DNA of 64,000 bases from Alphaproteobacteria bacterium. Lineage in GTDB: Bacteria; Pseudomonadota; Alphaproteobacteria; SHVR01. The notes beneath the pieces are model-generated. The model was given only the letters and a program-made list of their open reading frames with translations, was not told the DNA's origin and made no database searches. The stretch spans positions 1,096-65,095 of the forward strand of contig SHVR01000002.1 of assembly GCA_009694185.1 (NCBI GenBank), in the 5' to 3' direction. Shown one piece after another: positions 1 to 64,000 of this stretch (its first letter is position 1; the number at the start of each line of letters is the position of its first letter). Both the position numbers and the translations under genes were made by a program.

Positions 1-85
1 GCACTTGTTCCAGATAGCCAAGAAGCTCCGGCCCGGGCGAGGTGCCGGCGGGCCATTGATTGGCGATAAAGAGCCCGAACTTCAT
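1..85 (-). CDS. LLM-class (luciferase-like) oxidoreductase, third tandem paralog; only the 5' end is in the window
   Basis: Minus strand from ATG 85..83 reads MKFGLFIANQWPAGTSPGPELLGYLEQV. This is colinear with the N-termini of the two neighbouring paralogs (MKVGLYVATQWPEG..., MIVKVGLYLATQF...). A GGGAGGA Shine-Dalgarno lies at 92..98. Not in the ORF track because it runs off the window. Confidence 0.7.
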   Translation of the reverse strand, partial: MKFGLFIANQWPAGTSPGPELLGYLEQV

Positions 86-110
86 GCCCGTTCCTCCCTG
101 TATTTCAGTG

Positions 111-1112
111 TCAGAGTGTGGCGGCGATGCGGCCCATGCGCTCGATGCTTTTGAGCACCAGCGCCTGATCCATGCCTGGCCACTGCATCCGCAAGACGAG
201 ATGGTTCACGCCGAGCTGGTCGCGGTAGCGCTGGATTTCATCGCGCACAAATGCTTCGTCGCCGATCATGAAACGGTCCCGGGCAAAGCCCGGAAATTCC
301 TCAGCTAGGCGCCCGGCATGGGGGCCGACGCCATAATTACCCCATGCCGCGTAGGCTTGATATTTGTAGAGAAGCGGCCCCCGGACCTCATCGAGGGCCG
401 TGGCGTTGCTCGCCCCCACATAGGTCTCGCGGCAGAGCGGCATGTCCTGGACCGGCGGCCGTTTGGAGGCCGCCAGGCCTTGGCGATAGGCCGCCATCAG
501 CCGCACCAGATCGGCGCCCGACGGGCTGAAACTCATCAACCAGCCATCGCCGATCTCGCCCGCCCGCCGGACGGCGGGCTCGGCGCTGCCGCCGATCCAG
601 ATGGGAATACCATCCGGACGCACTGGCCGGAGACTGAGGCCCACATCGTCCAGGTGGAAATAACGGCCCTTGTGGCTCACCCGATCCTCGCGCCAGAGCC
701 GGCGCATCAGCTCGATCGATTCGACGAAGCGGCCGACGCGCTCTTTGATCGGCACGCCGGTCACGGCGAATTCCTCCTGGCGATAGCCGATGCCGACCCC
801 CAGCACATAGCGCCCGCCCGTCAGCCAGTCGAGGGTCGCCGCCTCTTCGGCGACCATGACCGGATTCATCATCGAGAGCAGCAGGATGGCGGGCCCCGCC
901 TCCATGCCCTCGGCTTCAGCGGCAAGCCGGGCGAGAAGCGGCGTTGGCTGGAACATCCGCATGCCCGGCCCCACCACATAATGATGCGCCGCCCAAAGCG
1001 ACTTGAAGCCGGCCGCACGGGCGCGGCGTACTTGTTCCAGGAGATTGCCAAGCTGCGGCCCGAGGTCGGTCCCCTCGGGCCACTGGGTTGCCACATAGAG
1101 GCCGACCTTCAT
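111..1112 (-). CDS. LLM-class flavin/F420-dependent oxidoreductase (luciferase-like monooxygenase family)
   Basis: 333-aa ORF with ATG 1112 preceded by GGGGAGAG. LLM-type blocks are present (GVGIGYRQEEF, IPIWIGGS). The C-terminus LRMQWPGMDQALVLKSIERMGRIAATL is almost identical to the adjacent paralog. F420 versus FMN specificity cannot be read from sequence by eye. Confidence 0.85.
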   Translation of the reverse strand: MKVGLYVATQWPEGTDLGPQLGNLLEQVRRARAAGFKSLWAAHHYVVGPGMRMFQPTPLLARLAAEAEGMEAGPAILLLSMMNPVMVAEEAATLDWLTGGRYVLGVGIGYRQEEFAVTGVPIKERVGRFVESIELMRRLWREDRVSHKGRYFHLDDVGLSLRPVRPDGIPIWIGGSAEPAVRRAGEIGDGWLMSFSPSGADLVRLMAAYRQGLAASKRPPVQDMPLCRETYVGASNATALDEVRGPLLYKYQAYAAWGNYGVGPHAGRLAEEFPGFARDRFMIGDEAFVRDEIQRYRDQLGVNHLVLRMQWPGMDQALVLKSIERMGRIAATL

Positions 1113-1136
1113 CGCGCTCTCCCCGCAAGTCCGCGT

Positions 1137-2141
1137 CTACAATCTGGCGACGATGCGGCCCAGCCGCTCGATGCTTTTCAACACCAGCGCCTGGTCGAGG
1201 CCGGGCCACTGCATGCGCATGATGAAATGTTTGACGCCGAGCCGGTCGCGATAGCGGGCCAGCTCGTCGGCGACCGCGCTCTCGTCGCCGATGATGAAAC
1301 GGTCCTGGCGGAACTGCTCGAAGGGCTGATCGAAGCGGTCCGCTTCACTCAATATTTTGTCCTGGCCCCAGGCGGCGTAGGCCCCGTATTTATATTGGAT
1401 CTGGGCACTACACTCCGCGACCGCGCTGGCGTTGCCGGCGCCAACGTAACATTCCCGGCAGAGCGGATATTCCGACGCGGGCGCCAACCCTGCGGCGGCT
1501 CGGGTCGCCCGATAGAAGGCGAGCTGCTCGCCGACGGCCGCGATCGTCGGATAGAAGGTAATCAGCCATTCATCGCCGAGTGTGGCGGCACGCTTGATGG
1601 CGGGCTCGACCACGGCCGCGATCCAAATGGGCGGTCCGCCCGGCCGCTTGGGCTTGAGGCTCAAGCCCAGATTTTCGAAGGCATAATATTTGCCCTTGTG
1701 GGTCACCCGGTCCTCGGTCCAGAACCGCCTGACGATGCCTAGACCCTCGTCGAGCCTACCGACCCGCTCCTTGAGCCGGCCACCCATCGCCGGAAATTCT
1801 TCCGGTCGATAGCCGATGCCGACACCAAGCACGAAGTTCCCGTCCGTGAACCAGTCGAGGGTCGCCGCCTCCTCCGCCACCAGCACGGGATTGAGCAGCG
1901 GAAAGACCAGGATGTTGGTACCAACCTGCATGCCCTTGGCCTCGCCCGAGAGGCGCGCCAGGAGTGGCATCGTCTGGAACATTTGCATCGGCGCCGTGAT
2001 GAAATGCTGCGCCGCCCAAAGCGAGGCGAAGCCGCTCGCCTGGGCGACGCGCACTTGCTCGATGAGATTGCCGAGCCGGGGACTGAGCGGCGTTTCGGGC
2101 GTGAACTGGGTCGCGAGATAAAGGCCGACTTTCACGATCAT
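1137..2141 (-). CDS. LLM-class flavin/F420-dependent oxidoreductase (paralog of 111..1112)
   Basis: 334-aa ORF with ATG 2141 preceded by GAAGGAG. Roughly half of positions are identical by eye to 111..1112 (e.g. LNPVLVAEEAATLDW, GVGIGYRPEEF, MRMQWPGLDQALVLKSIERLGRI). Confidence 0.85.
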   Translation of the reverse strand: MIVKVGLYLATQFTPETPLSPRLGNLIEQVRVAQASGFASLWAAQHFITAPMQMFQTMPLLARLSGEAKGMQVGTNILVFPLLNPVLVAEEAATLDWFTDGNFVLGVGIGYRPEEFPAMGGRLKERVGRLDEGLGIVRRFWTEDRVTHKGKYYAFENLGLSLKPKRPGGPPIWIAAVVEPAIKRAATLGDEWLITFYPTIAAVGEQLAFYRATRAAAGLAPASEYPLCRECYVGAGNASAVAECSAQIQYKYGAYAAWGQDKILSEADRFDQPFEQFRQDRFIIGDESAVADELARYRDRLGVKHFIMRMQWPGLDQALVLKSIERLGRIVARL

Positions 2142-2148
2142 CGCTCCT

Positions 2149-3159
2149 TCAGGTTTTTATTTCCGCCGCGTCATCGGTTCGCATGTAGCGCGCCTTCATG
2201 TGCTTGGCCATGAAATGGTCGAGCATGCGAATCGGCGCATGGCGGGCACCCCTCCCCCGGCAGGTTTCGAGGCAGCGGATCTCGGCGTCGAAATTCGGAT
2301 TGTGGAAGAAGACCGTGCTGAGGCGCGGTACCTGGGCATGGTCGCGCGGTGGATTAGCGACCCGGTGCAGGGTCGATATCCAGCGGTCGTTGGTCCAGCG
2401 CATCATCAGGTCGCCCAGATTGACGACGAAGGATCCCGGCTCCGGATGCACGTCGATCCAGCCGCCGTCGCGGCGTTTGACCTGAAGGTCGCCCGGCGTG
2501 TCGTCGCCACGCAGGATAGTGACCGTGCCGTAGTCGGTATGGGCACCCGCGCGGAGCTGGCCCGGCGCCGGCGGCTCCGGTTGCGGCGGATAGTGGATCA
2601 CCCGGAGAATGCTGAAATCCCGGTCGATCGCGCCGGCGAAATGGTCCGCCGGCAGATCGAGTGCCGTTGCCAACAACTCCATCAGGGAGCCGGCGAGGCC
2701 GCGCACGGCCCGATAATAGGCCTCCAAGCGAGTTTGAAGTGCCGCGGACCCCGCGGGCCAGAGGTTCGGCGCATAGAGATGATCGGCACCGAACCCGGCA
2801 TAAGAAGCGGGCGGGCGGGGATCGGCCGGGCCGATGGCGAAACTCTCCTGCAAGTCGGGCAGCGCCGCCTGGCCCATGGAGTAAGAGAGCGCCTGATCGG
2901 CGAGGCGATTATAGCCGCGGCTTACCTCCTCGGACGGCCGGGCGATGGCGAACTTCTCGGCGAGCGGCCGGGCAAAGAAGCCAAGCATCGCCCAGCGCGT
3001 CTCGGCAATCAACGTCTCGGGCACACCATGGCCGACGATGGTGAAGACGCCGGTTTCCCGGCAGGCGCGGTCGACCGCCGCCGCGACCGACCTTCGGGCG
3101 GCGGCGGAGCCCGCGATAAAGGGCGCCAGGTCGATGACGGGAATGGCACTCTCGTCCAT
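2149..3159 (-). CDS. 2-oxoglutarate/Fe(II)-dependent oxygenase (isopenicillin N synthase-like family)
   Basis: 336-aa ORF. The N-terminal IPVIDL... block is typical of the DIOX_N region. The HxD facial-triad motif is in GAHTDYGTVTIL, the distal His in STLHRV, and an Arg-x-Ser in PRLSTVFF. Confidence 0.85.
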   Translation of the reverse strand: MDESAIPVIDLAPFIAGSAAARRSVAAAVDRACRETGVFTIVGHGVPETLIAETRWAMLGFFARPLAEKFAIARPSEEVSRGYNRLADQALSYSMGQAALPDLQESFAIGPADPRPPASYAGFGADHLYAPNLWPAGSAALQTRLEAYYRAVRGLAGSLMELLATALDLPADHFAGAIDRDFSILRVIHYPPQPEPPAPGQLRAGAHTDYGTVTILRGDDTPGDLQVKRRDGGWIDVHPEPGSFVVNLGDLMMRWTNDRWISTLHRVANPPRDHAQVPRLSTVFFHNPNFDAEIRCLETCRGRGARHAPIRMLDHFMAKHMKARYMRTDDAAEIKT

Positions 3160-3162
3160 GGC

Positions 3163-4143
3163 TCAACCCCCACTCCGGGACGGCGCTCGATCGACCGCCA
3201 AGCGCGCCGCGAACTCTAGCACCGCGCGACCCAAGCGAACCCGATCGTCAAGGGTCGCCATCACCGTACCCGAGACATGCACCGCCATGCCTTCCGCCTC
3301 GATCGATAGTGCCAAGGCCGCGTCGCGCTCGTCCAGCACGAAGCCATCGACCAAGCCCCGATAATGGCGCGCGACACCAAGCGCACTCGTCTCGATGCCA
3401 AGTTCCGTCATCATCTTGGCGGTCGGCCCCTTGAGCGCCCGGCCGGCGACGATCGGCGAGACGGCGACGACCGGCACGCCCGCGTTTCGGATCGCCTGGC
3501 GGAGGCCCGGCACCGCCAGGATCGGATCGATGCTGATAAAGGGGTTGGAGGGGCCGATCAGTATCGCCGTCAGTCCCGCCTGCTCCAGCGCCTGAAGCGC
3601 CATCGGATTGGCCCGCGCCGTCTCGCGGCCGACGAAACGAAAACCGGTCACAGGCGGCACGGCGCGTTCGCGCACGAAATAGAGCTGGAACGGCAGTGGC
3701 CCGGCCGGTGTTTGAACCTCGGTCCGCAGCTTCTGGTCGGACATGGGCAGGACGCCCACTTTGACGCCGAGACGGGCCGCGAAAACGGCCGTCACCTCGG
3801 TCAAGGTCGCACCCGCCGCGAGCCGGCGGGTGCGCTCCACATGGGTCGCGAGGTCGTGGTCGCCCAAGCGAAACCAAGTCTCGCCACCCAACTCCGCCAT
3901 CGCTTCCATGAAGCGCCAACCCTCGTCCCGGCGGCCCCAGCCGGTCTCGGGATTGGCTTGGCCCGAGAGCGTGTAGAGGAGCGTGTCGAGATCGGGCGAG
4001 ATGGCAAGGCCCAGATGCTCGAAATCGTCGCCCGTATTGACGATCACGGTGAGCCGCTCCGGCGGCATCGCGTGGGCCAGGCCCAAGACCAGCTTGGCCC
4101 CGCCGACGCCGCCGCTGAGTGCGACGATGCGCCCGCCCATCAT
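3163..4143 (-). CDS. cofD: 2-phospho-L-lactate (or enolpyruvyl/phosphoglyceryl) transferase CofD/FbiA, F420 biosynthesis
   Basis: Track ORF 3163..4524 trimmed to ATG-ATG at 4143/4140 ([22 protein letters not shown]..., the glycine-rich CofD N-terminus), giving 326 aa. The discarded 127 codons are Arg/Gly/Pro shadow sequence lying inside cofE. The start overlaps the cofE stop (TGATG). Confidence 0.8.
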
Positions 4144-4922
4144 CAGCGGAACATGTCCTGCTCCTTGGGCCGCACCAGCTCGCGCGCCGTCCCGTCCTCG
4201 CCGCTCCGCGCCAAGCCGCGCACCAGGACCGCCGGGCAGCCCTCGTCGGCCTGGCCCATCAGCAGGCCGGCGGCGGCGGCGACCTCGTCGGCGACGCCCA
4301 CCTGGGTCACCATCAGCGAGCGGCCGAAGAGATCGGGCTGGCCGCGCAAATCCACCAGCGGCTTGAGGCCGGCAACGCCGATGGCGATCCCGACCGTGCC
4401 CTGGCGCCAGGCGCGCCCGACACTGTCGGCGATGATGATACCCACATCGGCCTGGGTGCGCTCGCCAAGCGCGGCACGCAGTCGCGCCGAGGAGGCATCG
4501 GGATCGACGGGCAGCAGCAGGCAATGGGCGTCGGCCTCGGCACCTTCGATCGGCTCGATGTTGGAATGGTCGATGCCGGCATTGGCGAGCACGAAGCCGA
4601 GCTTGTGGGCGACGACGATGATGCCCGGCCGGCGGCGCACCACTTCGGCCGATTCACCGAGCACCAGCTCGACGAAACGCGGGTCCTTACCCACTTCCTT
4701 GGCGAGTGCCACGGCCGCCGGCGAGGGCACCACATGGCGGACATCCACATAGCGGCCCTCGGACTTGGAGACGATTTTCTGGGCCAGCACCAGCACGTCG
4801 CCGGTGGCGAGCGTGAGCCCGCACCGTTTCAGCGCCGCGAGGATGAGGCTCGCCAGATCGTCGCCCGGCCGCACCAGCGGAATGCCCGGCAGGGCGTGAA
4901 GTGTCAGACGGTCGATCCGCAC
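4143..4922 (-). CDS. cofE: Coenzyme F420-0:L-glutamate ligase CofE (short, single-domain form)
   Basis: 259-aa ORF with GTG 4922 preceded by GGGAGAG. Blocks [25 protein letters not shown] and [14 protein letters not shown] resemble CofE and the FbiB N-terminal domain. There is no C-terminal nitroreductase-like FbiB extension. Confidence 0.8.
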
Positions 4923-4939
4923 GCCTGCTCTCCCTCGGC

Positions 4940-5605
4940 CTAGGCTGTCGGTTCGCCGGTGATGCAGAGCCCAGCGCCGTCGATCTTGTAGCGGCGGTTG
5001 ATGGCGATCAGCACCGAGGTCATGGCCTCCGCCACCACGGAATTCGCGAGCACGCCCGCATGCCAGCCCTTGAGGCCGAGCGCGGCGACCAGGACGATCA
5101 CCGCCTCGCGCGCCGCCGCATCGTCGCCCGCCACCAGCACGTCGGATTGGATGATGATGTCCTGTTGCAGCTTGTGCGCCGCGACCGTCTGCAGCGCCGA
5201 GACGACCCGGACCGACTGGCCGAGAAAGGCCTGGGCCGCGACGGCGACCGAGCCGCCAGGCGGCAATTGCACCGTGCTGACCTTGGGCGGCATGAGCGGC
5301 ACGGTCGCGTCCACCAGAATCTTGCCGGCGAGCGCCGCCTTGATGGTCTCAAGCGTCGGTTGATGGTTGGCGTAGGGCACGGTGAGGACGGAAATGTCGG
5401 CGGCGGTGGCCGCCGCCGCGTTTTCCATGCCGCGCACGGCCTTGCCGGTCCGCGCCTTCAGTTCGGCCGCCGCGATGGCCGCGCGGTCGGCAACCCGGGA
5501 GCCGACAATGACCGGATACCCGGCGCGCGCCCAGCGCCAGGCGAGCCCGGACCCAAGGTCGCCGGTACCGCCGATGACGGCGACGGTCGGAAGTGAGGCG
5601 TTCAT
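4940..5605 (-). CDS. npdG: NADPH-dependent F420 reductase (Fno/NpdG family)
   Basis: Track ORF 4940..5971 trimmed to ATG 5605, which has a GGAG SD 8 nt upstream. The N-terminus is MNASLPTVAVIGGTGDLGSGLAWRWARAGYPVIVGSR (Rossmann GxGxxG followed by an NADP-type Ser-Arg). The 221-aa size and layout are typical of NpdG. Confidence 0.75.
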   Translation of the reverse strand: MNASLPTVAVIGGTGDLGSGLAWRWARAGYPVIVGSRVADRAAIAAAELKARTGKAVRGMENAAAATAADISVLTVPYANHQPTLETIKAALAGKILVDATVPLMPPKVSTVQLPPGGSVAVAAQAFLGQSVRVVSALQTVAAHKLQQDIIIQSDVLVAGDDAAAREAVIVLVAALGLKGWHAGVLANSVVAEAMTSVLIAINRRYKIDGAGLCITGEPTA

Positions 5606-5618
5606 CGCATACTCCGTT

Positions 5619-7139
5619 TCATGCAAGCCCGTAATCGAAGATGCCGGTGCCATCCGCTTTGGCGGGCAAGGCAGCGGCAGGCGGCAGGATGGGGTTGAGG
5701 GCGCGCAGGCCCGCCGCATCAAGGTCGGCGAGCCGCCGAGCGAGGCCGAGGACACGCTGGCACTCCGGCTCCGCGAGCGGCGACAGGGCGTTGAACTTCG
5801 CCACATGGTCCGCAAGGCCCCAAGGCCGCTTGCCATTGGGATGGGCATGGGCCACCGCCAACTCACCCGCCACCACCCGGCCATCGTCGAGGCGAATTTC
5901 CATGCGGCCGCCAAAGGCGCGCATCGCCGGATCGGCGGCATGGTAGCGGGCATTCCAGCCCGCATCGCCAAGCGTGCGGACCTTGTGCCAGAGCGCCACG
6001 GTCGAGGGCCGGCGCGCGCGCGCCGGCGCGTAGCTCGTCTCGTGGTGCCACTCGCCGTCTTCGAGCGCCACGGCGACGATATACATCAGGGAATGATCCA
6101 GGGTTTCCCGGCTGGCTTCCGGGTCGAGCTTCTGGGGATCGTTGGCGCCCGTGCCGATGACCTTGTGGCTGTGATCGCTGGTGTGTATCACCACTTCGGC
6201 GATGCGTTCGAGCGGCAGTCCCGGGCGCAATTCGAAGGCGAGGTCGATCATCGCCTGGGAATGGTATTCGGCCGAATGGGCCTTGGCATAGGTTTCCATG
6301 ATGCCGCGCGGCGCCTCGCCCGGCGAAGGCAGGGCGACGGCATAGCGGGCGTCCGGCCCCGCGAGCATCCAGGCGATGACCGAATCCTCGCCCTCATAGA
6401 TCGGGCTTGGCGCCGCCTCGCCGCGCATGGCGCGGTCCAAGGATTCGATGGCAAGCTTGCCGGCAAAGCCCGGCACGCTTGCCTTCCACGAGCTGATCTC
6501 GCCCTTGCGGGACTGGCGCGTCGAAAAGGCGAGATGCACGGCGAGATTGACCGCCTGATAGACGACCGGCGCCTTGAGGCCGAGGAGCGCGCCCAAGCCC
6601 GCCACCATGGCCGGCGCCAGATGCGCCACATGGTCTTTTTTCTGGGCATGCAGGCTGATCGCCTTGACCAGCGCCACCTGCACCTCATAGGCGGTGGCAA
6701 TCGCCCGGGTGAGCGCCTTGCCACCTTGTCCCGTCTGCTGGGCAACCGCCAGCAGGGGGGCGATGCAATCGGCCGGGTGCGAATAGTCGGCCGCGAGGAA
6801 GGTGTCGTTGAAATCGAGCTCGCGGACCGCCGTGCCATTGGCCCAGGCGGCCCATTCGGCATGCACGGTGACGGTCTCGGAGAGGCCCAACAGCAAGGCG
6901 CCGCCCGGCCTCGGATGGGCGAGCGCCATGGCGCGCGCCGTGCGAACGGGGTGCCGGCCGAGGGTCGGCAATGCCACCGCCAGGCTGTCGATCACGCGCG
7001 CCGCCACCAGCGCCGCCACGTCGGCGTCGGGCGTCGGCACGTTCGCTGCGAATTGGGCAATGTGCCAGGCAAGCTGACGCTCGCGCGGGAGGCGCGCCTG
7101 GGAGGCATGCACATGCACATCGAACCGGTCCATAGCCAA
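5619..7139 (-). CDS. MmgE/PrpD family protein (2-methylcitrate dehydratase-like)
   Basis: 506-aa ORF with PrpD-family length and blocks recognised by eye (AWANGTAVRELDFNDTF, GANDPQKLDPEASRETLDHSLMYIVAVAL). No prpC or acnD is nearby, so the specific substrate is left open. Confidence 0.8.
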   Translation of the reverse strand: MAMDRFDVHVHASQARLPRERQLAWHIAQFAANVPTPDADVAALVAARVIDSLAVALPTLGRHPVRTARAMALAHPRPGGALLLGLSETVTVHAEWAAWANGTAVRELDFNDTFLAADYSHPADCIAPLLAVAQQTGQGGKALTRAIATAYEVQVALVKAISLHAQKKDHVAHLAPAMVAGLGALLGLKAPVVYQAVNLAVHLAFSTRQSRKGEISSWKASVPGFAGKLAIESLDRAMRGEAAPSPIYEGEDSVIAWMLAGPDARYAVALPSPGEAPRGIMETYAKAHSAEYHSQAMIDLAFELRPGLPLERIAEVVIHTSDHSHKVIGTGANDPQKLDPEASRETLDHSLMYIVAVALEDGEWHHETSYAPARARRPSTVALWHKVRTLGDAGWNARYHAADPAMRAFGGRMEIRLDDGRVVAGELAVAHAHPNGKRPWGLADHVAKFNALSPLAEPECQRVLGLARRLADLDAAGLRALNPILPPAAALPAKADGTGIFDYGLA

Positions 7140-7141
7140 AC

Positions 7142-8068
7142 TCAGTCGCCGCCCTGGGCGCGGATGTCGTCCGGGACCGCGCTTCTGGCAACCGAGGCGT
7201 CGAGCGCCTCGTATTCATGATAGCCGATGGTCTCGTAGAGCTCGGCCCGGGTCTGCATGCGGTCGAGCAGGCCCTTGGCCGTCCCCTCGGCCGCCAGTGT
7301 CGCGTACAGCTCGGTCATGGCCTTGGCCGAAATGCGCAGCGACGAGACCGGCCAGATCAACATCTTATAGCCGAAGGATTCGAACTGCTTGGCCGTGTAG
7401 TAGGGCGTGCGGCCAAACTCGGTCATGTTGGCGAGAAGCGGCACGCCAACCGCCTTGGAAAACGTGCGGAACATGTCCTCGTTAACGAGCGCCTCGGGGA
7501 AGATGGCGTCGGCGCCGGCCTGGAGATAGAGGCGGGCGCGGGCGATGCCGGCATCGAGCCCTTCCGAGGCCACCGCGTCGGTGCGCGCGATGATGCGCAG
7601 ATGCGTGCGCGCCCGGCGCGCGGCGGCGATCTTGGCCGCCATGTCGCTCGGGGATGCCAGCTTCTTGTCGTTCAGATGGCCGCATTTCTTCGGCAGAATC
7701 TGATCCTCGATCTGGACGGCGGCGGCACCCGCCGCTTCCAGCTCGCGCACCAGGCGCATGACGTTGAGGGCTTCGCCATAGCCCGTGTCGCCATCCACCA
7801 GGATCGGCAGGTCGGTCGCCCGGAAGATCATGCGCGTGAAGAAGCAGAGCTCCTCGATGGTGATCATGCCAAGGTCCGGAAGGCCCATGCTGGCGGTGAT
7901 CGCGGCGCCCGAAATGTAGAGCGCCTCGAAGCCCGCCCGCTTGGCCAAGAGCCCCGCCATGGCGTTATGCGCCCCCGGCATGCGCAGAATACCCGGCCGC
8001 TGCCAGAGCGCCTCTATCCGGTCGCCCGGCGGCGTCGCGTCACGCCTGGTATCGGTCAGCCAAACCAT
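7142..8068 (-). CDS. Isocitrate lyase/PEP mutase superfamily enzyme (methylisocitrate lyase / carboxyvinyl-carboxyphosphonate phosphorylmutase-like)
   Basis: Track ORF 7142..8287 trimmed to ATG 8068 (MVWLTDTRRD...), giving 308 aa. Superfamily motifs ILVDGDTGYG and QIEDQILPKKCGHL are present. The stop lies 2 nt before the PrpD-like start. Confidence 0.8.
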   Translation of the reverse strand: MVWLTDTRRDATPPGDRIEALWQRPGILRMPGAHNAMAGLLAKRAGFEALYISGAAITASMGLPDLGMITIEELCFFTRMIFRATDLPILVDGDTGYGEALNVMRLVRELEAAGAAAVQIEDQILPKKCGHLNDKKLASPSDMAAKIAAARRARTHLRIIARTDAVASEGLDAGIARARLYLQAGADAIFPEALVNEDMFRTFSKAVGVPLLANMTEFGRTPYYTAKQFESFGYKMLIWPVSSLRISAKAMTELYATLAAEGTAKGLLDRMQTRAELYETIGYHEYEALDASVARSAVPDDIRAQGGD

Positions 8069-8174
8069 GTCCGTTCCCCATCCCACCGCCCTATCGCAAA
8101 GCGGCAGTGAACCATTGTTTGCAGGCGGCGTCACGGCCGCCGCATAATAGACGGAGGCAACCAAGGAACGGCCG

Positions 8175-9164
8175 ATGTATACCCAGGGCCTGAGTGGGCC
8201 GGTTGACCAGCCAGACCAGGGACACGACCCCGAACGCGAGGCCCGGTTCCAAGCGCGCATCGATGCCGAGGAGCGGATCGAGCCCAACGACTGGATGCCC
8301 GAGGGCTATCGCCGCACCCTCATTCGCCAGATCGCCCAGCACGCCCATTCCGAGATCGTGGGCATGCTGCCCGAGGGCAACTGGATCACCCGCGCCCCCT
8401 CGCTTCGCCGCAAGGCGGCCCTCCTCGCCAAGGTCCAGGACGAGGCGGGGCATGGCCTCTATCTCTATGCCGCGGCCGAAACCCTCGACATCTCGCGCGA
8501 GGAGCTGGTCGACCAGTTGCTGGCGGGCACGGCCAAATATTCCTCGATCTTCAACTATCCGGCCCTCACCTGGGCCGATATCGGCACCATCGGCTGGCTC
8601 GTGGACGGGGCCGCGATCATGAACCAGATCCCGCTCTGCCGCTGCAGCTACGGCCCCTATGCCAGGGCGATGATCCGCATCTGCAAGGAAGAGAGCTTCC
8701 ACCAGCGCCAGGGCTTCGAGATCATGTTGACGCTCGCCCGCGGCACGGTGGCGCAGCAGGCTATGGCCCAGGACGCACTCGATCGCTGGTGGTGGCCGTC
8801 GCTGATGATGTTCGGGCCGCCCGACAGCGAGAGCCAGCATTCCGACCGCTCCATGCGCTGGCGCATCAAGCGGTTCACCAACGACGCGCTGCGCCAGAAG
8901 TTCGTCGACGCGACCGTGCCCCAGTCGCAATTCCTTGGCCTTACCATCCCCGACCCCGCCCTCCACCATGACCCCAAGAGCGGCCATTGGAACTTCGGGC
9001 CGATCGACTGGCGGGAGTTCCGCCGGGTGATCGCGGGCGATGGGCCGTGCAATCGCGACCGCCTCAGAGCCCGGCGGGCGGCCCATGCCGCCGGCCGGTG
9101 GGTGCGCGAGGCGGCACTCGCCCATGCGGCCAAACGCCGGGCCAGGGCGCAAGCCGCCGAATAA
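8175..9164 (+). CDS. paaA: 1,2-phenylacetyl-CoA epoxidase subunit A
   Basis: 329-aa ORF. It is a ferritin-like di-iron protein with QDEAGHGLY and [11 protein letters not shown] (E..H motifs). It is followed by paaBCDE in canonical order. Confidence 0.9.
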
Positions 9165-9177
9165 GGAGAAGGCCATC

Positions 9178-9465
9178 ATGACCGAGGCCAAATGGCCGCT
9201 CTTCGAAGTGTTCATCCGCTCGCGCACTGGCCTTGCCCATCGCCATGTGGGCTCGGTTCATGCGGTCGACGCCGAGATGGCGTTGCAGAATGCCCGCGAC
9301 GTCTACACCAGGCGCGGCGAGGGGCTCTCGATCTGGGTGGTGCCGGCAAGTTCGATTACCGCCTCCGATCCAGCCGACAAGGAGATGCTGTTCGAGCCGA
9401 CCGCTTCGAAGATCTACCGGCACCCGACGTTCTACGAAGTGCCGGACGAGGTCGGCCATATGTGA
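9178..9465 (+). CDS. paaB: 1,2-phenylacetyl-CoA epoxidase subunit B
   Basis: Track ORF 9040..9465 trimmed to ATG 9178 (MTEAKWPLFEVFIRSR...YRHPTFY), giving 95 aa, the typical PaaB size. It lies 13 nt after the paaA stop. Confidence 0.9.
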   Translation: MTEAKWPLFEVFIRSRTGLAHRHVGSVHAVDAEMALQNARDVYTRRGEGLSIWVVPASSITASDPADKEMLFEPTASKIYRHPTFYEVPDEVGHM

Positions 9466-9475
9466 GGTGCGTGGC

Positions 9476-10228
9476 ATGACGGTGCCGCTGTTCGACTATG
9501 TGCTGCGCCTGGCCGACAACGCCCTGGTGCTGGGCCATCGCCTCTCGGAATGGTGCGGCCACGGGCCGGTTCTGGAGGAAGACCTAGCGCTCGCCAACAT
9601 GGCCCTCGACCTGATCGGCCAGTCGCGGAGCCTCTATGACTATGCGGGCGAGGTCGGGGGGCGGGGCCACGACGAGGACGCGCTCGCGTATCTGCGCGAC
9701 GTGGCCTCCTACCGCAATGTGCTGCTGGTCGAGCAGCCCAATGGCGATTTCGCCTGCACCATGGCGCGCCAGTTCTTCTATTCGGCGTTCATGCACCCCT
9801 ATTGGCAAGCCATGGCCGCCTCCAGCGATCCAGCGCTCGCCGCCATCGCCGAGAAAAGCGTCAAGGAAGTCGCCTATCACGTCCGCCACACGAGCGAGTG
9901 GGCGATCCGCCTCGGCGACGGCACCGAGGAGAGCCATCGCCGCATGCAGGCGGCGGTCGACGAGCTTTGGCCTTATACGGGCGAACTTTTCGAGGCCGAC
10001 GCCATCGAAGCGGCGCTGATCGAGGCCGGCATCGCCACCGACCCGCGCCCGCTCGAAGGCGCCTGGCGGGCGACGGTCGCGAACGTGCTCAAGACCGCCA
10101 CACTGACCTTGCCCGCGACCGGCTGGATGCAGACCGGCGGGCGCGTGGGCCGGCACTCGGAGCATCTCGGCCATCTCCTCGCCGATTTGCAATATATGCA
10201 GAGGGCCTATCCGGGGGCCGCCTGGTGA
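9476..10228 (+). CDS. paaC: 1,2-phenylacetyl-CoA epoxidase subunit C
   Basis: Track ORF 9233..10228 trimmed to ATG 9476 (MTVPLFDYVLRLADNALVLGHRLSEW...), giving 250 aa. Position and sequence fit PaaC. Confidence 0.85.
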   Translation: MTVPLFDYVLRLADNALVLGHRLSEWCGHGPVLEEDLALANMALDLIGQSRSLYDYAGEVGGRGHDEDALAYLRDVASYRNVLLVEQPNGDFACTMARQFFYSAFMHPYWQAMAASSDPALAAIAEKSVKEVAYHVRHTSEWAIRLGDGTEESHRRMQAAVDELWPYTGELFEADAIEAALIEAGIATDPRPLEGAWRATVANVLKTATLTLPATGWMQTGGRVGRHSEHLGHLLADLQYMQRAYPGAAW

Positions 10229-10725
10229 CCCAAACCGCCAGCGAAGTCGATCGAGCCAACCGCGCGTGGGACGTGGCGGCCCAGGTGCTCGACCCGGAAA
10301 TTCCGGTGCTAACCATCGCCGATCTGGGCGTGTTGCGCGGCGTCCAAATGGTGGACGGCGTGGTCGAGGTGACCATCACGCCGACCTACTCCGGCTGCCC
10401 GGCCATGGCGGCTATCCGCCTCGACCTCATGGCGGCGCTCGATGCCGCGGGGTTGGGCGAGGCACGCATTCGCATGGTCCTCGCGCCCGCTTGGACGACC
10501 GACTGGATCAGCGCGGCGGGCAAGGCGAAGTTGCGTGCCTATGGCATCGCACCACCCCCGCGCCCCGCCGGCAAGGCGGCGCTGTTCAGCATGGATACGG
10601 TCGCCTGTCCGCGTTGCGGCTCGGCGGAGACCGAACGCCTCGCCGAATTCGGCTCGACGCCCTGCAAGGCGCTCTGGCGTTGCACACGCTGCCGCGAGCC
10701 CTTCGACTATTTCAAATGCCTGTGA
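10225..10725 (+). CDS. paaD: Phenylacetate-CoA oxygenase subunit PaaD (DUF59/MIP18-like domain plus C-terminal zinc ribbon)
   Basis: In-frame GTG at 10225 overlaps the paaC stop (GTGA). There is a DUF59-like core (VLDPEIPVLTIADLGVLRGV) and a C-terminal CPRCGS...CTRCREPFDYFK ribbon. Length 166 aa. The start choice is an inference. Confidence 0.8.
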   Translation: MTQTASEVDRANRAWDVAAQVLDPEIPVLTIADLGVLRGVQMVDGVVEVTITPTYSGCPAMAAIRLDLMAALDAAGLGEARIRMVLAPAWTTDWISAAGKAKLRAYGIAPPPRPAGKAALFSMDTVACPRCGSAETERLAEFGSTPCKALWRCTRCREPFDYFKCL

Positions 10726-11801
10726 GCCAGCCCCGTTTCCACCGGCTCACCGTCGCCGACCGGCGACAGGAAACGGCGGACACGGTGTCCATCGCCTTGC
10801 ATGTGCCGGCGAAGCTCGCCAAGGCCTACCGCTACGCCCCCGGCCAGTATCTGACGCTCCGCGCGAACCTGGCGGACGAAGAGGTACGCCGTCCCTACTC
10901 GCTTTCGAGCGCTCCGGGCGAAGGCGAATGGCGGGTGGCCATCAAGCGCGTCGAGGGCGGCGCCTTCTCCAACTTCGCGCACGACATGCTCTGGCCGGGC
11001 GAGGCCGTCGATGTCATGACGCCCGCCGGCCGGTTCACCACGCCCCTCGACGTGCAAGCGGCCCGGACCTTCCTTGCCGTCGCGGCGGGCTCGGGCATTA
11101 CACCGGTCATGTCGATCTTGAAAGCCGTGCTGGCGGAGGAGCCCCGGAGCCGCTTCACGCTCCTCTATGGCAACCGCTCGGCGCCCAGCATCATTTTCAA
11201 GGCCACCCTCGACGATCTGAAGGACCGGCATGTGAGCCGGCTCGCCGTGCACCACATCCTCTCGCGCGAGCGGCCGGACATTCCGCTGCTGCACGGTCAC
11301 CTGGACAGCCCGAAGATCCGGCTTCTGTTGCGCACCATGGAAGCCGCTGGCCACATCGACCATGCGTTTCTGTGTGGGCCGGCGGGTTTGATCGACCAGG
11401 CACGGGCAACGCTCATCGAGTTGGGCGTGGCGCCGGCGCGCATCCATGCCGAACTCTTCACGCCGGGCGCGCGGGCTGCCGCAAGGCCCGAACCCGGCCT
11501 GACGACGCCGGCGCCGCTTGCCGCCAGCGCGGCCGACATCCGCATCGACGGCACGCTCCATCGTGTCGACGTCGCCGCCAGCGAGACGATCATCGAGGCG
11601 GCGAGCCGGGCCGGCCTCCAGCTTCCCTTCGCCTGCAAGGGCGGCATGTGCTGCACCTGCCGGGCGCGGCTCGTCGCCGGCACGGTCGACATGGCGACCA
11701 ATTATTCGCTGGAGCCCTGGGAACTGGCGGCGGGCTTCGTGCTCACCTGCCAGTCGCGGCCAACCTCGCCCTCGGTCGAACTCGACTACGACCAGGTGTG
11801 A
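10716..11801 (+). CDS. paaE: Phenylacetate-CoA oxygenase/reductase subunit PaaE (FNR-like plus plant-type 2Fe-2S)
   Basis: ATG 10716 overlaps the paaD 3' end. It carries the FAD motif RPYSLSS, the NAD(P) motif AAGSGITP, and a C-terminal CKGGMCCTCRARL ferredoxin motif. Length 361 aa. Confidence 0.85.
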   Translation: MPVSQPRFHRLTVADRRQETADTVSIALHVPAKLAKAYRYAPGQYLTLRANLADEEVRRPYSLSSAPGEGEWRVAIKRVEGGAFSNFAHDMLWPGEAVDVMTPAGRFTTPLDVQAARTFLAVAAGSGITPVMSILKAVLAEEPRSRFTLLYGNRSAPSIIFKATLDDLKDRHVSRLAVHHILSRERPDIPLLHGHLDSPKIRLLLRTMEAAGHIDHAFLCGPAGLIDQARATLIELGVAPARIHAELFTPGARAAARPEPGLTTPAPLAASAADIRIDGTLHRVDVAASETIIEAASRAGLQLPFACKGGMCCTCRARLVAGTVDMATNYSLEPWELAAGFVLTCQSRPTSPSVELDYDQV

Positions 11802-11810
11802 GGGCGAGCT

Positions 11811-13124
11811 TCAATCCTTTGGGCGGCGGTCGACGACCCGGCGCGCCTTGCCCTCCGAGCGCGCGATCTCGCCGGGTGCTCCGACCGTGACGGTGGTCGT
11901 GAGGCCGATCCGGTCCTTGATGGATTTGGCGAGGCTAGCCGAGGCCGTCCGGCGAACCTGGTCCAAGTCGGCGCCGGGCCGGGCCTCCACCAGGATTTCG
12001 ACGCTGTCGAGCCGCCCCGTTCGCGTCAGCACGATCTGGTAGTGACCCGAAAGAGCGTCGACGGCGAACATCAACTCCTCGATCTGGCTCGGGAACAGAT
12101 TGACGCCGCGCACGATCAGCATGTCGTCGCTGCGGCCCGCGATCTTCGCCATGCGGCGCATGGTCCTGGCCGTGCCCGGCAGCAGGCGCGAGAGATCGCG
12201 GGTGCGATAGCGGATGACCGGCATCGCCTCCTTGGTCAGCGAGGTGAACACCAGCTCGCCCGCCTCGCCCGCCGCCAGCACTTGGCCGGTCACGGGGTCG
12301 ACGATCTCCGGATAGAAATGGTCCTCCCAGATATGCAATCCGTCCTTGGTCTCGACGCATTCGCTGGCGACACCCGGGCCGATCACTTCGGAGAGGCCAT
12401 AAATGTCGACGGCGTGCATATCGAAGGCGTCCTCGATCTCGGCGCGCATGGCGTTGGTCCAGGGCTCGGCCCCGAAAATGCCGACCCGGAGCGACGATTT
12501 GCGGGGATCGATCCCCTGGCGCACAAACTCGTCCAGGATGGCCAGCATGTAGGAGGGGGTCACCATGATGATCTGGGGCTTGAGGTCCTGGATCAATTGG
12601 ACCTGACGCTCGGTCATGCCGCCCGAGACGGGAATAACCGTGCAGCCCAAGCGCTCCGCCCCATAGTGCGCGCCGAGGCCGCCGGTAAAGAGGCCGTAGC
12701 CATAGGCCACATGCACCCGGTCGCCGGATCGCCCGCCGGCCGCGCGGATCGAGCGGGCGACCACGTTGGCCCAGATGTCGAGGTCGTGGCGCGTGTAGCC
12801 CACGACGGTCGCCTTGCCCGTCGTGCCGGAAGAGGCGTGGATGCGGGCGATCCGCTCGGCCGGTACGGCGAACATGCCGGTTGGATAATTGTCGCGCAGA
12901 TCGGCCTTGGTCGTGAAGGGAAACCGCCTGAGGTCCTCCAAGGTCTTGCAATCGCCGGGGTGGACGCCCTGGGCGTCGAATTTCGCCTTGTAGGCCGCAA
13001 CGTTGGCGTAGGCATGGTGGAGCGTGGCCTGGAGCCGCCCGAGTTGGAGGGCGGTAATCTCGTCCCTGGAGGCGATTTCGATGGGTTCGATATCATGCCA
13101 AGCGGGTGCCGCGCCGAGCCGCAT
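11811..13124 (-). CDS. paaK: Phenylacetate-CoA ligase
   Basis: 437-aa ORF with ATG 13124 preceded by AAGGGGA. PaaK-type N-terminus (LQLGRLQATLHHAYANV..YKAKFD), the adenylation motif SSGTTGK, and FPFTTKADLRDNYP are present. Confidence 0.9.
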   Translation of the reverse strand: MRLGAAPAWHDIEPIEIASRDEITALQLGRLQATLHHAYANVAAYKAKFDAQGVHPGDCKTLEDLRRFPFTTKADLRDNYPTGMFAVPAERIARIHASSGTTGKATVVGYTRHDLDIWANVVARSIRAAGGRSGDRVHVAYGYGLFTGGLGAHYGAERLGCTVIPVSGGMTERQVQLIQDLKPQIIMVTPSYMLAILDEFVRQGIDPRKSSLRVGIFGAEPWTNAMRAEIEDAFDMHAVDIYGLSEVIGPGVASECVETKDGLHIWEDHFYPEIVDPVTGQVLAAGEAGELVFTSLTKEAMPVIRYRTRDLSRLLPGTARTMRRMAKIAGRSDDMLIVRGVNLFPSQIEELMFAVDALSGHYQIVLTRTGRLDSVEILVEARPGADLDQVRRTASASLAKSIKDRIGLTTTVTVGAPGEIARSEGKARRVVDRRPKD

Positions 13125-13138
13125 CGGTCAATTCCCCT

Positions 13139-13585
13139 TCAGGCGGTCGCGGGTGGCCCGAGACCGGGCACCAAGTCACCCGCGATCCGGCGCGAATGGC
13201 CACGGAATAGGGCGATCAACGTCCCATCGCCCCGCGTTACCCGAACGTCGGTGACGGCGGAGCGGCCGTGGCGCGACTGCTCGATGGCCTCGGCCCGCAA
13301 TATGTCGCCGAGGCGCGCGGGCGCGATATAGGTAATGGCGCAGTGCTGGGCGACCGCGCGGTGATTGTGGGAGTTGCAGGCGAAGCCGAAGGCCGAGTCC
13401 GCGAGCGCGAAGATGAAGCCGCCATGGCATTGACCGTGGCCGTTGGTCATGCCTTCCCCAACCGTGAACTCCACGTCGGCGCGGCCGGCGGCAACGGCAA
13501 TGAGGCGCATGCCCATGCCCCGGCTCGCCTTGTCCTCGGCCCACATGACGTCGGCCGCCGCCCGGGCGAGGGCGTCGGGCTCCAT
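13139..13585 (-). CDS. paaI: Hydroxyphenylacetyl-CoA thioesterase PaaI (hotdog fold)
   Basis: Track ORF 13139..13942 trimmed to ATG 13585 (MEPDALARAAADVMWAEDKASRGMGM...), giving 148 aa. The hotdog block GHGQCHGGFIFALADSAFGFACN is present. The start overlaps the upstream stop (TGATG). Confidence 0.75.
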   Translation of the reverse strand: MEPDALARAAADVMWAEDKASRGMGMRLIAVAAGRADVEFTVGEGMTNGHGQCHGGFIFALADSAFGFACNSHNHRAVAQHCAITYIAPARLGDILRAEAIEQSRHGRSAVTDVRVTRGDGTLIALFRGHSRRIAGDLVPGLGPPATA

Positions 13586-14994
13586 CAATCGCCGGTGCCG
13601 ATGCGCTCCACCAGTTGATGGACGCTCGGGATGAAACCGTTGGCGTAGAAGGGGTCGTTGGCGAAGCGATAGGCATTGTGGCCGGCGAACATGAGCTGCT
13701 GGTCGATATGATTGCCATGGCCGATCGACTGCAGGGTCTTCTGGATGCAGAACGAGCGCGGATCGGCCTTCTTGCCCGTGGTGCCGGCCTCGTTCTGGGC
13801 CCAATTGCTGAAGCTGCAGGCGCTGAGACAGCCCATGCAGGCCACCTGGTCGGCGCGGATTTCGTTGGCGCGCGGCGGCGTCACGAAAATCATTGTCGAG
13901 TCCGGCGTGCGCATGGTCTCGGTAAACCCGGACGCGACCCAACCTTCAGCCCTGGCCTTGTCCGCCTGGGTGAGATAGATGGCGCGACCGCGTGGCCCCA
14001 CCCGGAAGAGCTGGTCGTGCTGGCCGACGATTTCGGCCGTGAACGCCACTTGGCGCTCCGAGCGCGCCTGCAATTCCTTGAGGAAGAGATTGTGGACGGC
14101 GGACGAATAGAAGCCGGTCGGACTGAAGTGATTGAGATAGACGTCGCCCTCCGCCAGGGTGACCAGGCGGTGCTTCCATTCTTCCGAGATCGGGCTCTCC
14201 AGGGTCAAAAGCGGCCTGGTGCCGAACTGGAAGGCGATCGGCCCGAGCTCCGGGTTGCCCAGCCAATGCGCCCATTCGCGCAGATACCAGACGCCGCCCG
14301 CCATGAAGATGGGGGTCGCCGGCAGCCCCATTTCCGTCATCACGGCGCGCAATTCGCGCACCCTGGGATAGGGGTCCTCGGGATGGTTCGGGTCCTCGCT
14401 GTTGGACAGACCATTGTGGCCGCCCGCCAACCACGGGTCTTCGTACACCACGCCGCCAAGCCACTCCTTGTGCTTGTGGTAGGCACGCTTCCAGAGCGCC
14501 CGGAAGGCTCTCGCCGACGAGACGATCGGGTAATAATGGATGCCGTAGCTGGCGGCGATCTCGGCGATGCGATAGGGCATTCCAGCACCGCAGGTGACGC
14601 CATGGATCAGCCCCTTGGCGCCATCGAGTGCCCCGTGCAGCACGCGCTCCGCCCCGGCCATTTCCCACAGCACATTCATATGGATGCGGCCCTTGCCGCC
14701 GGCCCGCTCATAGGCGACGCGGGCCTGATGAATGGCGCCGCGAATGGCGTGCGCGAGGAGTTCCTCGTGCCGTTCGCGCCGCGTGCGGCCGAAATAGTCC
14801 TGTGGGATGAGGGCGCCCCAATCGTCGAAGGAATCGGCATTGACCCCGGAGAAGGTGCCGACCCCGCCGGCCGCCGCCCAAGCGCCCGCGCTCTCGCCAT
14901 TGGAGATCGATATGCCCTTGCCACCCTCGACGAGGGGCAACACGGCACGACCAGAAATCACCAACGGCTCAACGCTGATCACAGCACGCCTCAC
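13585..14994 (-). CDS. Nitronate monooxygenase / 2-nitropropane dioxygenase-like FMN oxidoreductase (long ~465-aa form)
   Basis: 469-aa ORF. A TIM-barrel NMO-like pattern is recognised by eye (VEGGKGISISNG, GVTCGAGMP, PIFMAGGV). The first codon at 14994 is GTG. An alternative GTG at 14982 has a better GAGG SD. Confidence 0.7.
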   Translation of the reverse strand: MRRAVISVEPLVISGRAVLPLVEGGKGISISNGESAGAWAAAGGVGTFSGVNADSFDDWGALIPQDYFGRTRRERHEELLAHAIRGAIHQARVAYERAGGKGRIHMNVLWEMAGAERVLHGALDGAKGLIHGVTCGAGMPYRIAEIAASYGIHYYPIVSSARAFRALWKRAYHKHKEWLGGVVYEDPWLAGGHNGLSNSEDPNHPEDPYPRVRELRAVMTEMGLPATPIFMAGGVWYLREWAHWLGNPELGPIAFQFGTRPLLTLESPISEEWKHRLVTLAEGDVYLNHFSPTGFYSSAVHNLFLKELQARSERQVAFTAEIVGQHDQLFRVGPRGRAIYLTQADKARAEGWVASGFTETMRTPDSTMIFVTPPRANEIRADQVACMGCLSACSFSNWAQNEAGTTGKKADPRSFCIQKTLQSIGHGNHIDQQLMFAGHNAYRFANDPFYANGFIPSVHQLVERIGTGD

Positions 14995-15085
14995 CCATCG
15001 ACTTGACGACCCCCGCCTTGCGGATGTGTTGGCGGAAGTCTACCCAAGCATATGTACACGCGACCTTGAATTGACCAATCCAGCC

Positions 15086-15114
15086 ATGAAAAATCGGCGG
15101 CGATGCCGCCGATT
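15086..15114 (-). terminator. Rho-independent terminator of pnp
   Basis: Perfect 10-bp inverted repeat aatcggcggc/gccgccgatt (15092..15101 and 15105..15114) with a 3-nt loop. On the minus strand it is followed by UUUCAUGG, giving a run of 5 U counting the stem end. It lies 32 nt downstream of the pnp stop. Confidence 0.75.
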
Positions 15115-15145
15115 CCCCATTATCCCCGCGTTCCGCCGAACCGGC

Positions 15146-17287
15146 TCAGACCGCGCCTTGTTGCGGCGTGCCCTCGGCCCCATCCCTGGCCCCCAGATCA
15201 GCCCCGGTTGCCTGGTCGACCACCTTCATGCTGAGGCGAATTTTACCCCGGTCGTCGAAACCCAGGACCTTGACCTTGACCTGATCGCCCACCTTGACCA
15301 CGTCGGTCACCTGCTTCACCCGGCTAGGGGCCAACTCGCTGATATGGACCAGCCCGTCCCGGCTGCCGAGGAAATTGACGAAGGCGCCGAAGTCCAAGGT
15401 CTTGACCACCTTGCCGGTATAGATCACGCCCAACTCCGGCTCGGCGACGATGTTACGGATCCAGTCGACCGCCGCCTGGGAGGCGCTGGCGTCCACCGCC
15501 GATACCTTGACCGTGCCGTCGTCCTGGATGTCGATCTTGGCGCCGGTCACTTCGGTGATCTCGCGGATGACCTTGCCGCCGGTGCCGATGACCTCGCGGA
15601 TCTTGTCCTTGGGGATCGTCAAGGTAGTGATGCGCGGCGCGTTGCTGCTGACCTCGCCGCGCGCATTGGTCAATGCCCGCGCCATCTCGCCCAGGATATG
15701 CAGCCGCCCGTCGCGCGCTTGGTTGAGCGCGATCCGCATGATCTCTTCGGTGATGCTGGTGATCTTGATGTCCATCTGCAACGAGGTGATGCCGTTCTCG
15801 GTGCCGGCCACCTTGAAGTCCATGTCGCCGAGATGGTCCTCGTCGCCCAGGATGTCGGAGAGCACGGCAAAGCGCCCGCCGTCCTTGATCAGGCCCATGG
15901 CGATGCCGGCGACGGGATGGCTGAGCGGCACCCCCGCGTCCATCAGCGCCAGCGACGTGCCGCAGACCGTTGCCATGGAGGAGGAGCCGTTCGACTCGGT
16001 GATTTCCGAGACGACGCGGATGGTATAGGGGAACTGCTCGCGGGTCGGCAGCAAGGGACGCACCGCGCGCCAGGCCAGCTTGCCATGGCCGATCTCGCGC
16101 CGGCCGGGTGCGCCGACGCGGCCCGCCTCGCCCACCGAATAGGGCGGGAAATTATAGTGCAGCATGAAACGCTCGCGAAATTCCCCTTCCAGCGCGTCGA
16201 TGATCTGCTCGTCCTGACCGGTGCCGAGCGTGGTGACCACCAGCGCCTGGGTCTCGCCGCGTGTGAACAGCGCGCTGCCATGGGCGCGGGACAGGATACC
16301 AACCTCGGCGACGATCTGGCGAACGGTCGCGGTGTCACGGCCGTCGATGCGCCGGCCCGTATCCAGAATTTGGCCGCGCACGATGTCGCTCTCCAGATCC
16401 TTGAAGAGCTTGGCTCCGAGCAGGGCGTCACCGCCCTCCGCCGTCAGGCTGGCGAGCGCCGTCTTCTTGGCGGCTTGGATCGCCTCATGGCGTTCTTGTT
16501 TGGCCTGGACGCCATAGGCGCTCTTCAATCCAGCGCCCGCCAGCGCGCCGAGACGCTGGGACAAATCGGCTGTCGCCGGGGCTTCCAGCAGCGGCCAGGG
16601 TTCCTTGGCGCAAGCTTCGGCCAGGGCGATGATCATGTCGATCACCGGCTGGGATTCACGATGCCCGAACATGACCGCCTCCAGCATGATCTGCTCGGAA
16701 AGCTGTTTCGCCTCGGACTCGACCATCAACACGCCTTCGCCCGTACCGGCCACGACCAAGTCGAGAGCCGAGTTGGCCAATTCGTCGAGCTGCGGGTTGA
16801 GCACGAACTTGTCGTCGATATAGCCGACCCGGGCGCCGGCGATCGGCCCGAAGAAGGGCGCGCCGGAGATGGTGAGCGCCGCCGATGTGCCGATCAGCGC
16901 CACGACATCGGGATCGTTCTCCAGATCGTGGCTGAGGACGGTGCAGATCACCTGGACCTCGTGGCGGAAGCCCTTGGCGAAGAGCGGTCGGATCGGCCGG
17001 TCGATCAGGCGCGAGGTCAGCGTTTCCTTCTCGCTGGGCCTGCCTTCGCGCTTGAAAAATCCGCCCGGAATCTTGCCGGCGGCAAAGGTTTTTTCCTGAT
17101 AGTTGACGGTCAGCGGGAAGAAATCGAGGTGGGGTTTGGGCGACTTCTCGAACACCACGGTGCACAGCACCGAGGTTTCGCCATAGGTCGCCAGCACCGC
17201 GCCATCCGCTTGGCGCGCCATGCGCCCGCTTTCCAGCACCAGCTGGCGCCCGCCCCAGGTGATTTCCTTGCGTGTAATATCAAACAT
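15146..17287 (-). CDS. pnp: Polyribonucleotide nucleotidyltransferase (PNPase)
   Basis: 713-aa ORF with a canonical N-terminus ([32 protein letters not shown]) and two RNase PH domains plus KH and S1 ([15 protein letters not shown]). It lies downstream of rpsO. Confidence 0.95.
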
Positions 17288-17495
17288 TCCTTCGGTTCCT
17301 TTCGAGCGCGGGCCGGCGACGCTCTCTTAGCCTGGCCGCACGGAATCAGCCCGCGCAACAAGTGTGACGAACCCGATCGCCCGGTGGCCACGGGGCATCC
17401 CCCGAGGATTCCACCCGACATCGGCTTCAACAGGACCCGCCGCGACGCGGCGGGGTATCGGCGGCACGCACCAAACACCGGCGCGCCCGACAGTT
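17288..17495 (-). promoter_or_regulatory. rpsO-pnp intergenic leader with GC hairpin (possible attenuator or processing site)
   Basis: 208-nt untranslated gap between the rpsO stop and the pnp start. An 8-bp GC stem cccgccgc/gcggcggg with a 3-nt loop sits at 17436..17454, without a clear U tract. The regulatory role is inferred by analogy with the E. coli pnp leader and is not demonstrated here. Confidence 0.3.
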
Positions 17496-17765
17496 CTATC
17501 GCCGGAGCCCCAGCCGCTGGATGAGCTGTTCGTAGCGCGTCCCAGCCTTGCCGTTCAGATAATCCAGCAGACGCCGCCGCTGGCTGACCATGATCAACAG
17601 GCCGCGCCGCGAGTGGACATCCTTCTTGTGTGTCTGTAAATGCTCGGTCAGGTTGCGAATACGTTCCGAGAGAATCGCCACCTGCACTTCGGGAGACCCA
17701 GTGTCCCCCTCCTTCGTGCCATACTCCGTGATAAGCACCTGCTTGCGCTCGGCCGTGATCGACAT
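17496..17765 (-). CDS. rpsO: 30S ribosomal protein S15
   Basis: 89-aa ORF: [57 protein letters not shown]... Confidence 0.95.
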
Positions 17766-17779
17766 CGTGTCTCCCTTCT

Positions 17780-18706
17780 TCAGAGGTTGAGAATACGCAC
17801 CGGATGGAGACGGCCGCCTTCGAGACGGGCCAGCGCCACGGGCTTGTTGCCCGCCTTGGCGCAGACCATCGCCCCATCCGCGAGATCGCGGATACGGTCC
17901 AGATCCATGGTGCGAAATAGGTGCACCGCCTCGCCTGAGCGAAGGTGGGCAGCCTCACTGCCGGTGACGGCTAGCGCCGGGATGTCGGCCAGCGCGGTCT
18001 CCACCGGAAGCAGTTTATGGGCAACGCCGGTGTCTTCACCGGCGCCACCCAGAGTCTCGATCAAGATGGCGTCACATTCGCGAAACGCGCCGACGGCGGT
18101 TCGCCTGAGCACGGCGATATGCCCGCATGTGCCGAGCGCCCTGGCGAGGTCCCGCGCCAGGCTCCGCATATAGGCGCCCTTGCCGGCGACCACCTCGAAA
18201 TCGGCATGATCGCGGTCGACGATCGCCACCAGGTCGAAACGATGGATCGTCACCGGGCGCGCCGCGAGGATCGCCGGCCGATCGGCGCGCGCCAGGTCAT
18301 AGGCCCGCTCGCCCGCCACCTTGATGGCGGAATAAGCGGGCGGCACTTGGGCGATCACGCCCTGGAAGGCCCCTAGCGCCTGGCGGATGGCGGCCGCCTC
18401 GGGCCGGGCCTCGCATGTCTCGGAAACCGCGCCATCGGCATCGTCGGTTGCCCGCGCCTCTCCCCAGCGAACCCGGAATTGGTAGGTCTTCAGCCCATCC
18501 ATGGCGTAGGCGACAGTCTTGGTGGCCTCGCCAAAGGCGACCGGCAGCACGCCCGTCGCCAGCGGATCGAGTGTACCGGCATGACCCGCCTTGGCACCCT
18601 GGGTCAGGGCGCGCACCCGGTTGACGACGGCGGTCGAGGTCATGCCCGCCGGCTTGTCGACGATCAGCCAGCCGTTGAGCTTGGGCGCATTGCGTCTAGG
18701 ACGCAT
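17780..18706 (-). CDS. truB: tRNA pseudouridine(55) synthase
   Basis: Track ORF 17780..18763. I prefer ATG 18706 ([24 protein letters not shown]). The catalytic-Asp block [14 protein letters not shown] is present. The alternative start at 18763 cannot be excluded. Confidence 0.88.
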
Positions 18707-19082
18707 CGGGACCGCCGCCGCCGACGCCGCGAAGAAGTTGCCGCACACGCTCGGCCTGCTCAAACGTCTCGTCCGCGAGGAAAGTCAAATCGGGCACGCG
18801 ACGGATCTCCACCATGGGCGCGATGCGCGCCCGCAAAAAAGGCCGGGCGCGGTTGAGTGCCGCGACCGCCTCGGCCATGTTCTCGCCGCCGAGCGGTACC
18901 ACATAGGCGCTCGCATGCTGGAGGTCCGGACTGACCTTGACCTCGGTCACGGTGATTGGTGTCGAGCGCAGCAGCGGCTCGCGCATCTCGCCCCGCGCCA
19001 GCACTTCGGCGAGCGCATGGCGCAGCAGTTCGCCGACGCGCCGCTGGCGTTGGCTGGCTGGCCGGGCGCGCTCCCGGCTCAC
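18696..19082 (-). CDS. rbfA: Ribosome-binding factor A
   Basis: Track ORF 18696..19202 trimmed to in-frame GTG 19082 (VSRERARPASQRQRRVGELLRHALAEVL..., typical of RbfA N-termini). This start is 25 nt after the infB stop. The longer form would overlap infB. Confidence 0.82.
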   Translation of the reverse strand: MSRERARPASQRQRRVGELLRHALAEVLARGEMREPLLRSTPITVTEVKVSPDLQHASAYVVPLGGENMAEAVAALNRARPFLRARIAPMVEIRRVPDLTFLADETFEQAERVRQLLRGVGGGGPDAS

Positions 19083-19107
19083 GCCCGCCACCGGGCCATG
19101 GGCGGGG

Positions 19108-21699
19108 TCAGATAGTGCGCGCAACCTGATCGGTCTCGTAGCATTCGATGACGTCGCCCACCCGGATGTCCTGGTACGTTTCAAACGACATGCCGCATTC
19201 ATAACCCTCGCGCACTTCGCGCACCTCGTCCTTGAAATGCTTGAGCGTCGAGAGCTTGCCTTCGTGGATCACCACATTGTCGCGCAACAGGCGCACGCCC
19301 GCGCCGCGCTTGACGATGCCATCGGTGACCCGGCAGCCGGCGACCTTGCCGACCTTGGTGATCGTGAACACCTCGCGGATATCGGCCGTGCCGATCTGGC
19401 GTTCGCGCACCGTGGGCGACAACAGCCCGCTCATCGCGGCCCGCATGTCATCCACCAGCTCGTAGATGATCGAGTAGTAGCGGATGTCGGTTCCATCGCG
19501 CCGCGCGAGCTCGCGCGCCTGGGGATTGGCGCGGACGTTGAAGCCGATGACGAACGCATTCGATGCGCTGGCCAAAGTCACGTCGGATTCGTTGATGCCG
19601 CCGACGCCCGCATGCAACATCTGGACGCGCACCTCATCCGTGCCGAGCTTGTCGAGTGCCCCCACGATCGCCTCGACCGAGCCCTGGACATCGGCCTTGA
19701 TGACCACCGGCAGATCATGGCTCACACCGGTCGCGATCCTGGAGAGCATCTGCTCGACCGTGCCGCGCGTGCCCGCGGCGGCGCGCGTGCGCCGGTCCTG
19801 GCGCTGGCGGAATTCGCTGATCTCGCGTGCCTTGGCCTCGTTCTCGACCACCACCATCTCGTCACCCGCCAGCGGCGCGTTGTTGAGACCGAGAACCTCG
19901 ACCGGCATGCTGGGACCGGCCTCGGCGATGTTATGGCCATGTTCGTCAAGGATGGCCCTGACGCGGCCCCATTCGCCGCCGGCGACGATCACGTCGCCGA
20001 CCCGGAGCGTGCCGCGCTGCACGAGGACGGTCGCCACGGCACCGCGGCCGCGCTCGAGTTTCGCCTCGACGATCGTGCCCTGGCCTGGCCGGTTCGGATT
20101 GGCCCCGAGCTCGAGCAGTTCGGACTGCAGTTGGATCGTCTCCAGGAGCTTGTCGATATTGGTCTTCTTGACCGCCGACACCTCGACGGCGAGCACGTCG
20201 CCGCCCAGGTCCTCGGTCACCAGGCTGTGCTGCAACAGGTCGGTCCGGACGCGCTGCGCGTTGGCCTCGGGCCGGTCGATCTTGTTGATCGCGATGATGA
20301 TTGGCACCTTGGCCGCCTTGGCGTGATTGATCGCCTCGATGGTCTGCGGCTGCACGCTGTCGTCCGCCGCCACCACGAGGATGACGATATCGGTGACCTT
20401 GGCGCCGCGCGCGCGCATGGCCGAGAACGCCTCATGGCCGGGCGTGTCGAGGAAGGTGATTCGCTCGCCCGACGGCAGCGCAACCTGATAGGCGCCGATA
20501 TGCTGGGTGATGCCGCCGGCTTCGTGGGCCGCGACAGTGGTCTGGCGGATCGCATCCAGAAGCGACGTCTTGCCATGATCGACATGCCCCATGACGGTGA
20601 CCACGGGCGGGCGCGGGCGCATCTCCTCCGGCCGATCGACGTCGCCGCGAATGCCGACCTCCACATCGGACTCGGCCACGCGGCGCATCTTGTGACCGAA
20701 CTCGTTCACCAGCAGCTCCGCCGTGTCCGGGTCGACCACCTGGGTGATCGTCGCCATGACACCCATTTTCATGAGTGCCTTGATGACGTCAGCGCCGCGC
20801 GCGGCCATGCGGTTGGCGAGCTCGCCGACCGTGATCGATTCCGGGATGACTACTTCTCGCACAACCTTCTGCGGTCCGTTGCTCGCATCCTTCTGCCGCT
20901 GGCGTTCGCGTTCGCGGGCGCGGCGCATGGCGGCGAGGCTGCGCACCCGCATTTCTTCGACTTCGGCACCGAGAGCCTGGGTAACCGTGATCTTGGCCGA
21001 CCGGCGCCGGGGCTCGTCGCGCCGGGTCGGGCTGCCCGGACGCTTCGCCTGCTCGGCGCGCGCGCCGCGATGGCCGCGTTCGTCGGCGTCCGTATCCGCG
21101 ACCGCCGCACCCGGTTGTGGCGCCCGGGCGACCATAACCCCATCCGGTCGCGAGGGCGCGGTCTCGGGATGCTTTGCCGCCTCCTGCTCCCGCAGGCGCG
21201 CCGCCTCCTCGGCCCGGCGATGGGCTTCCTCACCGGCCTTGCGCTGCTCTTCGGTCTCGGCGGCGCGCAGCGCCGCGATCTCGATTTCCTCCGGCGACTT
21301 GACCGGCTCCGGCTCGGCAGGCTCGGGCTCGGGCCGCGAAACAACCGTCTCCGACTCCACGGTCTCCGGCTCGGTGGGAAGCGGATGATCGAATGCCTCC
21401 GGCGGGCGCGCCTTCAGCGCCCGCTCGCGCGCCGCCCGTTCCTCCTTCGACAGCCGGCTGATGGCGCGCTCGTCCCCGAGCGGCGGCTGCAACTTGGCCT
21501 CGGCCTCGATATGGACCATTTGGCCGGCGGCATCCTGGGTAAAGGTGCGCTTGCGCTTCACCTCCACGGTCACGGTCTTGGAGCGACCATGCGAGAAACT
21601 TTGCCGTACCTGGCCGCTCTCGACCGTCTTCTTGAGTTCGAGCCGCCCGGGACGCGCAAGGGTCAGCTTCGGCTGTTCCGTCTCCGTCGTCTTCGTCAT
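19108..21699 (-). CDS. infB: Translation initiation factor IF-2
   Basis: Track ORF 19108..21747 trimmed to ATG 21699 ([24 protein letters not shown]...), which forms an ATGA overlap with the upstream gene's stop. G-domain motifs [17 protein letters not shown] and NKID are present. Length 863 aa. Confidence 0.95.
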
Positions 21700-22373
21700 G
21701 CCTTGCTTATCCCCGACCTTGCTCCAACCCCGCCCCTGACACCCCAAAGGCGCCCTGCCTCGGCCGCCAGACGCTTGGCGAGCCGTCCGGGCGCCACGCC
21801 CACATGCACCGCGTGGGACATGCCGAACACCGCACCCAGTTCCGCCGCCGTGAAGAGGTCGATCGCCGCAATGGCGGACCGACCCCCCGCAATCCCGCGG
21901 CGGGCGACCGGCGCGCCGTCGCTCGCCTCGATCAGCAGCGCCACCTGGCCGCGCGCCTTGGCCGCGCGCACCCGCTCAAAGCCCGCCACCGCCTGGCCGG
22001 CGCGGCGTGCCATGCCCATCAGGCCGAGACAGCTATCGGCCAGCCCCTTCTCGACCCGTGTCAGCAGGTCGTCCGGCACGCGGATCGACGCCTTCGCGGC
22101 CCGGGCGAACAAATGGCGTTCGACGGCCCGCCGCAGCATTGCCTGGTCCGCCTTCACCCAAAGGCCGCGTCCCGGCAGGCGCTCGGCCAGGTCCGGGACC
22201 AGTGTCGCGCCGGGGCCGACGACGAAACGGATGAGCGCGTCCCGGTCGCCCACGGCGCCGCTCGCTATACATCGCCGCTCGGGGTCATGGCGCTCGGCGT
22301 CGTGCCGCCCGGCCCTGCCGCGTTGCCGGTCCACCCGGGCATCGGTAGCGAAAGTCATGTGCATGCGCGTCAA
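21696..22373 (-). CDS. YlxR/DUF448 RNA-binding protein fused to an L7Ae/YlxQ-like domain
   Basis: 225-aa ORF between nusA and infB. A YlxR block ([22 protein letters not shown]...LPGRGLWV) is followed by an L7Ae-like half ([16 protein letters not shown]...). The first codon at 22373 is TTG (TTGA overlap with the nusA stop). ATG alternatives lie at 22364 and 22358. Confidence 0.75.
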
Positions 22374-23977
22374 GCGTGTCCCGTCGCCTTGGCGGCCGGC
22401 TCGCCCTGGTCGGCAAACCAGTGCGCGCGCGCCGCCATGATGATCGTGTTTGCCGCGTCCTCGTCGAGCGGGCTTGCGATCAAGACCTTGCGCAAGGCGG
22501 CCTCGTCAAGCGATCCCATGTCCTCGAGCGACTTAGCCTCGCGGTGGGGAATGACCAGGAAGCGCAATTCCTCACCCGCGAGATCGGCCAGATCGTCGAG
22601 CGTCTTCACGCCCTGCTCGCCGAGTGCGACTACCATGGCGGGCGTCAGGCCGCCGACCGCGACCAGTTCGTCGCTCACGCCCAACTCGAGCCGGCGATTG
22701 GCGAGCCGCTCGTTCTCATGCTGCAAGAAATCCTGTGCTCGGCGCCGCAATTCGTCGGCGAGGTCTTCGTCGAATCCTTCGATGTCGATCAGCTCCGCGC
22801 GCGGCACGAAGGCCACGTCCTCGACCGAAGCAAAGCCCTCAGTCACCAATAGATGGGCGATCACATCGTCAATATCAAGCGCATCGACGAACATCTGCGA
22901 GCGCGAGCGGAACTCTTCCTGGCGCCGCTCCGACTCCTCGCTTTCGGTCATGATATCGATCGACCAGCCGGTAAGTTGCGATGCCAGCCGAACATTTTGG
23001 CCCCGGCGGCCGATCGCCAGGCTCAGTTGCTCGTCGGGGACCACGACGTCGATGCGATGGTCGTCCTCGTCGATCACAACTTTCGCGACTTCCGCCGGGG
23101 CCAGCGCGTTGACGACGAATGTCGCCGGATCCTGGGACCAAGGGATGATGTCGATCTTTTCGCCCTGCAATTCCGCGACGACGGCCTGGACGCGGCTGCC
23201 CCGCATCCCGACGCAAGCGCCCACCGGGTCGATACTCGAATCATTGGACATCACGGCGATCTTGGCCCGGCTGCCGGGATCGCGCGCCGCCGCCCTGATT
23301 TCGATGATGCCGTCATAGACTTCGGGCACTTCCTGGGCGAAGAGCTTCATCAAGAATTCCGGCCGCGTCCGCGACAGCGAGATTTGCGGACCGCGCGACT
23401 CCTCGCGAACTTCGTAGATATAGGCGCGCACCCGCTCGTTGCGACGGAAATGCTCGCGTGGCAAGGTCTCGTCCCGGCGTAGCACCGCCTCGGCGCGGCT
23501 CAAATCGACGATGACGTTGCCGAACTCCTGGCGCTTCACCAAGCCGTTCACGATCTCGCCAACCCGGTCGACATATTCCTTGTACTGCCGCTGACGCTCC
23601 GCGTCGCGCACGCGCTGGACGAGCACCTGTTTCGCGGTCTGGGCGGCGATGCGGCCAAAGTCGATCGGCGGCAAGCTGTCCTCGAGGACGTCGCCCACGC
23701 CGGCGTCGGGCTTGATGCGCCGGGCGCCCTCGACCGTCAGTTGGGTCGTCTCGTTCTCCACCGCCTCGACGACCTCGCGGAAACGGGCGAGATGCACGTC
23801 GCCCGTCTTGCGGTCGATCGCCGCGCGAATATCGTGCTCATGGCCATATTTCGAGCGCCCGGCCTTCTGGATCGCCTGCTCCATGGCTTCCAAGACTTCT
23901 TCGCGGTCGATCCCCTTTTCACGCGCCACGCTCTCGGCAACTTGCAGGAGTTCGGGACCTTGGAGCTGTAGAACCAT
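22370..23977 (-). CDS. nusA: Transcription termination/antitermination factor NusA
   Basis: 535-aa ORF with N-terminus ELLQVAESVAREKGIDREEVLEAMEQAI. S1 and KH domains and C-terminal acidic repeats are present. It is flanked by rimP and infB. Confidence 0.95.
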   Translation of the reverse strand: MVLQLQGPELLQVAESVAREKGIDREEVLEAMEQAIQKAGRSKYGHEHDIRAAIDRKTGDVHLARFREVVEAVENETTQLTVEGARRIKPDAGVGDVLEDSLPPIDFGRIAAQTAKQVLVQRVRDAERQRQYKEYVDRVGEIVNGLVKRQEFGNVIVDLSRAEAVLRRDETLPREHFRRNERVRAYIYEVREESRGPQISLSRTRPEFLMKLFAQEVPEVYDGIIEIRAAARDPGSRAKIAVMSNDSSIDPVGACVGMRGSRVQAVVAELQGEKIDIIPWSQDPATFVVNALAPAEVAKVVIDEDDHRIDVVVPDEQLSLAIGRRGQNVRLASQLTGWSIDIMTESEESERRQEEFRSRSQMFVDALDIDDVIAHLLVTEGFASVEDVAFVPRAELIDIEGFDEDLADELRRRAQDFLQHENERLANRRLELGVSDELVAVGGLTPAMVVALGEQGVKTLDDLADLAGEELRFLVIPHREAKSLEDMGSLDEAALRKVLIASPLDEDAANTIIMAARAHWFADQGEPAAKATGHA

Positions 23978-23993
23978 CGCGGGGTCATCTCCA

Positions 23994-24479
23994 CTAATGT
24001 CGCGTGCCGGCGGCAGCCAGCAGTTCGTCCGTCAGCACAAGCTTGGCGTTCTGGATCGCCTCGAACGGCAGGCTGAGTTCGCCGTCACCGAGCCTGAGCG
24101 ATACTTGGTCGCCCTGGATCCCGACAATTCGGCCGCGTAAGCGCCGCCGCTCGCCGATCGGCCGCGTCAACTCGACCCTGGCTTCAAACCCGGCGAAGCG
24201 CACATAGTCCTCGCGCCGGGTCAGCGGCCGGTCGATACCCGGCGAGGAAACTTCCAACACATAGGTGCCGGCAATCGGATCGGCGACGTCCAGGAGTGCC
24301 GAGACGGCGCGACTGATCTCGGCACAGTCGTCCACCGTCATGGCGCGCCGGTCCTTGCGCTCGACCATGACCTGAAGCACGAGTTGTCCGCGACCGCCCT
24401 GGCGGATGCGCACGATCTCGTAGCCCATGCCGTCTATCGCGGGCCCGATCAAGGTTTCGATAGTTCGCTCCTTGTCCAT
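23994..24479 (-). CDS. rimP: Ribosome maturation factor RimP
   Basis: Track ORF 23994..24776 trimmed to ATG 24479 (MDKERTIETLIGPAIDGMGYEIVRIR...VLEVSSPGIDRPL), giving 161 aa. The removed 5' part spans the trmB terminator. Confidence 0.85.
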   Translation of the reverse strand: MDKERTIETLIGPAIDGMGYEIVRIRQGGRGQLVLQVMVERKDRRAMTVDDCAEISRAVSALLDVADPIAGTYVLEVSSPGIDRPLTRREDYVRFAGFEARVELTRPIGERRRLRGRIVGIQGDQVSLRLGDGELSLPFEAIQNAKLVLTDELLAAAGTRH

Positions 24480-24572
24480 GCCTTGCGCCGCCGCCTCGGG
24501 CGCCGGGGCGGGCTCCCGCCACCGGGTCCGCCCAGGCCCACCGACCCAAAACCTGACGTGGGGCACGCCCGA

Positions 24573-24598
24573 CAACAAAAGGTGGGCATACGCCCACC
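24573..24598 (-). terminator. Rho-independent terminator downstream of trmB
   Basis: 7-bp stem ggtgggc/gcccacc with a 4-nt loop at 24581..24598. On the minus strand it is followed by UUUUGUUG (24580..24573). It lies 70 nt past the trmB stop and upstream of rimP. Confidence 0.65.
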
Positions 24599-24667
24599 CC
24601 ATTTCACCGGTCCGTGGTCTGAGGTTGATGTAACTCTGTCGCGAATATAGCCGGTTAAGCCACCGCT

Positions 24668-25390
24668 TCAAGCAGTTTCGTGGGCGGAGCCCGGAACCCG
24701 CCGGCGCTCGAAGCTGAGATAATTGGGTGGCCGGCCCGCCTTGACGGCCTTGGCCTCGTAACGGGTTTGCGGCCAATCCAGGGGGCGCGAGCGCCAGTCC
24801 GAGGGCCGCTCGGCCAGCCAGAAAAAGTCCGGATGGGACAAGGTTTCGACCAGGATCCAGCGCAGATAGTCGACATCGTCCGTGGCGATCCTGAGTTCCG
24901 CCCCGGGGCGCATCGCCCGTGCCAGCCCATCGAGCGTCGACCGGCTGACGAGGCGGCGCTTGTGATGGCGCGCCTTGGGCCAGGGGTCGGGGAACAGGAT
25001 GAAGACTCGACCAAGACTGGCGGGCGTCAAGGATGCAATCAATGGGCGTGCGTCGTCGGGAAGGATGCGGACGCGTCCCGACCGTTCGCCCGCCAGTCGC
25101 GACAGTAGATGGGCGACGCCGTTGAGGTAGGGTTCGCAGCCGATCAGGCCGACCCCGGGATGGGCCGAGAGCTGAGCCTCCAGATGCTCGCCCGACCCGA
25201 AGCCAATTTCCAACCAGACATCCGCAACAGGCTCATCGAACCAGCTTCCAGGGTCAATCAGGCCCGAGCTTTCGAGGACGATCAGCCTCTCCGGCAGGGC
25301 CACCGCCAGCAGCCGGGCCATGCCCGGACGCAGCGCCCGGCCGCGCCGGCGGCCATAGAGCTTGGTGTGAAAACCCCATGTGGCGGGCAT
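24668..25390 (-). CDS. trmB: tRNA (guanine46-N7)-methyltransferase
   Basis: 240-aa ORF with ATG 25390. The SAM-binding block VWLEIGFGSGEHL and the blocks FILFPDPWPK.RHHKRR are typical of TrmB. Confidence 0.9.
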   Translation of the reverse strand: MPATWGFHTKLYGRRRGRALRPGMARLLAVALPERLIVLESSGLIDPGSWFDEPVADVWLEIGFGSGEHLEAQLSAHPGVGLIGCEPYLNGVAHLLSRLAGERSGRVRILPDDARPLIASLTPASLGRVFILFPDPWPKARHHKRRLVSRSTLDGLARAMRPGAELRIATDDVDYLRWILVETLSHPDFFWLAERPSDWRSRPLDWPQTRYEAKAVKAGRPPNYLSFERRRVPGSAHETA

Positions 25391-25407
25391 CGATCCCGCC
25401 CCCGGGG

Positions 25408-26577
25408 TCAGGACATGGCCGCCTTGAGGGCCTCCACGAGGTCGGTGCGTTCCCAGGAAAAGCCGCCATCGGGATCGGGATCGCGGCCGAAATGGCCGTA
25501 GGCGGCGGTGCGCTCATAGATTGGCCGGCTCAGCTTGAGATGCTCGCGGATGCCGCGCGGTGACAGATCCATGATCTGGGGCACGACCCGCGCGAGCTTC
25601 GCCTCGTCCACATGGGCCGTGCCATAGGTTTCGACGTAGACCGAGAGCGGCTTGGCAACGCCGATGGCATAGGCCACCTGGATGGTACAGCGGTCGGCAA
25701 GGCCGGCGGCCACGACGTTCTTCGCCACATAGCGCGCGGCATAGGCGGCCGACCGGTCGACCTTGGTCGGATCCTTGCCGGAAAAGGCGCCACCACCATG
25801 GGGCGAAGCACCGCCATAGGTATCGACGATGATCTTGCGCCCCGTGACACCCGTGTCGCCGTCGGGCCCGCCAATCACGAAACGGCCCGTTGGGTTCACA
25901 TAGAACTCGTCCTCGCCGCACATCCAGGCTTCGGGCAACACGTTCACCACATGCGGGCGGACGATCTCGCGCACCTGCTTCTGCTCCAGATGGGCGTCAT
26001 GCTGAGTCGAGACCACGATCGAGGCCGCGCGAACCGGGACGCCATTGCGATATTCGAGCGTCACCTGGCTCTTCGAATCCGGGCCGATACCGGGTGCGGC
26101 GCCAGAATGGCGCGCCTCGGCGAGCGAGCGCAGGATGGCGTGCGCGTAATAAATGGGCGCCGGCATCAATACCGGCGTCTCGCGGCAGGCGTAGCCGAAC
26201 ATCAAGCCCTGGTCGCCGGCGCCCTCATCCTTGTTGCCGGTGGCATCCACGCCCATGGCGATGTCGGACGACTGGGAATGGACGTAGATCTGCACCCGCG
26301 CCTTCTTCCAGTGGAACCCCTCCTGCTCGTAGCCGATGTCGCGCACGCACTGCCGCGCCACGTCTTCGAGACGTTCCGGGGTGATCGAGGCGGGACCGCG
26401 AACCTCGCCCGCCAGCACGATCCGGTTGGTGGTGACCAGTGTTTCGACGGCGACACGGGCGTTCGGCTGGGCGGTGAGATAGGTATCGACGATGGCGTCG
26501 GAAATTCGATCGCAAATCTTGTCGGGATGGCCTTCCGACACGGATTCGCTGGTGAACAGATAGTCTTTCAGTGTCAC
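25408..26577 (-). CDS. metK: S-adenosylmethionine synthetase
   Basis: Motifs [33 protein letters not shown] and [14 protein letters not shown] are present. The track start at 26622 is a TTG. I prefer GTG 26577 ([13 protein letters not shown]), which has a G-rich SD ending 6 nt upstream. The start is not certain. Confidence 0.93.
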
Positions 26578-26677
26578 GCTTGCCCCCCCGAACGACGGCC
26601 CCGGAGGCCGCCCTAAAGCCAAGGAAAACAGCCGCGCGGGCGACCACGCGCACTTGTGCAGGCCCCGGTCGATGACG

Positions 26678-26747
26678 TCAAGCGGCTTCGCCGCCCGGGG
26701 TCAAGCGGCTTCGCCGCCCGGGGGTCAAGCAGCTTGGCCGACCCGCA
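26678..26747. repeat. Three tandem 23-24 nt direct repeats in the regulator-metK intergenic region
   Basis: tcaagcggcttcgccgcccgggg (26678..26700), tcaagcggcttcgccgcccggggg (26701..26724) and the degenerate tcaagcagcttggccgacccgca (26725..26747). Each full copy holds a gcggc-ttc-gccgc mini-hairpin. On the metK strand each copy ends in CTTGAC. Confidence 0.9.
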
Positions 26748-26765
26748 ACCCTGCCGCGCCGCCCG

Positions 26766-27221
26766 CTATTCCTCGGCCGCTTCGCCGCCGTGACCCAGGG
26801 ACTTGATCAGGTCGAGCAGCCGGCGCCGGACCGCGGGGTCGCTGATCGCGTAATAGGCCCGCGCCAACACCAGTGTCTCACGCTTCGACATGGTATCGGC
26901 CTCATAGGTGCCCGCCGCCTCGGACATGCCGGTGCCGCCAGCCCCGCCTCGGACAACCTCCGGTGCGCCCTCGAAGAAATAGGCGATCGGAACGTCCAAG
27001 ACCCGACTGAGTTCGAAGAGGCGGCCAGCGCCGACGCGGTTCGCGCCGCGCTCGTACTTCTGCACCTGCTGAAATGTCAAATCCAGGGCTTCGCCCAACT
27101 TCTCCTGGCTCATGCCAAGCAGCGTACGCCGCTGCCGGATACGGGCGCCGACGAACACATCCACCGCATTCGGGCCGCCGCGGGTCTTCCGCGGCTTAAC
27201 TTTTTCAGCCTGATACTCCAC
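26766..27221 (-). CDS. XRE-family helix-turn-helix transcriptional regulator
   Basis: 151-aa ORF with GTG 27221 preceded by GGGAGGAGAG. The HTH block is RIRQRRTLLGMSQEKLGEALDLTFQQVQKYERGANRV. It sits between lnt and metK. Confidence 0.8.
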   Translation of the reverse strand: MEYQAEKVKPRKTRGGPNAVDVFVGARIRQRRTLLGMSQEKLGEALDLTFQQVQKYERGANRVGAGRLFELSRVLDVPIAYFFEGAPEVVRGGAGGTGMSEAAGTYEADTMSKRETLVLARAYYAISDPAVRRRLLDLIKSLGHGGEAAEE

Positions 27222-27292
27222 GCTCTCTCCTCCCGACCAGTTGGCGCCGATGACTCGGAAATTCGTTCAAGTTCCGCGATAAATACCGTACC

Positions 27293-28867
27293 TCATGGGC
27301 GATCTTTTCGCAACCAAGAGACGAGCGTCAGAATCAAAAAACCCGGGGCCAACACCCAATCTCCCCACCGCCCATAGACCGTCGATCCCGGCAGCGCCCG
27401 CGGCAGCGCCGTGTCGAGCACGCCGCTCTGGTTGAGCGCCAAGCGCGCCAACACCCGGCCATAACCATCGATCACGGTCGAGATACCGGTATTTGCCACT
27501 CGAAGCAAAGGCAATCCTTCTTCGATGGCGCGAATACGGGCAATCTCCAAATGCTGGTACGGCCCGGAACTGTTGCCGTACCACGCATCATTGGTGATGT
27601 TGAGCAGCCATTGCGGGCGATTATCGGGGTCGGTCACGGCACCGGGAAATATCACCTCGAAACAAATCAGCGGCGAGAACGGCGGCAGACCCACGACATC
27701 GAGGGTCCGGGGCCCCGAGCCCGGCGAAAAGTCGACGCCACCGGGGACGATCTTCTCAATCGGCAACATTCCGCGCCAGGGCACATATTCGCCGAACGGC
27801 ACCAGGTGGAACTTGTCGAACGCCGCCACGACCCGGCCCCGGTCGTCCACCGCGAGGAGGCTGTTCCATGCTCGAAAACTCGCACCCGCGCCCGCGGCGC
27901 GCGGCGCGCCGGTCAGGATCGCACCCCCTTGCGGCGTCACCTGGGCCATCGCCGCCAGCGCTTCCGGCTCGGCGGTAAGATTGAACGGCACGGCGGATTC
28001 CGGCCAAATGACATGGCTTATCCGGTCATGGCCGGGTGCCGCCGTGAGTTCGAGCAAACGGCGGAATATCCGGGCGCGCTCTTCGGGCTGCCATTTCAGG
28101 TTCTGAGACACGTTCGGCTGGATGAGGCGCAGGGTCACACCCGCGACAAATTCGGATTCGCCAAATGCCAGGCGCAACGCGCCTCCCAGCCAGAGCAGCA
28201 GGACCAGGGGGAGGAAAAGTGCCACCGGCCAGATTGCAGCCGCGCCCACGCTTCGACCGGCGCTTGCCGGCGCGCCGGCAAGCGCCGCCGGCGACGCCGC
28301 CAGCGCCACCGTGAACAGGCCAAGGCCGTAAATGCCGACCAGCGCCACGCCCTGTAGCATGGCGTCGGAGAACGCCCAAACATGGCCGGCCAGATTCCAG
28401 GGAAAGCCGGTCAGCACATGACCGCGCAGCCACTCGACCAGACCCCAGATCAATGCGAAGGCGAAGATCCGGCGTGGACCTCGGGGTGCCAGCCAGTATT
28501 GAACCAGGGCGGCGAGCGCCGGGAAAACGCCGAAGACGGCCGGCAGCCCGGCGGCCGTGAACGGCACCAACCAGAGGAACCGCTCCGGGTCGACCAGCAG
28601 GGCATTGGCAATCCAATAGAGCCCCGCGAGAAAGTAGCCGAAACCCCAGCACCAGCCGATGCCGAAGGCGGCCCGCCCGGAGCGGCTGGAGTCGATCAGC
28701 CAGACGAGGCCGGTGATCGCGACGGCGTAAAGCACCAGGGCGAAGACCGGCGCCATCGCCGCCGCCCCGCAGATGCCGAGGAGCATGGCAGCAAGCGCGC
28801 GGCGCCAGCCCACGAGGCCGAAGACGCGCGCCCCGATCCAGCCGACACCAAGCCGGGCGTCTACCAC
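27293..28867 (-). CDS. lnt: Apolipoprotein N-acyltransferase
   Basis: 524-aa ORF (GTG start) with a multi-TM N-terminal half. The C-terminal CN-hydrolase domain has the catalytic-Cys context PLICFEVIFPG and NITNDAWYG. It follows corC and ybeY as in many proteobacteria. Confidence 0.9.
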   Translation of the reverse strand: MVDARLGVGWIGARVFGLVGWRRALAAMLLGICGAAAMAPVFALVLYAVAITGLVWLIDSSRSGRAAFGIGWCWGFGYFLAGLYWIANALLVDPERFLWLVPFTAAGLPAVFGVFPALAALVQYWLAPRGPRRIFAFALIWGLVEWLRGHVLTGFPWNLAGHVWAFSDAMLQGVALVGIYGLGLFTVALAASPAALAGAPASAGRSVGAAAIWPVALFLPLVLLLWLGGALRLAFGESEFVAGVTLRLIQPNVSQNLKWQPEERARIFRRLLELTAAPGHDRISHVIWPESAVPFNLTAEPEALAAMAQVTPQGGAILTGAPRAAGAGASFRAWNSLLAVDDRGRVVAAFDKFHLVPFGEYVPWRGMLPIEKIVPGGVDFSPGSGPRTLDVVGLPPFSPLICFEVIFPGAVTDPDNRPQWLLNITNDAWYGNSSGPYQHLEIARIRAIEEGLPLLRVANTGISTVIDGYGRVLARLALNQSGVLDTALPRALPGSTVYGRWGDWVLAPGFLILTLVSWLRKDRP

Positions 28868-28874
28868 CGGCGGA

Positions 28875-29789
28875 TCAGTCCGCGGCCGCGGCCGGCGAGG
28901 TCGGTATGTTGCGGATGCGCAGGCGGCGGATGCGGCGCGGGTCGGCGTCGATCACCTCGAACTCCATGCCCGACGGATGCGGGATGATCTCGCCCCGGCC
29001 GGGAACCCGCCCGACCAGTCCCGAGACGAGGCCCCCCAGCGTATCGACTTCCTCGCGTTCCTCGGCGCCGAGCACCGGTCCGACGCGGCTCTCGAACGCC
29101 TCGAGGGTGGTGCGCCCATCGGCGATCATGGTGCCGTCGGGACGCACCGTCAGCCGGGGTGCCTTGGCGACATCGTGTTCGTCCTCGATCTCGCCGACAA
29201 TCTCCTCCACCAGATCCTCGATGGTGGCGAGGCCGTCGATGCCGCCATACTCGTCGACCACGAGCGCGATATGGATGCGCGCGAGCCGCATCTGCAACAA
29301 CAGGTCGAGGGGCCGCATGGACGGCGCCGCGAACAAGAGCTTGCGAACCAGCGACTCGAGCGCGGGCGGCGGCGAGGCGCGCGCATAGGGCAGGACATCT
29401 TTCACATGCACCATGCCGATCACATCGTCGAGATGGCCGCGATAGACGGGCAGGCGCGAATGATGGGTACGGCTCATCACCTCGATGACTTCGAAGAGCG
29501 GCGTCGCCGCTTCCACCGCGACGATGTCGGCACGCGGCACGCTGACATCCTCAACCGTGATATCGCGGAGCTTCAGAATGTTCGACAGCAGTGCCCGTTC
29601 GGCGGCCACGGCGGTTTCCTCACCGGGCTCGCCATGTTCGATCAGTTCCTCGATGGTCTCGCGGAGCGTGGCCTCGCCACTCCTGGGCCGCCTGAGGCGC
29701 CGCCACAAATCGTGCCATCGGCCGCGGCGGGTACCGGGGTCATTGCCGGGGGGTTTCGCCGAACTAGGACCGCCATCCGGGTCGTTCAT
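28875..29789 (-). CDS. corC: CBS-domain Mg/Co efflux-related protein CorC/YbeX (TlyC family)
   Basis: Track ORF 28875..29822 trimmed to ATG 29789 (MNDPDGG...), which has an AAGGAG SD and forms an ATGA overlap with the ybeY stop. A CBS pair plus the CorC_HlyC C-terminal domain (IDGLATIEDLVEEIVGEIEDEHD) are present. Confidence 0.85.
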   Translation of the reverse strand: MNDPDGGPSSAKPPGNDPGTRRGRWHDLWRRLRRPRSGEATLRETIEELIEHGEPGEETAVAAERALLSNILKLRDITVEDVSVPRADIVAVEAATPLFEVIEVMSRTHHSRLPVYRGHLDDVIGMVHVKDVLPYARASPPPALESLVRKLLFAAPSMRPLDLLLQMRLARIHIALVVDEYGGIDGLATIEDLVEEIVGEIEDEHDVAKAPRLTVRPDGTMIADGRTTLEAFESRVGPVLGAEEREEVDTLGGLVSGLVGRVPGRGEIIPHPSGMEFEVIDADPRRIRRLRIRNIPTSPAAAAD

Positions 29790-30292
29790 GGTCTCCTTGG
29801 CGCCGCCCGGGTGCCCTCCCAATAGGGGTCGGCGATCGCCAGGCAGGTCAACACCGCGACCTCGGTCGCCTCCATGCGCCGCGCTTCAGCCGCCGTCCCA
29901 TGATCGAAGCCAAGCAAATGCAGGACGCCGTGGATCACCAGGTGCGAGACATGGGCAGCGGGCGTCTTACCTTGGCTCCGGGCTTCGGCGAGGATCGTTT
30001 CGACCGCCAGCACCACGTCGCCCAGTTGCAAGGGTGCGCCTACCGGCCGAACCGCGTCGCCGGCCGGAAAGGCCAGCACGTTGGTTGGCTTGTCGTGGCC
30101 GCGAAAGGCGTGGTTCAGCCGCCTGAGGGTGGCATCGTCGGCCAGGATGATGGCAAGTTCGCAAGCCGCCGGCGGGCGGGCGACCGTGAGCGCCGAGCGT
30201 GCCGCGCGTCGGCAGAGCGCACGCACACCCGGGACCGCCCGCCGCCAATCGGGTGCGGTGATGCGAATGCCTATGTCCGGGTCCGGGTTCAT
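29786..30292 (-). CDS. ybeY: rRNA maturation endoribonuclease YbeY
   Basis: 168-aa ORF with the zinc motif HLVIHGVLHLLGFDH. Its start forms an ATGA overlap with the phoH stop. Confidence 0.9.
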   Translation of the reverse strand: MNPDPDIGIRITAPDWRRAVPGVRALCRRAARSALTVARPPAACELAIILADDATLRRLNHAFRGHDKPTNVLAFPAGDAVRPVGAPLQLGDVVLAVETILAEARSQGKTPAAHVSHLVIHGVLHLLGFDHGTAAEARRMEATEVAVLTCLAIADPYWEGTRAAPRRP

Positions 30293-31287
30293 CGTTCCGG
30301 CACCTTGTCCGCCGCAGACTCGCGGGCCTCGTGACGGTCATAGGCGCGCACGATGCGGGTCACCATGGCGTGGCGCACCACGTCGCGTTCGCCAAACTTG
30401 ACGACACCCACGCCGGCCACGCCGTCCAAGACATCGAGCGCCACACCGAGACCGGAGCGCACACCCTTGGGCAGGTCGATCTGCGTCATATCGCCCGTCA
30501 CCACCATGCGGGAGCCTTCGCCGAGCCGCGTGAGAAACATCTTCATCTGGGTCGGCGTCGTGTTCTGTGCCTCATCCAGAATGACGAACGAATGGGCCAG
30601 TGTGCGTCCCCGCATGAAGGCGAGCGGCGCCACCTCGATCTCGCCATTGGTGAGGCGGCGAATCACCTGGTCCACGGGCAACATATCGTGCAGCGCGTCA
30701 TAGAGCGGGCGGAGATAAGGATCGACCTTTTCCTTCAGGTCGCCCGGCAGAAAGCCGAGCCGTTCGCCGGCCTCGACCGCGGGACGCGACAGGACGATCC
30801 GGTCGACCTTGCCCTCCGCCATCATGGCCACCGCCGCGGCAACGGCGAGATAGGTCTTGCCGGTGCCGGCGGGCCCAAGCCCGAACACCAGATCATGGCC
30901 GCGCATGGCCGCGATATAGGCCGCCTGACCCGGCGAGCGCGGCACGATCAGGCGCTTGCGCGTGCGGACCATGAGATCGGCTTCGATCGGCGCCTGGCCG
31001 CCGGCGGCCGCCAGCTTGAGGGCACCCTCGACGTCGGCCGTCTCCACGGCCAAGCCGCGCCGCAGACGATCGTACAATAGATTGAGGGCACTCTCTGCCG
31101 CGCGGGTGGCGGACGGCGGACCACTGATGGCCAGGCGATTGCCGCGCGAGACGAGGGAAACGCCCAGATCGGCCTCGATGCGGGCAAGATGGCGGTCATG
31201 CTCGCCAAAGAGCAGTGGCAGCAAACTGTTGTCCTCGAACTCGAGGAAGACCTGCTCGCCCGCGGCGGTGTCTAGCGCGTGGTTCAC
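30289..31287 (-). CDS. phoH: PhoH-like ATPase
   Basis: Track ORF 30289..31986 trimmed to in-frame GTG 31287, which forms a GTGA overlap with the miaB stop. Walker A GPAGTGKT and the PhoH blocks [17 protein letters not shown] and FMRGRTL are present. Length 332 aa. Confidence 0.9.
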
Positions 31288-32729
31288 GCCGTCACCCGTT
31301 CGCTCGCATGCGCAACCGGAACCCCCGCCAGGCCGCGGGCATCGCTCGCCGTGATGCGGAGTTCGATCGTCGAACCGATGGCGCCGACGGGTGCCGCCGT
31401 ACGCACGGCCTGCAAATAGGGGCTGCGCCCGACCATTTGACCCGGCCGCCGGCCCGGCCTCTCCACGAGCACGGGCATGGTTTGCCCAACGCTTTGGCGA
31501 TTGAACGCGGCCTGCTGCGAGTCCAATAAGATTTGCAGGCGTGCCAGGCGATCGGCCTTGACCGACTCGGGCACCTGCCCGTCCATGAGCGATGCCGGCG
31601 TGCCCGGCCTTGGGCTGTATTTGAACGAGTAGGCCTGGGTAAATCCGATCTCGCCAACGAGCGCCAGAGTCTGCTCGAAGTCCGCCTCGCTTTCGCCCGG
31701 AAAACCGACGATGAAGTCCGACGAGAGCGCGATATCCGGCCGGGCCGCGCGCAGACGCCGAACGAGCCGGCGATAATCGTCGCCCGTATGGCGGCGGTTC
31801 ATCGCCCGCAAAATGCGATCGGCGCCCGACTGCACCGGCAGATGCAGATAGGGCATCAGCATGGGCACGTCGCGGTGGGCCGCGATCAGCCTGTCGTCCA
31901 TGTCGGCGGGATGAGATGTGGTGTAACGCAGGCGCGTCAGTCCCGCGATCGGGGCTAGTGCCGAAATGAGGCGGTCGAGGCCCCATGGCGCGCCATCCGG
32001 GCCCTGGCCCCGATAGGCATTAACGTTCTGGCCGAGCAGCACGATCTCCCTGGCGCCGCCCCGGACCAGTTGCGCTGCCTCGGCCAGGACTTGCGCCACG
32101 GGCCGCGAAAATTCCGCGCCCCGCGTATAGGGCACGACACAAAAGCTGCAGAATTTGTCGCAGCCTTCCTGGACCGTGAGAAACGCCGAGATCGTCTGCC
32201 CGCCATCGCGCGCCGGCAAATGGTCGAACTTGGCCTCGACCGGAAAGTCGGTCGCCACGCGACCGGCGCCGCCCGTCTCCGCCCGTTCCATGCGCGCCAC
32301 CAGCTCCGGCAGCCGGTGATAGGTTTGCGGCCCCAGCACCATATCGACATAGGGCGCGCGACGCAGGATCTCCGCGCCTTCGGCTTGCGCGACACAGCCC
32401 GTAACGGCGATGAACATGCGCCCGCCGCCCGCCGCCCGCGCCTCCTTGTGCCGACGCAAGCGGCCGAGTTCGGAGAACACCTTCTCCGATGCCTTCTCAC
32501 GGATATGACAGGTGTTGACGATGATGAAGTCGGCGCCGTCGGGGACGCTCACCGGCCGATAACCGAGCGGCGCCAGGACTTCCGTCATGCGCGCGGAGTC
32601 GTAGACGTTCATCTGGCAGCCGTAAGTCTTGACGAAGACGGTCTTCACCAACGCCGTTCCGCCCGGGCGCTCGCGCCCAATATCCTGCCCCTCGCTCATT
32701 TCAATGGGCACAACCTGCGCGGTACGCAT
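31284..32729 (-). CDS. miaB: tRNA-2-methylthio-N6-dimethylallyladenosine synthase
   Basis: Track ORF 31284..32843 trimmed to ATG 32729, 9 nt after the upstream stop (ATG 32699 is also possible). The UPF0004 block [13 protein letters not shown], the radical-SAM motif [17 protein letters not shown] and a TRAM C-terminus are present. Confidence 0.9.
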
Positions 32730-32737
32730 CACGCCTG

Positions 32738-33538
32738 TCAAGCCGCCGCCACCGGCGCCAGGCGGCGGCCGGTCAGCGCCCGGGCGACACCGACCGCGAC
32801 GACCTGATGGGCATGGCCGGCCAAGGCGCGCCTGGAGCCGCATTCGGGCACGGTGACGGGCGGGTGAAATTCGACGACCACCAACAGCCGGCCGAGACCC
32901 GCCAGGGTCCAGAGGTGGCCACCAAGATCCATGTCGCCATACCAGGCCACGAGCGGGCGAAGTGCGTAGCCAAGCGGCATGCCATCGAGCCCGGCATAGG
33001 TCACCGAAACGGGCTGAACCAGGACCGGGTTGCCGCCAATTCGACGTTCCGCCACGCTGAACAGCGCACTCTTGAACGGCAGCACCCGGTTGCCGTCGTT
33101 ACTGGTGCCTTCCGGGAAGAGAATCAGATTGTCGCCCGCTTCCAAGCGTTTCAGGAGGGCGTCGCGCTGTGTTGCCGTGCTGCGCGCGCGGCGATCCACC
33201 AGGACGGACCGTTGCAACCTGGCGAGCGTGCCGAAGAAGGGCCAATCCGCGACTTCCGTCTTGGCGACGAAGGATGCCGGCACCAGGCCGCCCAGCACGA
33301 TGATGTCGAGATAGCTGCTGTGATTGGCGACGAACAGCGTCGGGCGCGCCGGCGACACGATGCCATGGGTCTCCACCTCGATCCCGAGCAAGCGCCAGCA
33401 AGACCGGTGGTAGAAGCGGGGCAGGCGCTCCGCCAAGCGCAAGCCGAAGGCGACCGCGAACAATTGGACCGGAATGAGCAGCAGCGTCCACGCCAGATAG
33501 ACCAGCAGGCGGCGGCCGGCGCGCCACGTCGAATTCAT
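32738..33538 (-). CDS. olsA: Lyso-ornithine lipid O-acyltransferase / 1-acylglycerol-3-phosphate acyltransferase family (PlsC-like)
   Basis: 266-aa ORF with an N-terminal TM segment. The acyltransferase HX4D motif is in [10 protein letters not shown], and FPEGT is present. The olsA call rests on its position directly downstream of the OlsB-like gene. Confidence 0.65.
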
Positions 33539-33542
33539 GTTT

Positions 33543-34421
33543 CTACTCGACTTTGCGCGACGGATCGTGGCGACGGTAATGCTCGAGATATTTGCCGGTC
33601 ACCCAATCGGTCTTCACCACGATACAGACGTCGATCGTATTGAATTGATGGTCGATCACCGCGCCGTCGCCCACGAAGGCCCCGACCCTCAAATACCCCT
33701 TGATCAGGGGCGGCATCGCCATTAGAGCCGCCTTGTGGCCGATCGCTTCGGCTGGCCGGAGCGCCATGTCGACATAACGCCCCCTGACCGCCTTCGGCCG
33801 GATCGGCGGCGGCGCCAAATGGTTGTAATAGAGGTAGCTGAGCGGCAAGGCGTGGGCCTCGGGATCGGTGCCCGGGAAGCTGGCGCAGCCGAACATCAGC
33901 GCGATATCGTAGGCGAGCACATACTGGGCAATTCCGCGCCAGAGCAACTGCATGGTGGGTTGTCGGCGATGCGCCTCGTCGACGCAGGACCGGCCGAGTT
34001 CCAGGACCTCCTGGCGACCGCGCAGCAGCTTGCGGATATTATATTCCTCGGCCGAGTAGAACTGGCCGACTTCGGCCGCCGCGGGCCGGCGAATCAATCG
34101 GTAGGTGCCAACCACGGCGCCGACACCCCCGCCATGATCGATCACCAACAAATGATCGCAGTGTCGGTCATAAGCGTCGAAATCGCGGCGCGCGATCGCC
34201 ATTTCGGTCGTGGGTCTTGCCCCCATGCCTTCATAGAAAACCCGATAGCGCAACGCTTGCGCGGCGTCGATGTCGCTCGCCGTCTCGGCCAGGCGTACTT
34301 CAAGGTCGCCGGCGCGCAAACTCACAATGGGGCCGGTCGGTTCCGCCGGCTGCTGCCGCTTCAAGATCGGGCGGAAGAACGGGATGACGATACCACGCTG
34401 GCCTTGCGGCCGGATCTTCAT
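33543..34421 (-). CDS. olsB: GNAT-type N-acyltransferase, ornithine lipid synthase OlsB-like
   Basis: Track ORF 33543..34517. I prefer ATG 34421 (ATG 34466 is also possible). OlsB-like blocks are present (EVRLAETASDIDAAQALRYRVFYEGMGA, GTYRLI, YSAEEYNI, ELGRSCV). It is followed after a 4-nt gap by the PlsC-like gene, matching the olsB-olsA arrangement known in rhizobia. Confidence 0.65.
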   Translation of the reverse strand: MKIRPQGQRGIVIPFFRPILKRQQPAEPTGPIVSLRAGDLEVRLAETASDIDAAQALRYRVFYEGMGARPTTEMAIARRDFDAYDRHCDHLLVIDHGGGVGAVVGTYRLIRRPAAAEVGQFYSAEEYNIRKLLRGRQEVLELGRSCVDEAHRRQPTMQLLWRGIAQYVLAYDIALMFGCASFPGTDPEAHALPLSYLYYNHLAPPPIRPKAVRGRYVDMALRPAEAIGHKAALMAMPPLIKGYLRVGAFVGDGAVIDHQFNTIDVCIVVKTDWVTGKYLEHYRRHDPSRKVE

Positions 34422-34695
34422 CCAGCTACGCGTCCGCCGAAGCGCGCGTCTCAGGGGAAACGCCATGACGATTTGTACACGCCTCCCGAACCAAACGCCC
34501 CATGCCGTGCCCGGCACGCCCTGGCTAGGCCAGCTAGGTTACACCGGCGTTACGCTCGCTAACGTGCGTACCGCCCGCCGCCGGCAATTCTTTTGTCGCC
34601 GGTTCGGTCGATTGGCAATGATAGACGAAACTACCCCACCCGCCTACACCCCGCCTACACAATGCGGCACCGGGGCGCCGGGCGGCCGGCTCCTC

Positions 34696-35121
34696 TCAGA
34701 GCGCGACTTTGCGGCGCCGGGCGCGAGTCCCGAGGCCGATTTTCTTGGCGAGATTGCTCCGCTGCTTGGCGTAATTGGGCGCCACCATCGGATAATCCGC
34801 GCCGAGACCCCAGCGCTCGCGATAATCCTCGGGTGTCATGTCGTAGGCCGTCTTGAGGTGCCGCTTCAGCATTTTCAGCCTCTTGCCATCCTCGAGACAG
34901 ATGATGAAGTCGGGCGTCACCGACTTCTTGATCGGTACCGCCGGTTGCGGCCGTTCCGCACCGGCGGCCGGGATTGATCCGACGGCGGACAAGGTCTTGA
35001 AGACCTGCTGAATCAATTCCGGCAGATCTGCGACGGTGACCGAATTGTTCGAGACGTGAGCCGCCACGATCTCGGTCGTGAATTCAAGCAGTTCCTTGGG
35101 ATTCGATAGCGGTTCGGCCAT
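34696..35121 (-). CDS. mucR: Ros/MucR family zinc-finger transcriptional regulator
   Basis: Track ORF 34696..35196 trimmed to ATG 35121 (MAEPLSNPKELLEFTTEIVAAHVSNN...), giving 141 aa. The conserved core is ITPDFIICLEDGKRLKMLKRHLKTAYDMTPEDYRERWGL..DYPMVAPNYA..RS.LAK.IGLG. Confidence 0.88.
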   Translation of the reverse strand: MAEPLSNPKELLEFTTEIVAAHVSNNSVTVADLPELIQQVFKTLSAVGSIPAAGAERPQPAVPIKKSVTPDFIICLEDGKRLKMLKRHLKTAYDMTPEDYRERWGLGADYPMVAPNYAKQRSNLAKKIGLGTRARRRKVAL

Positions 35122-35211
35122 GGTGGGGGAGTCCTTCGCCCGATGATTCGTGTGTTCCACTTCATTCCATATAATGGAGAAATTGACTGCCATCAACTGT
35201 GAATCTACTTT

Positions 35212-35478
35212 ATGGGCGCAATATCATCAGGAATGGCAAACGAATTGTCCGAATACTTCCTCGACATCACGACTCAAGTCTGCCCGATGACCTTCGTGCG
35301 CACCAAGCTTCTGGTCGAGCGCATGGCGCCGGGCGAGACGGCCGAGGTGCGCCTCAAGGCCGGCGAGGCGCTTGAGAACGTGCCGCGATCGCTCCGCGAA
35401 CTGGGCCACGAGATTGTCGAGATCGTGCCCGAGGCGACCCGGCCCGACGTCTATCGCCTCACCGTGCGCAAGCATTAA
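35212..35478 (+). CDS. TusA/SirA-family sulfur-carrier-like protein
   Basis: 88-aa ORF (ATG 35212; ATG 35233 is also possible). The CPxP-type active-site context is LDITTQVCPMTFVRTK, followed by GE.AEV. The size and fold pattern match TusA-like proteins. Confidence 0.7.
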   Translation: MGAISSGMANELSEYFLDITTQVCPMTFVRTKLLVERMAPGETAEVRLKAGEALENVPRSLRELGHEIVEIVPEATRPDVYRLTVRKH

Positions 35479-35493
35479 GGAGCGGCCGCCCGG

Positions 35494-35946
35494 TCAAATA
35501 TCGCGCGCCATGACCAGGGCGTCGACGGCCGGACCGGCGCTCCGCCGGTAATAACCGGCGCGCCGGCCGACGGCGGCCAGGCCCGCGCCGCTGTACAGGG
35601 CATGGGCGGGCAAATTATCCTCGGCCACCTCCAGATAAAGCCGCCGGCAGCCGCGCCGCCCGGCCTCGCCGAGTGCGGCGGCGAAGAGGCGGCGGCCGAT
35701 GCCGTTCCGGCGCGCTTCCGGCCGCACCGCCAGGTAGAAGATCTCCGCCTCGTCCGCGACCACCCGAGCGAGGATGAAACCGGCCGACCCATATTTGCCG
35801 GGTGCCAGAAAGCCGAACGCGCCGGGCATGGCGAGCAGCGTGGCAATGGCCGCCCTGCTCCAACGTTCGCCGTCTTGGACCGCCGCCCCGTGTACGGCCG
35901 CCGCCGCGTCCACCCCCGCTTCGCCCAGGGGAATGAGGTCGATCAT
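35494..35946 (-). CDS. rimI: Ribosomal-protein-alanine N-acetyltransferase (GNAT)
   Basis: 150-aa ORF with the GNAT acetyl-CoA motif VRPEARRNGIGRRL. Its start forms an ATGA overlap with the tsaB stop. The tsaB-rimI pairing is conserved in many bacteria. Confidence 0.75.
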   Translation of the reverse strand: MIDLIPLGEAGVDAAAAVHGAAVQDGERWSRAAIATLLAMPGAFGFLAPGKYGSAGFILARVVADEAEIFYLAVRPEARRNGIGRRLFAAALGEAGRRGCRRLYLEVAEDNLPAHALYSGAGLAAVGRRAGYYRRSAGPAVDALVMARDI

Positions 35947-36629
35947 GGCCGTAGTTTGCCACCCAAGAGCGCCGGGGTCGCTTCGGGGGGCCGGAGATAG
36001 AGCGGCGCCGGCATGTCCGCCGGCGCGCCGCGCGCCAGGCGCTCCGCCGCCAAAGCCGCCAAGCGGCGGGCGTCCGGCGCCACCGCCGGCGACAGCGTCA
36101 CCGACCAGCCCCCGGCCACCAGACCTGGCGCCACCAGCGCCTGGGCATCGCCCGCGAGCGTCACCGGGCCGAGAGCCAAGAGGCGGCCCGCATCGTCCGG
36201 CGCCAGGACGCGACCATCGCCCATCGGCCGCAAGGCCGCATCGAATGCCTGTGCGTACACATCGCGCCGGTGCGTGTCGATGAGGACCAGAACCGCGCCC
36301 GGCGTGGGGATTGCCTCCCGGGCGCTCGCGGCCAACACTTCGAAGGTAGTGACGCCAATCAGCGGCAGGCGGCTCGCGAGCGCCATGCCACGGGCCGCCG
36401 CGAGCCCGGCGCGGAGCCCGGTGAACGAGCCCGGGCCGACCGTGACGGCGAGGCCGTCGAGGTCCGTGAAATGCTGGCCGGCGTCCGCCAGCACCGCGCG
36501 GACCATCGCCAAGAGCGCCTCGCTCTGGCCGCGCGCCATGGCCTGGGCGCGACTCGCCTCGATCTGGCTATCGCACCAAATCGCCGCCGAACAGCCCGCC
36601 AATGCCGCGTCGAAGGCGAGGATGCGCAC
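35943..36629 (-). CDS. tsaB: tRNA threonylcarbamoyladenosine biosynthesis protein TsaB (YeaZ)
   Basis: 228-aa ORF: MRILAFDAALAGCSAAI...LDGLAVTVGPGSFTGLRAGLAAARGMA. Confidence 0.85.
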   Translation of the reverse strand: MRILAFDAALAGCSAAIWCDSQIEASRAQAMARGQSEALLAMVRAVLADAGQHFTDLDGLAVTVGPGSFTGLRAGLAAARGMALASRLPLIGVTTFEVLAASAREAIPTPGAVLVLIDTHRRDVYAQAFDAALRPMGDGRVLAPDDAGRLLALGPVTLAGDAQALVAPGLVAGGWSVTLSPAVAPDARRLAALAAERLARGAPADMPAPLYLRPPEATPALLGGKLRP

Positions 36630-36654
36630 CTATGCGCTTGAGCCCCGATGCTTC

Positions 36655-37203
36655 TCAACCGACCGGACGGACCTCGGAAATTTCCGGAATATAGTGCTTG
36701 AGCATATTCTCGATGCCCATTTTCAGGGTCGCGGTCGAACTCGGGCAGCCGGAGCACGCACCCTGCATGTGCAGATAGACGATCCCCTCCTCATACCGCC
36801 TAAAGACGATATCGCCGCCATCCATGGCCACGGCCGGGCGTACCCTTGTATCGAGCAACTCTTTGATTTGGGTGACAATTTCGCTATCTTCGCCGGCCTC
36901 GGCCGGCACCTCCTCGGAGGCCACCAGAACCGGCCGGCCCTGGGTGAAGTGGTCCATGATCGCGCCCAAAATCTCCGGCTTCAGCACATACCAGTCGCGG
37001 TCGGGCGTCTTGCTGACCGTAATGAAATCGGCGCCGAAAAAGACGCGGCTCACCCCCTCGATGTCAAAGAGCGCGAGTGCCAGAGGCGAACGCGCCGCCG
37101 CCGACGCCTGGTCGAAATCCGCATTGCCGTCCGGCGCCACCGCCACACCCGGCAAGAACTTCAGCGTCGCCGGGTTCGGCGTCTGCTCGGTCTGGATGAA
37201 CAT
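36655..37203 (-). CDS. NifU/Nfu-family Fe-S cluster assembly protein (Nfu_N plus NifU C-terminal domain)
   Basis: Track ORF 36655..37218 trimmed to ATG 37203 (MFIQTEQTPNPATLKFLPG). The C-terminal block is VRPAVAMDGGDIVF...GACSGCPSS. Confidence 0.85.
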   Translation of the reverse strand: MFIQTEQTPNPATLKFLPGVAVAPDGNADFDQASAAARSPLALALFDIEGVSRVFFGADFITVSKTPDRDWYVLKPEILGAIMDHFTQGRPVLVASEEVPAEAGEDSEIVTQIKELLDTRVRPAVAMDGGDIVFRRYEEGIVYLHMQGACSGCPSSTATLKMGIENMLKHYIPEISEVRPVG

Positions 37204-37270
37204 GCCTGTTTCTCCCAATTACGGAGTAAATTGCTACACTATCGCAAGATGGCCCGCCGACCGACCGCTG

Positions 37271-38230
37271 TCAAGCGCGGCCGGCCCCGTAATAGAGCAT
37301 GACCGTGTGCTTGGCCTCGCCGAAGAACAGCCAGCGCTCGACCGCCACACCGAGTGCCGCCGACAGTGCCGCCAACACGGCGAGTGCCAGGCCCGCACCG
37401 CCTGCGCCCAGGGAATTGGCCCAAAGCACGCCGAGCGAGAGGGCAAAGGGCATGGCGAATCCGGCCAGTTCCGCGATTCGCCTGAGCTTGGCCGCATGCT
37501 TGCGAGCAAGCTGGAAGCCCATCTCCTTCAAGAGGTAATTCTCTTCCGTGTGGGGTGCATCGAGGAGGCGAACGGCGCCGATCCGGCCGAGGCCCGTGGC
37601 GCTTGCCGGCGTGCTGGCGGCCGATGTGGTGTCGATGAACCGCCAATAGCCCCGCTTGGCGGCCCAACCGGCCGCAACCGCCAAAATGGCAACGCCGATG
37701 GCGGACCCGCCTTGCAAGGCGAAAAGATGCAGCAGAATATTGAGCAGCAGCGCCCCGGTCATGAGGGCGAGCAGCAGATAGCCCGGCACGACCCAGGCAT
37801 TGCACCAGCGCTGCACGGGCTTGAGAGACGCGTAGATCATGCCCGTGCAATAGACGGTGGCTGCCGAAGCGACACTGGCGACGAGGCCGAACATCGCCCA
37901 GATGCCGTCGTTACGACCGAGGAACACCCAGCCGATCGCGAACAAGCCGGCCGGCACATAGGCCGCGAGTGCCATCACCCCCTCGCGCGAGAGCCACGAT
38001 GTCCGCCATTGCGAGAGGGCGCGCCAAGCGCGCTCGGGATGGCCGAGATGGGCGGTGGATGCCAATAGGCCGGCGCTCACAAGGCCAAGGGCAAGTGCCA
38101 ACGCCAGTAGGCCGAAACCGAACTCCGCCGGCAACAGACCGAAGGCCGCGAACAGGCCGAGCCACACTAGGAGGCCGTAACCGGCGCCGGTGAGAGTGGT
38201 GAAGATGATGACGGACGCGGCGGGGTGCAT
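37271..38230 (-). CDS. soeC: DmsC/NrfD-like membrane anchor subunit; SoeC-like (putative sulfite dehydrogenase, quinone)
   Basis: Track ORF 37271..38485 trimmed to ATG 38230, 7 nt after the FeS-subunit stop, giving 319 aa. The protein is highly hydrophobic with about 8 predicted TM stretches by eye. The Soe assignment comes from architecture (see findings), not from a search. Confidence 0.6.
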   Translation of the reverse strand: MHPAASVIIFTTLTGAGYGLLVWLGLFAAFGLLPAEFGFGLLALALALGLVSAGLLASTAHLGHPERAWRALSQWRTSWLSREGVMALAAYVPAGLFAIGWVFLGRNDGIWAMFGLVASVASAATVYCTGMIYASLKPVQRWCNAWVVPGYLLLALMTGALLLNILLHLFALQGGSAIGVAILAVAAGWAAKRGYWRFIDTTSAASTPASATGLGRIGAVRLLDAPHTEENYLLKEMGFQLARKHAAKLRRIAELAGFAMPFALSLGVLWANSLGAGGAGLALAVLAALSAALGVAVERWLFFGEAKHTVMLYYGAGRA

Positions 38231-38237
38231 CGGCCGC

Positions 38238-38972
38238 TCAGCGCGAGAGTGCCCGGTCGACCCAGCGCAGCAGCGCCGACGCCGTGTCGATAGCAGCCGG
38301 CGCCAGCGGCTTGGCCGGGGGCAATGCCGGCCGCGAGCGCGGCGGGAGATATTTGTTGACCGGCTTGTAGTCCAGCTCGGGCATGAGATCGTAGCCGCCG
38401 CGCTCCCTGACCAGACGCGAGACGGCGGAATTGGGATCGCCCAGATCGCCGAAATGCCGGGCGTTCGCGGGGCAAGTGGAGACACAGGCCGGCACCCGAT
38501 CGACCTCCGCCAGATTGGTGTTGTAGATGCGGTCGATGCAGAGCGTGCACTTCTTCATGGTGCCGCTGTCGTCGTCGAACTCGCGGGCACCATAAGGACA
38601 GGCCCAGGAACAGAGCTTGCAGCCGATGCAGGTCGCCTCGTTGACAAGGACGATGCCGTCCTCGGCGCGCTTGTAGGAGGCACCCGTCGGACAAACGGTG
38701 ACGCAGGCGGGCGTCTCGCAATGCAGGCACGAGCGCGGGAAATGCACGGTGCGGCCGGCCGCTCCCTCGCCCGCCTCGAAGCTGTGGATGCGATTGAACC
38801 AGACCCCGGCGGCATCGGCGCCATAGGGGGCGGTGTCGGTTAAGGGTGCCATATGACCGCCGCTGTTCCACTGCTTGCAATTGACGGCGCAGGCGTGACA
38901 GCCGACGCAGGTATCGAGGTCGATGACGAGGCCGAGTTTCTTACCCGAATTGGCCGCCGGCAACGCGGTCAT
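38238..38972 (-). CDS. soeB: 4Fe-4S dicluster subunit of a DMSO-reductase-family complex; SoeB-like
   Basis: 244-aa ORF with four Cys clusters (CVGCHACAVNC, CLHCETPACVTVCP, CIGCKLCSWACP, CTLC...CVSTCP). There is no twin-arginine signal. Its start forms an ATGA overlap with the catalytic-subunit stop. Confidence 0.65.
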   Translation of the reverse strand: MTALPAANSGKKLGLVIDLDTCVGCHACAVNCKQWNSGGHMAPLTDTAPYGADAAGVWFNRIHSFEAGEGAAGRTVHFPRSCLHCETPACVTVCPTGASYKRAEDGIVLVNEATCIGCKLCSWACPYGAREFDDDSGTMKKCTLCIDRIYNTNLAEVDRVPACVSTCPANARHFGDLGDPNSAVSRLVRERGGYDLMPELDYKPVNKYLPPRSRPALPPAKPLAPAAIDTASALLRWVDRALSR

Positions 38973-41860
38973 CGTCCCGCCTCACGGCGCCGGCGAAAGC
39001 TGGCACCATAGCGCAGCATCGCCGGCCGCTCGGCCACGCCCGGCACCAGCGCCAAGGTCGGCAGCGCCGGCTCGCTGGTCGCGTCGCCCGGCGCCACTTT
39101 TTCGAGACGCACGCGCAGATCGTACCAGGCGGCCTGGCCCGTAACCGGGTCGGCGTTCAACAGGCGGTCGCCCGCCGCATCGGCCGGCAACAGTTCGGAG
39201 ATCAGATGGTTCAAGAGGAACCCCTTGCGCGCTTCCGCCGCCTCCGGGTCCAGGTTCCAGGCGCCGCTGCGCTTGGCCACCGCGTTCCAGGTCCAGACCG
39301 TGTCGGCGTTGACACCCTCCATCAGCTTTACCTGCACCTTGATCCGGCCATGGTGGCTCGTCACTTCCGCCCAATCGTCGTCAGCAAGGCCGAGCTTGGC
39401 GCCGAGCTTGGCATTCACATAGAGGCGATTGTGGCCGTGGATCTGGCGGAGCCAGGCATTCTGCGAGCCCCAGGAATGGTACATGGCCATGGGCCGCTGG
39501 GTGATCGCGTGCAAGGGATAGCGGGCCTGGTCGATCCGGCTCTCCTCGAAGGGCGCGTACCAGAAGGGCAACGGGTCGAAATATGTCCGGATGTGCTGGC
39601 GCCGGTCGTCCGGGGGCTGCACGGGTCCATGGCCGTCGGCCGCCAGGCGGAACTTCTGCATGACCTCGCTATAGAGCTGCAAGACGATGGGCTTGGCGTC
39701 CGGAATGAAGCCCATGCCCACCGCCCAATCGAGATAGGACCGGTTGGCATGCTTGAAATAGCGTTGCTCGGGCGCCAGTTCATGCTTCCAGAAGCAGCCA
39801 TTGGCGACATAGCGCTGGAGCTGGTCGGGATTGGCTGCCCCCTTGCCATAAAGCGTGCCGTCCTTGCCGCGCCAGCCGGCAAGCGAGCCCACACCCGGCG
39901 TCCGCTCATGGCCCACCAGATAGTCGGCATAGCCAGCGGGAAACTTCGCGGTTCCATCGGCGTTGCTGAAGGCCGGCAGCCCGAGGCGATGCCCGAGCTC
40001 GATCAGCACGTCCTGAAAGGGGCGCACGTCGCGGTCGGGTGCGACCACGGGCTGGCGAATGGCGTCCCCCGGACCGTCGGCATTGGAGATCGGCCGGTCC
40101 AAGAGGGAGATGCAGTCCCAGCGCTCCAGATATGTCGTGTCGGGCAGCACCAGGTCGGCATAGGGCACCGTCTCGGAGAAGAAGGCGTCGCTGTAAATGA
40201 TGTGCGGGATCTTGTATTCGCCGGTGGCCGGGTCGCGGTCGGTCAGCATGGCGAGTGTCCCGGCCACATTCATGGCCGAGTTCCAGCCCATATTCGCCAT
40301 GTACATGAACAGCGTGTCGATCGGATAGGGATCGCCGGCATGGGCGTTGGCGATGACCATGTGCATGAGGCCGTGGGCGGCGATGGGTGCCTCCCAGGAA
40401 AACGCCTTGTCGATGCGCCGGGGCGTGCCGTCCGCCTCCACCAGCAAATCCTCGGGGCCGGTGACGAAACCGAGCGGCGGTCCGGCCATGGGCTTGCCCG
40501 CCTCGACCTGATGGGCGTGGCCGGCCGGCTTCGGCGCTGGCGGGATCGGCCGCGGGAAAGGCGGCTTGTAGCGGAACGAGCCGGGCACATCGATGGCGCC
40601 CAAGAGCATCTGCAAGAGATGCAGCGCCCGGCAGGTATGGAAGCCATTGGAGTGGGCGGAGATGCCGCGCATGGCGTGCACGCTGACCGGCCGGCCGATC
40701 ATCTGGTCGTGGCGGCGGCCGGCCCAGTCGACCCAGGCGACGTCGAGCACCACCGGCGTCTCGAATGCCACATGGGCGAGCTCGGCGGCGATACGCCGGA
40801 TCGCGTCCGCGGCAACACCCGTTGCCTCGGCCACCCGGTCGGGCGCGTAAGCGGGATCCAGATAACGCGCCGCCATGAGCTGGAAGGCCGGCACCGCCTT
40901 GCGGCCATCGGCGAGCTGGAATTCGCCAGCCAGCGCCGGCTGGACATTGGCGACGAGCGCGCTCGCGAGCCGGCCCGTCGCCTTGTCCCAGCAAAGCGGC
41001 TCGCCACTCCCGTCGCGCGCGAAGAGCCCGTCGTCGGCGGCACCCGGTGCCGCGATCACCAGCCAGGGCGCATTGGTGTAGCGCACCAGATAGTCGAGAT
41101 CGACGCGGTCGGCCTTGAGCAACTCATGCACCAGCGCCAGCACCAGAAGGCCGTCGGTGCCGGGGCGAATGGCAAGCCATTCGTCGGCGACGGCGGAATA
41201 GCCGGTGCGGACCGGGTTGACCGACACGAACTTGGCGCCCCGCGCCTTGAGCTTGGAGAGACCGGTCTTGATCGGGTTCGAGTCATGATCCTCGGCGACG
41301 CCGAACATGAGGAGATAGCGGGCATGTTCCCAGTCGGGCTCGCCGAATTCCCAGAACGAGCCGCCGATCGTATAGATGCCGCCCGCCGCCATGTTGACCG
41401 AACAGAATCCGCCATGGGCGGCGAAGTTGGGGGTGCCGAACTGGCTGGCCCAGAAGCCGGTGAGCGCCTGGCTCTGGTCGCGGCCGGTGAAGAAGGCGAG
41501 CCGGCGTGGGTCGCGGGCGCGGATTTCGGAGAGCCACTGGGTTGCGATGGCGAACGCTTCCGGCCACTCGATCTCCTGGAACTCGCCGCTGCCGCGCGGA
41601 CCGACGCGCTTCAGGGGCTTGGAGAGGCGGGCCGGCGAAAAATGCTGCATGATACCGGCGGAGCCCTTGGCGCAGAGCACACCCTTGTTCACCGGATGCG
41701 CCCGGTTGCCCTCGATATAGCGGATCTGCCCGTCCTTCAAATGCACCTTGATGCCGCAGCGGCAGGCGCACATGTAGCAGGTGGTTGTCTTCACCTCGTC
41801 GGAGATATGGGGCGAGGTGTCCACGGCCTCGGGCGGTCCGGCAAGAAAATCAAACGCCAT
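38969..41860 (-). CDS. soeA: Molybdopterin (bis-MGD) oxidoreductase catalytic subunit without Tat signal; SoeA-like
   Basis: 963-aa ORF. The N-terminus MAFDFLAGPPEAV...TTCYMCACRCGIKVHL...VLCAKG carries the MopB 4Fe-4S Cys motif. No RR-type signal peptide precedes it, so a cytoplasmic orientation is inferred. Confidence 0.65.
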   Translation of the reverse strand: MAFDFLAGPPEAVDTSPHISDEVKTTTCYMCACRCGIKVHLKDGQIRYIEGNRAHPVNKGVLCAKGSAGIMQHFSPARLSKPLKRVGPRGSGEFQEIEWPEAFAIATQWLSEIRARDPRRLAFFTGRDQSQALTGFWASQFGTPNFAAHGGFCSVNMAAGGIYTIGGSFWEFGEPDWEHARYLLMFGVAEDHDSNPIKTGLSKLKARGAKFVSVNPVRTGYSAVADEWLAIRPGTDGLLVLALVHELLKADRVDLDYLVRYTNAPWLVIAAPGAADDGLFARDGSGEPLCWDKATGRLASALVANVQPALAGEFQLADGRKAVPAFQLMAARYLDPAYAPDRVAEATGVAADAIRRIAAELAHVAFETPVVLDVAWVDWAGRRHDQMIGRPVSVHAMRGISAHSNGFHTCRALHLLQMLLGAIDVPGSFRYKPPFPRPIPPAPKPAGHAHQVEAGKPMAGPPLGFVTGPEDLLVEADGTPRRIDKAFSWEAPIAAHGLMHMVIANAHAGDPYPIDTLFMYMANMGWNSAMNVAGTLAMLTDRDPATGEYKIPHIIYSDAFFSETVPYADLVLPDTTYLERWDCISLLDRPISNADGPGDAIRQPVVAPDRDVRPFQDVLIELGHRLGLPAFSNADGTAKFPAGYADYLVGHERTPGVGSLAGWRGKDGTLYGKGAANPDQLQRYVANGCFWKHELAPEQRYFKHANRSYLDWAVGMGFIPDAKPIVLQLYSEVMQKFRLAADGHGPVQPPDDRRQHIRTYFDPLPFWYAPFEESRIDQARYPLHAITQRPMAMYHSWGSQNAWLRQIHGHNRLYVNAKLGAKLGLADDDWAEVTSHHGRIKVQVKLMEGVNADTVWTWNAVAKRSGAWNLDPEAAEARKGFLLNHLISELLPADAAGDRLLNADPVTGQAAWYDLRVRLEKVAPGDATSEPALPTLALVPGVAERPAMLRYGASFRRRREAGR

Positions 41861-41880
41861 GATTTACTTCTTTTCCATGT

Positions 41881-42387
41881 TCAGGCGAGAAAGTCGAGGG
41901 CTTCGTCGGAGAGATTGCCCGGCACCACCACCAGCGGCACGCGCAGCCGGCCGATATACTTGCCGGCCAATGCCGTGACCAGGGGCCCCGGACCCTGGGG
42001 CCCCGTGTTGGCGGCGAGAATCAAGATCGAGATGCTGTGGTCCTCGTTGATCAGCTTGATCAGCTCATCGCTCGAAGAGCCCTCGCGGATATAGAGGACC
42101 GGCACTTGGCCGCTCCAGCGCTGGGCCTGGGCCGCGGCGCGCTGCAGATGCCGCTCGGCCTCGTTGCGCGCTTCCTCGCGCATGAGGTCGCCGACCGTCC
42201 CCCAATGCTGGAACTCCGCCGCCTGATTGATGACGTAGAGGAGTGCCACCCGGCTGTTATGCCGCTTGGCGCGCAGCGCCGCGAATTCGATGGCAACGCC
42301 GAGCTCTTCGGTCTCGTCGACGACACAGAGCAGAACGCGCTTGCGTCCGCCCGCCGTGCCGGTGTTCGCGCCCGCTTCCTCGCTCAT
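41881..42387 (-). CDS. Universal stress protein (UspA family)
   Basis: Track ORF 41881..42741 trimmed to ATG 42387 (MSEEAGANTGTAGGRKRVLLCVVDETEELG...), giving 168 aa. The C-terminus is G...VPLVVVPG. Its stop is 20 nt before the soeA-like start. Confidence 0.8.
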   Translation of the reverse strand: MSEEAGANTGTAGGRKRVLLCVVDETEELGVAIEFAALRAKRHNSRVALLYVINQAAEFQHWGTVGDLMREEARNEAERHLQRAAAQAQRWSGQVPVLYIREGSSSDELIKLINEDHSISILILAANTGPQGPGPLVTALAGKYIGRLRVPLVVVPGNLSDEALDFLA

Positions 42388-42412
42388 GCCGCGACCCCTC
42401 AACAGAATCTCG

Positions 42413-43165
42413 TCAAACTTTCCGGAAGACGACGCCCGCCAACCATCCTGCCACCGCGGCGACGGCGATGGCAATCGCCCCATAGGCGGCGGCGTACCGG
42501 TGGGCGAAGTCATAGACCTCGGCGCCGAGTCCATCCTTGCCGACGAGCAGCGGCGTGGCCGTCGTGCTGACAATGCGGCCTTCGCGCAACTGGAAGACCT
42601 GGACATTGTAGGTGCCGGTCGGCACGTTCGCCGGCAGGCGAACGGTCGTGCGGAACAGGCGATCGCCGAGGAATCGCACATGGCCGAGTGCGGTGTGGTA
42701 GAGCTTGGCTTGTTCCTTGTTGCGGATGAAGGCCGCGCCATAGTCGGCGACCTTGTCGGGGCCGGCCGCGGGGTCGGTGGGCTCGAAGCGGAAGTTCTGG
42801 ACGCCGATCATCTCGCTCGCCAGCACGTCGGGCTGGGCCACGGCCTGCAACGAGCGGTTGGCGGCCACATGGTAGAAGCTTGGCATGCGGGGAAACACCA
42901 CCCGCTCCGCATTGACCCAAATGCCGGCGATACGCAACTTGCGACGCACCACCGCCGTTTCCTCGGGGCCGCGCACGACGACGATGACATCGCTCTCGCC
43001 ATCGGTCGCGCCGAACAGCAGCACCTCGGCGCCGGTGAAGCCGGCGGTGATGCGCACCAGATGGCTCGAAAGATCGGCAACCAGCGTCGTGGCGCGAGCG
43101 GGCGATGCCGTCCAAGCGATGGCGAGGACGACCGCCAGAGCGAATGACCGGCGCCTTGGTCTCAA
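42413..43165 (-). CDS. Secreted/membrane-anchored conserved hypothetical protein (Alph_Pro_TM / TIGR02186-type, recalled from memory)
   Basis: 250-aa ORF with a TTG start forming a TTGA overlap with the TauE stop. It has a signal peptide (MRPRRRSFALAVVLAIAWTASPARA) and a C-terminal TM helix (YGAIAIAVAAVAGWLAGVVF). I recall the pairing with TauE/SafE as typical of this family. This was not verified here. Confidence 0.55.
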   Translation of the reverse strand: MRPRRRSFALAVVLAIAWTASPARATTLVADLSSHLVRITAGFTGAEVLLFGATDGESDVIVVVRGPEETAVVRRKLRIAGIWVNAERVVFPRMPSFYHVAANRSLQAVAQPDVLASEMIGVQNFRFEPTDPAAGPDKVADYGAAFIRNKEQAKLYHTALGHVRFLGDRLFRTTVRLPANVPTGTYNVQVFQLREGRIVSTTATPLLVGKDGLGAEVYDFAHRYAAAYGAIAIAVAAVAGWLAGVVFRKV

Positions 43166-44088
43166 TGCTCGAGACCCGGCTGGAGCGAATAGAGATCGCC
43201 CGGCGTTATCACCAGGTCGACCAGCATCTTCACGCCGACGGCCAGCACCATCGCCGCCAGCAGCACGCGGAACTGCTCGCTCGGCACCCGGCTGCTGAGG
43301 CGCGTGCCGATCTGCACGCCAACCACGGCGCCGACCACCAGCAGCATGGCGAGGAAAAGGTCCACGGTCTGGTTGTTCATGGCCTGCAGGAACGTCGTAT
43401 TGGCACTGACGAACAGGATCTGAAAGAGCGAGGTGCCGGCGACGATCGAGGTCGGCATGCCGAGCAAGTAGATCATGGCCGGCACCATGATGAAGCCGCC
43501 GCCCACCCCCATGATCGCCGCCAGGATGCCGACGCCAAAGCCGATGGCGAGCGGCAGCAAGGCGCTGACGTAGAGACGCGATTTCTGGAACCGCATCTTG
43601 AAGGGCAGGCCGTGCAGCCAGATATGGGTGTGCAGCTTGCCGCGGCGCGCCGAGCCCGTGCGCCGCTGGCGCAGCAGCGCCCGCACGCTCTCGATGAACA
43701 TCAGGCCGCCGATAGTGCCGAGGAAGACCACATAGCAGAGGTTGATGACCAGGTCGACTTGGCCCGCGGCGCGCAAGATGCCGAGCAGGCCGACGCCGAT
43801 CCCCGATCCGGCGACGCCGCCGATCAACAGCACCAGGCCCATCTTGACGTCGAGCGTGCCACGCCGCCAGTGCCCCAGCACGCCCATAACCGAGGAGGCG
43901 ATCAGATGATTGGCCTCGCTCGCCACGGCCACACTCGGCGGGATGCCCATGAAGATCAGGATCGGCGTCATGAGAAACCCGCCGCCCACGCCAAACAGCC
44001 CCGAGAGCACGCCGACAGCCGCCCCCATCGCCAACAACAGGACGACATCGACGGAGATTTCGGCGATCGGCAAATAGATCTGCATCAT
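43162..44088 (-). CDS. TauE/SafE family sulfite/anion exporter-like membrane protein
   Basis: Track ORF 43162..44262 trimmed to ATG-ATG at 44088 (MMQIYLPIAEISVDVVLLLAMGAAVGVLSGLFGVGGGFLMTP), giving 308 aa. The duplicated G-rich TM motif (GVGGGF) is typical of the TauE/SafE (DUF81) family. Confidence 0.8.
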   Translation of the reverse strand: MMQIYLPIAEISVDVVLLLAMGAAVGVLSGLFGVGGGFLMTPILIFMGIPPSVAVASEANHLIASSVMGVLGHWRRGTLDVKMGLVLLIGGVAGSGIGVGLLGILRAAGQVDLVINLCYVVFLGTIGGLMFIESVRALLRQRRTGSARRGKLHTHIWLHGLPFKMRFQKSRLYVSALLPLAIGFGVGILAAIMGVGGGFIMVPAMIYLLGMPTSIVAGTSLFQILFVSANTTFLQAMNNQTVDLFLAMLLVVGAVVGVQIGTRLSSRVPSEQFRVLLAAMVLAVGVKMLVDLVITPGDLYSLQPGLEH

Positions 44089-44182
44089 GTGACCGGCAGT
44101 TGACCTCGGGTCGCGCGAGCCACCCGAACGGCGGCCCACAGCTTTGCAGCCGCCGGGCACGGCGCGCAAGCGAAAGCCGCGT

Positions 44183-45181
44183 TCATGGCCGCAGCAGGCC
44201 GACGATGCCGCGCACCTCATCGAGATGGACCCCGGCGATGGCGCCGGCGCGCTCGGCGCCACGCCTGAGGATGGCGTCGATATAGCCGAGCTCGCTGGTC
44301 AGCCGCCGCATCTCGGCGCCAATCGGGCCGAGCACCGCCACCGCCAGATCGACCAGTGCCCCCTTGAAGTCCGAAAAGAGGGCACCCTGGAACCGGCGGC
44401 AGGCATCGGCCTCGTTCATGCCGGCGAGCGCGGCGTAGATGCCGATCAAATTCTCCGCCTCCGGCCGCCCGGCCAAGCCCTCTGGGGTATCGGGTAGGGG
44501 GTGGGGATCGGTCTTGGCGCGGCGGATCTTGGTGGCGATGGCGTCGGCATCGTCGGTCAGGTTGATGCGCGACTGCTCGGAGGGGTCCGACTTGCTCATC
44601 TTCCTGGTGCCGTCGCGCAAGCTCATGACTCGCGCCGCGACCCCCAGGATTTGCGGCTCCGGCAAGGGAAAATAGTCGTGCCCATAGTGCCGGTTGAAGG
44701 CGCCGGCGATGTCGCGGGCCAACTCCAGATGCTGCTTCTGGTCTTCGCCGACCGGCACATGAGTAGCCTTATAGAGTAGGATGTCGGCCGCCATCAGCAC
44801 CGGGTAGGCGAACAGACCGAGGACCGCGTTATCGCGCTGCTTGCCGGCCTTCTCCTTGAACTGGGTCATGCGGTTCAGCCAGCCGAGCGGCGCGTGACAG
44901 CCCAGAATCCAGCTGAGTTCGGCATGTCCCGGAACCGCGCTCTGGTTGAAGATGATGCAGCGCTCCGGGTCGATGCCGGCCGCGATGTAGGCGGCGGTCA
45001 CCTCGCGGGTGCTGGCGAGCAGTTCGGCCGGGACCTGCGGCTGGGTCAAGGCGTGCAGATCGACGATGCAGAAGATGCAATCATAGTCGCGCTGCATCGC
45101 CACCCAGTTGCGGATGGCGCCCAGATAGTTGCCGAGATGCAGGTTTCCGGTCGGCTGGATGCCGGAGAAGATGCGGTTCAT
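44183..45181 (-). CDS. trpS: Tryptophan-tRNA ligase
   Basis: 332-aa ORF with class I motifs [15 protein letters not shown] (HIGH-type) and KMSKSD. Confidence 0.95.
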
Positions 45182-45226
45182 GACGCTCTCTGGGCTGGCT
45201 CTGGGCTGGCGGATGCCGGCTCACTA

Positions 45227-46771
45227 CTAACGACGCCGCAACAAACGGGCAAGTTCGCCAAACCTGGCCGCGCCAAAAACATGCGCCAGGAACGCGAAGG
45301 CGCCGAGCGCGGCGAGCACGATCAGGGCCAGCGTGGCCGCCCGCGTGAGCTCGCCCTCGGCGAGCAGCGGCCGGGCCAGGCGTTCGGCCGCCACCAGCAT
45401 GAGCGCCATGGCGAGGCTGGCGGCTGCCACGCGCGGCAGGCGGCGGCGCAGGCGATCGTCGACCCGAACGCCATGATCGCGCCACAAGCGGAAATAGAGC
45501 AGGCCCGCGTTCAGCCAGGCCGCGAGCGAGGTTGCCAGCGCCAAGCCCACATGGGCGAGCGGCCAGGCGAGGGCCAGGCTCAAGGCCAGGTTGGCGGCGA
45601 CCGCGAGCATGCCGATGCGCATCGGTGTCGCCGTGTCGGCGCGCGCGAAGAAGCCCGGTGACAACACCCTGACCAGCACGAAGGCCGGCAAGCCGATCGC
45701 ATAGGCAGCCAGCGCGTCGGAGGTCGCAACCACGCTCGCCGCCTGAAAGGCGCCCCGGCCGAACAGCACGGCGATGATCGGCTCCGGGATCGCCAGTAGC
45801 GCCAGGGCGGCGGGCAGGCTGACCAGGAGGGCGAGCTCGACCGCCCGGTTCTGGCTCGTCCGCGCGGCCTCGGTCTCGCCCTGTTGCAGTTCCCGGGCGA
45901 GCTGGGGCAACAGCGCCGTGCCAACCGCGATACCGACGACACCGAGCGGTAGCTGATAGATGCGATCGGCATAATAGAGATAGGAGACGGCCCCGGTCGG
46001 CAGCAGCGAGGCAATCATCGTGCCGACCAAAAGGTTGATTTGGATAACGCCAGCGCCAAAAATACCGGGTAGAACGCGCGCCCAAAGCCGCCGCACTTCC
46101 AGCGAGAGGCGCGGCCGGGTGAGGCGAAGCGGCATGCCGGCGCGCGCGCACGCCAGTGCCAGCAGCACGCACTGGCCGATGCCACCCACGGTCACGGCGA
46201 GCGCCAGCACATGGCCCGGTGTCGCCGCCGCGTGGCGAAACCAGACGAGCGCCACGATCATGGCGATGTTCAGGGCGATCGGCGCGGCGGCGGCGGCGGC
46301 GAAGCGGTAGAGCGTGTTGAGGATGCCGCCAAAGACGGCCGTCAGCGTGACCAGCAGCAGGTAGGGAAAGGTCAAGCGGGCGAACTGGACGGCGAGATCG
46401 AAGCGTTCCGGCTCATCGGCGAAGCCCGGCGCCAGCACCAAGATGAGCGCCGGCATGGCGAGCTCCGCCGCCAGCGTCAGAAGCACCAGGACGCCGAGCA
46501 GGAGCGCCAGCGTCTCTTCGGCAAAGGCCCTCGCCGCCGCCTCGCCGCGGCGTTCGAGAATGCCGGCGTAATGCGGAATGAAGGCCGCGCCGAACGCCCC
46601 TTCGGCGATCAACCGGCGAAACAGGTTGGGCAGGCGGAAGGCCACGAAAAACGCGTCCGCCACCGGCCCGGCGCCGAGGACCGTCGCGATCAGCAGGTCG
46701 CGCGCGAAACCCAGCACGCGGCTCGCCATGGTATAGGCGCCGACCGTGAAGATCGAATGGAGCAGGCGCAT
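45227..46771 (-). CDS. murJ: Lipid II flippase MurJ (MviN)
   Basis: 514-aa polytopic ORF with N-terminus TMASRVLGFARDLLIATVLGAGPVADAFFVAFRLPNLFRRL. It sits between glnD and trpS. Confidence 0.9.
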   Translation of the reverse strand: MRLLHSIFTVGAYTMASRVLGFARDLLIATVLGAGPVADAFFVAFRLPNLFRRLIAEGAFGAAFIPHYAGILERRGEAAARAFAEETLALLLGVLVLLTLAAELAMPALILVLAPGFADEPERFDLAVQFARLTFPYLLLVTLTAVFGGILNTLYRFAAAAAAPIALNIAMIVALVWFRHAAATPGHVLALAVTVGGIGQCVLLALACARAGMPLRLTRPRLSLEVRRLWARVLPGIFGAGVIQINLLVGTMIASLLPTGAVSYLYYADRIYQLPLGVVGIAVGTALLPQLARELQQGETEAARTSQNRAVELALLVSLPAALALLAIPEPIIAVLFGRGAFQAASVVATSDALAAYAIGLPAFVLVRVLSPGFFARADTATPMRIGMLAVAANLALSLALAWPLAHVGLALATSLAAWLNAGLLYFRLWRDHGVRVDDRLRRRLPRVAAASLAMALMLVAAERLARPLLAEGELTRAATLALIVLAALGAFAFLAHVFGAARFGELARLLRRR

Positions 46772-46795
46772 GGATTGGAAATGTCCCCGGCCGCG

Positions 46796-49594
46796 TCACT
46801 CGGCCGCCGCCTGCTCGCTCTCGCCCGCGACGACCGGCGCCGCTTCGGTCGAGCCGGAGGTCGCTATGGCCGCCCGCAGCGTCTCCTGGATCTGCTTCAG
46901 CTTGCCCTCATGCTCCACCTTCATGCCAAACGCATCCTTGACGTAAAACACATCGGCGACCCGCTCGCCGTAGGTGGAAATGCGGGCGGCGGAAATTTGC
47001 AGACCGAGCTGGGTCAGCGACCCGGTCACGTCGTAGAGAAAGCCGGGCCGGTCGCGGCCATTCACCTCGATCACGGTCTGGGTGGCGCTCGCTTGGTTGT
47101 CGATCAGCACGCGGGGCACCACGGCGAACGGTTCGGCGCGGCTCCGCCAAGGCGGCGCCGTGGCGAACTCGGCCATGAGGTTGAGGCGGTCGCCCAGCGC
47201 CTCTCGGATGCGCGACGTGAGCCGCGCCAGGCGGTCGGCGCGATCGAAGGCGCGGCCCTCGGCGTCCTGGATCCAGAAACTATCGAGGGCGAGCCCGTCC
47301 AGCAGGGTGAAAATGCGGGCGTCGACAATATTGGCGCCCGACACCGCCATGGCGCCCGCGATGCGCGAGAAGAGGCCCGGATGGTCCTGGGTGCAGATGG
47401 TCACCTCGGTCACGGCCCGCGCCAGGTCGACGCGCGTCTCGATCAGGAGCGGTGCCGCGCCCGCCGCGACGCCCATGAGCAAGTGCGCGTGCCGGGCCAA
47501 GGTCTCCACGTCCCAGGCCAGCCAATAGGCGCTCGGGCAGCGTTCCGCGTGGCGCTTGAATGCCGCATCGTCCCAGCCGGGTACCAGCGGGCGCACCGCT
47601 TCCTGGACAGCGGCGGTCCGGGCGCCGACACCCGCCGTCCGGGCGGCGCCGGACATCAGCTCGTCGGCCCGGAGGTGGAGGTCGCGCAACAGCGCCGCCT
47701 TCCAGCCATTCCAGACCTGGGGTCCCACGGCGCGAATGTCGACCACGGTCAGCACCAGCAGCAGGCGGAGCCGCTCGCGGGACTGCACGAGGGCGACGAA
47801 GTCCCTGACTGTCTGAGGATCGGCGAGATCGCGCCGGAAGGCGGTGCGGCTCATCGCCAGGTGATGGAGGACAAGCCAGGCGACCGTCTCGGTCTCCTCT
47901 TCGCTGAGGCCAAGGTGTGGGCAAAGTTCGTTGGCGATGCCGGCGCCCAGCACCGAATGATCGCCGCCCCGACCCTTGGCGATGTCGTGCAGGAGGACCG
48001 ACAGATAGAGAACGCGCCGCGAAGGGAGCTTATGGACCACCTCGCTCGACAGCGGCAACTCGTCTCGCAGGCGGCCCGCTTCGATGGCATGCAGAATGCC
48101 GATCGCCCGGATGGTGTGCTCGTCCACCGTGTAGACGTGGTACATGTCGTATTGCATCTGCGCCACCACCCGCCCGAAGGCCGGGATGAGGCGGCCGAAC
48201 ACACCCGCTTCGTTGAGGCGGCGGAGCGTCGTCTCCGGATCCTTCAGTGACGTCAGCATGTCGAGGAACAGCCGGTTGGCCTCGGGGTTGGCTCGAAGCT
48301 CGGCATCCACCAGCCTAATGTTCTGGGTGATGAGATGCAGCGCCCTGGGGTGGACGTCCAGGTCGTGCGCCTGGGCGGTATGGAAAAGGCGCAGAATGTT
48401 GACCGGGTCGGCCAGGAACCGGCTGGCGTCGGCAACGTTCAGCCGGTCGCCGTCGACCGTGAAGCCATCGATGGCGCGCCCGCGCGTCCAGAGGCGGGCG
48501 AGCGCAGAGCGCGGCCCCTTCCGCTCGGAGGCTTCGATGGCCGCGCAGAAGATGCGCGTCAGGTCGCCGACATGCTTGGCGACCAGGTAATAATGCTTCA
48601 TGAAGCGTTCGACCGCGCGCAACCCGGCCCGCTCCTTGTAGCCGAGCTGGGCACTGATCGCGGACTGGGCATCGAAGGTTAGCCGGTCATCGCCGCGCCC
48701 CGTCAGATAGTGGAGCCGGCAGCGGACCGCCGCGAGGAAGTCGTGCGACTTGGTGAAGCGCTGGGCTTCCGCCGCCGTGAAGACGCCCTGCGCCACCAGG
48801 CCCGCCAAATTCTCGACCCGATGGTGGTATTTGGCGATCCAATAGAGGGTGTGCAGGTCGCGCAGGCCCCCCTTGCCGTCTTTCACGTTCGGCTCGAGTA
48901 CATAACGCGAGTCGCCCATGCGCCGATGCCGCTCGTCCCGCTCGGCGAGTTTGGCGGCAATGAAGGCCTGGCTGGTGCCGGCCACGATGTCGGCATTGAA
49001 ACGCCGCCGCAACTCGTCATGGAGATCCGGCGCACCCCACAGATACCGCGCTTCCAAAAGGCTGGTGCGGATGACCATGTCGGCGCGGGCGAGGCGGATG
49101 CAATCCTCGATCGAGCGCGTCGCGTGGCCGACCTTGAGACCCATGTCCCACAGCAGATAAAGCGCAAACTCGACGATCTGCTCGACGCGGGGTGTGCGCT
49201 TGTAGGGGATCAGGAACAAGAGATCGACGTCGGAATAGGGTGCTAGTTCGCCCCGCCCATAGCCGCCGACCGCGATCACGGCGAGCCGGTCGGCCGTGGT
49301 CGGATTGGCCGCCGGGTAGACATGGGTCGCGGCGAAATCCAACAGGACCGTAATCAGCCGATCGACGGCCAGGGCCTCGGCCGCCATCAGGGCGGCGACC
49401 GGCATGCCCGCCTCGAAGCGGCGCCGGATGCGGGCGCGGGCGCCGTTGAGCGAGTCCTTGGCAAGGGCCAAGACGCGCCCGCGCGCCTCGGGGCCGTGCC
49501 GCGCGCTATCGGCCGTCGCCGCCCACAGCCCCGCCTGAAGCGTGCCGACATTGACGATCTCGTTCGACGATAGGCTCGGAATCACGATGGTCAT
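46796..49594 (-). CDS. glnD: [Protein-PII] uridylyltransferase / uridylyl-removing enzyme
   Basis: 932-aa ORF. The nucleotidyltransferase motif GGYGRGELAPYSDVDLLFL, an HD domain (LLHDIAKGRGGDHS) and two C-terminal ACT-like repeats are present. Confidence 0.95.
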   Translation of the reverse strand: MTIVIPSLSSNEIVNVGTLQAGLWAATADSARHGPEARGRVLALAKDSLNGARARIRRRFEAGMPVAALMAAEALAVDRLITVLLDFAATHVYPAANPTTADRLAVIAVGGYGRGELAPYSDVDLLFLIPYKRTPRVEQIVEFALYLLWDMGLKVGHATRSIEDCIRLARADMVIRTSLLEARYLWGAPDLHDELRRRFNADIVAGTSQAFIAAKLAERDERHRRMGDSRYVLEPNVKDGKGGLRDLHTLYWIAKYHHRVENLAGLVAQGVFTAAEAQRFTKSHDFLAAVRCRLHYLTGRGDDRLTFDAQSAISAQLGYKERAGLRAVERFMKHYYLVAKHVGDLTRIFCAAIEASERKGPRSALARLWTRGRAIDGFTVDGDRLNVADASRFLADPVNILRLFHTAQAHDLDVHPRALHLITQNIRLVDAELRANPEANRLFLDMLTSLKDPETTLRRLNEAGVFGRLIPAFGRVVAQMQYDMYHVYTVDEHTIRAIGILHAIEAGRLRDELPLSSEVVHKLPSRRVLYLSVLLHDIAKGRGGDHSVLGAGIANELCPHLGLSEEETETVAWLVLHHLAMSRTAFRRDLADPQTVRDFVALVQSRERLRLLLVLTVVDIRAVGPQVWNGWKAALLRDLHLRADELMSGAARTAGVGARTAAVQEAVRPLVPGWDDAAFKRHAERCPSAYWLAWDVETLARHAHLLMGVAAGAAPLLIETRVDLARAVTEVTICTQDHPGLFSRIAGAMAVSGANIVDARIFTLLDGLALDSFWIQDAEGRAFDRADRLARLTSRIREALGDRLNLMAEFATAPPWRSRAEPFAVVPRVLIDNQASATQTVIEVNGRDRPGFLYDVTGSLTQLGLQISAARISTYGERVADVFYVKDAFGMKVEHEGKLKQIQETLRAAIATSGSTEAAPVVAGESEQAAAE

Positions 49595-49671
49595 GGCGGC
49601 AAGATTAGAGGATTTTCATGGCGCCCGGAATCATTCGCCCAGGCGGCAAGGCCGCCGATGGGCGCCCTTTC

Positions 49672-49800
49672 CCTAAACGAAGCCAAAGCAAACCCAATAA
49701 CCTATTGATTTTAAACGATAAGAAATTTTAATTTCCAAATTATTTCCGAAATCCCGTTAAATTTCGAATACCCCTATACACCATCTTTCGCGATTTGTCA
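49672..49800. other. AT-rich island in the mutS-glnD intergenic region (presumed glnD promoter/leader context)
   Basis: I counted 39 G/C in the 120 nt of 49681..49800 (about 32 percent), against a visibly GC-rich background. It contains ATTTC(C/G) motifs at 49731, 49742 and 49771 and the palindrome ATTTC-C-GAAAT at 49742..49752. Confidence 0.85.
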
Positions 49801-49821
49801 CGCACCGGATGCGGCGCGGGC

Positions 49822-52581
49822 TCACGCCTCGCCACGCGCGAGGGCCTTCAGGCGGTAGATCAGCTCCAGCGCCTCGCGGGGGCTGAGGCTGTCCGGCTCG
49901 ATCGCCGCAACGGCTGCTTCCAGGGCGGTTTCAACAGGGCCGGAAACACCCCTCACCCCAACCCTCTCCCCCACGGGGGAGAGGGAGTCGAGCAGAGCGA
50001 GACGGGTGAGGGGTGCGCGGAGGGCGGCAAAGAGTGGCAAATCCTGGGCGAGGCGCTGGACAGCGCCCGCCTGGTCGCCCGCTTCGAGCGCCTGAAGAAC
50101 CGCTTCGGCCCGGGCGATGACGGCGGCCGGCAGGCCGGCGAGGCGTGCCACATGTACGCCATAGGAGCGGTCGGCGGCACCGGGTGCCACTTCATGCAGG
50201 AACACCACGTCGCCCCGCCATTCCTTCACCCGCATGGTGTAGGGCTGCAACACGGCCAAGCGCGCCGCGAGCGCCGTCAGCTCGTGAAAATGGGTCGCAA
50301 ATAGGCCGCGACAGCGGTTGACTTCGCAAAGATGCTCGACCGTGGCCCAGGCGATCGAGAGCCCGTCGAAGGTCGCCGTACCACGCCCGATCTCGTCGAG
50401 GATGACGAGCGAGCGGGGGCCGGCCTGGTTCAGGATGGCGGCGGTTTCCACCATCTCGACCATGAAGGTCGACCGCCCGCGCGCCAGATCGTCGGCGGCA
50501 CCGACCCGGCTGAAGAGCCGGTCGACGACGCCGATATGGGCCGATGCCGCCGGCACGAAGGCGCCCATCTGCGCCATGATGGCAATCAGCGCGTTCTGCC
50601 GGAGGAAAGTGCTCTTGCCGGCCATGTTGGGGCCGGTGACCAGCCACAGCCGGCGATCCGGCCCGAGATCGCAGTCATTGGCGACGAACGGTACTTGCCT
50701 CTCTTCGAGCGCCGCCTCCACCACCGGATGGCGGCCCTGGGTGACGCTGAAGGCAAGGCTCCCATCGACCACGGGCCGCACATGGCGCCCGACTTCCGCC
50801 AGCTCGCCCAGCCCCGCCACCACGTCGAGCAATGCCACGGCGCGGGCCGCCTCGGCGACGCCATCGGCCGCTGCCGCGACTTCGTTCGCCAATAGCTGGA
50901 ACAGCTCGAGTTCGAGGGCGAGTGCCCGCTCGCCTGCTTCCGAAATCCGGCTTTCGAGTTCGCCCAGTTCGACCGTCGTGTAGCGCATCGCGTTCGCCAT
51001 GCTTTGGCGATGGATGAACCGGCTGTCGCGGGCGAGCCGCTCGCCATGCGCCTGGCCGACCTCGACGAAAAAGCCCAGCACATTGTTGTGCTTGATCTTA
51101 AGGGACGCGAGCTGGGTTTCGCCCGCGTAGCGGGCCTGCATATCGGCGATCAGGCGGCGGCTTTCGTCGCGGAGCGTCTTCTGGGCATCGAGTTCGCCCG
51201 AACAGCCCGGGCGAATGAAGCCGCCGTCGCGCGCCATGAGCGGCAGATCGGGCGCCAACGTCCCGCCAAGACGGTCGATGAGCGCGCCATGGCGATCGAG
51301 CGTCGCCACCGCCCGCGTGACTCCGGCGGGCGGTGTGGCGAGCCCGGCCTGGCCGACGCGGCCATGGATGGCCGCCGCCACGGCGAGGCCGTCGCGCACG
51401 GCCGCCAAGTCGCGCGGGCCGCCCCGGGCGAGGCTGAGCCGGGAGAGGGCCCGCTCCAAGTCCGGCATGCCAGCCAACAGCCGGCGCAAATCGGTGCGCA
51501 GGCGCTCGTCGCGGACGAAGAAATCGACCATGTCGAGCCGCTCGTTGATCGGCGCGGCATCGGCCAGCGGCGCGGCCAGCCATTGGCTGAGCAAGCGGGC
51601 ACCGCCGCCCGTCACACTGCGGTCCATGCCGGCCAAGAGACTGCCGGCCCGCTCGCCCGCGAGGGTCCGTGTCAATTCCAGATTGCGGCGGGTCGCGGCA
51701 TCGATCGCGAGGCTACCACCCGCCGCCATGCGCCGGGGTGGCGCCAAATGCGGCAGCCGGCCGCTCTGGGTCAGCTCGACATAGTCGACCAGCGCCCCCG
51801 CCGCGGCGATCTCGGCGCGCCCGAAGCTGGCGAAGCCGTCGAGGGCCTGGACCCGATAGAGGGCTTCCAGGCGGCGGCGGCCGTTCTCGCTGTCGAAGCG
51901 GCTGGCCGGCAAGGGCGTGAGGATGGGCCGCCAGTCGGCGAGCGGACCCCTGAGATCGGGCCGCTCGACCAGGCGATCCGCCAGCAACAGTTCCCCGGGA
52001 TCGAGCCTGGCGAGGGCCGTCCCGATCTCGTCCGGCGCCAGCGGCTCGGTGACGAAATCGCCGGTCGACATGTCGAGCCAGGCGAGGCCGAATCCCCCCG
52101 CCGCCTCGGCCAGCGCCGCCAGGTAGTTGTGCCGGCGGGCATCGAGGAGCGTGTCTTCGGTCAGCGTGCCGGCGGTAATCACCCGCACCACGTCGCGCGC
52201 CACCACGCCGCCGCGCCTGCGCGCCAGCGCTGGGTCCTCCATCTGCTCGCAGACGGCGACCTTGAAGCCCTTGCGAATGAGGCGCTCCAGATAGACTTCA
52301 TGAGCCTTGACCGGCACGCCCGCCATCGCCACCTCGGCGCCGCCATGGCGGCCGCGCTTGGTCAGCACGATGTCGAGGGCAGCGGCGGCCTTGACCGCGT
52401 CGTCGAAGAACAGCTCGTAGAAATCGCCCATGCGATAAAATAGGAGATGGTCGGGATGGCGGCGCTTGATATCGAGATATTGCGCCAACAGCGGTGTCGT
52501 CTCTTCGGCACCAATTCGGGCGCCGAGCGGGGCGGCGGTATCGGCGGCGGCGGCGGGACTGTCGGGCAGGGCCGGCTCCAA
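49822..52581 (-). CDS. mutS: DNA mismatch repair protein MutS
   Basis: Motifs [30 protein letters not shown], Walker [17 protein letters not shown] and the C-terminal [14 protein letters not shown] are present. The track ORF extends to ATG 52737, which would abut the divergent maeB start. I provisionally use the in-frame TTG 52581 (919 aa). The start is uncertain. Confidence 0.9.
49949..50014. repeat. Nested GC-rich palindrome (REP-like) embedded in frame in the mutS C-terminal linker
   Basis: The inner inverted repeat is ccctctccccc / gggggagaggg (49962..49972 and 49975..49985). The outer one is cccctcaccc / gggtgagggg (49949..49958 and 50005..50014). The element is translated within MutS as ...[20 protein letters not shown]... 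Confidence 0.6.
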
Positions 52582-52735
52582 TCGGCTAGCAATGCGGACG
52601 TGCCAGGGCGGCGTCTTGGGCCGGCTGAGGTCATGTCCATGGCGGGAATTCCAGGCTAGAGTGCCATTTCGACGGTTGGAACAAAAGGCGCGCGGGCACG
52701 CCAATCGGCGCGCGACATTCGGGGAGGTATTTTTC

Positions 52736-55003
52736 ATGAACGATGACGGCTATTCGGCGCTCGACCGCGAGGCGCTCCGCATGCACGCCCAAGGCCGGCC
52801 CGGCAAGATCGAGGTCGTGGCGACCAAGCCGCTCACCACCCAATATCACCTCTCGCTCGCCTATTCGCCGGGCGTTGCCGCCCCCTGCCTCGAGATCGAG
52901 AAGGATCCGGCGCTCGCCTACGACTACACGGCCAAGGGCAATCTGGTCGCCGTCATTTCCAACGGCACGGCCGTGCTCGGCCTCGGCGATCTGGGGGCGC
53001 TCGCCTCCAAGCCGGTGATGGAGGGCAAGGCGGTCCTCTTCAAGCGTTTTGCCGATGTGGACGGTATCGATCTCGAAGTGTCGACGCGCGACGTGGACGA
53101 ATTCATCAATTGCGTGCGCTATCTGGGCGCCAGTTGGGGCGGCATCAATCTCGAGGACATCAAGGCGCCCGAATGCTTCGTCATCGAGGAGCGCCTCAAG
53201 GAACTGCTCGACATCCCGGTCTTCCATGACGACCAGCATGGCACGGCGATCATCGCCGCCGCCGGCCTGATCAACGCGCTGCACCTGACGGGGCGCGATA
53301 TCACGACCTGCAAGCTGGTGGTGAACGGCGCCGGCGCCTCGGGCATCGCCTGCGTCGAGCTCTTTAAGCTGATGGGCATGCCGAACCAGAATGTCATCCT
53401 GTGCGATACCAAGGGTGTGCTCTATGAAGGCCGCACCGAGGGCATGAACCAGTGGAAGTCGGCGCATTTGGTGGCGACCAAGGCCCGCACGCTCGCCGAG
53501 GCCATGCAAGGCTGCGACGTGGTCATGGGGCTTTCGGCCAAGGGCGCCATCACCCAGGCCATGGTCAAGAGCATGGCCGCCAAGCCGATCATTTTCGCGC
53601 TCGCCAATCCCGACCCGGAAATCTCGCCGGAAGACGCGAAGGCGGTCCGGTCCGACGCGATCATTGCCACCGGACGGTCCGATTATCCCAACCAGATCAA
53701 TAACGTCCTGGGCTTTCCCTACATTTTTCGTGGCGCCCTCGACGTGCGCGCCACGACCATCAACGACGCCATGAAACTCGCCGCCGCCGAAGCGTTGGCG
53801 GCGCTAGCCCGCGAGGACGTGCCGGACGAGGTGGCGGCCGCCTATTCGGGGCGGCGCCTGCGCTATGGCCCCGACTATCTGATCCCGGCGCCCTTCGATC
53901 CGCGCCTGATCGTGACCATCCCGGCGGCCGTCGCCGAGGCGGCGATGCGGACCGGCGTCGCCCGGCGGCCGATTGCCGACATGGGGCAGTATCGCGTCGA
54001 ACTGCGCGCCCGCCTCGATCCCGCGGCCGGCATCCTGGCGCAGATGTTGGCGACTGTTTCGGCCGTTCCCCGCCGCATCGTCTTCGCCGAGGGCGAGGAG
54101 GAACGGGTGATCCGGGCGGCACTCGCCTTCCAGGACCAGGGGTACGGCATTCCGGTGCTGATCGGCCGCGAGGAGCGGGTCAAGGAAGTGGTCCAGCGCT
54201 TGGGGCTGCACGGCGCCGACAGCCTCGAGGTGCATAACGCGCGCCTCAGCAAGGACAATGCCCGCTACACCGAGTTCCTCTATAAGCGCATGCAGCGGAA
54301 GGGGTATTTGCAACGCGACTGCCTGCGCCTGGTGAACCAGGACCGCAACGTTTTCGGCGCCTGCATGGTGGCGATGGGCGATGCCGACGCCATGGTGACC
54401 GGGGTGACGCGCCCGTTCGCGTCGGCCTTCGAGGACATTGCCAACGTCATCGACACCAAGCCGGGTGCCCGGGTGTTCGGCCTCACCATGGTGATCGCGC
54501 GCGGGCGCACCGTGTTCATGGCCGATACCGCCGTCCATGAAGTGCCGACGCCCGAGGCCATGGTCGATATCGTGATCCAGAGCGCCGCCTTCGCCAGGCG
54601 CCTTGGCCACGAACCCCGGATCGCCATGCTCTCCTACGCCAATTTCGGCACCTCCTGGGGCGGCGCCGCAAAACGCGTGCGCGAGGCCGTGCGCCTGCTG
54701 GACGAACGGCGTGTCGACTTCGAGTATGACGGCGAAATGCAGGCCGATGTGGCCTTGGATCACGAATTGATGAAATCGGTCTTTCCATTCTGCCGCCTAT
54801 CGGGGGCGGCCAATGTGCTGATCATGCCGGCGCTCAATGCCGCCAATATCGCGGCCAAATTGATGGCCCAGCTCGGTGGCGGCACCGTGGTCGGGCCGAT
54901 CCTGACCGGCCTCACCAAGCCGATGCAGATCATGCCCATGGGCAGCAACGTCTCCGACATCGTCAATATCGCCGCCCTGGCCGCCCATGAGGTGGGGCGG
55001 TAA
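52736..55003 (+). CDS. maeB: NADP-dependent malic enzyme (malic enzyme domains plus phosphotransacetylase-like C-terminal domain)
   Basis: Track ORF 52466..55003 trimmed to ATG 52736, which has a GGGGAGG SD. The N-terminus is [36 protein letters not shown]. The NAD(P) block [11 protein letters not shown] and a PTA-like C-terminal half are present. Length 755 aa. Confidence 0.95.
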
Positions 55004-55027
55004 GCGGCGCCGCGACAGCGCAGCGGA

Positions 55028-56440
55028 ATGGCCACGCCATCTCGGCGCGGCATCATCGAAGCGACCGCCGGCTTCGCGCTCGCCGGCGGCGTGGCGCTCA
55101 TGGTCTTGCGCGCGCTCGGCTGGATCGAGACCGGCGCGCTCCTCGCCGGCATTTGTCTTACCCTGATCGTGGCGGCCGTGGCCGGCATGGCGCATATGCG
55201 GGTATTGGCCGTCTTGGCGGCATGGGCCGAGGGACTGGCGGTCGGTGACCCAGAACAACCAAGAGCTGACAACACACTGCTCGCCACCGATCTTGCCGTC
55301 GCCCTCGGCCGCGCCCAACGCGCCATCCGATCGAGCCAGCATGCGCTTGAAGCTCGGGCCGTCGCCGCCGAGTCGGTCCTCGATAGCGTGCCGCAGCCCC
55401 TCCTGGTGCTCGATCGCCGGCGCCGCATCGTCCAGGCCAACCTCGCCGCCGAAACCCTGCTCGGCGCGCCCCTGGTGGCGCGCGATCTGGCCGAGACGAT
55501 TCGCAATCCGGCCGTGCTCGCGGCCACCGACGGCGTGCTCGGCGACGGCCAGCCCCGGGCCGTCGACTTCGAGTTGAAGGGGCCGCTTGAGCGGCATATG
55601 CGCGCCCGCCTGGCGCCACTGCCACAACCTAGCGAGGCCGGCCAGGCCATCATTCTGGTGCTGGAGGACCTGACCACCATCCGGCGCCTCGAAGCGATGC
55701 GGGTCGACTTCGTCGCCAATGTCAGCCATGAGTTGCGCACGCCGCTCGCGGCGGTGCAGGGCTTCATCGAGACGTTGCAGGGTGCCGCCAAGGACGACGC
55801 CGCGTCCCGCGAGCGCTTCCTCGCCATCATGCATGAGCAGGCGACACGCATGTCGCGCCTGGTGGCCGACCTGTTGTCGCTCTCGCGGATCGAGCTCGAC
55901 GAGCATATCGCGCCCGAAGGGCGGCTCGATCTGGCCGGTCTGCTCGGAACCGTGTCCGCATCGCTTGCCATCGCCGCCGAACGGCGCCAGATGACCATCG
56001 CGCTCGATTGCCCGAACCCACTGCCCATGGTGATCGGCGATCGCGACCAGATCGCCCAGGTGCTGCAGAACCTGATCGACAATGCGATCAAATATGGCCG
56101 GCCGGGCAGCGCGGTCGAGGTGAGCGTCACGGTCGGGGCAAGCGTGCCCACCGGCGGCGGGTTGGCCCGTCCGGCGATCCGCGTGGCCGTGCGCGACCAT
56201 GGCGACGGCATTCCCGAGGAGCACCTGCCCCGCCTGACCGAACGCTTCTACCGGGTCGATGCCGGCCGCTCGCGGGCGCTCGGCGGCACCGGGCTCGGTC
56301 TCGCCATCGTCAAGCACATCGTCAACCGCCATCGCGGCCAGCTCGCCATCGAGAGCACGCCCGGCTGGGGGAGCTGCTTCACCGTCACCCTCCCCGTGGA
56401 AAAGGGGGCCTGTCATCAAACTGTCACGGAAGCCCCCTAG
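55028..56440 (+). CDS. phoR: Phosphate regulon sensor histidine kinase PhoR
   Basis: 470-aa ORF with two N-terminal TM segments and a PAS-like region. The H-box FVANVSHELRTPL, the N-box LIDNAIKYG and the G-boxes DHGDGI / GTGLGLAIVKH are present. It lies directly upstream of pstSCAB-phoU-phoB. Confidence 0.9.
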   Translation: MATPSRRGIIEATAGFALAGGVALMVLRALGWIETGALLAGICLTLIVAAVAGMAHMRVLAVLAAWAEGLAVGDPEQPRADNTLLATDLAVALGRAQRAIRSSQHALEARAVAAESVLDSVPQPLLVLDRRRRIVQANLAAETLLGAPLVARDLAETIRNPAVLAATDGVLGDGQPRAVDFELKGPLERHMRARLAPLPQPSEAGQAIILVLEDLTTIRRLEAMRVDFVANVSHELRTPLAAVQGFIETLQGAAKDDAASRERFLAIMHEQATRMSRLVADLLSLSRIELDEHIAPEGRLDLAGLLGTVSASLAIAAERRQMTIALDCPNPLPMVIGDRDQIAQVLQNLIDNAIKYGRPGSAVEVSVTVGASVPTGGGLARPAIRVAVRDHGDGIPEEHLPRLTERFYRVDAGRSRALGGTGLGLAIVKHIVNRHRGQLAIESTPGWGSCFTVTLPVEKGACHQTVTEAP

Positions 56441-56443
56441 AAT
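56410..56443 (+). promoter_or_regulatory. Pho box (PhoB-binding direct repeats) plus -10 element: PhoB-dependent pstS promoter inside the phoR 3' end
   Basis: CTGTCAT-caaa-CTGTCAC at 56410..56427 matches the enterobacterial Pho-box consensus: two 7-bp direct repeats with a 4-bp A-rich spacer. TAGAAT at 56438..56443 lies 10 bp downstream, the spacing described for E. coli pho promoters. The pstS ATG is at 56479. Confidence 0.7.
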
Positions 56444-56478
56444 GAGGCCGCACTCACCCCACAATGGAGCCATAACCC

Positions 56479-57459
56479 ATGGGCAGGCTCATTCTCCCAG
56501 CCGCGACGACGATTGTATGCGGCATCCTCGCCCTGGCCGCGGCGAACGCGCAACAGGTCGATCCCAAGCTCGCGTCCTACCAGACGGTATCGGGTGTCTC
56601 GGGCAATCTGAAGTCGATCGGCTCGGACACGCTGAACAACCTGATGACGCTCTGGGCCGAAGGCTTCCAGCAGCGTTATTCCAACGTCAAGATCGAGATC
56701 GAGGGCAAGGGGTCGTCGACGGCACCACCAGCGTTGATCGCGGGAACGGCGCAATTCGGCCCCATGTCGCGGCCCATGAAGGCGGCGGAGACCGACCAAT
56801 TCGAGAAGAAGTTCGGCTACAAGCCGATGGCCGTCCGGGGTGCCATCGACGCGCTGGCGGTGTTCGTGCACAAGGACAACCCGATCCAGTGCCTGACCTT
56901 GCAACAGGTCGACGCGGTTTTCTCCAAAACCCGTAAGGGTGGCGTCGACAAGGATGTCACGAACTGGAGCCAGCTTGGCCTGACCGAGACCTTCGCCGAC
57001 AAGCCGATCTCGCTCTACGGCCGCAATTCGGCGTCCGGCACCTATGGCTATTTCAAGGAGGTCGCGCTGTTCAATGGCGACTACAAGGATAGCGTCAAGG
57101 AGCAGCCGGGCTCGTCGACCGTGGTCCAAGGTGTGGCATCGGACAAGTTCGCCATCGGCTATTCCGGCATCGGTTACAAGACAGCGGACGTGCGCACCGT
57201 GCCGATCGCCGCCAAAGCCGGCGCCACCTGCCATGATGCGAGCGAGGAGGCGACATATTCCGGCGATTACCCGTTGGCGCGTCTCCTCTACATCTACGTC
57301 AACATCAACCCGAACCAGAAGATCGATCCATTGCGTGGCGAGTTCATCAAGTTCGTCTATTCCAAGCAAGGCCAGGCGGCGACCCTGAAGGACGGGTACT
57401 TCCCGATCACCGCCCCGATCGCCAGCCAGGACCTGAAGGAGCTGGGTCTCGCCAACTGA
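56479..57459 (+). CDS. pstS: Phosphate ABC transporter substrate-binding protein
   Basis: 326-aa ORF with a signal peptide (MGRLILPAATTIVCGILALAAANAQQ). PBP-like blocks GSDTL.NLM and GKGSSTAPPALI are present. It is followed by pstCAB. Confidence 0.9.
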   Translation: MGRLILPAATTIVCGILALAAANAQQVDPKLASYQTVSGVSGNLKSIGSDTLNNLMTLWAEGFQQRYSNVKIEIEGKGSSTAPPALIAGTAQFGPMSRPMKAAETDQFEKKFGYKPMAVRGAIDALAVFVHKDNPIQCLTLQQVDAVFSKTRKGGVDKDVTNWSQLGLTETFADKPISLYGRNSASGTYGYFKEVALFNGDYKDSVKEQPGSSTVVQGVASDKFAIGYSGIGYKTADVRTVPIAAKAGATCHDASEEATYSGDYPLARLLYIYVNINPNQKIDPLRGEFIKFVYSKQGQAATLKDGYFPITAPIASQDLKELGLAN

Positions 57460-57474
57460 GACACGGGTCCAGCG

Positions 57475-60087
57475 ATGACGACCGAACCCCGCAAGTTGAA
57501 ACTCCCAGCCCGGCGCGATCTCCGCACCCGGCGGTCGGTCATCGTGATCGACCGCCTGGCGGACGGGATCATTCGCGTGGGCGGGCTCTGCGTCATCGTC
57601 GCCGTCTTTGCCATCATGCTCTATCTGGCCCAAATGGTCGTGCCGCTGTTTACTGGGGGCGGGGTCACGGCCGAGTTCGCTCGGACCACCTCTGCCGTAC
57701 CCGCCGGCCCGACCATCGTCGACCGCCTCGACGACTATCGCACACTCGCCATCCGGATCGACGACGGGGGTGGCGTCAGCGCCTTCCACCTCGCCACCGG
57801 CACCCCGGTCGAGGTGCCCCAGCTCGATTTCGGCGGCAACCGCGCAACAGCGGTCGCCCGCACCCTCTCGGGCGACGACCTTGCCTTCGGTTTTGCCGAT
57901 GGCACGGTGCGTTTCGCCCGGCTCGACATCAAGGTGGCGATTCTAGCCGAGGACCGGGTACCGGCTGGCCTTGCCCGCCTCGACGCGCGCGATCGGAGCG
58001 ACGGCACGGCCGTCTATTCGAGCCTGCCCGGCGCGCAGGTCCGCCGCCTGTCGGTCGCGGTCGATATTGGGTCACCCGTGACCATCGGCGCGGGCGTCCC
58101 CATCGTTGCCATCGATCTGCGCAAGGGCGGTGCCGCCGAGCGGCCAACCACGGTTTTCGCGACGGTGGACGGCAACGGCATCGCCCGGTTGAGCCAGGCC
58201 GAGACGCGCACCAATCTCCTGACCGGCCAGGCCCGCACCACCACCGGCACCACGGTGCTGCCGGCGCTCCCCCCGAGCCTCTCGATCGTCGCCGTGGCGA
58301 TCACCGACAAGGCCGATCAGTTCTACGCCGCCGACCGGGGCGGCATGGTCTACCGCTTCGACACCCGCGATTTCGCGGCGCCCCGCCTGGTGGAAGCGGT
58401 CCAGCTGGTGCCGTCAGGCGCCACCCTCACGACGTTCGCCTTCCTGAACGGCGAGCAGTCGCTGGTCGTCGGCTCTTCCGCCGGCACGGTCGATGTCTAT
58501 TTTCGGCTACCCCGGGCGGACGCCCGCACCCAGGACGGTTTTGCCCTGGTGCGCGCGCATGCGATGGCGCCGCATGCCGGCCCGGTCACGCTTATGTCGA
58601 TGAGCCAGCGCAGCAAGATGTTGGCCACGGCCGACGCCGGCGGCCATGTCTGGATTCGCCATTCGACCAGCAACCAGACCCTCCTGAAACTGCCGCCGGC
58701 GGCGGGTGAGGGCAGCGCTTATACGGCCCTGATGCTGGCGCCCCGCGACGATGGCGTGCTCGCGGCGGCGGGCGGTCGCTACCATGCATGGGCCGTCGAC
58801 ATTCCCCACCCGGAAACCACCTTGCGGACGATTTTCGGCAAGGTCTGGTACGAGGGCTATGGCGAACCGGTCTACACCTGGCAGTCATCGGCGGGGACCG
58901 ACAGCTTCGAGCCCAAATTCTCGCTGGTGCCGCTGATCTTCGGCACCTTCAAGGCGACGCTTTACTCACTTCTGTTCGCGGTTCCCATCGCGCTGGGTGC
59001 CGCGATCTACACGTCGGAATTCACCCATCACCGGGTGCGCGCCACCGTAAAGCCCGCCATGGAAATGATGGCCTCGCTGCCCTCGGTGGTGTTGGGCTTC
59101 ATCGCCGCGCTCATCCTGGCGCCGTTCGTCGAGACTTGGCTCGCCGCCGTCGTCGCGGCGGCGATCGCCATACCCTTCGGCCTCTTGGCCGCCGCCTATC
59201 TCTGGCAGCTCTTGCCGGCGGAATGGGCGTTGCGCCACGGGGGCGCGCTCAAATTCTTGCTCATGTTCGCCACGATCGGCGCGGCGGTGGGGCTCGCCAT
59301 CCTCTGTGGCCCGCTGGTCGAGTATCTGCTGTTCGCGGGCGACGTGATGGCCTGGGCCAATGGCGACATCGGCGGCGAGGGACCCTTCATGCTGGTGCTG
59401 CTGGCGGTACCGAGCTTTTTCATGGTCGAGGCCGCCTTCACGCGTAGCCTGGGCGACCGCTTTCACGCCCGGCAACGCGGCCTGCCACGCCACCAGGCGG
59501 GCTTGCTCGACATCGGCCGTTGGCTCGCCGTCGCGCTCGCCAGCCTGTTGCTCGCCTATGTCCTCGGCCTGGGACTCGCCGCCATCGGCCTCGGCGCGCG
59601 CGGCGGCATCGTCGACACCTATACCCAGCGCAATACCCTGGTGGTCGGCTTCGCCATGGGTTTCGCCGTCATCCCGATCGTCTATACCATCGCCGAGGAC
59701 GCGCTCTCGGCGGTGCCGGAGCATCTGCGCGCGGCGAGCCTCGCCTGCGGCGCCTCGGCCTGGCAGACGGCCGTCTCGGTCATCTTGCCGACGGCGCTCT
59801 CCGGCGTCTTCGCCGCCGTCATGGTGGGCATGGGCCGGGCCGTCGGCGAGACGATGATCGTGGTCATGGCGGCCGGCAACACACCGCTCATCGAGATGAA
59901 CGTCTTCAACGGGCTCCGGGCGCTTTCGGCCAATATCGCGGTCGAACTGCCCGAGGCGGTGCGCGACGGCACGCTCTATCGCCTGCTGTTCCTGGCGGCA
60001 CTGGTGCTGTTCGCCGTGACCTTCGCGGTCAACACCGTGGCGGAGGTGATCCGCTTGCGTTTTCGACGCCGGGCGGCCCAGCTATGA
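57475..60087 (+). CDS. pstC: Phosphate ABC transporter permease PstC, long form with ~420-aa periplasmic N-terminal domain
   Basis: 870-aa ORF. One TM helix (residues ~36-58) is followed by a long non-membrane domain and then the canonical PstC core (FSLVPLIFGTFKATLYSLLFAVPIALGAAIY...EDALSAVPEHLRAASLACGASAWQT). Confidence 0.9.
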   Translation: MTTEPRKLKLPARRDLRTRRSVIVIDRLADGIIRVGGLCVIVAVFAIMLYLAQMVVPLFTGGGVTAEFARTTSAVPAGPTIVDRLDDYRTLAIRIDDGGGVSAFHLATGTPVEVPQLDFGGNRATAVARTLSGDDLAFGFADGTVRFARLDIKVAILAEDRVPAGLARLDARDRSDGTAVYSSLPGAQVRRLSVAVDIGSPVTIGAGVPIVAIDLRKGGAAERPTTVFATVDGNGIARLSQAETRTNLLTGQARTTTGTTVLPALPPSLSIVAVAITDKADQFYAADRGGMVYRFDTRDFAAPRLVEAVQLVPSGATLTTFAFLNGEQSLVVGSSAGTVDVYFRLPRADARTQDGFALVRAHAMAPHAGPVTLMSMSQRSKMLATADAGGHVWIRHSTSNQTLLKLPPAAGEGSAYTALMLAPRDDGVLAAAGGRYHAWAVDIPHPETTLRTIFGKVWYEGYGEPVYTWQSSAGTDSFEPKFSLVPLIFGTFKATLYSLLFAVPIALGAAIYTSEFTHHRVRATVKPAMEMMASLPSVVLGFIAALILAPFVETWLAAVVAAAIAIPFGLLAAAYLWQLLPAEWALRHGGALKFLLMFATIGAAVGLAILCGPLVEYLLFAGDVMAWANGDIGGEGPFMLVLLAVPSFFMVEAAFTRSLGDRFHARQRGLPRHQAGLLDIGRWLAVALASLLLAYVLGLGLAAIGLGARGGIVDTYTQRNTLVVGFAMGFAVIPIVYTIAEDALSAVPEHLRAASLACGASAWQTAVSVILPTALSGVFAAVMVGMGRAVGETMIVVMAAGNTPLIEMNVFNGLRALSANIAVELPEAVRDGTLYRLLFLAALVLFAVTFAVNTVAEVIRLRFRRRAAQL

Positions 60088-61826
60088 TGGACGGGCGGGC
60101 GACCCTGCGGGTCCCGGCGCCGTCGCGCGCGCCGGCGGCTCGCCCGCGCCACGCCAGCACCGATTTGGCCGCGCTGGGCGAGCCCTATCTTTGGACGCTC
60201 GGCGGCTGCCTAGCACTCGGCATCGCCATGGTCGCGGGGCTCCTGCTGCTGGTGTTCTGGAACGGCGCCCTGACGTTCTGGCCACAGCCGATCGCCGTGC
60301 TGGAGCTGGCGGGTGGCGAGCGGCTGGCTGGGGTCGAGACCCGCGGCGGCACCTATCGCCCGCGGCCCGATGTCGTCGCGGCTCTGCCCCCCACCGCCCA
60401 GGCGGTCGTTGCCCAGAACCGGGGCCTCGTCGAGCGGACCCTCTACCGCACCGGCAATTTCGATCTTTACGGCGACGATTTCCGCTGGGTCTCCTCATTC
60501 CAGATCGCCGGCATCCAGTATCCAACGGACATGCTGTTCGTCGAGCGCCTGGAATGGGGCGTCTTCATCGGCCGGCTTCGGAGCTTTCAGGTCGGCGCGG
60601 GCGAGCCCGTCCAGGCCGCGGTCTCGGATGCCGCGTTTCAGGCGGCCCATGCGGTCGCCCGGGCGCGGGCGCAAAGCATCCGCGCTATCGAGCGCCACGA
60701 GATCGGCCGCATCAACAATACCCTCGAACGCGAACGCCTCGGCGCCCGGCGCGTCGCGTTCGACCATGGCGAGGGGAGTGGCGAGCACCAGGCGGCGCTG
60801 GCCCGCCTCGCATCCCTGACAAGCCGGCTGGAGCAGGACTATGCGGGCCTCGCCCGCGAGGTCGAACGCCTCAAGGCCATGGATGCCCAAGACCGCGCGC
60901 GATTCGCCGATGTGGGCGGACGCGAGAAGGAGATGCCACTTTCCCAGATCGTGCGCCTCTACGCGGCCAACGACCTCAATGCCGTCCAACAGGTTGCCAT
61001 CTACCTGGCGCGCTGGTGGGAGTTCGTGTCCGACGAGCCGCGCGAGGCCAACACCGAGGGCGGCGTGTGGCCGGCGATTTTCGGCACCCTTGCCATGACC
61101 CTGCTGATGGTCGTCGTCGTTGCCCCCTTCGGTGTCGTGACCGCCCTTTATCTCCGTGAATATGCCAAGCAGGGCCGCCTAGTCTCGATCGTGCGCATTT
61201 CGGTCAACAATCTGGCGGGTGTGCCCTCGATCGTCTACGGGGTCTTCGGGCTCGGCTTTTTCGCCTATTTCCTCGGCGGCTCGATCGACCAATTGTTCTT
61301 TCCCGAACGCCTGCCGTCGCCGACATTCGGGACGGGCGGCCTCCTGTGGTCGTCGCTGACGCTGGCACTCCTCACGGTCCCGGTCGTCATCGTGGCGACC
61401 GAAGAGGCGATCGCCGCCGTCCCGCGCTCGATGCGCGAGGGCTCGCTCGCCTGCGGCGCCTCAAAATGGCAGACCATTCGTCACATCGTCCTGCCCCGCG
61501 CCATGCCGGGTATCATGACCGGCATCATCCTGGCGATGGCGCGGGGCGCCAGCGAGGTGGCGCCCTTGATGCTGGTGGGCGTCGTCAAGCTGGCGCCCGA
61601 ACTCCCGATCGATGGCACCTTCCCGTATCTGCATCCGGAGCGGAGCTTCATGCATCTGGGGTTTCACATCTACGACGTGGGTTTCCAGTCGAGAAATTCC
61701 GAGGCCGGTAAGCCGATGGTCTTCGTCACCACCCTGCTTCTGATAACCTTGATCACCGCAATGACCGCCACGGCGATCGTCGTCCGCGCCCGCCTGAGTC
61801 GGAAATTCGCGGGTAGTCAGTTCTAA
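60084..61826 (+). CDS. pstA: Phosphate ABC transporter permease PstA, long form with ~265-aa periplasmic loop
   Basis: ATG 60084 forms an ATGA overlap with the pstC stop, in frame with track ORF 59520..61826, giving 580 aa. A TM helix, a long loop and then the PstA core are present ([11 protein letters not shown]...[32 protein letters not shown]). Confidence 0.9.
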
Positions 61827-62668
61827 TGCCGAGGGACGCGCGCATGACCGTCGTCACGAGCCACCGATCGCCGGAGGTGGCCGGCACCGCCTACCACCCA
61901 GCGGCGGGCGGGCACGGCATCGCGGTGGAGATCGACAAGTTCAATCTCTGGTATGGCAAGAGCCAGGCGCTTTTTGACGTGAGCCTGGCGATCGAGAAGC
62001 GCATGGTGACCGCCCTGATCGGCCCCTCGGGTTGCGGCAAGTCGACCCTGCTGCGCGCGCTCAACCGCATGAATGACCTGATCGACGGCGTGAGGATCAC
62101 CGGCAAGATCGCCATAGGCCCGCAAGACATTCTCGATCGCGGCACGGACGTGATTCAACTGCGCAAGCGCATGGGCATGGTGTTCCAGAAGCCGAACCCG
62201 TTTCCCATGTCGATCTTCGACAATGTGGTCTATCCGCTCCGGGTCGACGGCGTCCGGGATCGACGCTTGTTGGTGGAGACCTGCGAGCAGGCGCTCAAGA
62301 GCGCCGCACTCTGGGAAGAAGCGAAGGACCGCCTGTACGAGAGCGCCCTCAGCCTTTCCGGCGGCCAGCAGCAACGGCTCTGCATCGCCCGCGCCATCGC
62401 CGGCAATCCCGAAATATTGCTGATGGACGAGCCTTGCTCGGCCCTCGACCCGATGGCGACCTCGCGCATCGAGGAGCTGATCGACGGATTGAAGGCCGAC
62501 TATACGATCGTCATCGTCACCCACAACATGCAGCAGGCGGCGCGGGTGTCGAACAACACCGCCTTCATGTATCTCGGCCGCCTGATCGAATATGGCGACA
62601 CCGACGGCATCTTCACCAACCCGACCGAGGCGCAAACACTCGCCTATGTGACGGGCCGGTTCGGCTGA
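61826..62668 (+). CDS. pstB: Phosphate ABC transporter ATP-binding protein
   Basis: 280-aa ORF with Walker [10 protein letters not shown], signature LSGGQQQRL and Walker B ILLMDEP. ATG 61826 overlaps the pstA TAA by 1 nt (ATG 61844 is also possible). Confidence 0.95.
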
Positions 62669-62706
62669 GCGGCGACGAAGCGATACCACCGACAGGAGCC
62701 AGGGAG

Positions 62707-63429
62707 ATGCCGGAGCATATCGTCAGGTCGTTCGACGAAGAGCTGGCCAAGGTCAAGGAGCTGATCGCGGCGATGGGCGGCCTCGCCGAGGCGCAGCTCT
62801 CCGATGCCACGGAGGCGCTTGCCCGCCGCGACACGGTACTCGCCGACCGGGTCGTCAAGGCCGACGCCAAGGTCGACGCCATCGAGATCGAGGTCGAGAG
62901 TTTGACCGTTAGCATCATTGCCCGCCGCCAGCCGGTGGCGATCGACCTGCGCGGTCTCGTCTCCGCCATCAAGATCGCGAGCGAAATCGAGCGCATCGCC
63001 GACTATGCGGCCAATATCGCCAAGCGTACCTTCGCCCTGAGCCAGAGCCGCGCCTGGGACGACATCCGCGCCGTCGTGAACATCAGCCGCCTCGCCGAGG
63101 GCATGATTAGGGACGTGCTCGACGCCTATCTCAGGGACGACGTGGCGCTGGCGATCGACGTCTGGCACCGGGACGAGGAAGTGGACGGGCTCTACACCAA
63201 TCTCTTCCGCTCGCTCCTCACCTACATGATGGAGGACGCGCGCAACATCACGGCCTGCACCCATCTGTTGTTCGTCGCCAAGAACCTGGAGCGGATCGGC
63301 GACCACGCCACCAACATCGCCGAGATGGTGCATTATGTGGTGCGCGGCCATCCGCTCGCCGAGAAACGCCCGAAACGCGACACCAGCAGCTTCGAGCTGG
63401 GTACCGCTCTCGGCGACAAGAAAGGATGA
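62707..63429 (+). CDS. phoU: Phosphate signalling complex protein PhoU
   Basis: Track ORF 62434..63429 trimmed to ATG 62707, which has an AGGAG/AGGGAG SD (MPEHIVRSFDEELAKVKELI...), giving 240 aa. Duplicated PhoU repeats with E..ERI.D motifs are present (SEIERIADYA, KNLERIGDHA). Confidence 0.9.
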   Translation: MPEHIVRSFDEELAKVKELIAAMGGLAEAQLSDATEALARRDTVLADRVVKADAKVDAIEIEVESLTVSIIARRQPVAIDLRGLVSAIKIASEIERIADYAANIAKRTFALSQSRAWDDIRAVVNISRLAEGMIRDVLDAYLRDDVALAIDVWHRDEEVDGLYTNLFRSLLTYMMEDARNITACTHLLFVAKNLERIGDHATNIAEMVHYVVRGHPLAEKRPKRDTSSFELGTALGDKKG

Positions 63430-63436
63430 TGCCCGC

Positions 63437-64000
63437 GTGAAACCCCGCATTCTGATCGTCGAGGACGATCCCGCGATCGTGGAACTGCTTCGCTACAATC
63501 TCGACAAGGCGGGGTTCGATCCGGCCGTCGCGGAGGATGGCGACGAGGCCCTGCTGATGGTGGCGGAACATCGGCCCGATTTGATTCTGCTCGACTGGAT
63601 GCTGCCCCGAACATCGGGAATCGAGGTGTGCCGGCGGCTGCGCCGGCAGGCGGAAACCCGCGACCTGCCGGTCATCATGCTGACGGCGCGCGGCGAGGAA
63701 GGCGACAAGGTGCGCGGTCTCGATAATGGCGCCGACGACTACATCACCAAACCCTTCTCGCCGAACGAGCTGATCTCGCGCGTGCACGCGGTCATTCGTC
63801 GTAACCGTCCGGCGCTTGGCGCCACGGAGCTCCGCTTCGCCGATCTGGTCATGGACCTGGTGGCCTACCGGGTCAGCCGCGACGGCCGGCTCGTGCATTT
63901 GGGCCCGACCGAGTTTCGCTTGCTCCGCCGTCTGATGGAACATCCGAGGCGGGTGTTCTCGCGCGAACGCCTGCTCGATTCGGTCTGGGGCCAGGATGGC
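63437..64000 (+). CDS. phoB: Phosphate regulon response regulator PhoB (3' end beyond window)
   Basis: It is not in the track because there is no stop within the window. From GTG 63437 it reads VKPRILIVEDDPAIVELLRYNL...DLILLDWMLPRTSGIEVCRRLR...VIMLTARGEEGDKVRGLDNGADDYITKPFSPNELISRV...LGPTEFRLLRRLMEHPRRVFSRERLLDSVWG. This is a receiver domain plus an OmpR-type winged helix. Confidence 0.88.
   Translation, partial: MKPRILIVEDDPAIVELLRYNLDKAGFDPAVAEDGDEALLMVAEHRPDLILLDWMLPRTSGIEVCRRLRRQAETRDLPVIMLTARGEEGDKVRGLDNGADDYITKPFSPNELISRVHAVIRRNRPALGATELRFADLVMDLVAYRVSRDGRLVHLGPTEFRLLRRLMEHPRRVFSRERLLDSVWGQDG

Follow-up and report, generated by a model that had tools for sequence, protein, structure and literature searches.

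CofD joins FO, a deazaflavin, to an activated phospho-linker, CofE adds gamma-glutamates, and NpdG (Fno) loads hydride from NADPH onto F420. In proteobacteria the corresponding genes occur in clusters of the type fno or fgd-cofE-cofD-cofC-fbiC, often together with LLHT/FDOR genes, as in Paracoccus denitrificans and Oligotropha carboxidovorans (Ney et al. 2017; PMC8498797, Fig. 10), and the legend of that figure presents cofactor genes combined with a recharging enzyme and luciferase-like (LLM) oxidoreductases as a known cluster organisation. The same cluster type is also found on pSymA of Sinorhizobium meliloti and on an Agrobacterium rubi plasmid. The methylcitrate operons of Rhodobacterales, found on plasmids of Paracoccus yeei and P. 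aminophilus, read thioesterase-prpD-prpC-prpB and are accompanied by a short-chain acyl-CoA regulator. Among LLM proteins, the TIGR03619 family (Rv2161c type, Actinobacteria) is predicted to be F420-dependent, and we know of no substrate for it.

How does the locus studied here compare with these systems? In a 64-kb stretch of DNA from an uncultured alphaproteobacterium (64,000 nucleotides, hereafter the window), nine genes on the minus strand follow each other in the order prpB-prpD-npdG-cofE-cofD-2OG/Fe(II) oxygenase-LLM1-LLM2-LLM3, their products being deposited as NCBI MAG proteins MSO75422-MSO75425 and neighbours. Recomputation of the open reading frames located all nine where an earlier reading of the sequence alone had placed them and reproduced its junction lengths; the title of this sequence-only reading gave the order loosely, the oxygenase gene lying between cofD and the three LLM genes. 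The prpB/prpD gap measures 2 nt if prpD starts with TTG at 7139 and 8 nt if the start is placed at 7133, on the ATG preferred by public gene callers, and gaps of 13 and 17 nt separate prpD from npdG and npdG from cofE. The stop codon of cofE and the ATG of cofD overlap by 1 nt (TGATG), placing the true start of cofD at 4143 (326 aa), and gaps of 3 nt (cofD/oxygenase), 7 nt (oxygenase/LLM1), 24 nt (LLM1/LLM2) and 25 nt (LLM2/LLM3) complete the series. GGAG-like Shine-Dalgarno motifs precede npdG, cofE and all three LLM genes, and weaker ones prpB, prpD, cofD and the oxygenase gene. Terminator-like sites are not above chance (5 observed versus 4.8 expected), and the only two on the coding strand are intragenic. 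The stretch from the oxygenase gene to LLM3 is 100% identical in the independent assembly L001, and codon GC3 of the nine genes (0.80-0.89) is in the range of the core genes of the window (0.81-0.88). With gaps that are tight throughout, the operon-like packing claimed earlier is borne out: the nine genes are real and are most likely co-transcribed as a single unit. The 106-nt intergenic region at 8069..8174, between prpB and the divergent paaABCDE operon (paaA start at 8175), is the presumed promoter region, although no consensus promoter was detected there; searches for a sigma-70-like promoter and for Rfam elements returned none.

The three central genes exceed the NCBIfam equivalog cut-offs, in agreement with the earlier assignments. 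npdG (4940..5605, minus strand, 221 aa; Pfam F420_oxidored), for the NADPH-dependent F420 reductase, scores 171.4 bits with TIGR01915 (cut-off 149.8), cofE (4143..4922, minus strand, 259 aa), for the F420-0:gamma-glutamyl ligase, 277 bits with TIGR01916 (cut-off 181), and cofD (3163..4143, minus strand), for the 2-phospho-L-lactate transferase, 303.8 bits with TIGR01819 (cut-off 257.5). CofE is a stand-alone protein in which Pfam F420_ligase covers residues 14-236 and no other domain, including nitroreductase, is found. Comparison was made with 160 CofD-centred loci, 52 of them at least 15 kb long, in which the identities of cofC and fbiC were checked with Pfam. cofE lies directly upstream of cofD in 112 of 124 comparison loci (90%), the gene preceding cofE is npdG in 37 of 88 and an Fgd-like LLM gene in 22 of 88, and an LLM gene is present in 33 of the 52 long loci (63%). 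The npdG-cofE-cofD unit is the standard, conserved proteobacterial F420 core, and the window shares with the described clusters this gene order, the tight spacing, the stand-alone CofE, LLM-class genes in or beside the cluster and lineage-specific catabolic genes around it. It differs by an operon that lacks cofC and fbiC; moreover, neither cofC nor fbiC/cofGH was found in the whole 64 kb (tblastn best E 0.23; Pfam lists), as the sequence-only reading had stated. In contrast, cofC is located directly downstream of cofD in 102 of 126 comparison loci (81%) and fbiC within 2.5 kb in 36 of 78. The operon alone therefore cannot make F420. Its earlier description as a self-contained module fails on this point, both missing genes usually following cofD, and also on the operon of a close relative, L086, where the oxygenase gene and three LLM genes with 82-88% identity to the window are followed by convergent genes, so that the operon ends after LLM3.

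At its head, the operon departs from the proteobacterial F420 clusters by the presence of prpB and prpD, both genes of propionate detoxification. The first gene, prpB (7142..8068, minus strand, 308 aa), for methylisocitrate lyase, scores 410.8 bits with the TIGR02317 equivalog (cut-off 354.4), and its product keeps the catalytic motif KKCGH, beginning at residue 127, and is 61% identical over the full length to PrpB of the P. yeei prpD-prpC-prpB operon. prpD (5619..7139, minus strand, 506 or 504 aa; Pfam MmgE_PrpD_N and MmgE_PrpD_C), a high-GC-type 2-methylcitrate dehydratase homologue, reaches 662 bits with NF042438, under the cut-off of 950; its product shares 57% identity with P. yeei PrpD over the full length, and homologues at 55-60% identity are found in prpD-prpC-prpB operons. 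Judged by sequence, PrpB and PrpD are ordinary methylcitrate-cycle orthologues of the proteins of the Paracoccus operon and not the exotic organic-acid enzymes that the label "PrpB/PrpD-like" had suggested. Their setting differs from that of the Rhodobacterales operons, as no prpC is present alongside prpB and prpD, regulator and thioesterase are missing, the order is prpB-prpD and the genes are joined to F420 genes.

The tail, an isopenicillin-N-synthase (IPNS)-family oxygenase and three LLM paralogues, likewise distinguishes the window from the described F420 clusters. The oxygenase (2149..3159, minus strand, 336 aa; Pfam DIOX_N and 2OG-FeII_Oxy) has an intact iron triad (H207-x-D209 ... H265) and an intact R279-x-S281 motif, and the closest solved structures are 9ovh and 6jyv. 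Its homologues are at most 60% identical when its own species cluster and a fragment in L086 (87%) are set aside, and the three homologue contexts inspected are all unrelated. LLM1 (1137..2141, minus strand, 334 aa; Pfam Bac_luciferase), LLM2 (111..1112, minus strand, 333 aa) and LLM3, the last operon gene, of which the window holds the 5' end (1..85, minus strand, ATG at 85; full 330 aa at L001:2325-3317), are 50-61% identical and by this measure anciently diverged paralogues of one LLM subfamily, which shares only about 32% identity with the TIGR03619 LLM encoded on pSymA. LLM1 groups with LLMs adjoining CN_hydrolase or MmgE/PrpD-family genes (L088, 74%; L174, 59-60%). LLM2 is 62% identical to the LLM of an LLM-cofC-fbiC run in L087, in which the LLM gene overlaps cofC by 4 nt.

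Locus L172 (MAG GCA_964625225.1) reads prpB-npdG-cofE-cofD-LLM-cofC-fbiC, with identities to the window of 78% for prpB, 66% for npdG and cofE, 65% for cofD and 65% for the LLM (to LLM2). As in the window, prpB stands immediately before npdG, with a gap of 5 nt, and the LLM belongs to the LLM2 clade; unlike the window, L172 has no prpD, oxygenase or extra LLM genes, still contains cofC and fbiC in the operon, and has a tcuA-like flavoprotein gene as upstream neighbour instead of paaA. In the core-gene tree the window and L172 are mutual best-supported partners (bootstrap 49.5%). The L172 operon with its 78% identical PrpB marks the link of prpB to the F420 genes and an LLM2-subfamily LLM beside cofC as traits of the lineage. 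With a somewhat better than even chance, the operon combines, as a mosaic, three evolutionarily separable modules, namely prpB and prpD as methylcitrate-cycle orthologues without prpC, npdG-cofE-cofD as the proteobacterial 'late F420' core, and the oxygenase with the three LLM paralogues. Gene identities, spacing and comparative architecture, on which this reading draws, were observed directly. The older arrangement of the lineage would be the one kept in L172; in the window prpD would have been inserted beside prpB, cofC-fbiC would have left, and the oxygenase and two LLMs would have joined. The LLMs would most likely be F420H2-using oxidoreductases fed by the second module, and the operon depends on CofC, plus FO from FbiC or uptake, being encoded elsewhere. 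Any metabolic link between the modules we can only infer.

Could LLM1-3 instead be FMN-dependent two-component monooxygenases that lie beside F420 genes by accident? All fall below the TIGR03619 cut-off, within 132-154 bits (LLM1 132, LLM2 153.8 and full LLM3 protein 147.5 bits; cut-off 166.9), and PGAP names them only 'LLM class flavin-dependent oxidoreductase'. The best solved relative by sequence is an LLM of Klebsiella, an organism without F420, nearly tied with the F420-dependent fHMAD, and in AlphaFold model superposition (pLDDT of the LLM2 model 93) FMN-type LLMs rank first with TM-scores of 0.84-0.86 versus 0.75-0.79 for F420 LLMs. However, TIGR03619 leads the model ranking by about 57 bits, with F420-type over FMN-type models by more than 55 bits, and is also the best model for the LLM relatives in L087, L088 and L057; NpdG is the sole reductase in the operon, where HMM and Pfam searches found no FMN reductase; members of the subfamily lie inside F420 gene clusters in three independent lineages (window/L086, L172 and L087); and on plasmids LLM2 has matches at E<1e-30 in haloarchaea and Streptomyces alone, both F420 producers. 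We consider the FMN-dependent alternative rather unlikely and use of F420H2 by LLM1-3 likely from gene context. The earlier proposal of F420-dependent LLMs agrees with the ranking of models, though not with cut-off or fold. A role in F420 biosynthesis itself is highly improbable. Here the lactyl linker would be provided or completed by an LLM2-clade LLM, and perhaps also by PrpB, for example with the LLM reducing dehydro-F420-0 or phosphoenolpyruvate in place of the nitroreductase-type reductase missing with a stand-alone CofE. Such a role would fit the single-domain CofE and the LLM position, which in L172 and L173 is flanked by cofD and cofC and in L087 directly precedes cofC-fbiC, the LLMs of L172 and L087 being 75% identical and in one clade with LLM2 and LLM3; the source of 2-phospho-L-lactate and the Gram-negative route to the lactyl linker are described as open in section 25 of PMC8498797 and in PMC8764529. 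Nevertheless, an LLM in this place among the biosynthetic genes is missing from most proteobacterial F420 operons, the LLMs of the window lie away from any cofC, LLM homologues at 55-74% identity in L088 and L174-176 have no F420 genes nearby, and PrpB retains lyase signature and equivalog score.

A remnant or salvage role of the F420 genes, with cofC and fbiC lost and F420 either not made or built only from imported FO and another source of activated linker, is similarly very doubtful. Both genes are absent from the 64 kb and downstream of the operon in L086, and within 10 kb both are likewise missing from 9 of the 52 long comparison loci; yet npdG, cofE and cofD are complete, undamaged genes that exceed their equivalog cut-offs, the clade includes architectures in which cofC-fbiC stand apart, as in L087, and to our knowledge CofD has no substrate without CofC. 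Alternatively, all nine genes may constitute one catabolic route, in which the oxygenase and F420H2-dependent LLMs would convert a substrate to a propionyl-CoA-derived or alkyl-tricarboxylate intermediate that PrpD dehydrates and PrpB cleaves, the F420 genes supplying the cofactor. The gaps of 2-25 nt imply co-expression, and L172 likewise keeps prpB next to npdG. In L174-176 an operon joins an LLM from this subfamily to an MmgE/PrpD-family protein, a CN_hydrolase and an aminotransferase, and F420 clusters of rhizobia, too, are interleaved with catabolic genes. Still, such an integrated pathway is of low probability, as PrpB and PrpD resemble plain methylcitrate orthologues, L172 has prpB without prpD, oxygenase or extra LLMs, the 160 other F420 loci contain neither prpD nor the oxygenase (prpB in one, prpD and oxygenase in none of the 52 long ones), L174's MmgE/PrpD protein shares only about 27% identity with the bona fide PrpD of P. 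yeei, and no substrate can be proposed.

Of the combination, which the sequence-only reading had not recognised as a described pathway, the layout of cofactor, recharger and LLM genes was already known, whereas the head with prpB(-prpD) and the tail with the oxygenase and LLM triplet are unusual. The operon represents a known cluster type in an unusual local form and no new kind of system. The most interesting result of the analysis is the match with L172, a recurrence of the prpB-npdG junction in a second lineage that was beyond the reach of the sequence-only reading. The junction is kept across about 35% protein divergence next to a different flanking gene, which hints at a functional tie that a pure mosaic leaves unexplained.

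Nine consecutive genes on the minus strand occupy the first 8,068 bases of the window, as a sequence-only reading of this DNA had proposed. The run starts with prpB (7142-8068) and continues with prpD (5619-7139, alternative start 7133), npdG (4940-5605), cofE (4143-4922), cofD (3163-4143), a gene for a 2OG/Fe(II) oxygenase (2149-3159), and three genes for luciferase-like oxidoreductases, LLM1 (1137-2141), LLM2 (111-1112) and LLM3, of which the first 85 nt lie within the window (1-85). The oxygenase-LLM tail is exactly matched in an independent assembly (L001), which agrees with the gene order in this part and from which the full-length LLM3 was taken. The junction spacings read earlier, from prpB to LLM3 2, 13, 17, -1 (TGATG), 3, 7, 24 and 25 nt, are borne out, the first becoming 8 nt with the alternative prpD start; apart from this start, the only correction to the earlier gene calls concerns cofD, which begins at 4143 and not at 4146. 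Clear GGAG-type ribosome-binding sites are found at five of the operon's starts. Terminator-like hairpins in the operon do not exceed the number expected by chance, and neither a sigma-70 consensus promoter for the operon nor a riboswitch, RNA leader or other Rfam element at it was found. The gaps of -1 to 25 nt, the common strand and the lack of above-chance terminators are indirect evidence for a putative single transcript across all eight junctions.

The window is part of the chromosome of an uncultured alphaproteobacterium, and NCBI lists the proteins from LLM3 (MSO75422) to the oxygenase (MSO75425) under "MAG: Alphaproteobacteria bacterium". Divergently from prpB, and separated from the F420/prp operon by a common intergenic stretch of 106 nt, lies a phenylacetate cluster (8175-14994), which comprises paaA-paaE for phenylacetate catabolism (8175 to about 11800, plus strand) and, on the minus strand, paaK (11811-13124), a 4HBT thioesterase gene (about 13139-13585) and a gene for an NMO-like protein (13585-14994). 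Farther along the window lie pnp-rpsO-truB-rbfA-infB-nusA, a molybdopterin oxidoreductase, glnD, mutS and a pst operon. The oxidoreductase is encoded by three minus-strand genes (37271-41860) for a catalytic subunit (38969-41860), a 4Fe-4S subunit (38238-38972) and a DmsC-type membrane anchor (37271-38230), with a universal stress protein gene at the upstream end. The pst operon (57475-61826) encodes unusually long permeases, a PstC-like protein of 870 residues (57475-60087) and a PstA-like protein of 580 residues (60084-61826), each with only a BPD_transp_1 Pfam match.

The identities proposed for cofD, cofE and npdG were checked by profile searches, and all three products score above the NCBIfam equivalog cut-offs: CofD reaches 303.8 bits with TIGR01819 (cut-off 257.45) over residues 7-310 of 327, CofE 277.1 bits with TIGR01916 (180.65), and NpdG/Fno, which also matches Pfam F420_oxidored, 171.4 bits with TIGR01915 (149.8). 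CofE consists of one F420_ligase domain without the FbiB-type C-terminal nitroreductase domain. Neither cofC/fbiD nor FO synthase (fbiC or cofG plus cofH) is present anywhere in the 64-kb window, as had been stated before, and with these genes missing the operon is incomplete, so that the description of the module as self-contained has to be given up. Nor do they follow directly downstream of position 1. The genes past LLM3 are visible only in a close relative (L086), in which the oxygenase gene and three LLM genes, 82-88% identical to those of the window, are followed by convergent genes and not by cofC or fbiC; LLM3 is thus the last gene of the operon, and there is no cofC-fbiC pair just past the window edge. 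A search with the N-terminus of FbiC from a second lineage (L172) was uninformative, no candidate from the window's MAG being among the 120 matches listed. Both assemblies, the 99.8-kb public contig and the Logan contig, break about 70 nt past the LLM3 stop codon (L001:3317-3385), which points to repeated or strain-dependent sequence immediately outside the operon.

How does this arrangement compare with other F420 loci? The comparison set consisted of 160 CofD-centred loci among the matches listed, half of them (80) from GTDB species genomes and the other 80 from JGI metagenomes, with cofC and fbiC confirmed by Pfam; the best CofD identity to the window's protein among these matches is 64-65%. 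Within the listed loci, cofE lies directly upstream of cofD in 112 of 124 with room, the gene preceding cofE is npdG (37 of 88) or encodes an Fgd-like LLM (22 of 88; the example in the Hyphomicrobiaceae locus L057 passes the Fgd equivalog model with 505 bits), cofC immediately follows cofD in 102 of 126, and fbiC is found within 2.5 kb in 36 of 78. An LLM gene occurs in 33 of the 52 listed loci of at least 15 kb, and both cofC and fbiC are missing in 9; prpB occurs in one, 7 kb off and on the other strand, prpD and the oxygenase in none. Clusters of cultured rhizobia repeat the pattern of the listed loci: pSymA of S. meliloti carries npdG-(cofE)-cofD-cofC-fbiC followed by CoA-transferases and a TIGR03619 LLM, and a plasmid of Agrobacterium rubi has cofD-cofC-fbiC and cofE-npdG interleaved with aminotransferases. 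Since a published review (PMC8498797, Fig. 10 legend) already depicts Fno, Fgd, FDOR and LLHT as accessory genes in the F420 clusters of bacteria, the logic of cofactor finishing, recharging and consumption ascribed to the operon is correct but not new, and the operon core is an established F420 cluster type. In two alphaproteobacterial MAGs four tandem LLM genes, with products 33-36% identical to the window LLMs, are encoded on the other strand, a few kb past npdG-cofE-cofD-cofC-fbiC (L006:16236-20435; L014:15205-19888), with an alpha/beta hydrolase gene directly before npdG. CofD was rejected as a route to closer whole-cluster relatives, as no prpBD or oxygenase parts were seen among the matches listed.

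A relative sharing the prpB link was reached solely through the LLM search, and the CofD-derived figures hold among the matches listed. In this second lineage (L172:1574-7725 and L173, both from MAG GCA_964625225.1) the order is prpB-npdG-cofE-cofD-LLM-cofC-fbiC, with the LLM gene between cofD and cofC, a prpB-npdG gap of 5 nt and a divergent tcuA-like flavoprotein gene as upstream neighbour. PrpB is 78% identical to the window's; for the F420 proteins the figure is 65-66%, and for the LLM 65%. The concatenated NpdG, CofE and CofD tree is star-like, with L172 as the best-supported partner of the window (49.5% of 200 bootstraps). The prpB-npdG junction is kept between the two although the flanking gene differs, and as they are partners in the core-gene tree this junction would most simply have been inherited from a common ancestor.

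The organic-acid enzymes first described as PrpB/PrpD-like keep these identities. PrpB scores 410.8 bits with the equivalog model TIGR02317 (cut-off 354.4), contains the catalytic KKCGH lyase loop from residue 127, and is 61% identical to PrpB of Paracoccus yeei and 61-68% to the products of annotated prpB genes of Rhodobacterales plasmids; its plasmid-borne homologues are all annotated as methylisocitrate lyase. PrpD reaches 662 bits with the high-GC model NF042438, below the cut-off of 950, and is 57% identical over its full length to P. yeei PrpD; homologues that PGAP, as with the window protein, calls just "MmgE/PrpD family" occur in prpD-prpC-prpB operons, an order verified in P. yeei and P. 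aminophilus. Despite the missed cut-off the window PrpD probably works as 2-methylcitrate dehydratase, and the orthology with the P. yeei operon together with the uniform methylisocitrate lyase annotation argue that PrpB and PrpD are ordinary methylcitrate-cycle orthologues. The P. yeei locus consists of thioesterase-prpD-prpC-prpB beside a short-chain acyl-CoA regulator, whereas the window has no prpC homologue at E<=1e-3 and hence no complete prpC, prpD and prpB set. Literature joining F420 to the methylcitrate cycle was limited to mycobacterial papers that name each separately. As for plasmids of cultured bacteria, prpB and F420 genes share one replicon in Thermomicrobium roseum alone, about 620 kb apart, and adjacency there was dismissed. 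Likewise, the Hyphomicrobiaceae chromosome (L057:7990-17000) carries fgd-cofE-cofD-cofC-fbiC-LLM-LLM-FDOR(Pyridox_ox_2) in one direction and, 7 kb upstream, a lone prpB (65% identical) amid cupin, Zn-ADH and fatty-acid-hydroxylase genes; this prpB was treated as coincidence because of the opposite strand, the distance and the unrelated neighbours.

The oxygenase belongs to the IPNS family (PF14226 and PF03171 at 83 and 85 bits) with intact iron triad (H207, D209, H265) and 2OG motif (R279-x-S281). Outside the cluster of its own species, and not counting the fragment in L086 (87%), its nearest homologues are at most 60% identical; it was discarded as a cluster marker, as the three contexts examined (L002-L005) are unrelated and therefore give no functional lead.

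LLM1-3 are 50-61% identical to each other and, each being kept at 82-88% in L086, are old paralogues. In the LLM tree LLM2 and LLM3 group with LLMs embedded in F420 clusters, that of L172 and that of L087:8635-12808 (MAG GCA_046296375.1), where, in LLM-cofC-fbiC, the stop of the LLM gene and the start of cofC have 4 nt in common and the LLM is 62% identical to LLM2 and 75% to the L172 LLM. About 6 kb off on the other strand, the L087 contig also has genes for an acyl-CoA dehydrogenase and a CoA-transferase as well as a short MmgE_PrpD_C gene. LLM1 groups with LLMs from L088 and L174-176, contexts with no F420 genes within view. Such LLM1-like genes (59-74% identical) adjoin CN_hydrolase (L088:9148-11002, 74%; L174:4390-14385; L175; L176), in L174-176 within an rpiR-amidohydrolase-CN_hydrolase-MmgE/PrpD-family-aminotransferase-LLM-ABC transporter operon that looks like a catabolic route for some nitrogen-containing organic acid.

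Are the LLMs consumers of F420H2, as had been suggested? The top model for LLM1-3 and their relatives, by a margin of about 57 bits, is TIGR03619, whose members are predicted to use F420, but the scores of 132.3, 153.8 and 147.5 bits stay under the cut-off of 166.9, and the window LLMs share only about 32% identity with the bona fide TIGR03619 member on pSymA. The sub-cut-off scores would suit FMN enzymes that neighbour F420 genes incidentally, as would the best solved sequence relative, 8k74 of Klebsiella, essentially tied with the F420-dependent fHMAD, and the AlphaFold model of LLM2 (pLDDT 93), with TM scores of 0.84-0.86 to FMN-type LLMs (2i7g, 7bip, luciferase) and 0.75-0.79 to the F420 LLMs Mer, FGD and Adf. 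Solved structures and AlphaFold/Foldseek comparison were set aside for calling the cofactor, being ambiguous with a leaning to FMN-type folds. Against the FMN reading, which appears unlikely, stand the physical position of the subfamily within F420 gene clusters in three lineages (window/L086, L172, L087), NpdG as the sole reductase in an operon without FMN reductase, and a search of 72,556 plasmids with matches at E<1e-30 only in haloarchaea and one Streptomyces. Haloarchaea and Streptomyces make F420. On balance, LLM1-3 are rather likely F420-dependent.

Best supported is a mosaic operon of three modules: a methylcitrate pair, a portable late-F420 core and an oxygenase/LLM tail. An ancestral prpB-npdG-cofE-cofD-LLM-cofC-fbiC operon was probably remodelled within the window's lineage: prpD was inserted beside prpB, which would fit a methylcitrate role for prpB, cofC-fbiC moved out of the operon, and the oxygenase and further LLMs were recruited. 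NpdG would keep F420 reduced using NADPH, completion of the cofactor would fall to CofD and CofE, CofC and FO, the latter via FbiC or uptake, would be provided from elsewhere, and the LLMs would spend F420H2 on their substrates. There is no signal for horizontal transfer as origin of the modules, since codon GC3 of the nine genes (0.80-0.89) lies inside the host range. That the nine genes all act in a single pathway is improbable. Less probable still is a reading in which a member of the LLM2 clade, perhaps together with the conserved PrpB at the head of the operon, performs an unrecognised step of F420 biosynthesis; its supposed chemistry, supply of the linker or its reduction from dehydro-F420-0 or PEP to give the lactyl form, is an equally long shot. 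Its attraction is that the lactyl-linker source in Gram-negatives with stand-alone CofE looks unsettled, as it does, in our own reading of CofC substrate data (PMC8764529), for Proteobacteria without the dehydro-F420 reductase domain. If true, it would explain classical F420 in such Gram-negatives without a nitroreductase-type FbiE, and the window operon would show that linker-enzyme family diversifying into three paralogues.

What is new is the lineage-specific architecture: the link to prpB is conserved, prpD has been added, cofC-fbiC are missing, and the operon includes the oxygenase and a triplicated LLM from an uncharacterised subfamily that elsewhere adjoins cofC. The reason for F420 production in Proteobacteria is acknowledged to be an open question (PMC8498797, Outlook), and the locus is valuable chiefly for testable hypotheses about proteobacterial F420. 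The window and L172 together offer two clonable leads, the uncharacterised LLM subfamily found inside F420 clusters of three lineages and the conserved presence of F420 charging genes in one operon with the methylcitrate gene prpB. Should one of these links prove functional, F420 in Alphaproteobacteria would gain its first physiological context; if neither is, the locus still illustrates a portable npdG-cofE-cofD core shuffled among lineage-specific metabolic genes.
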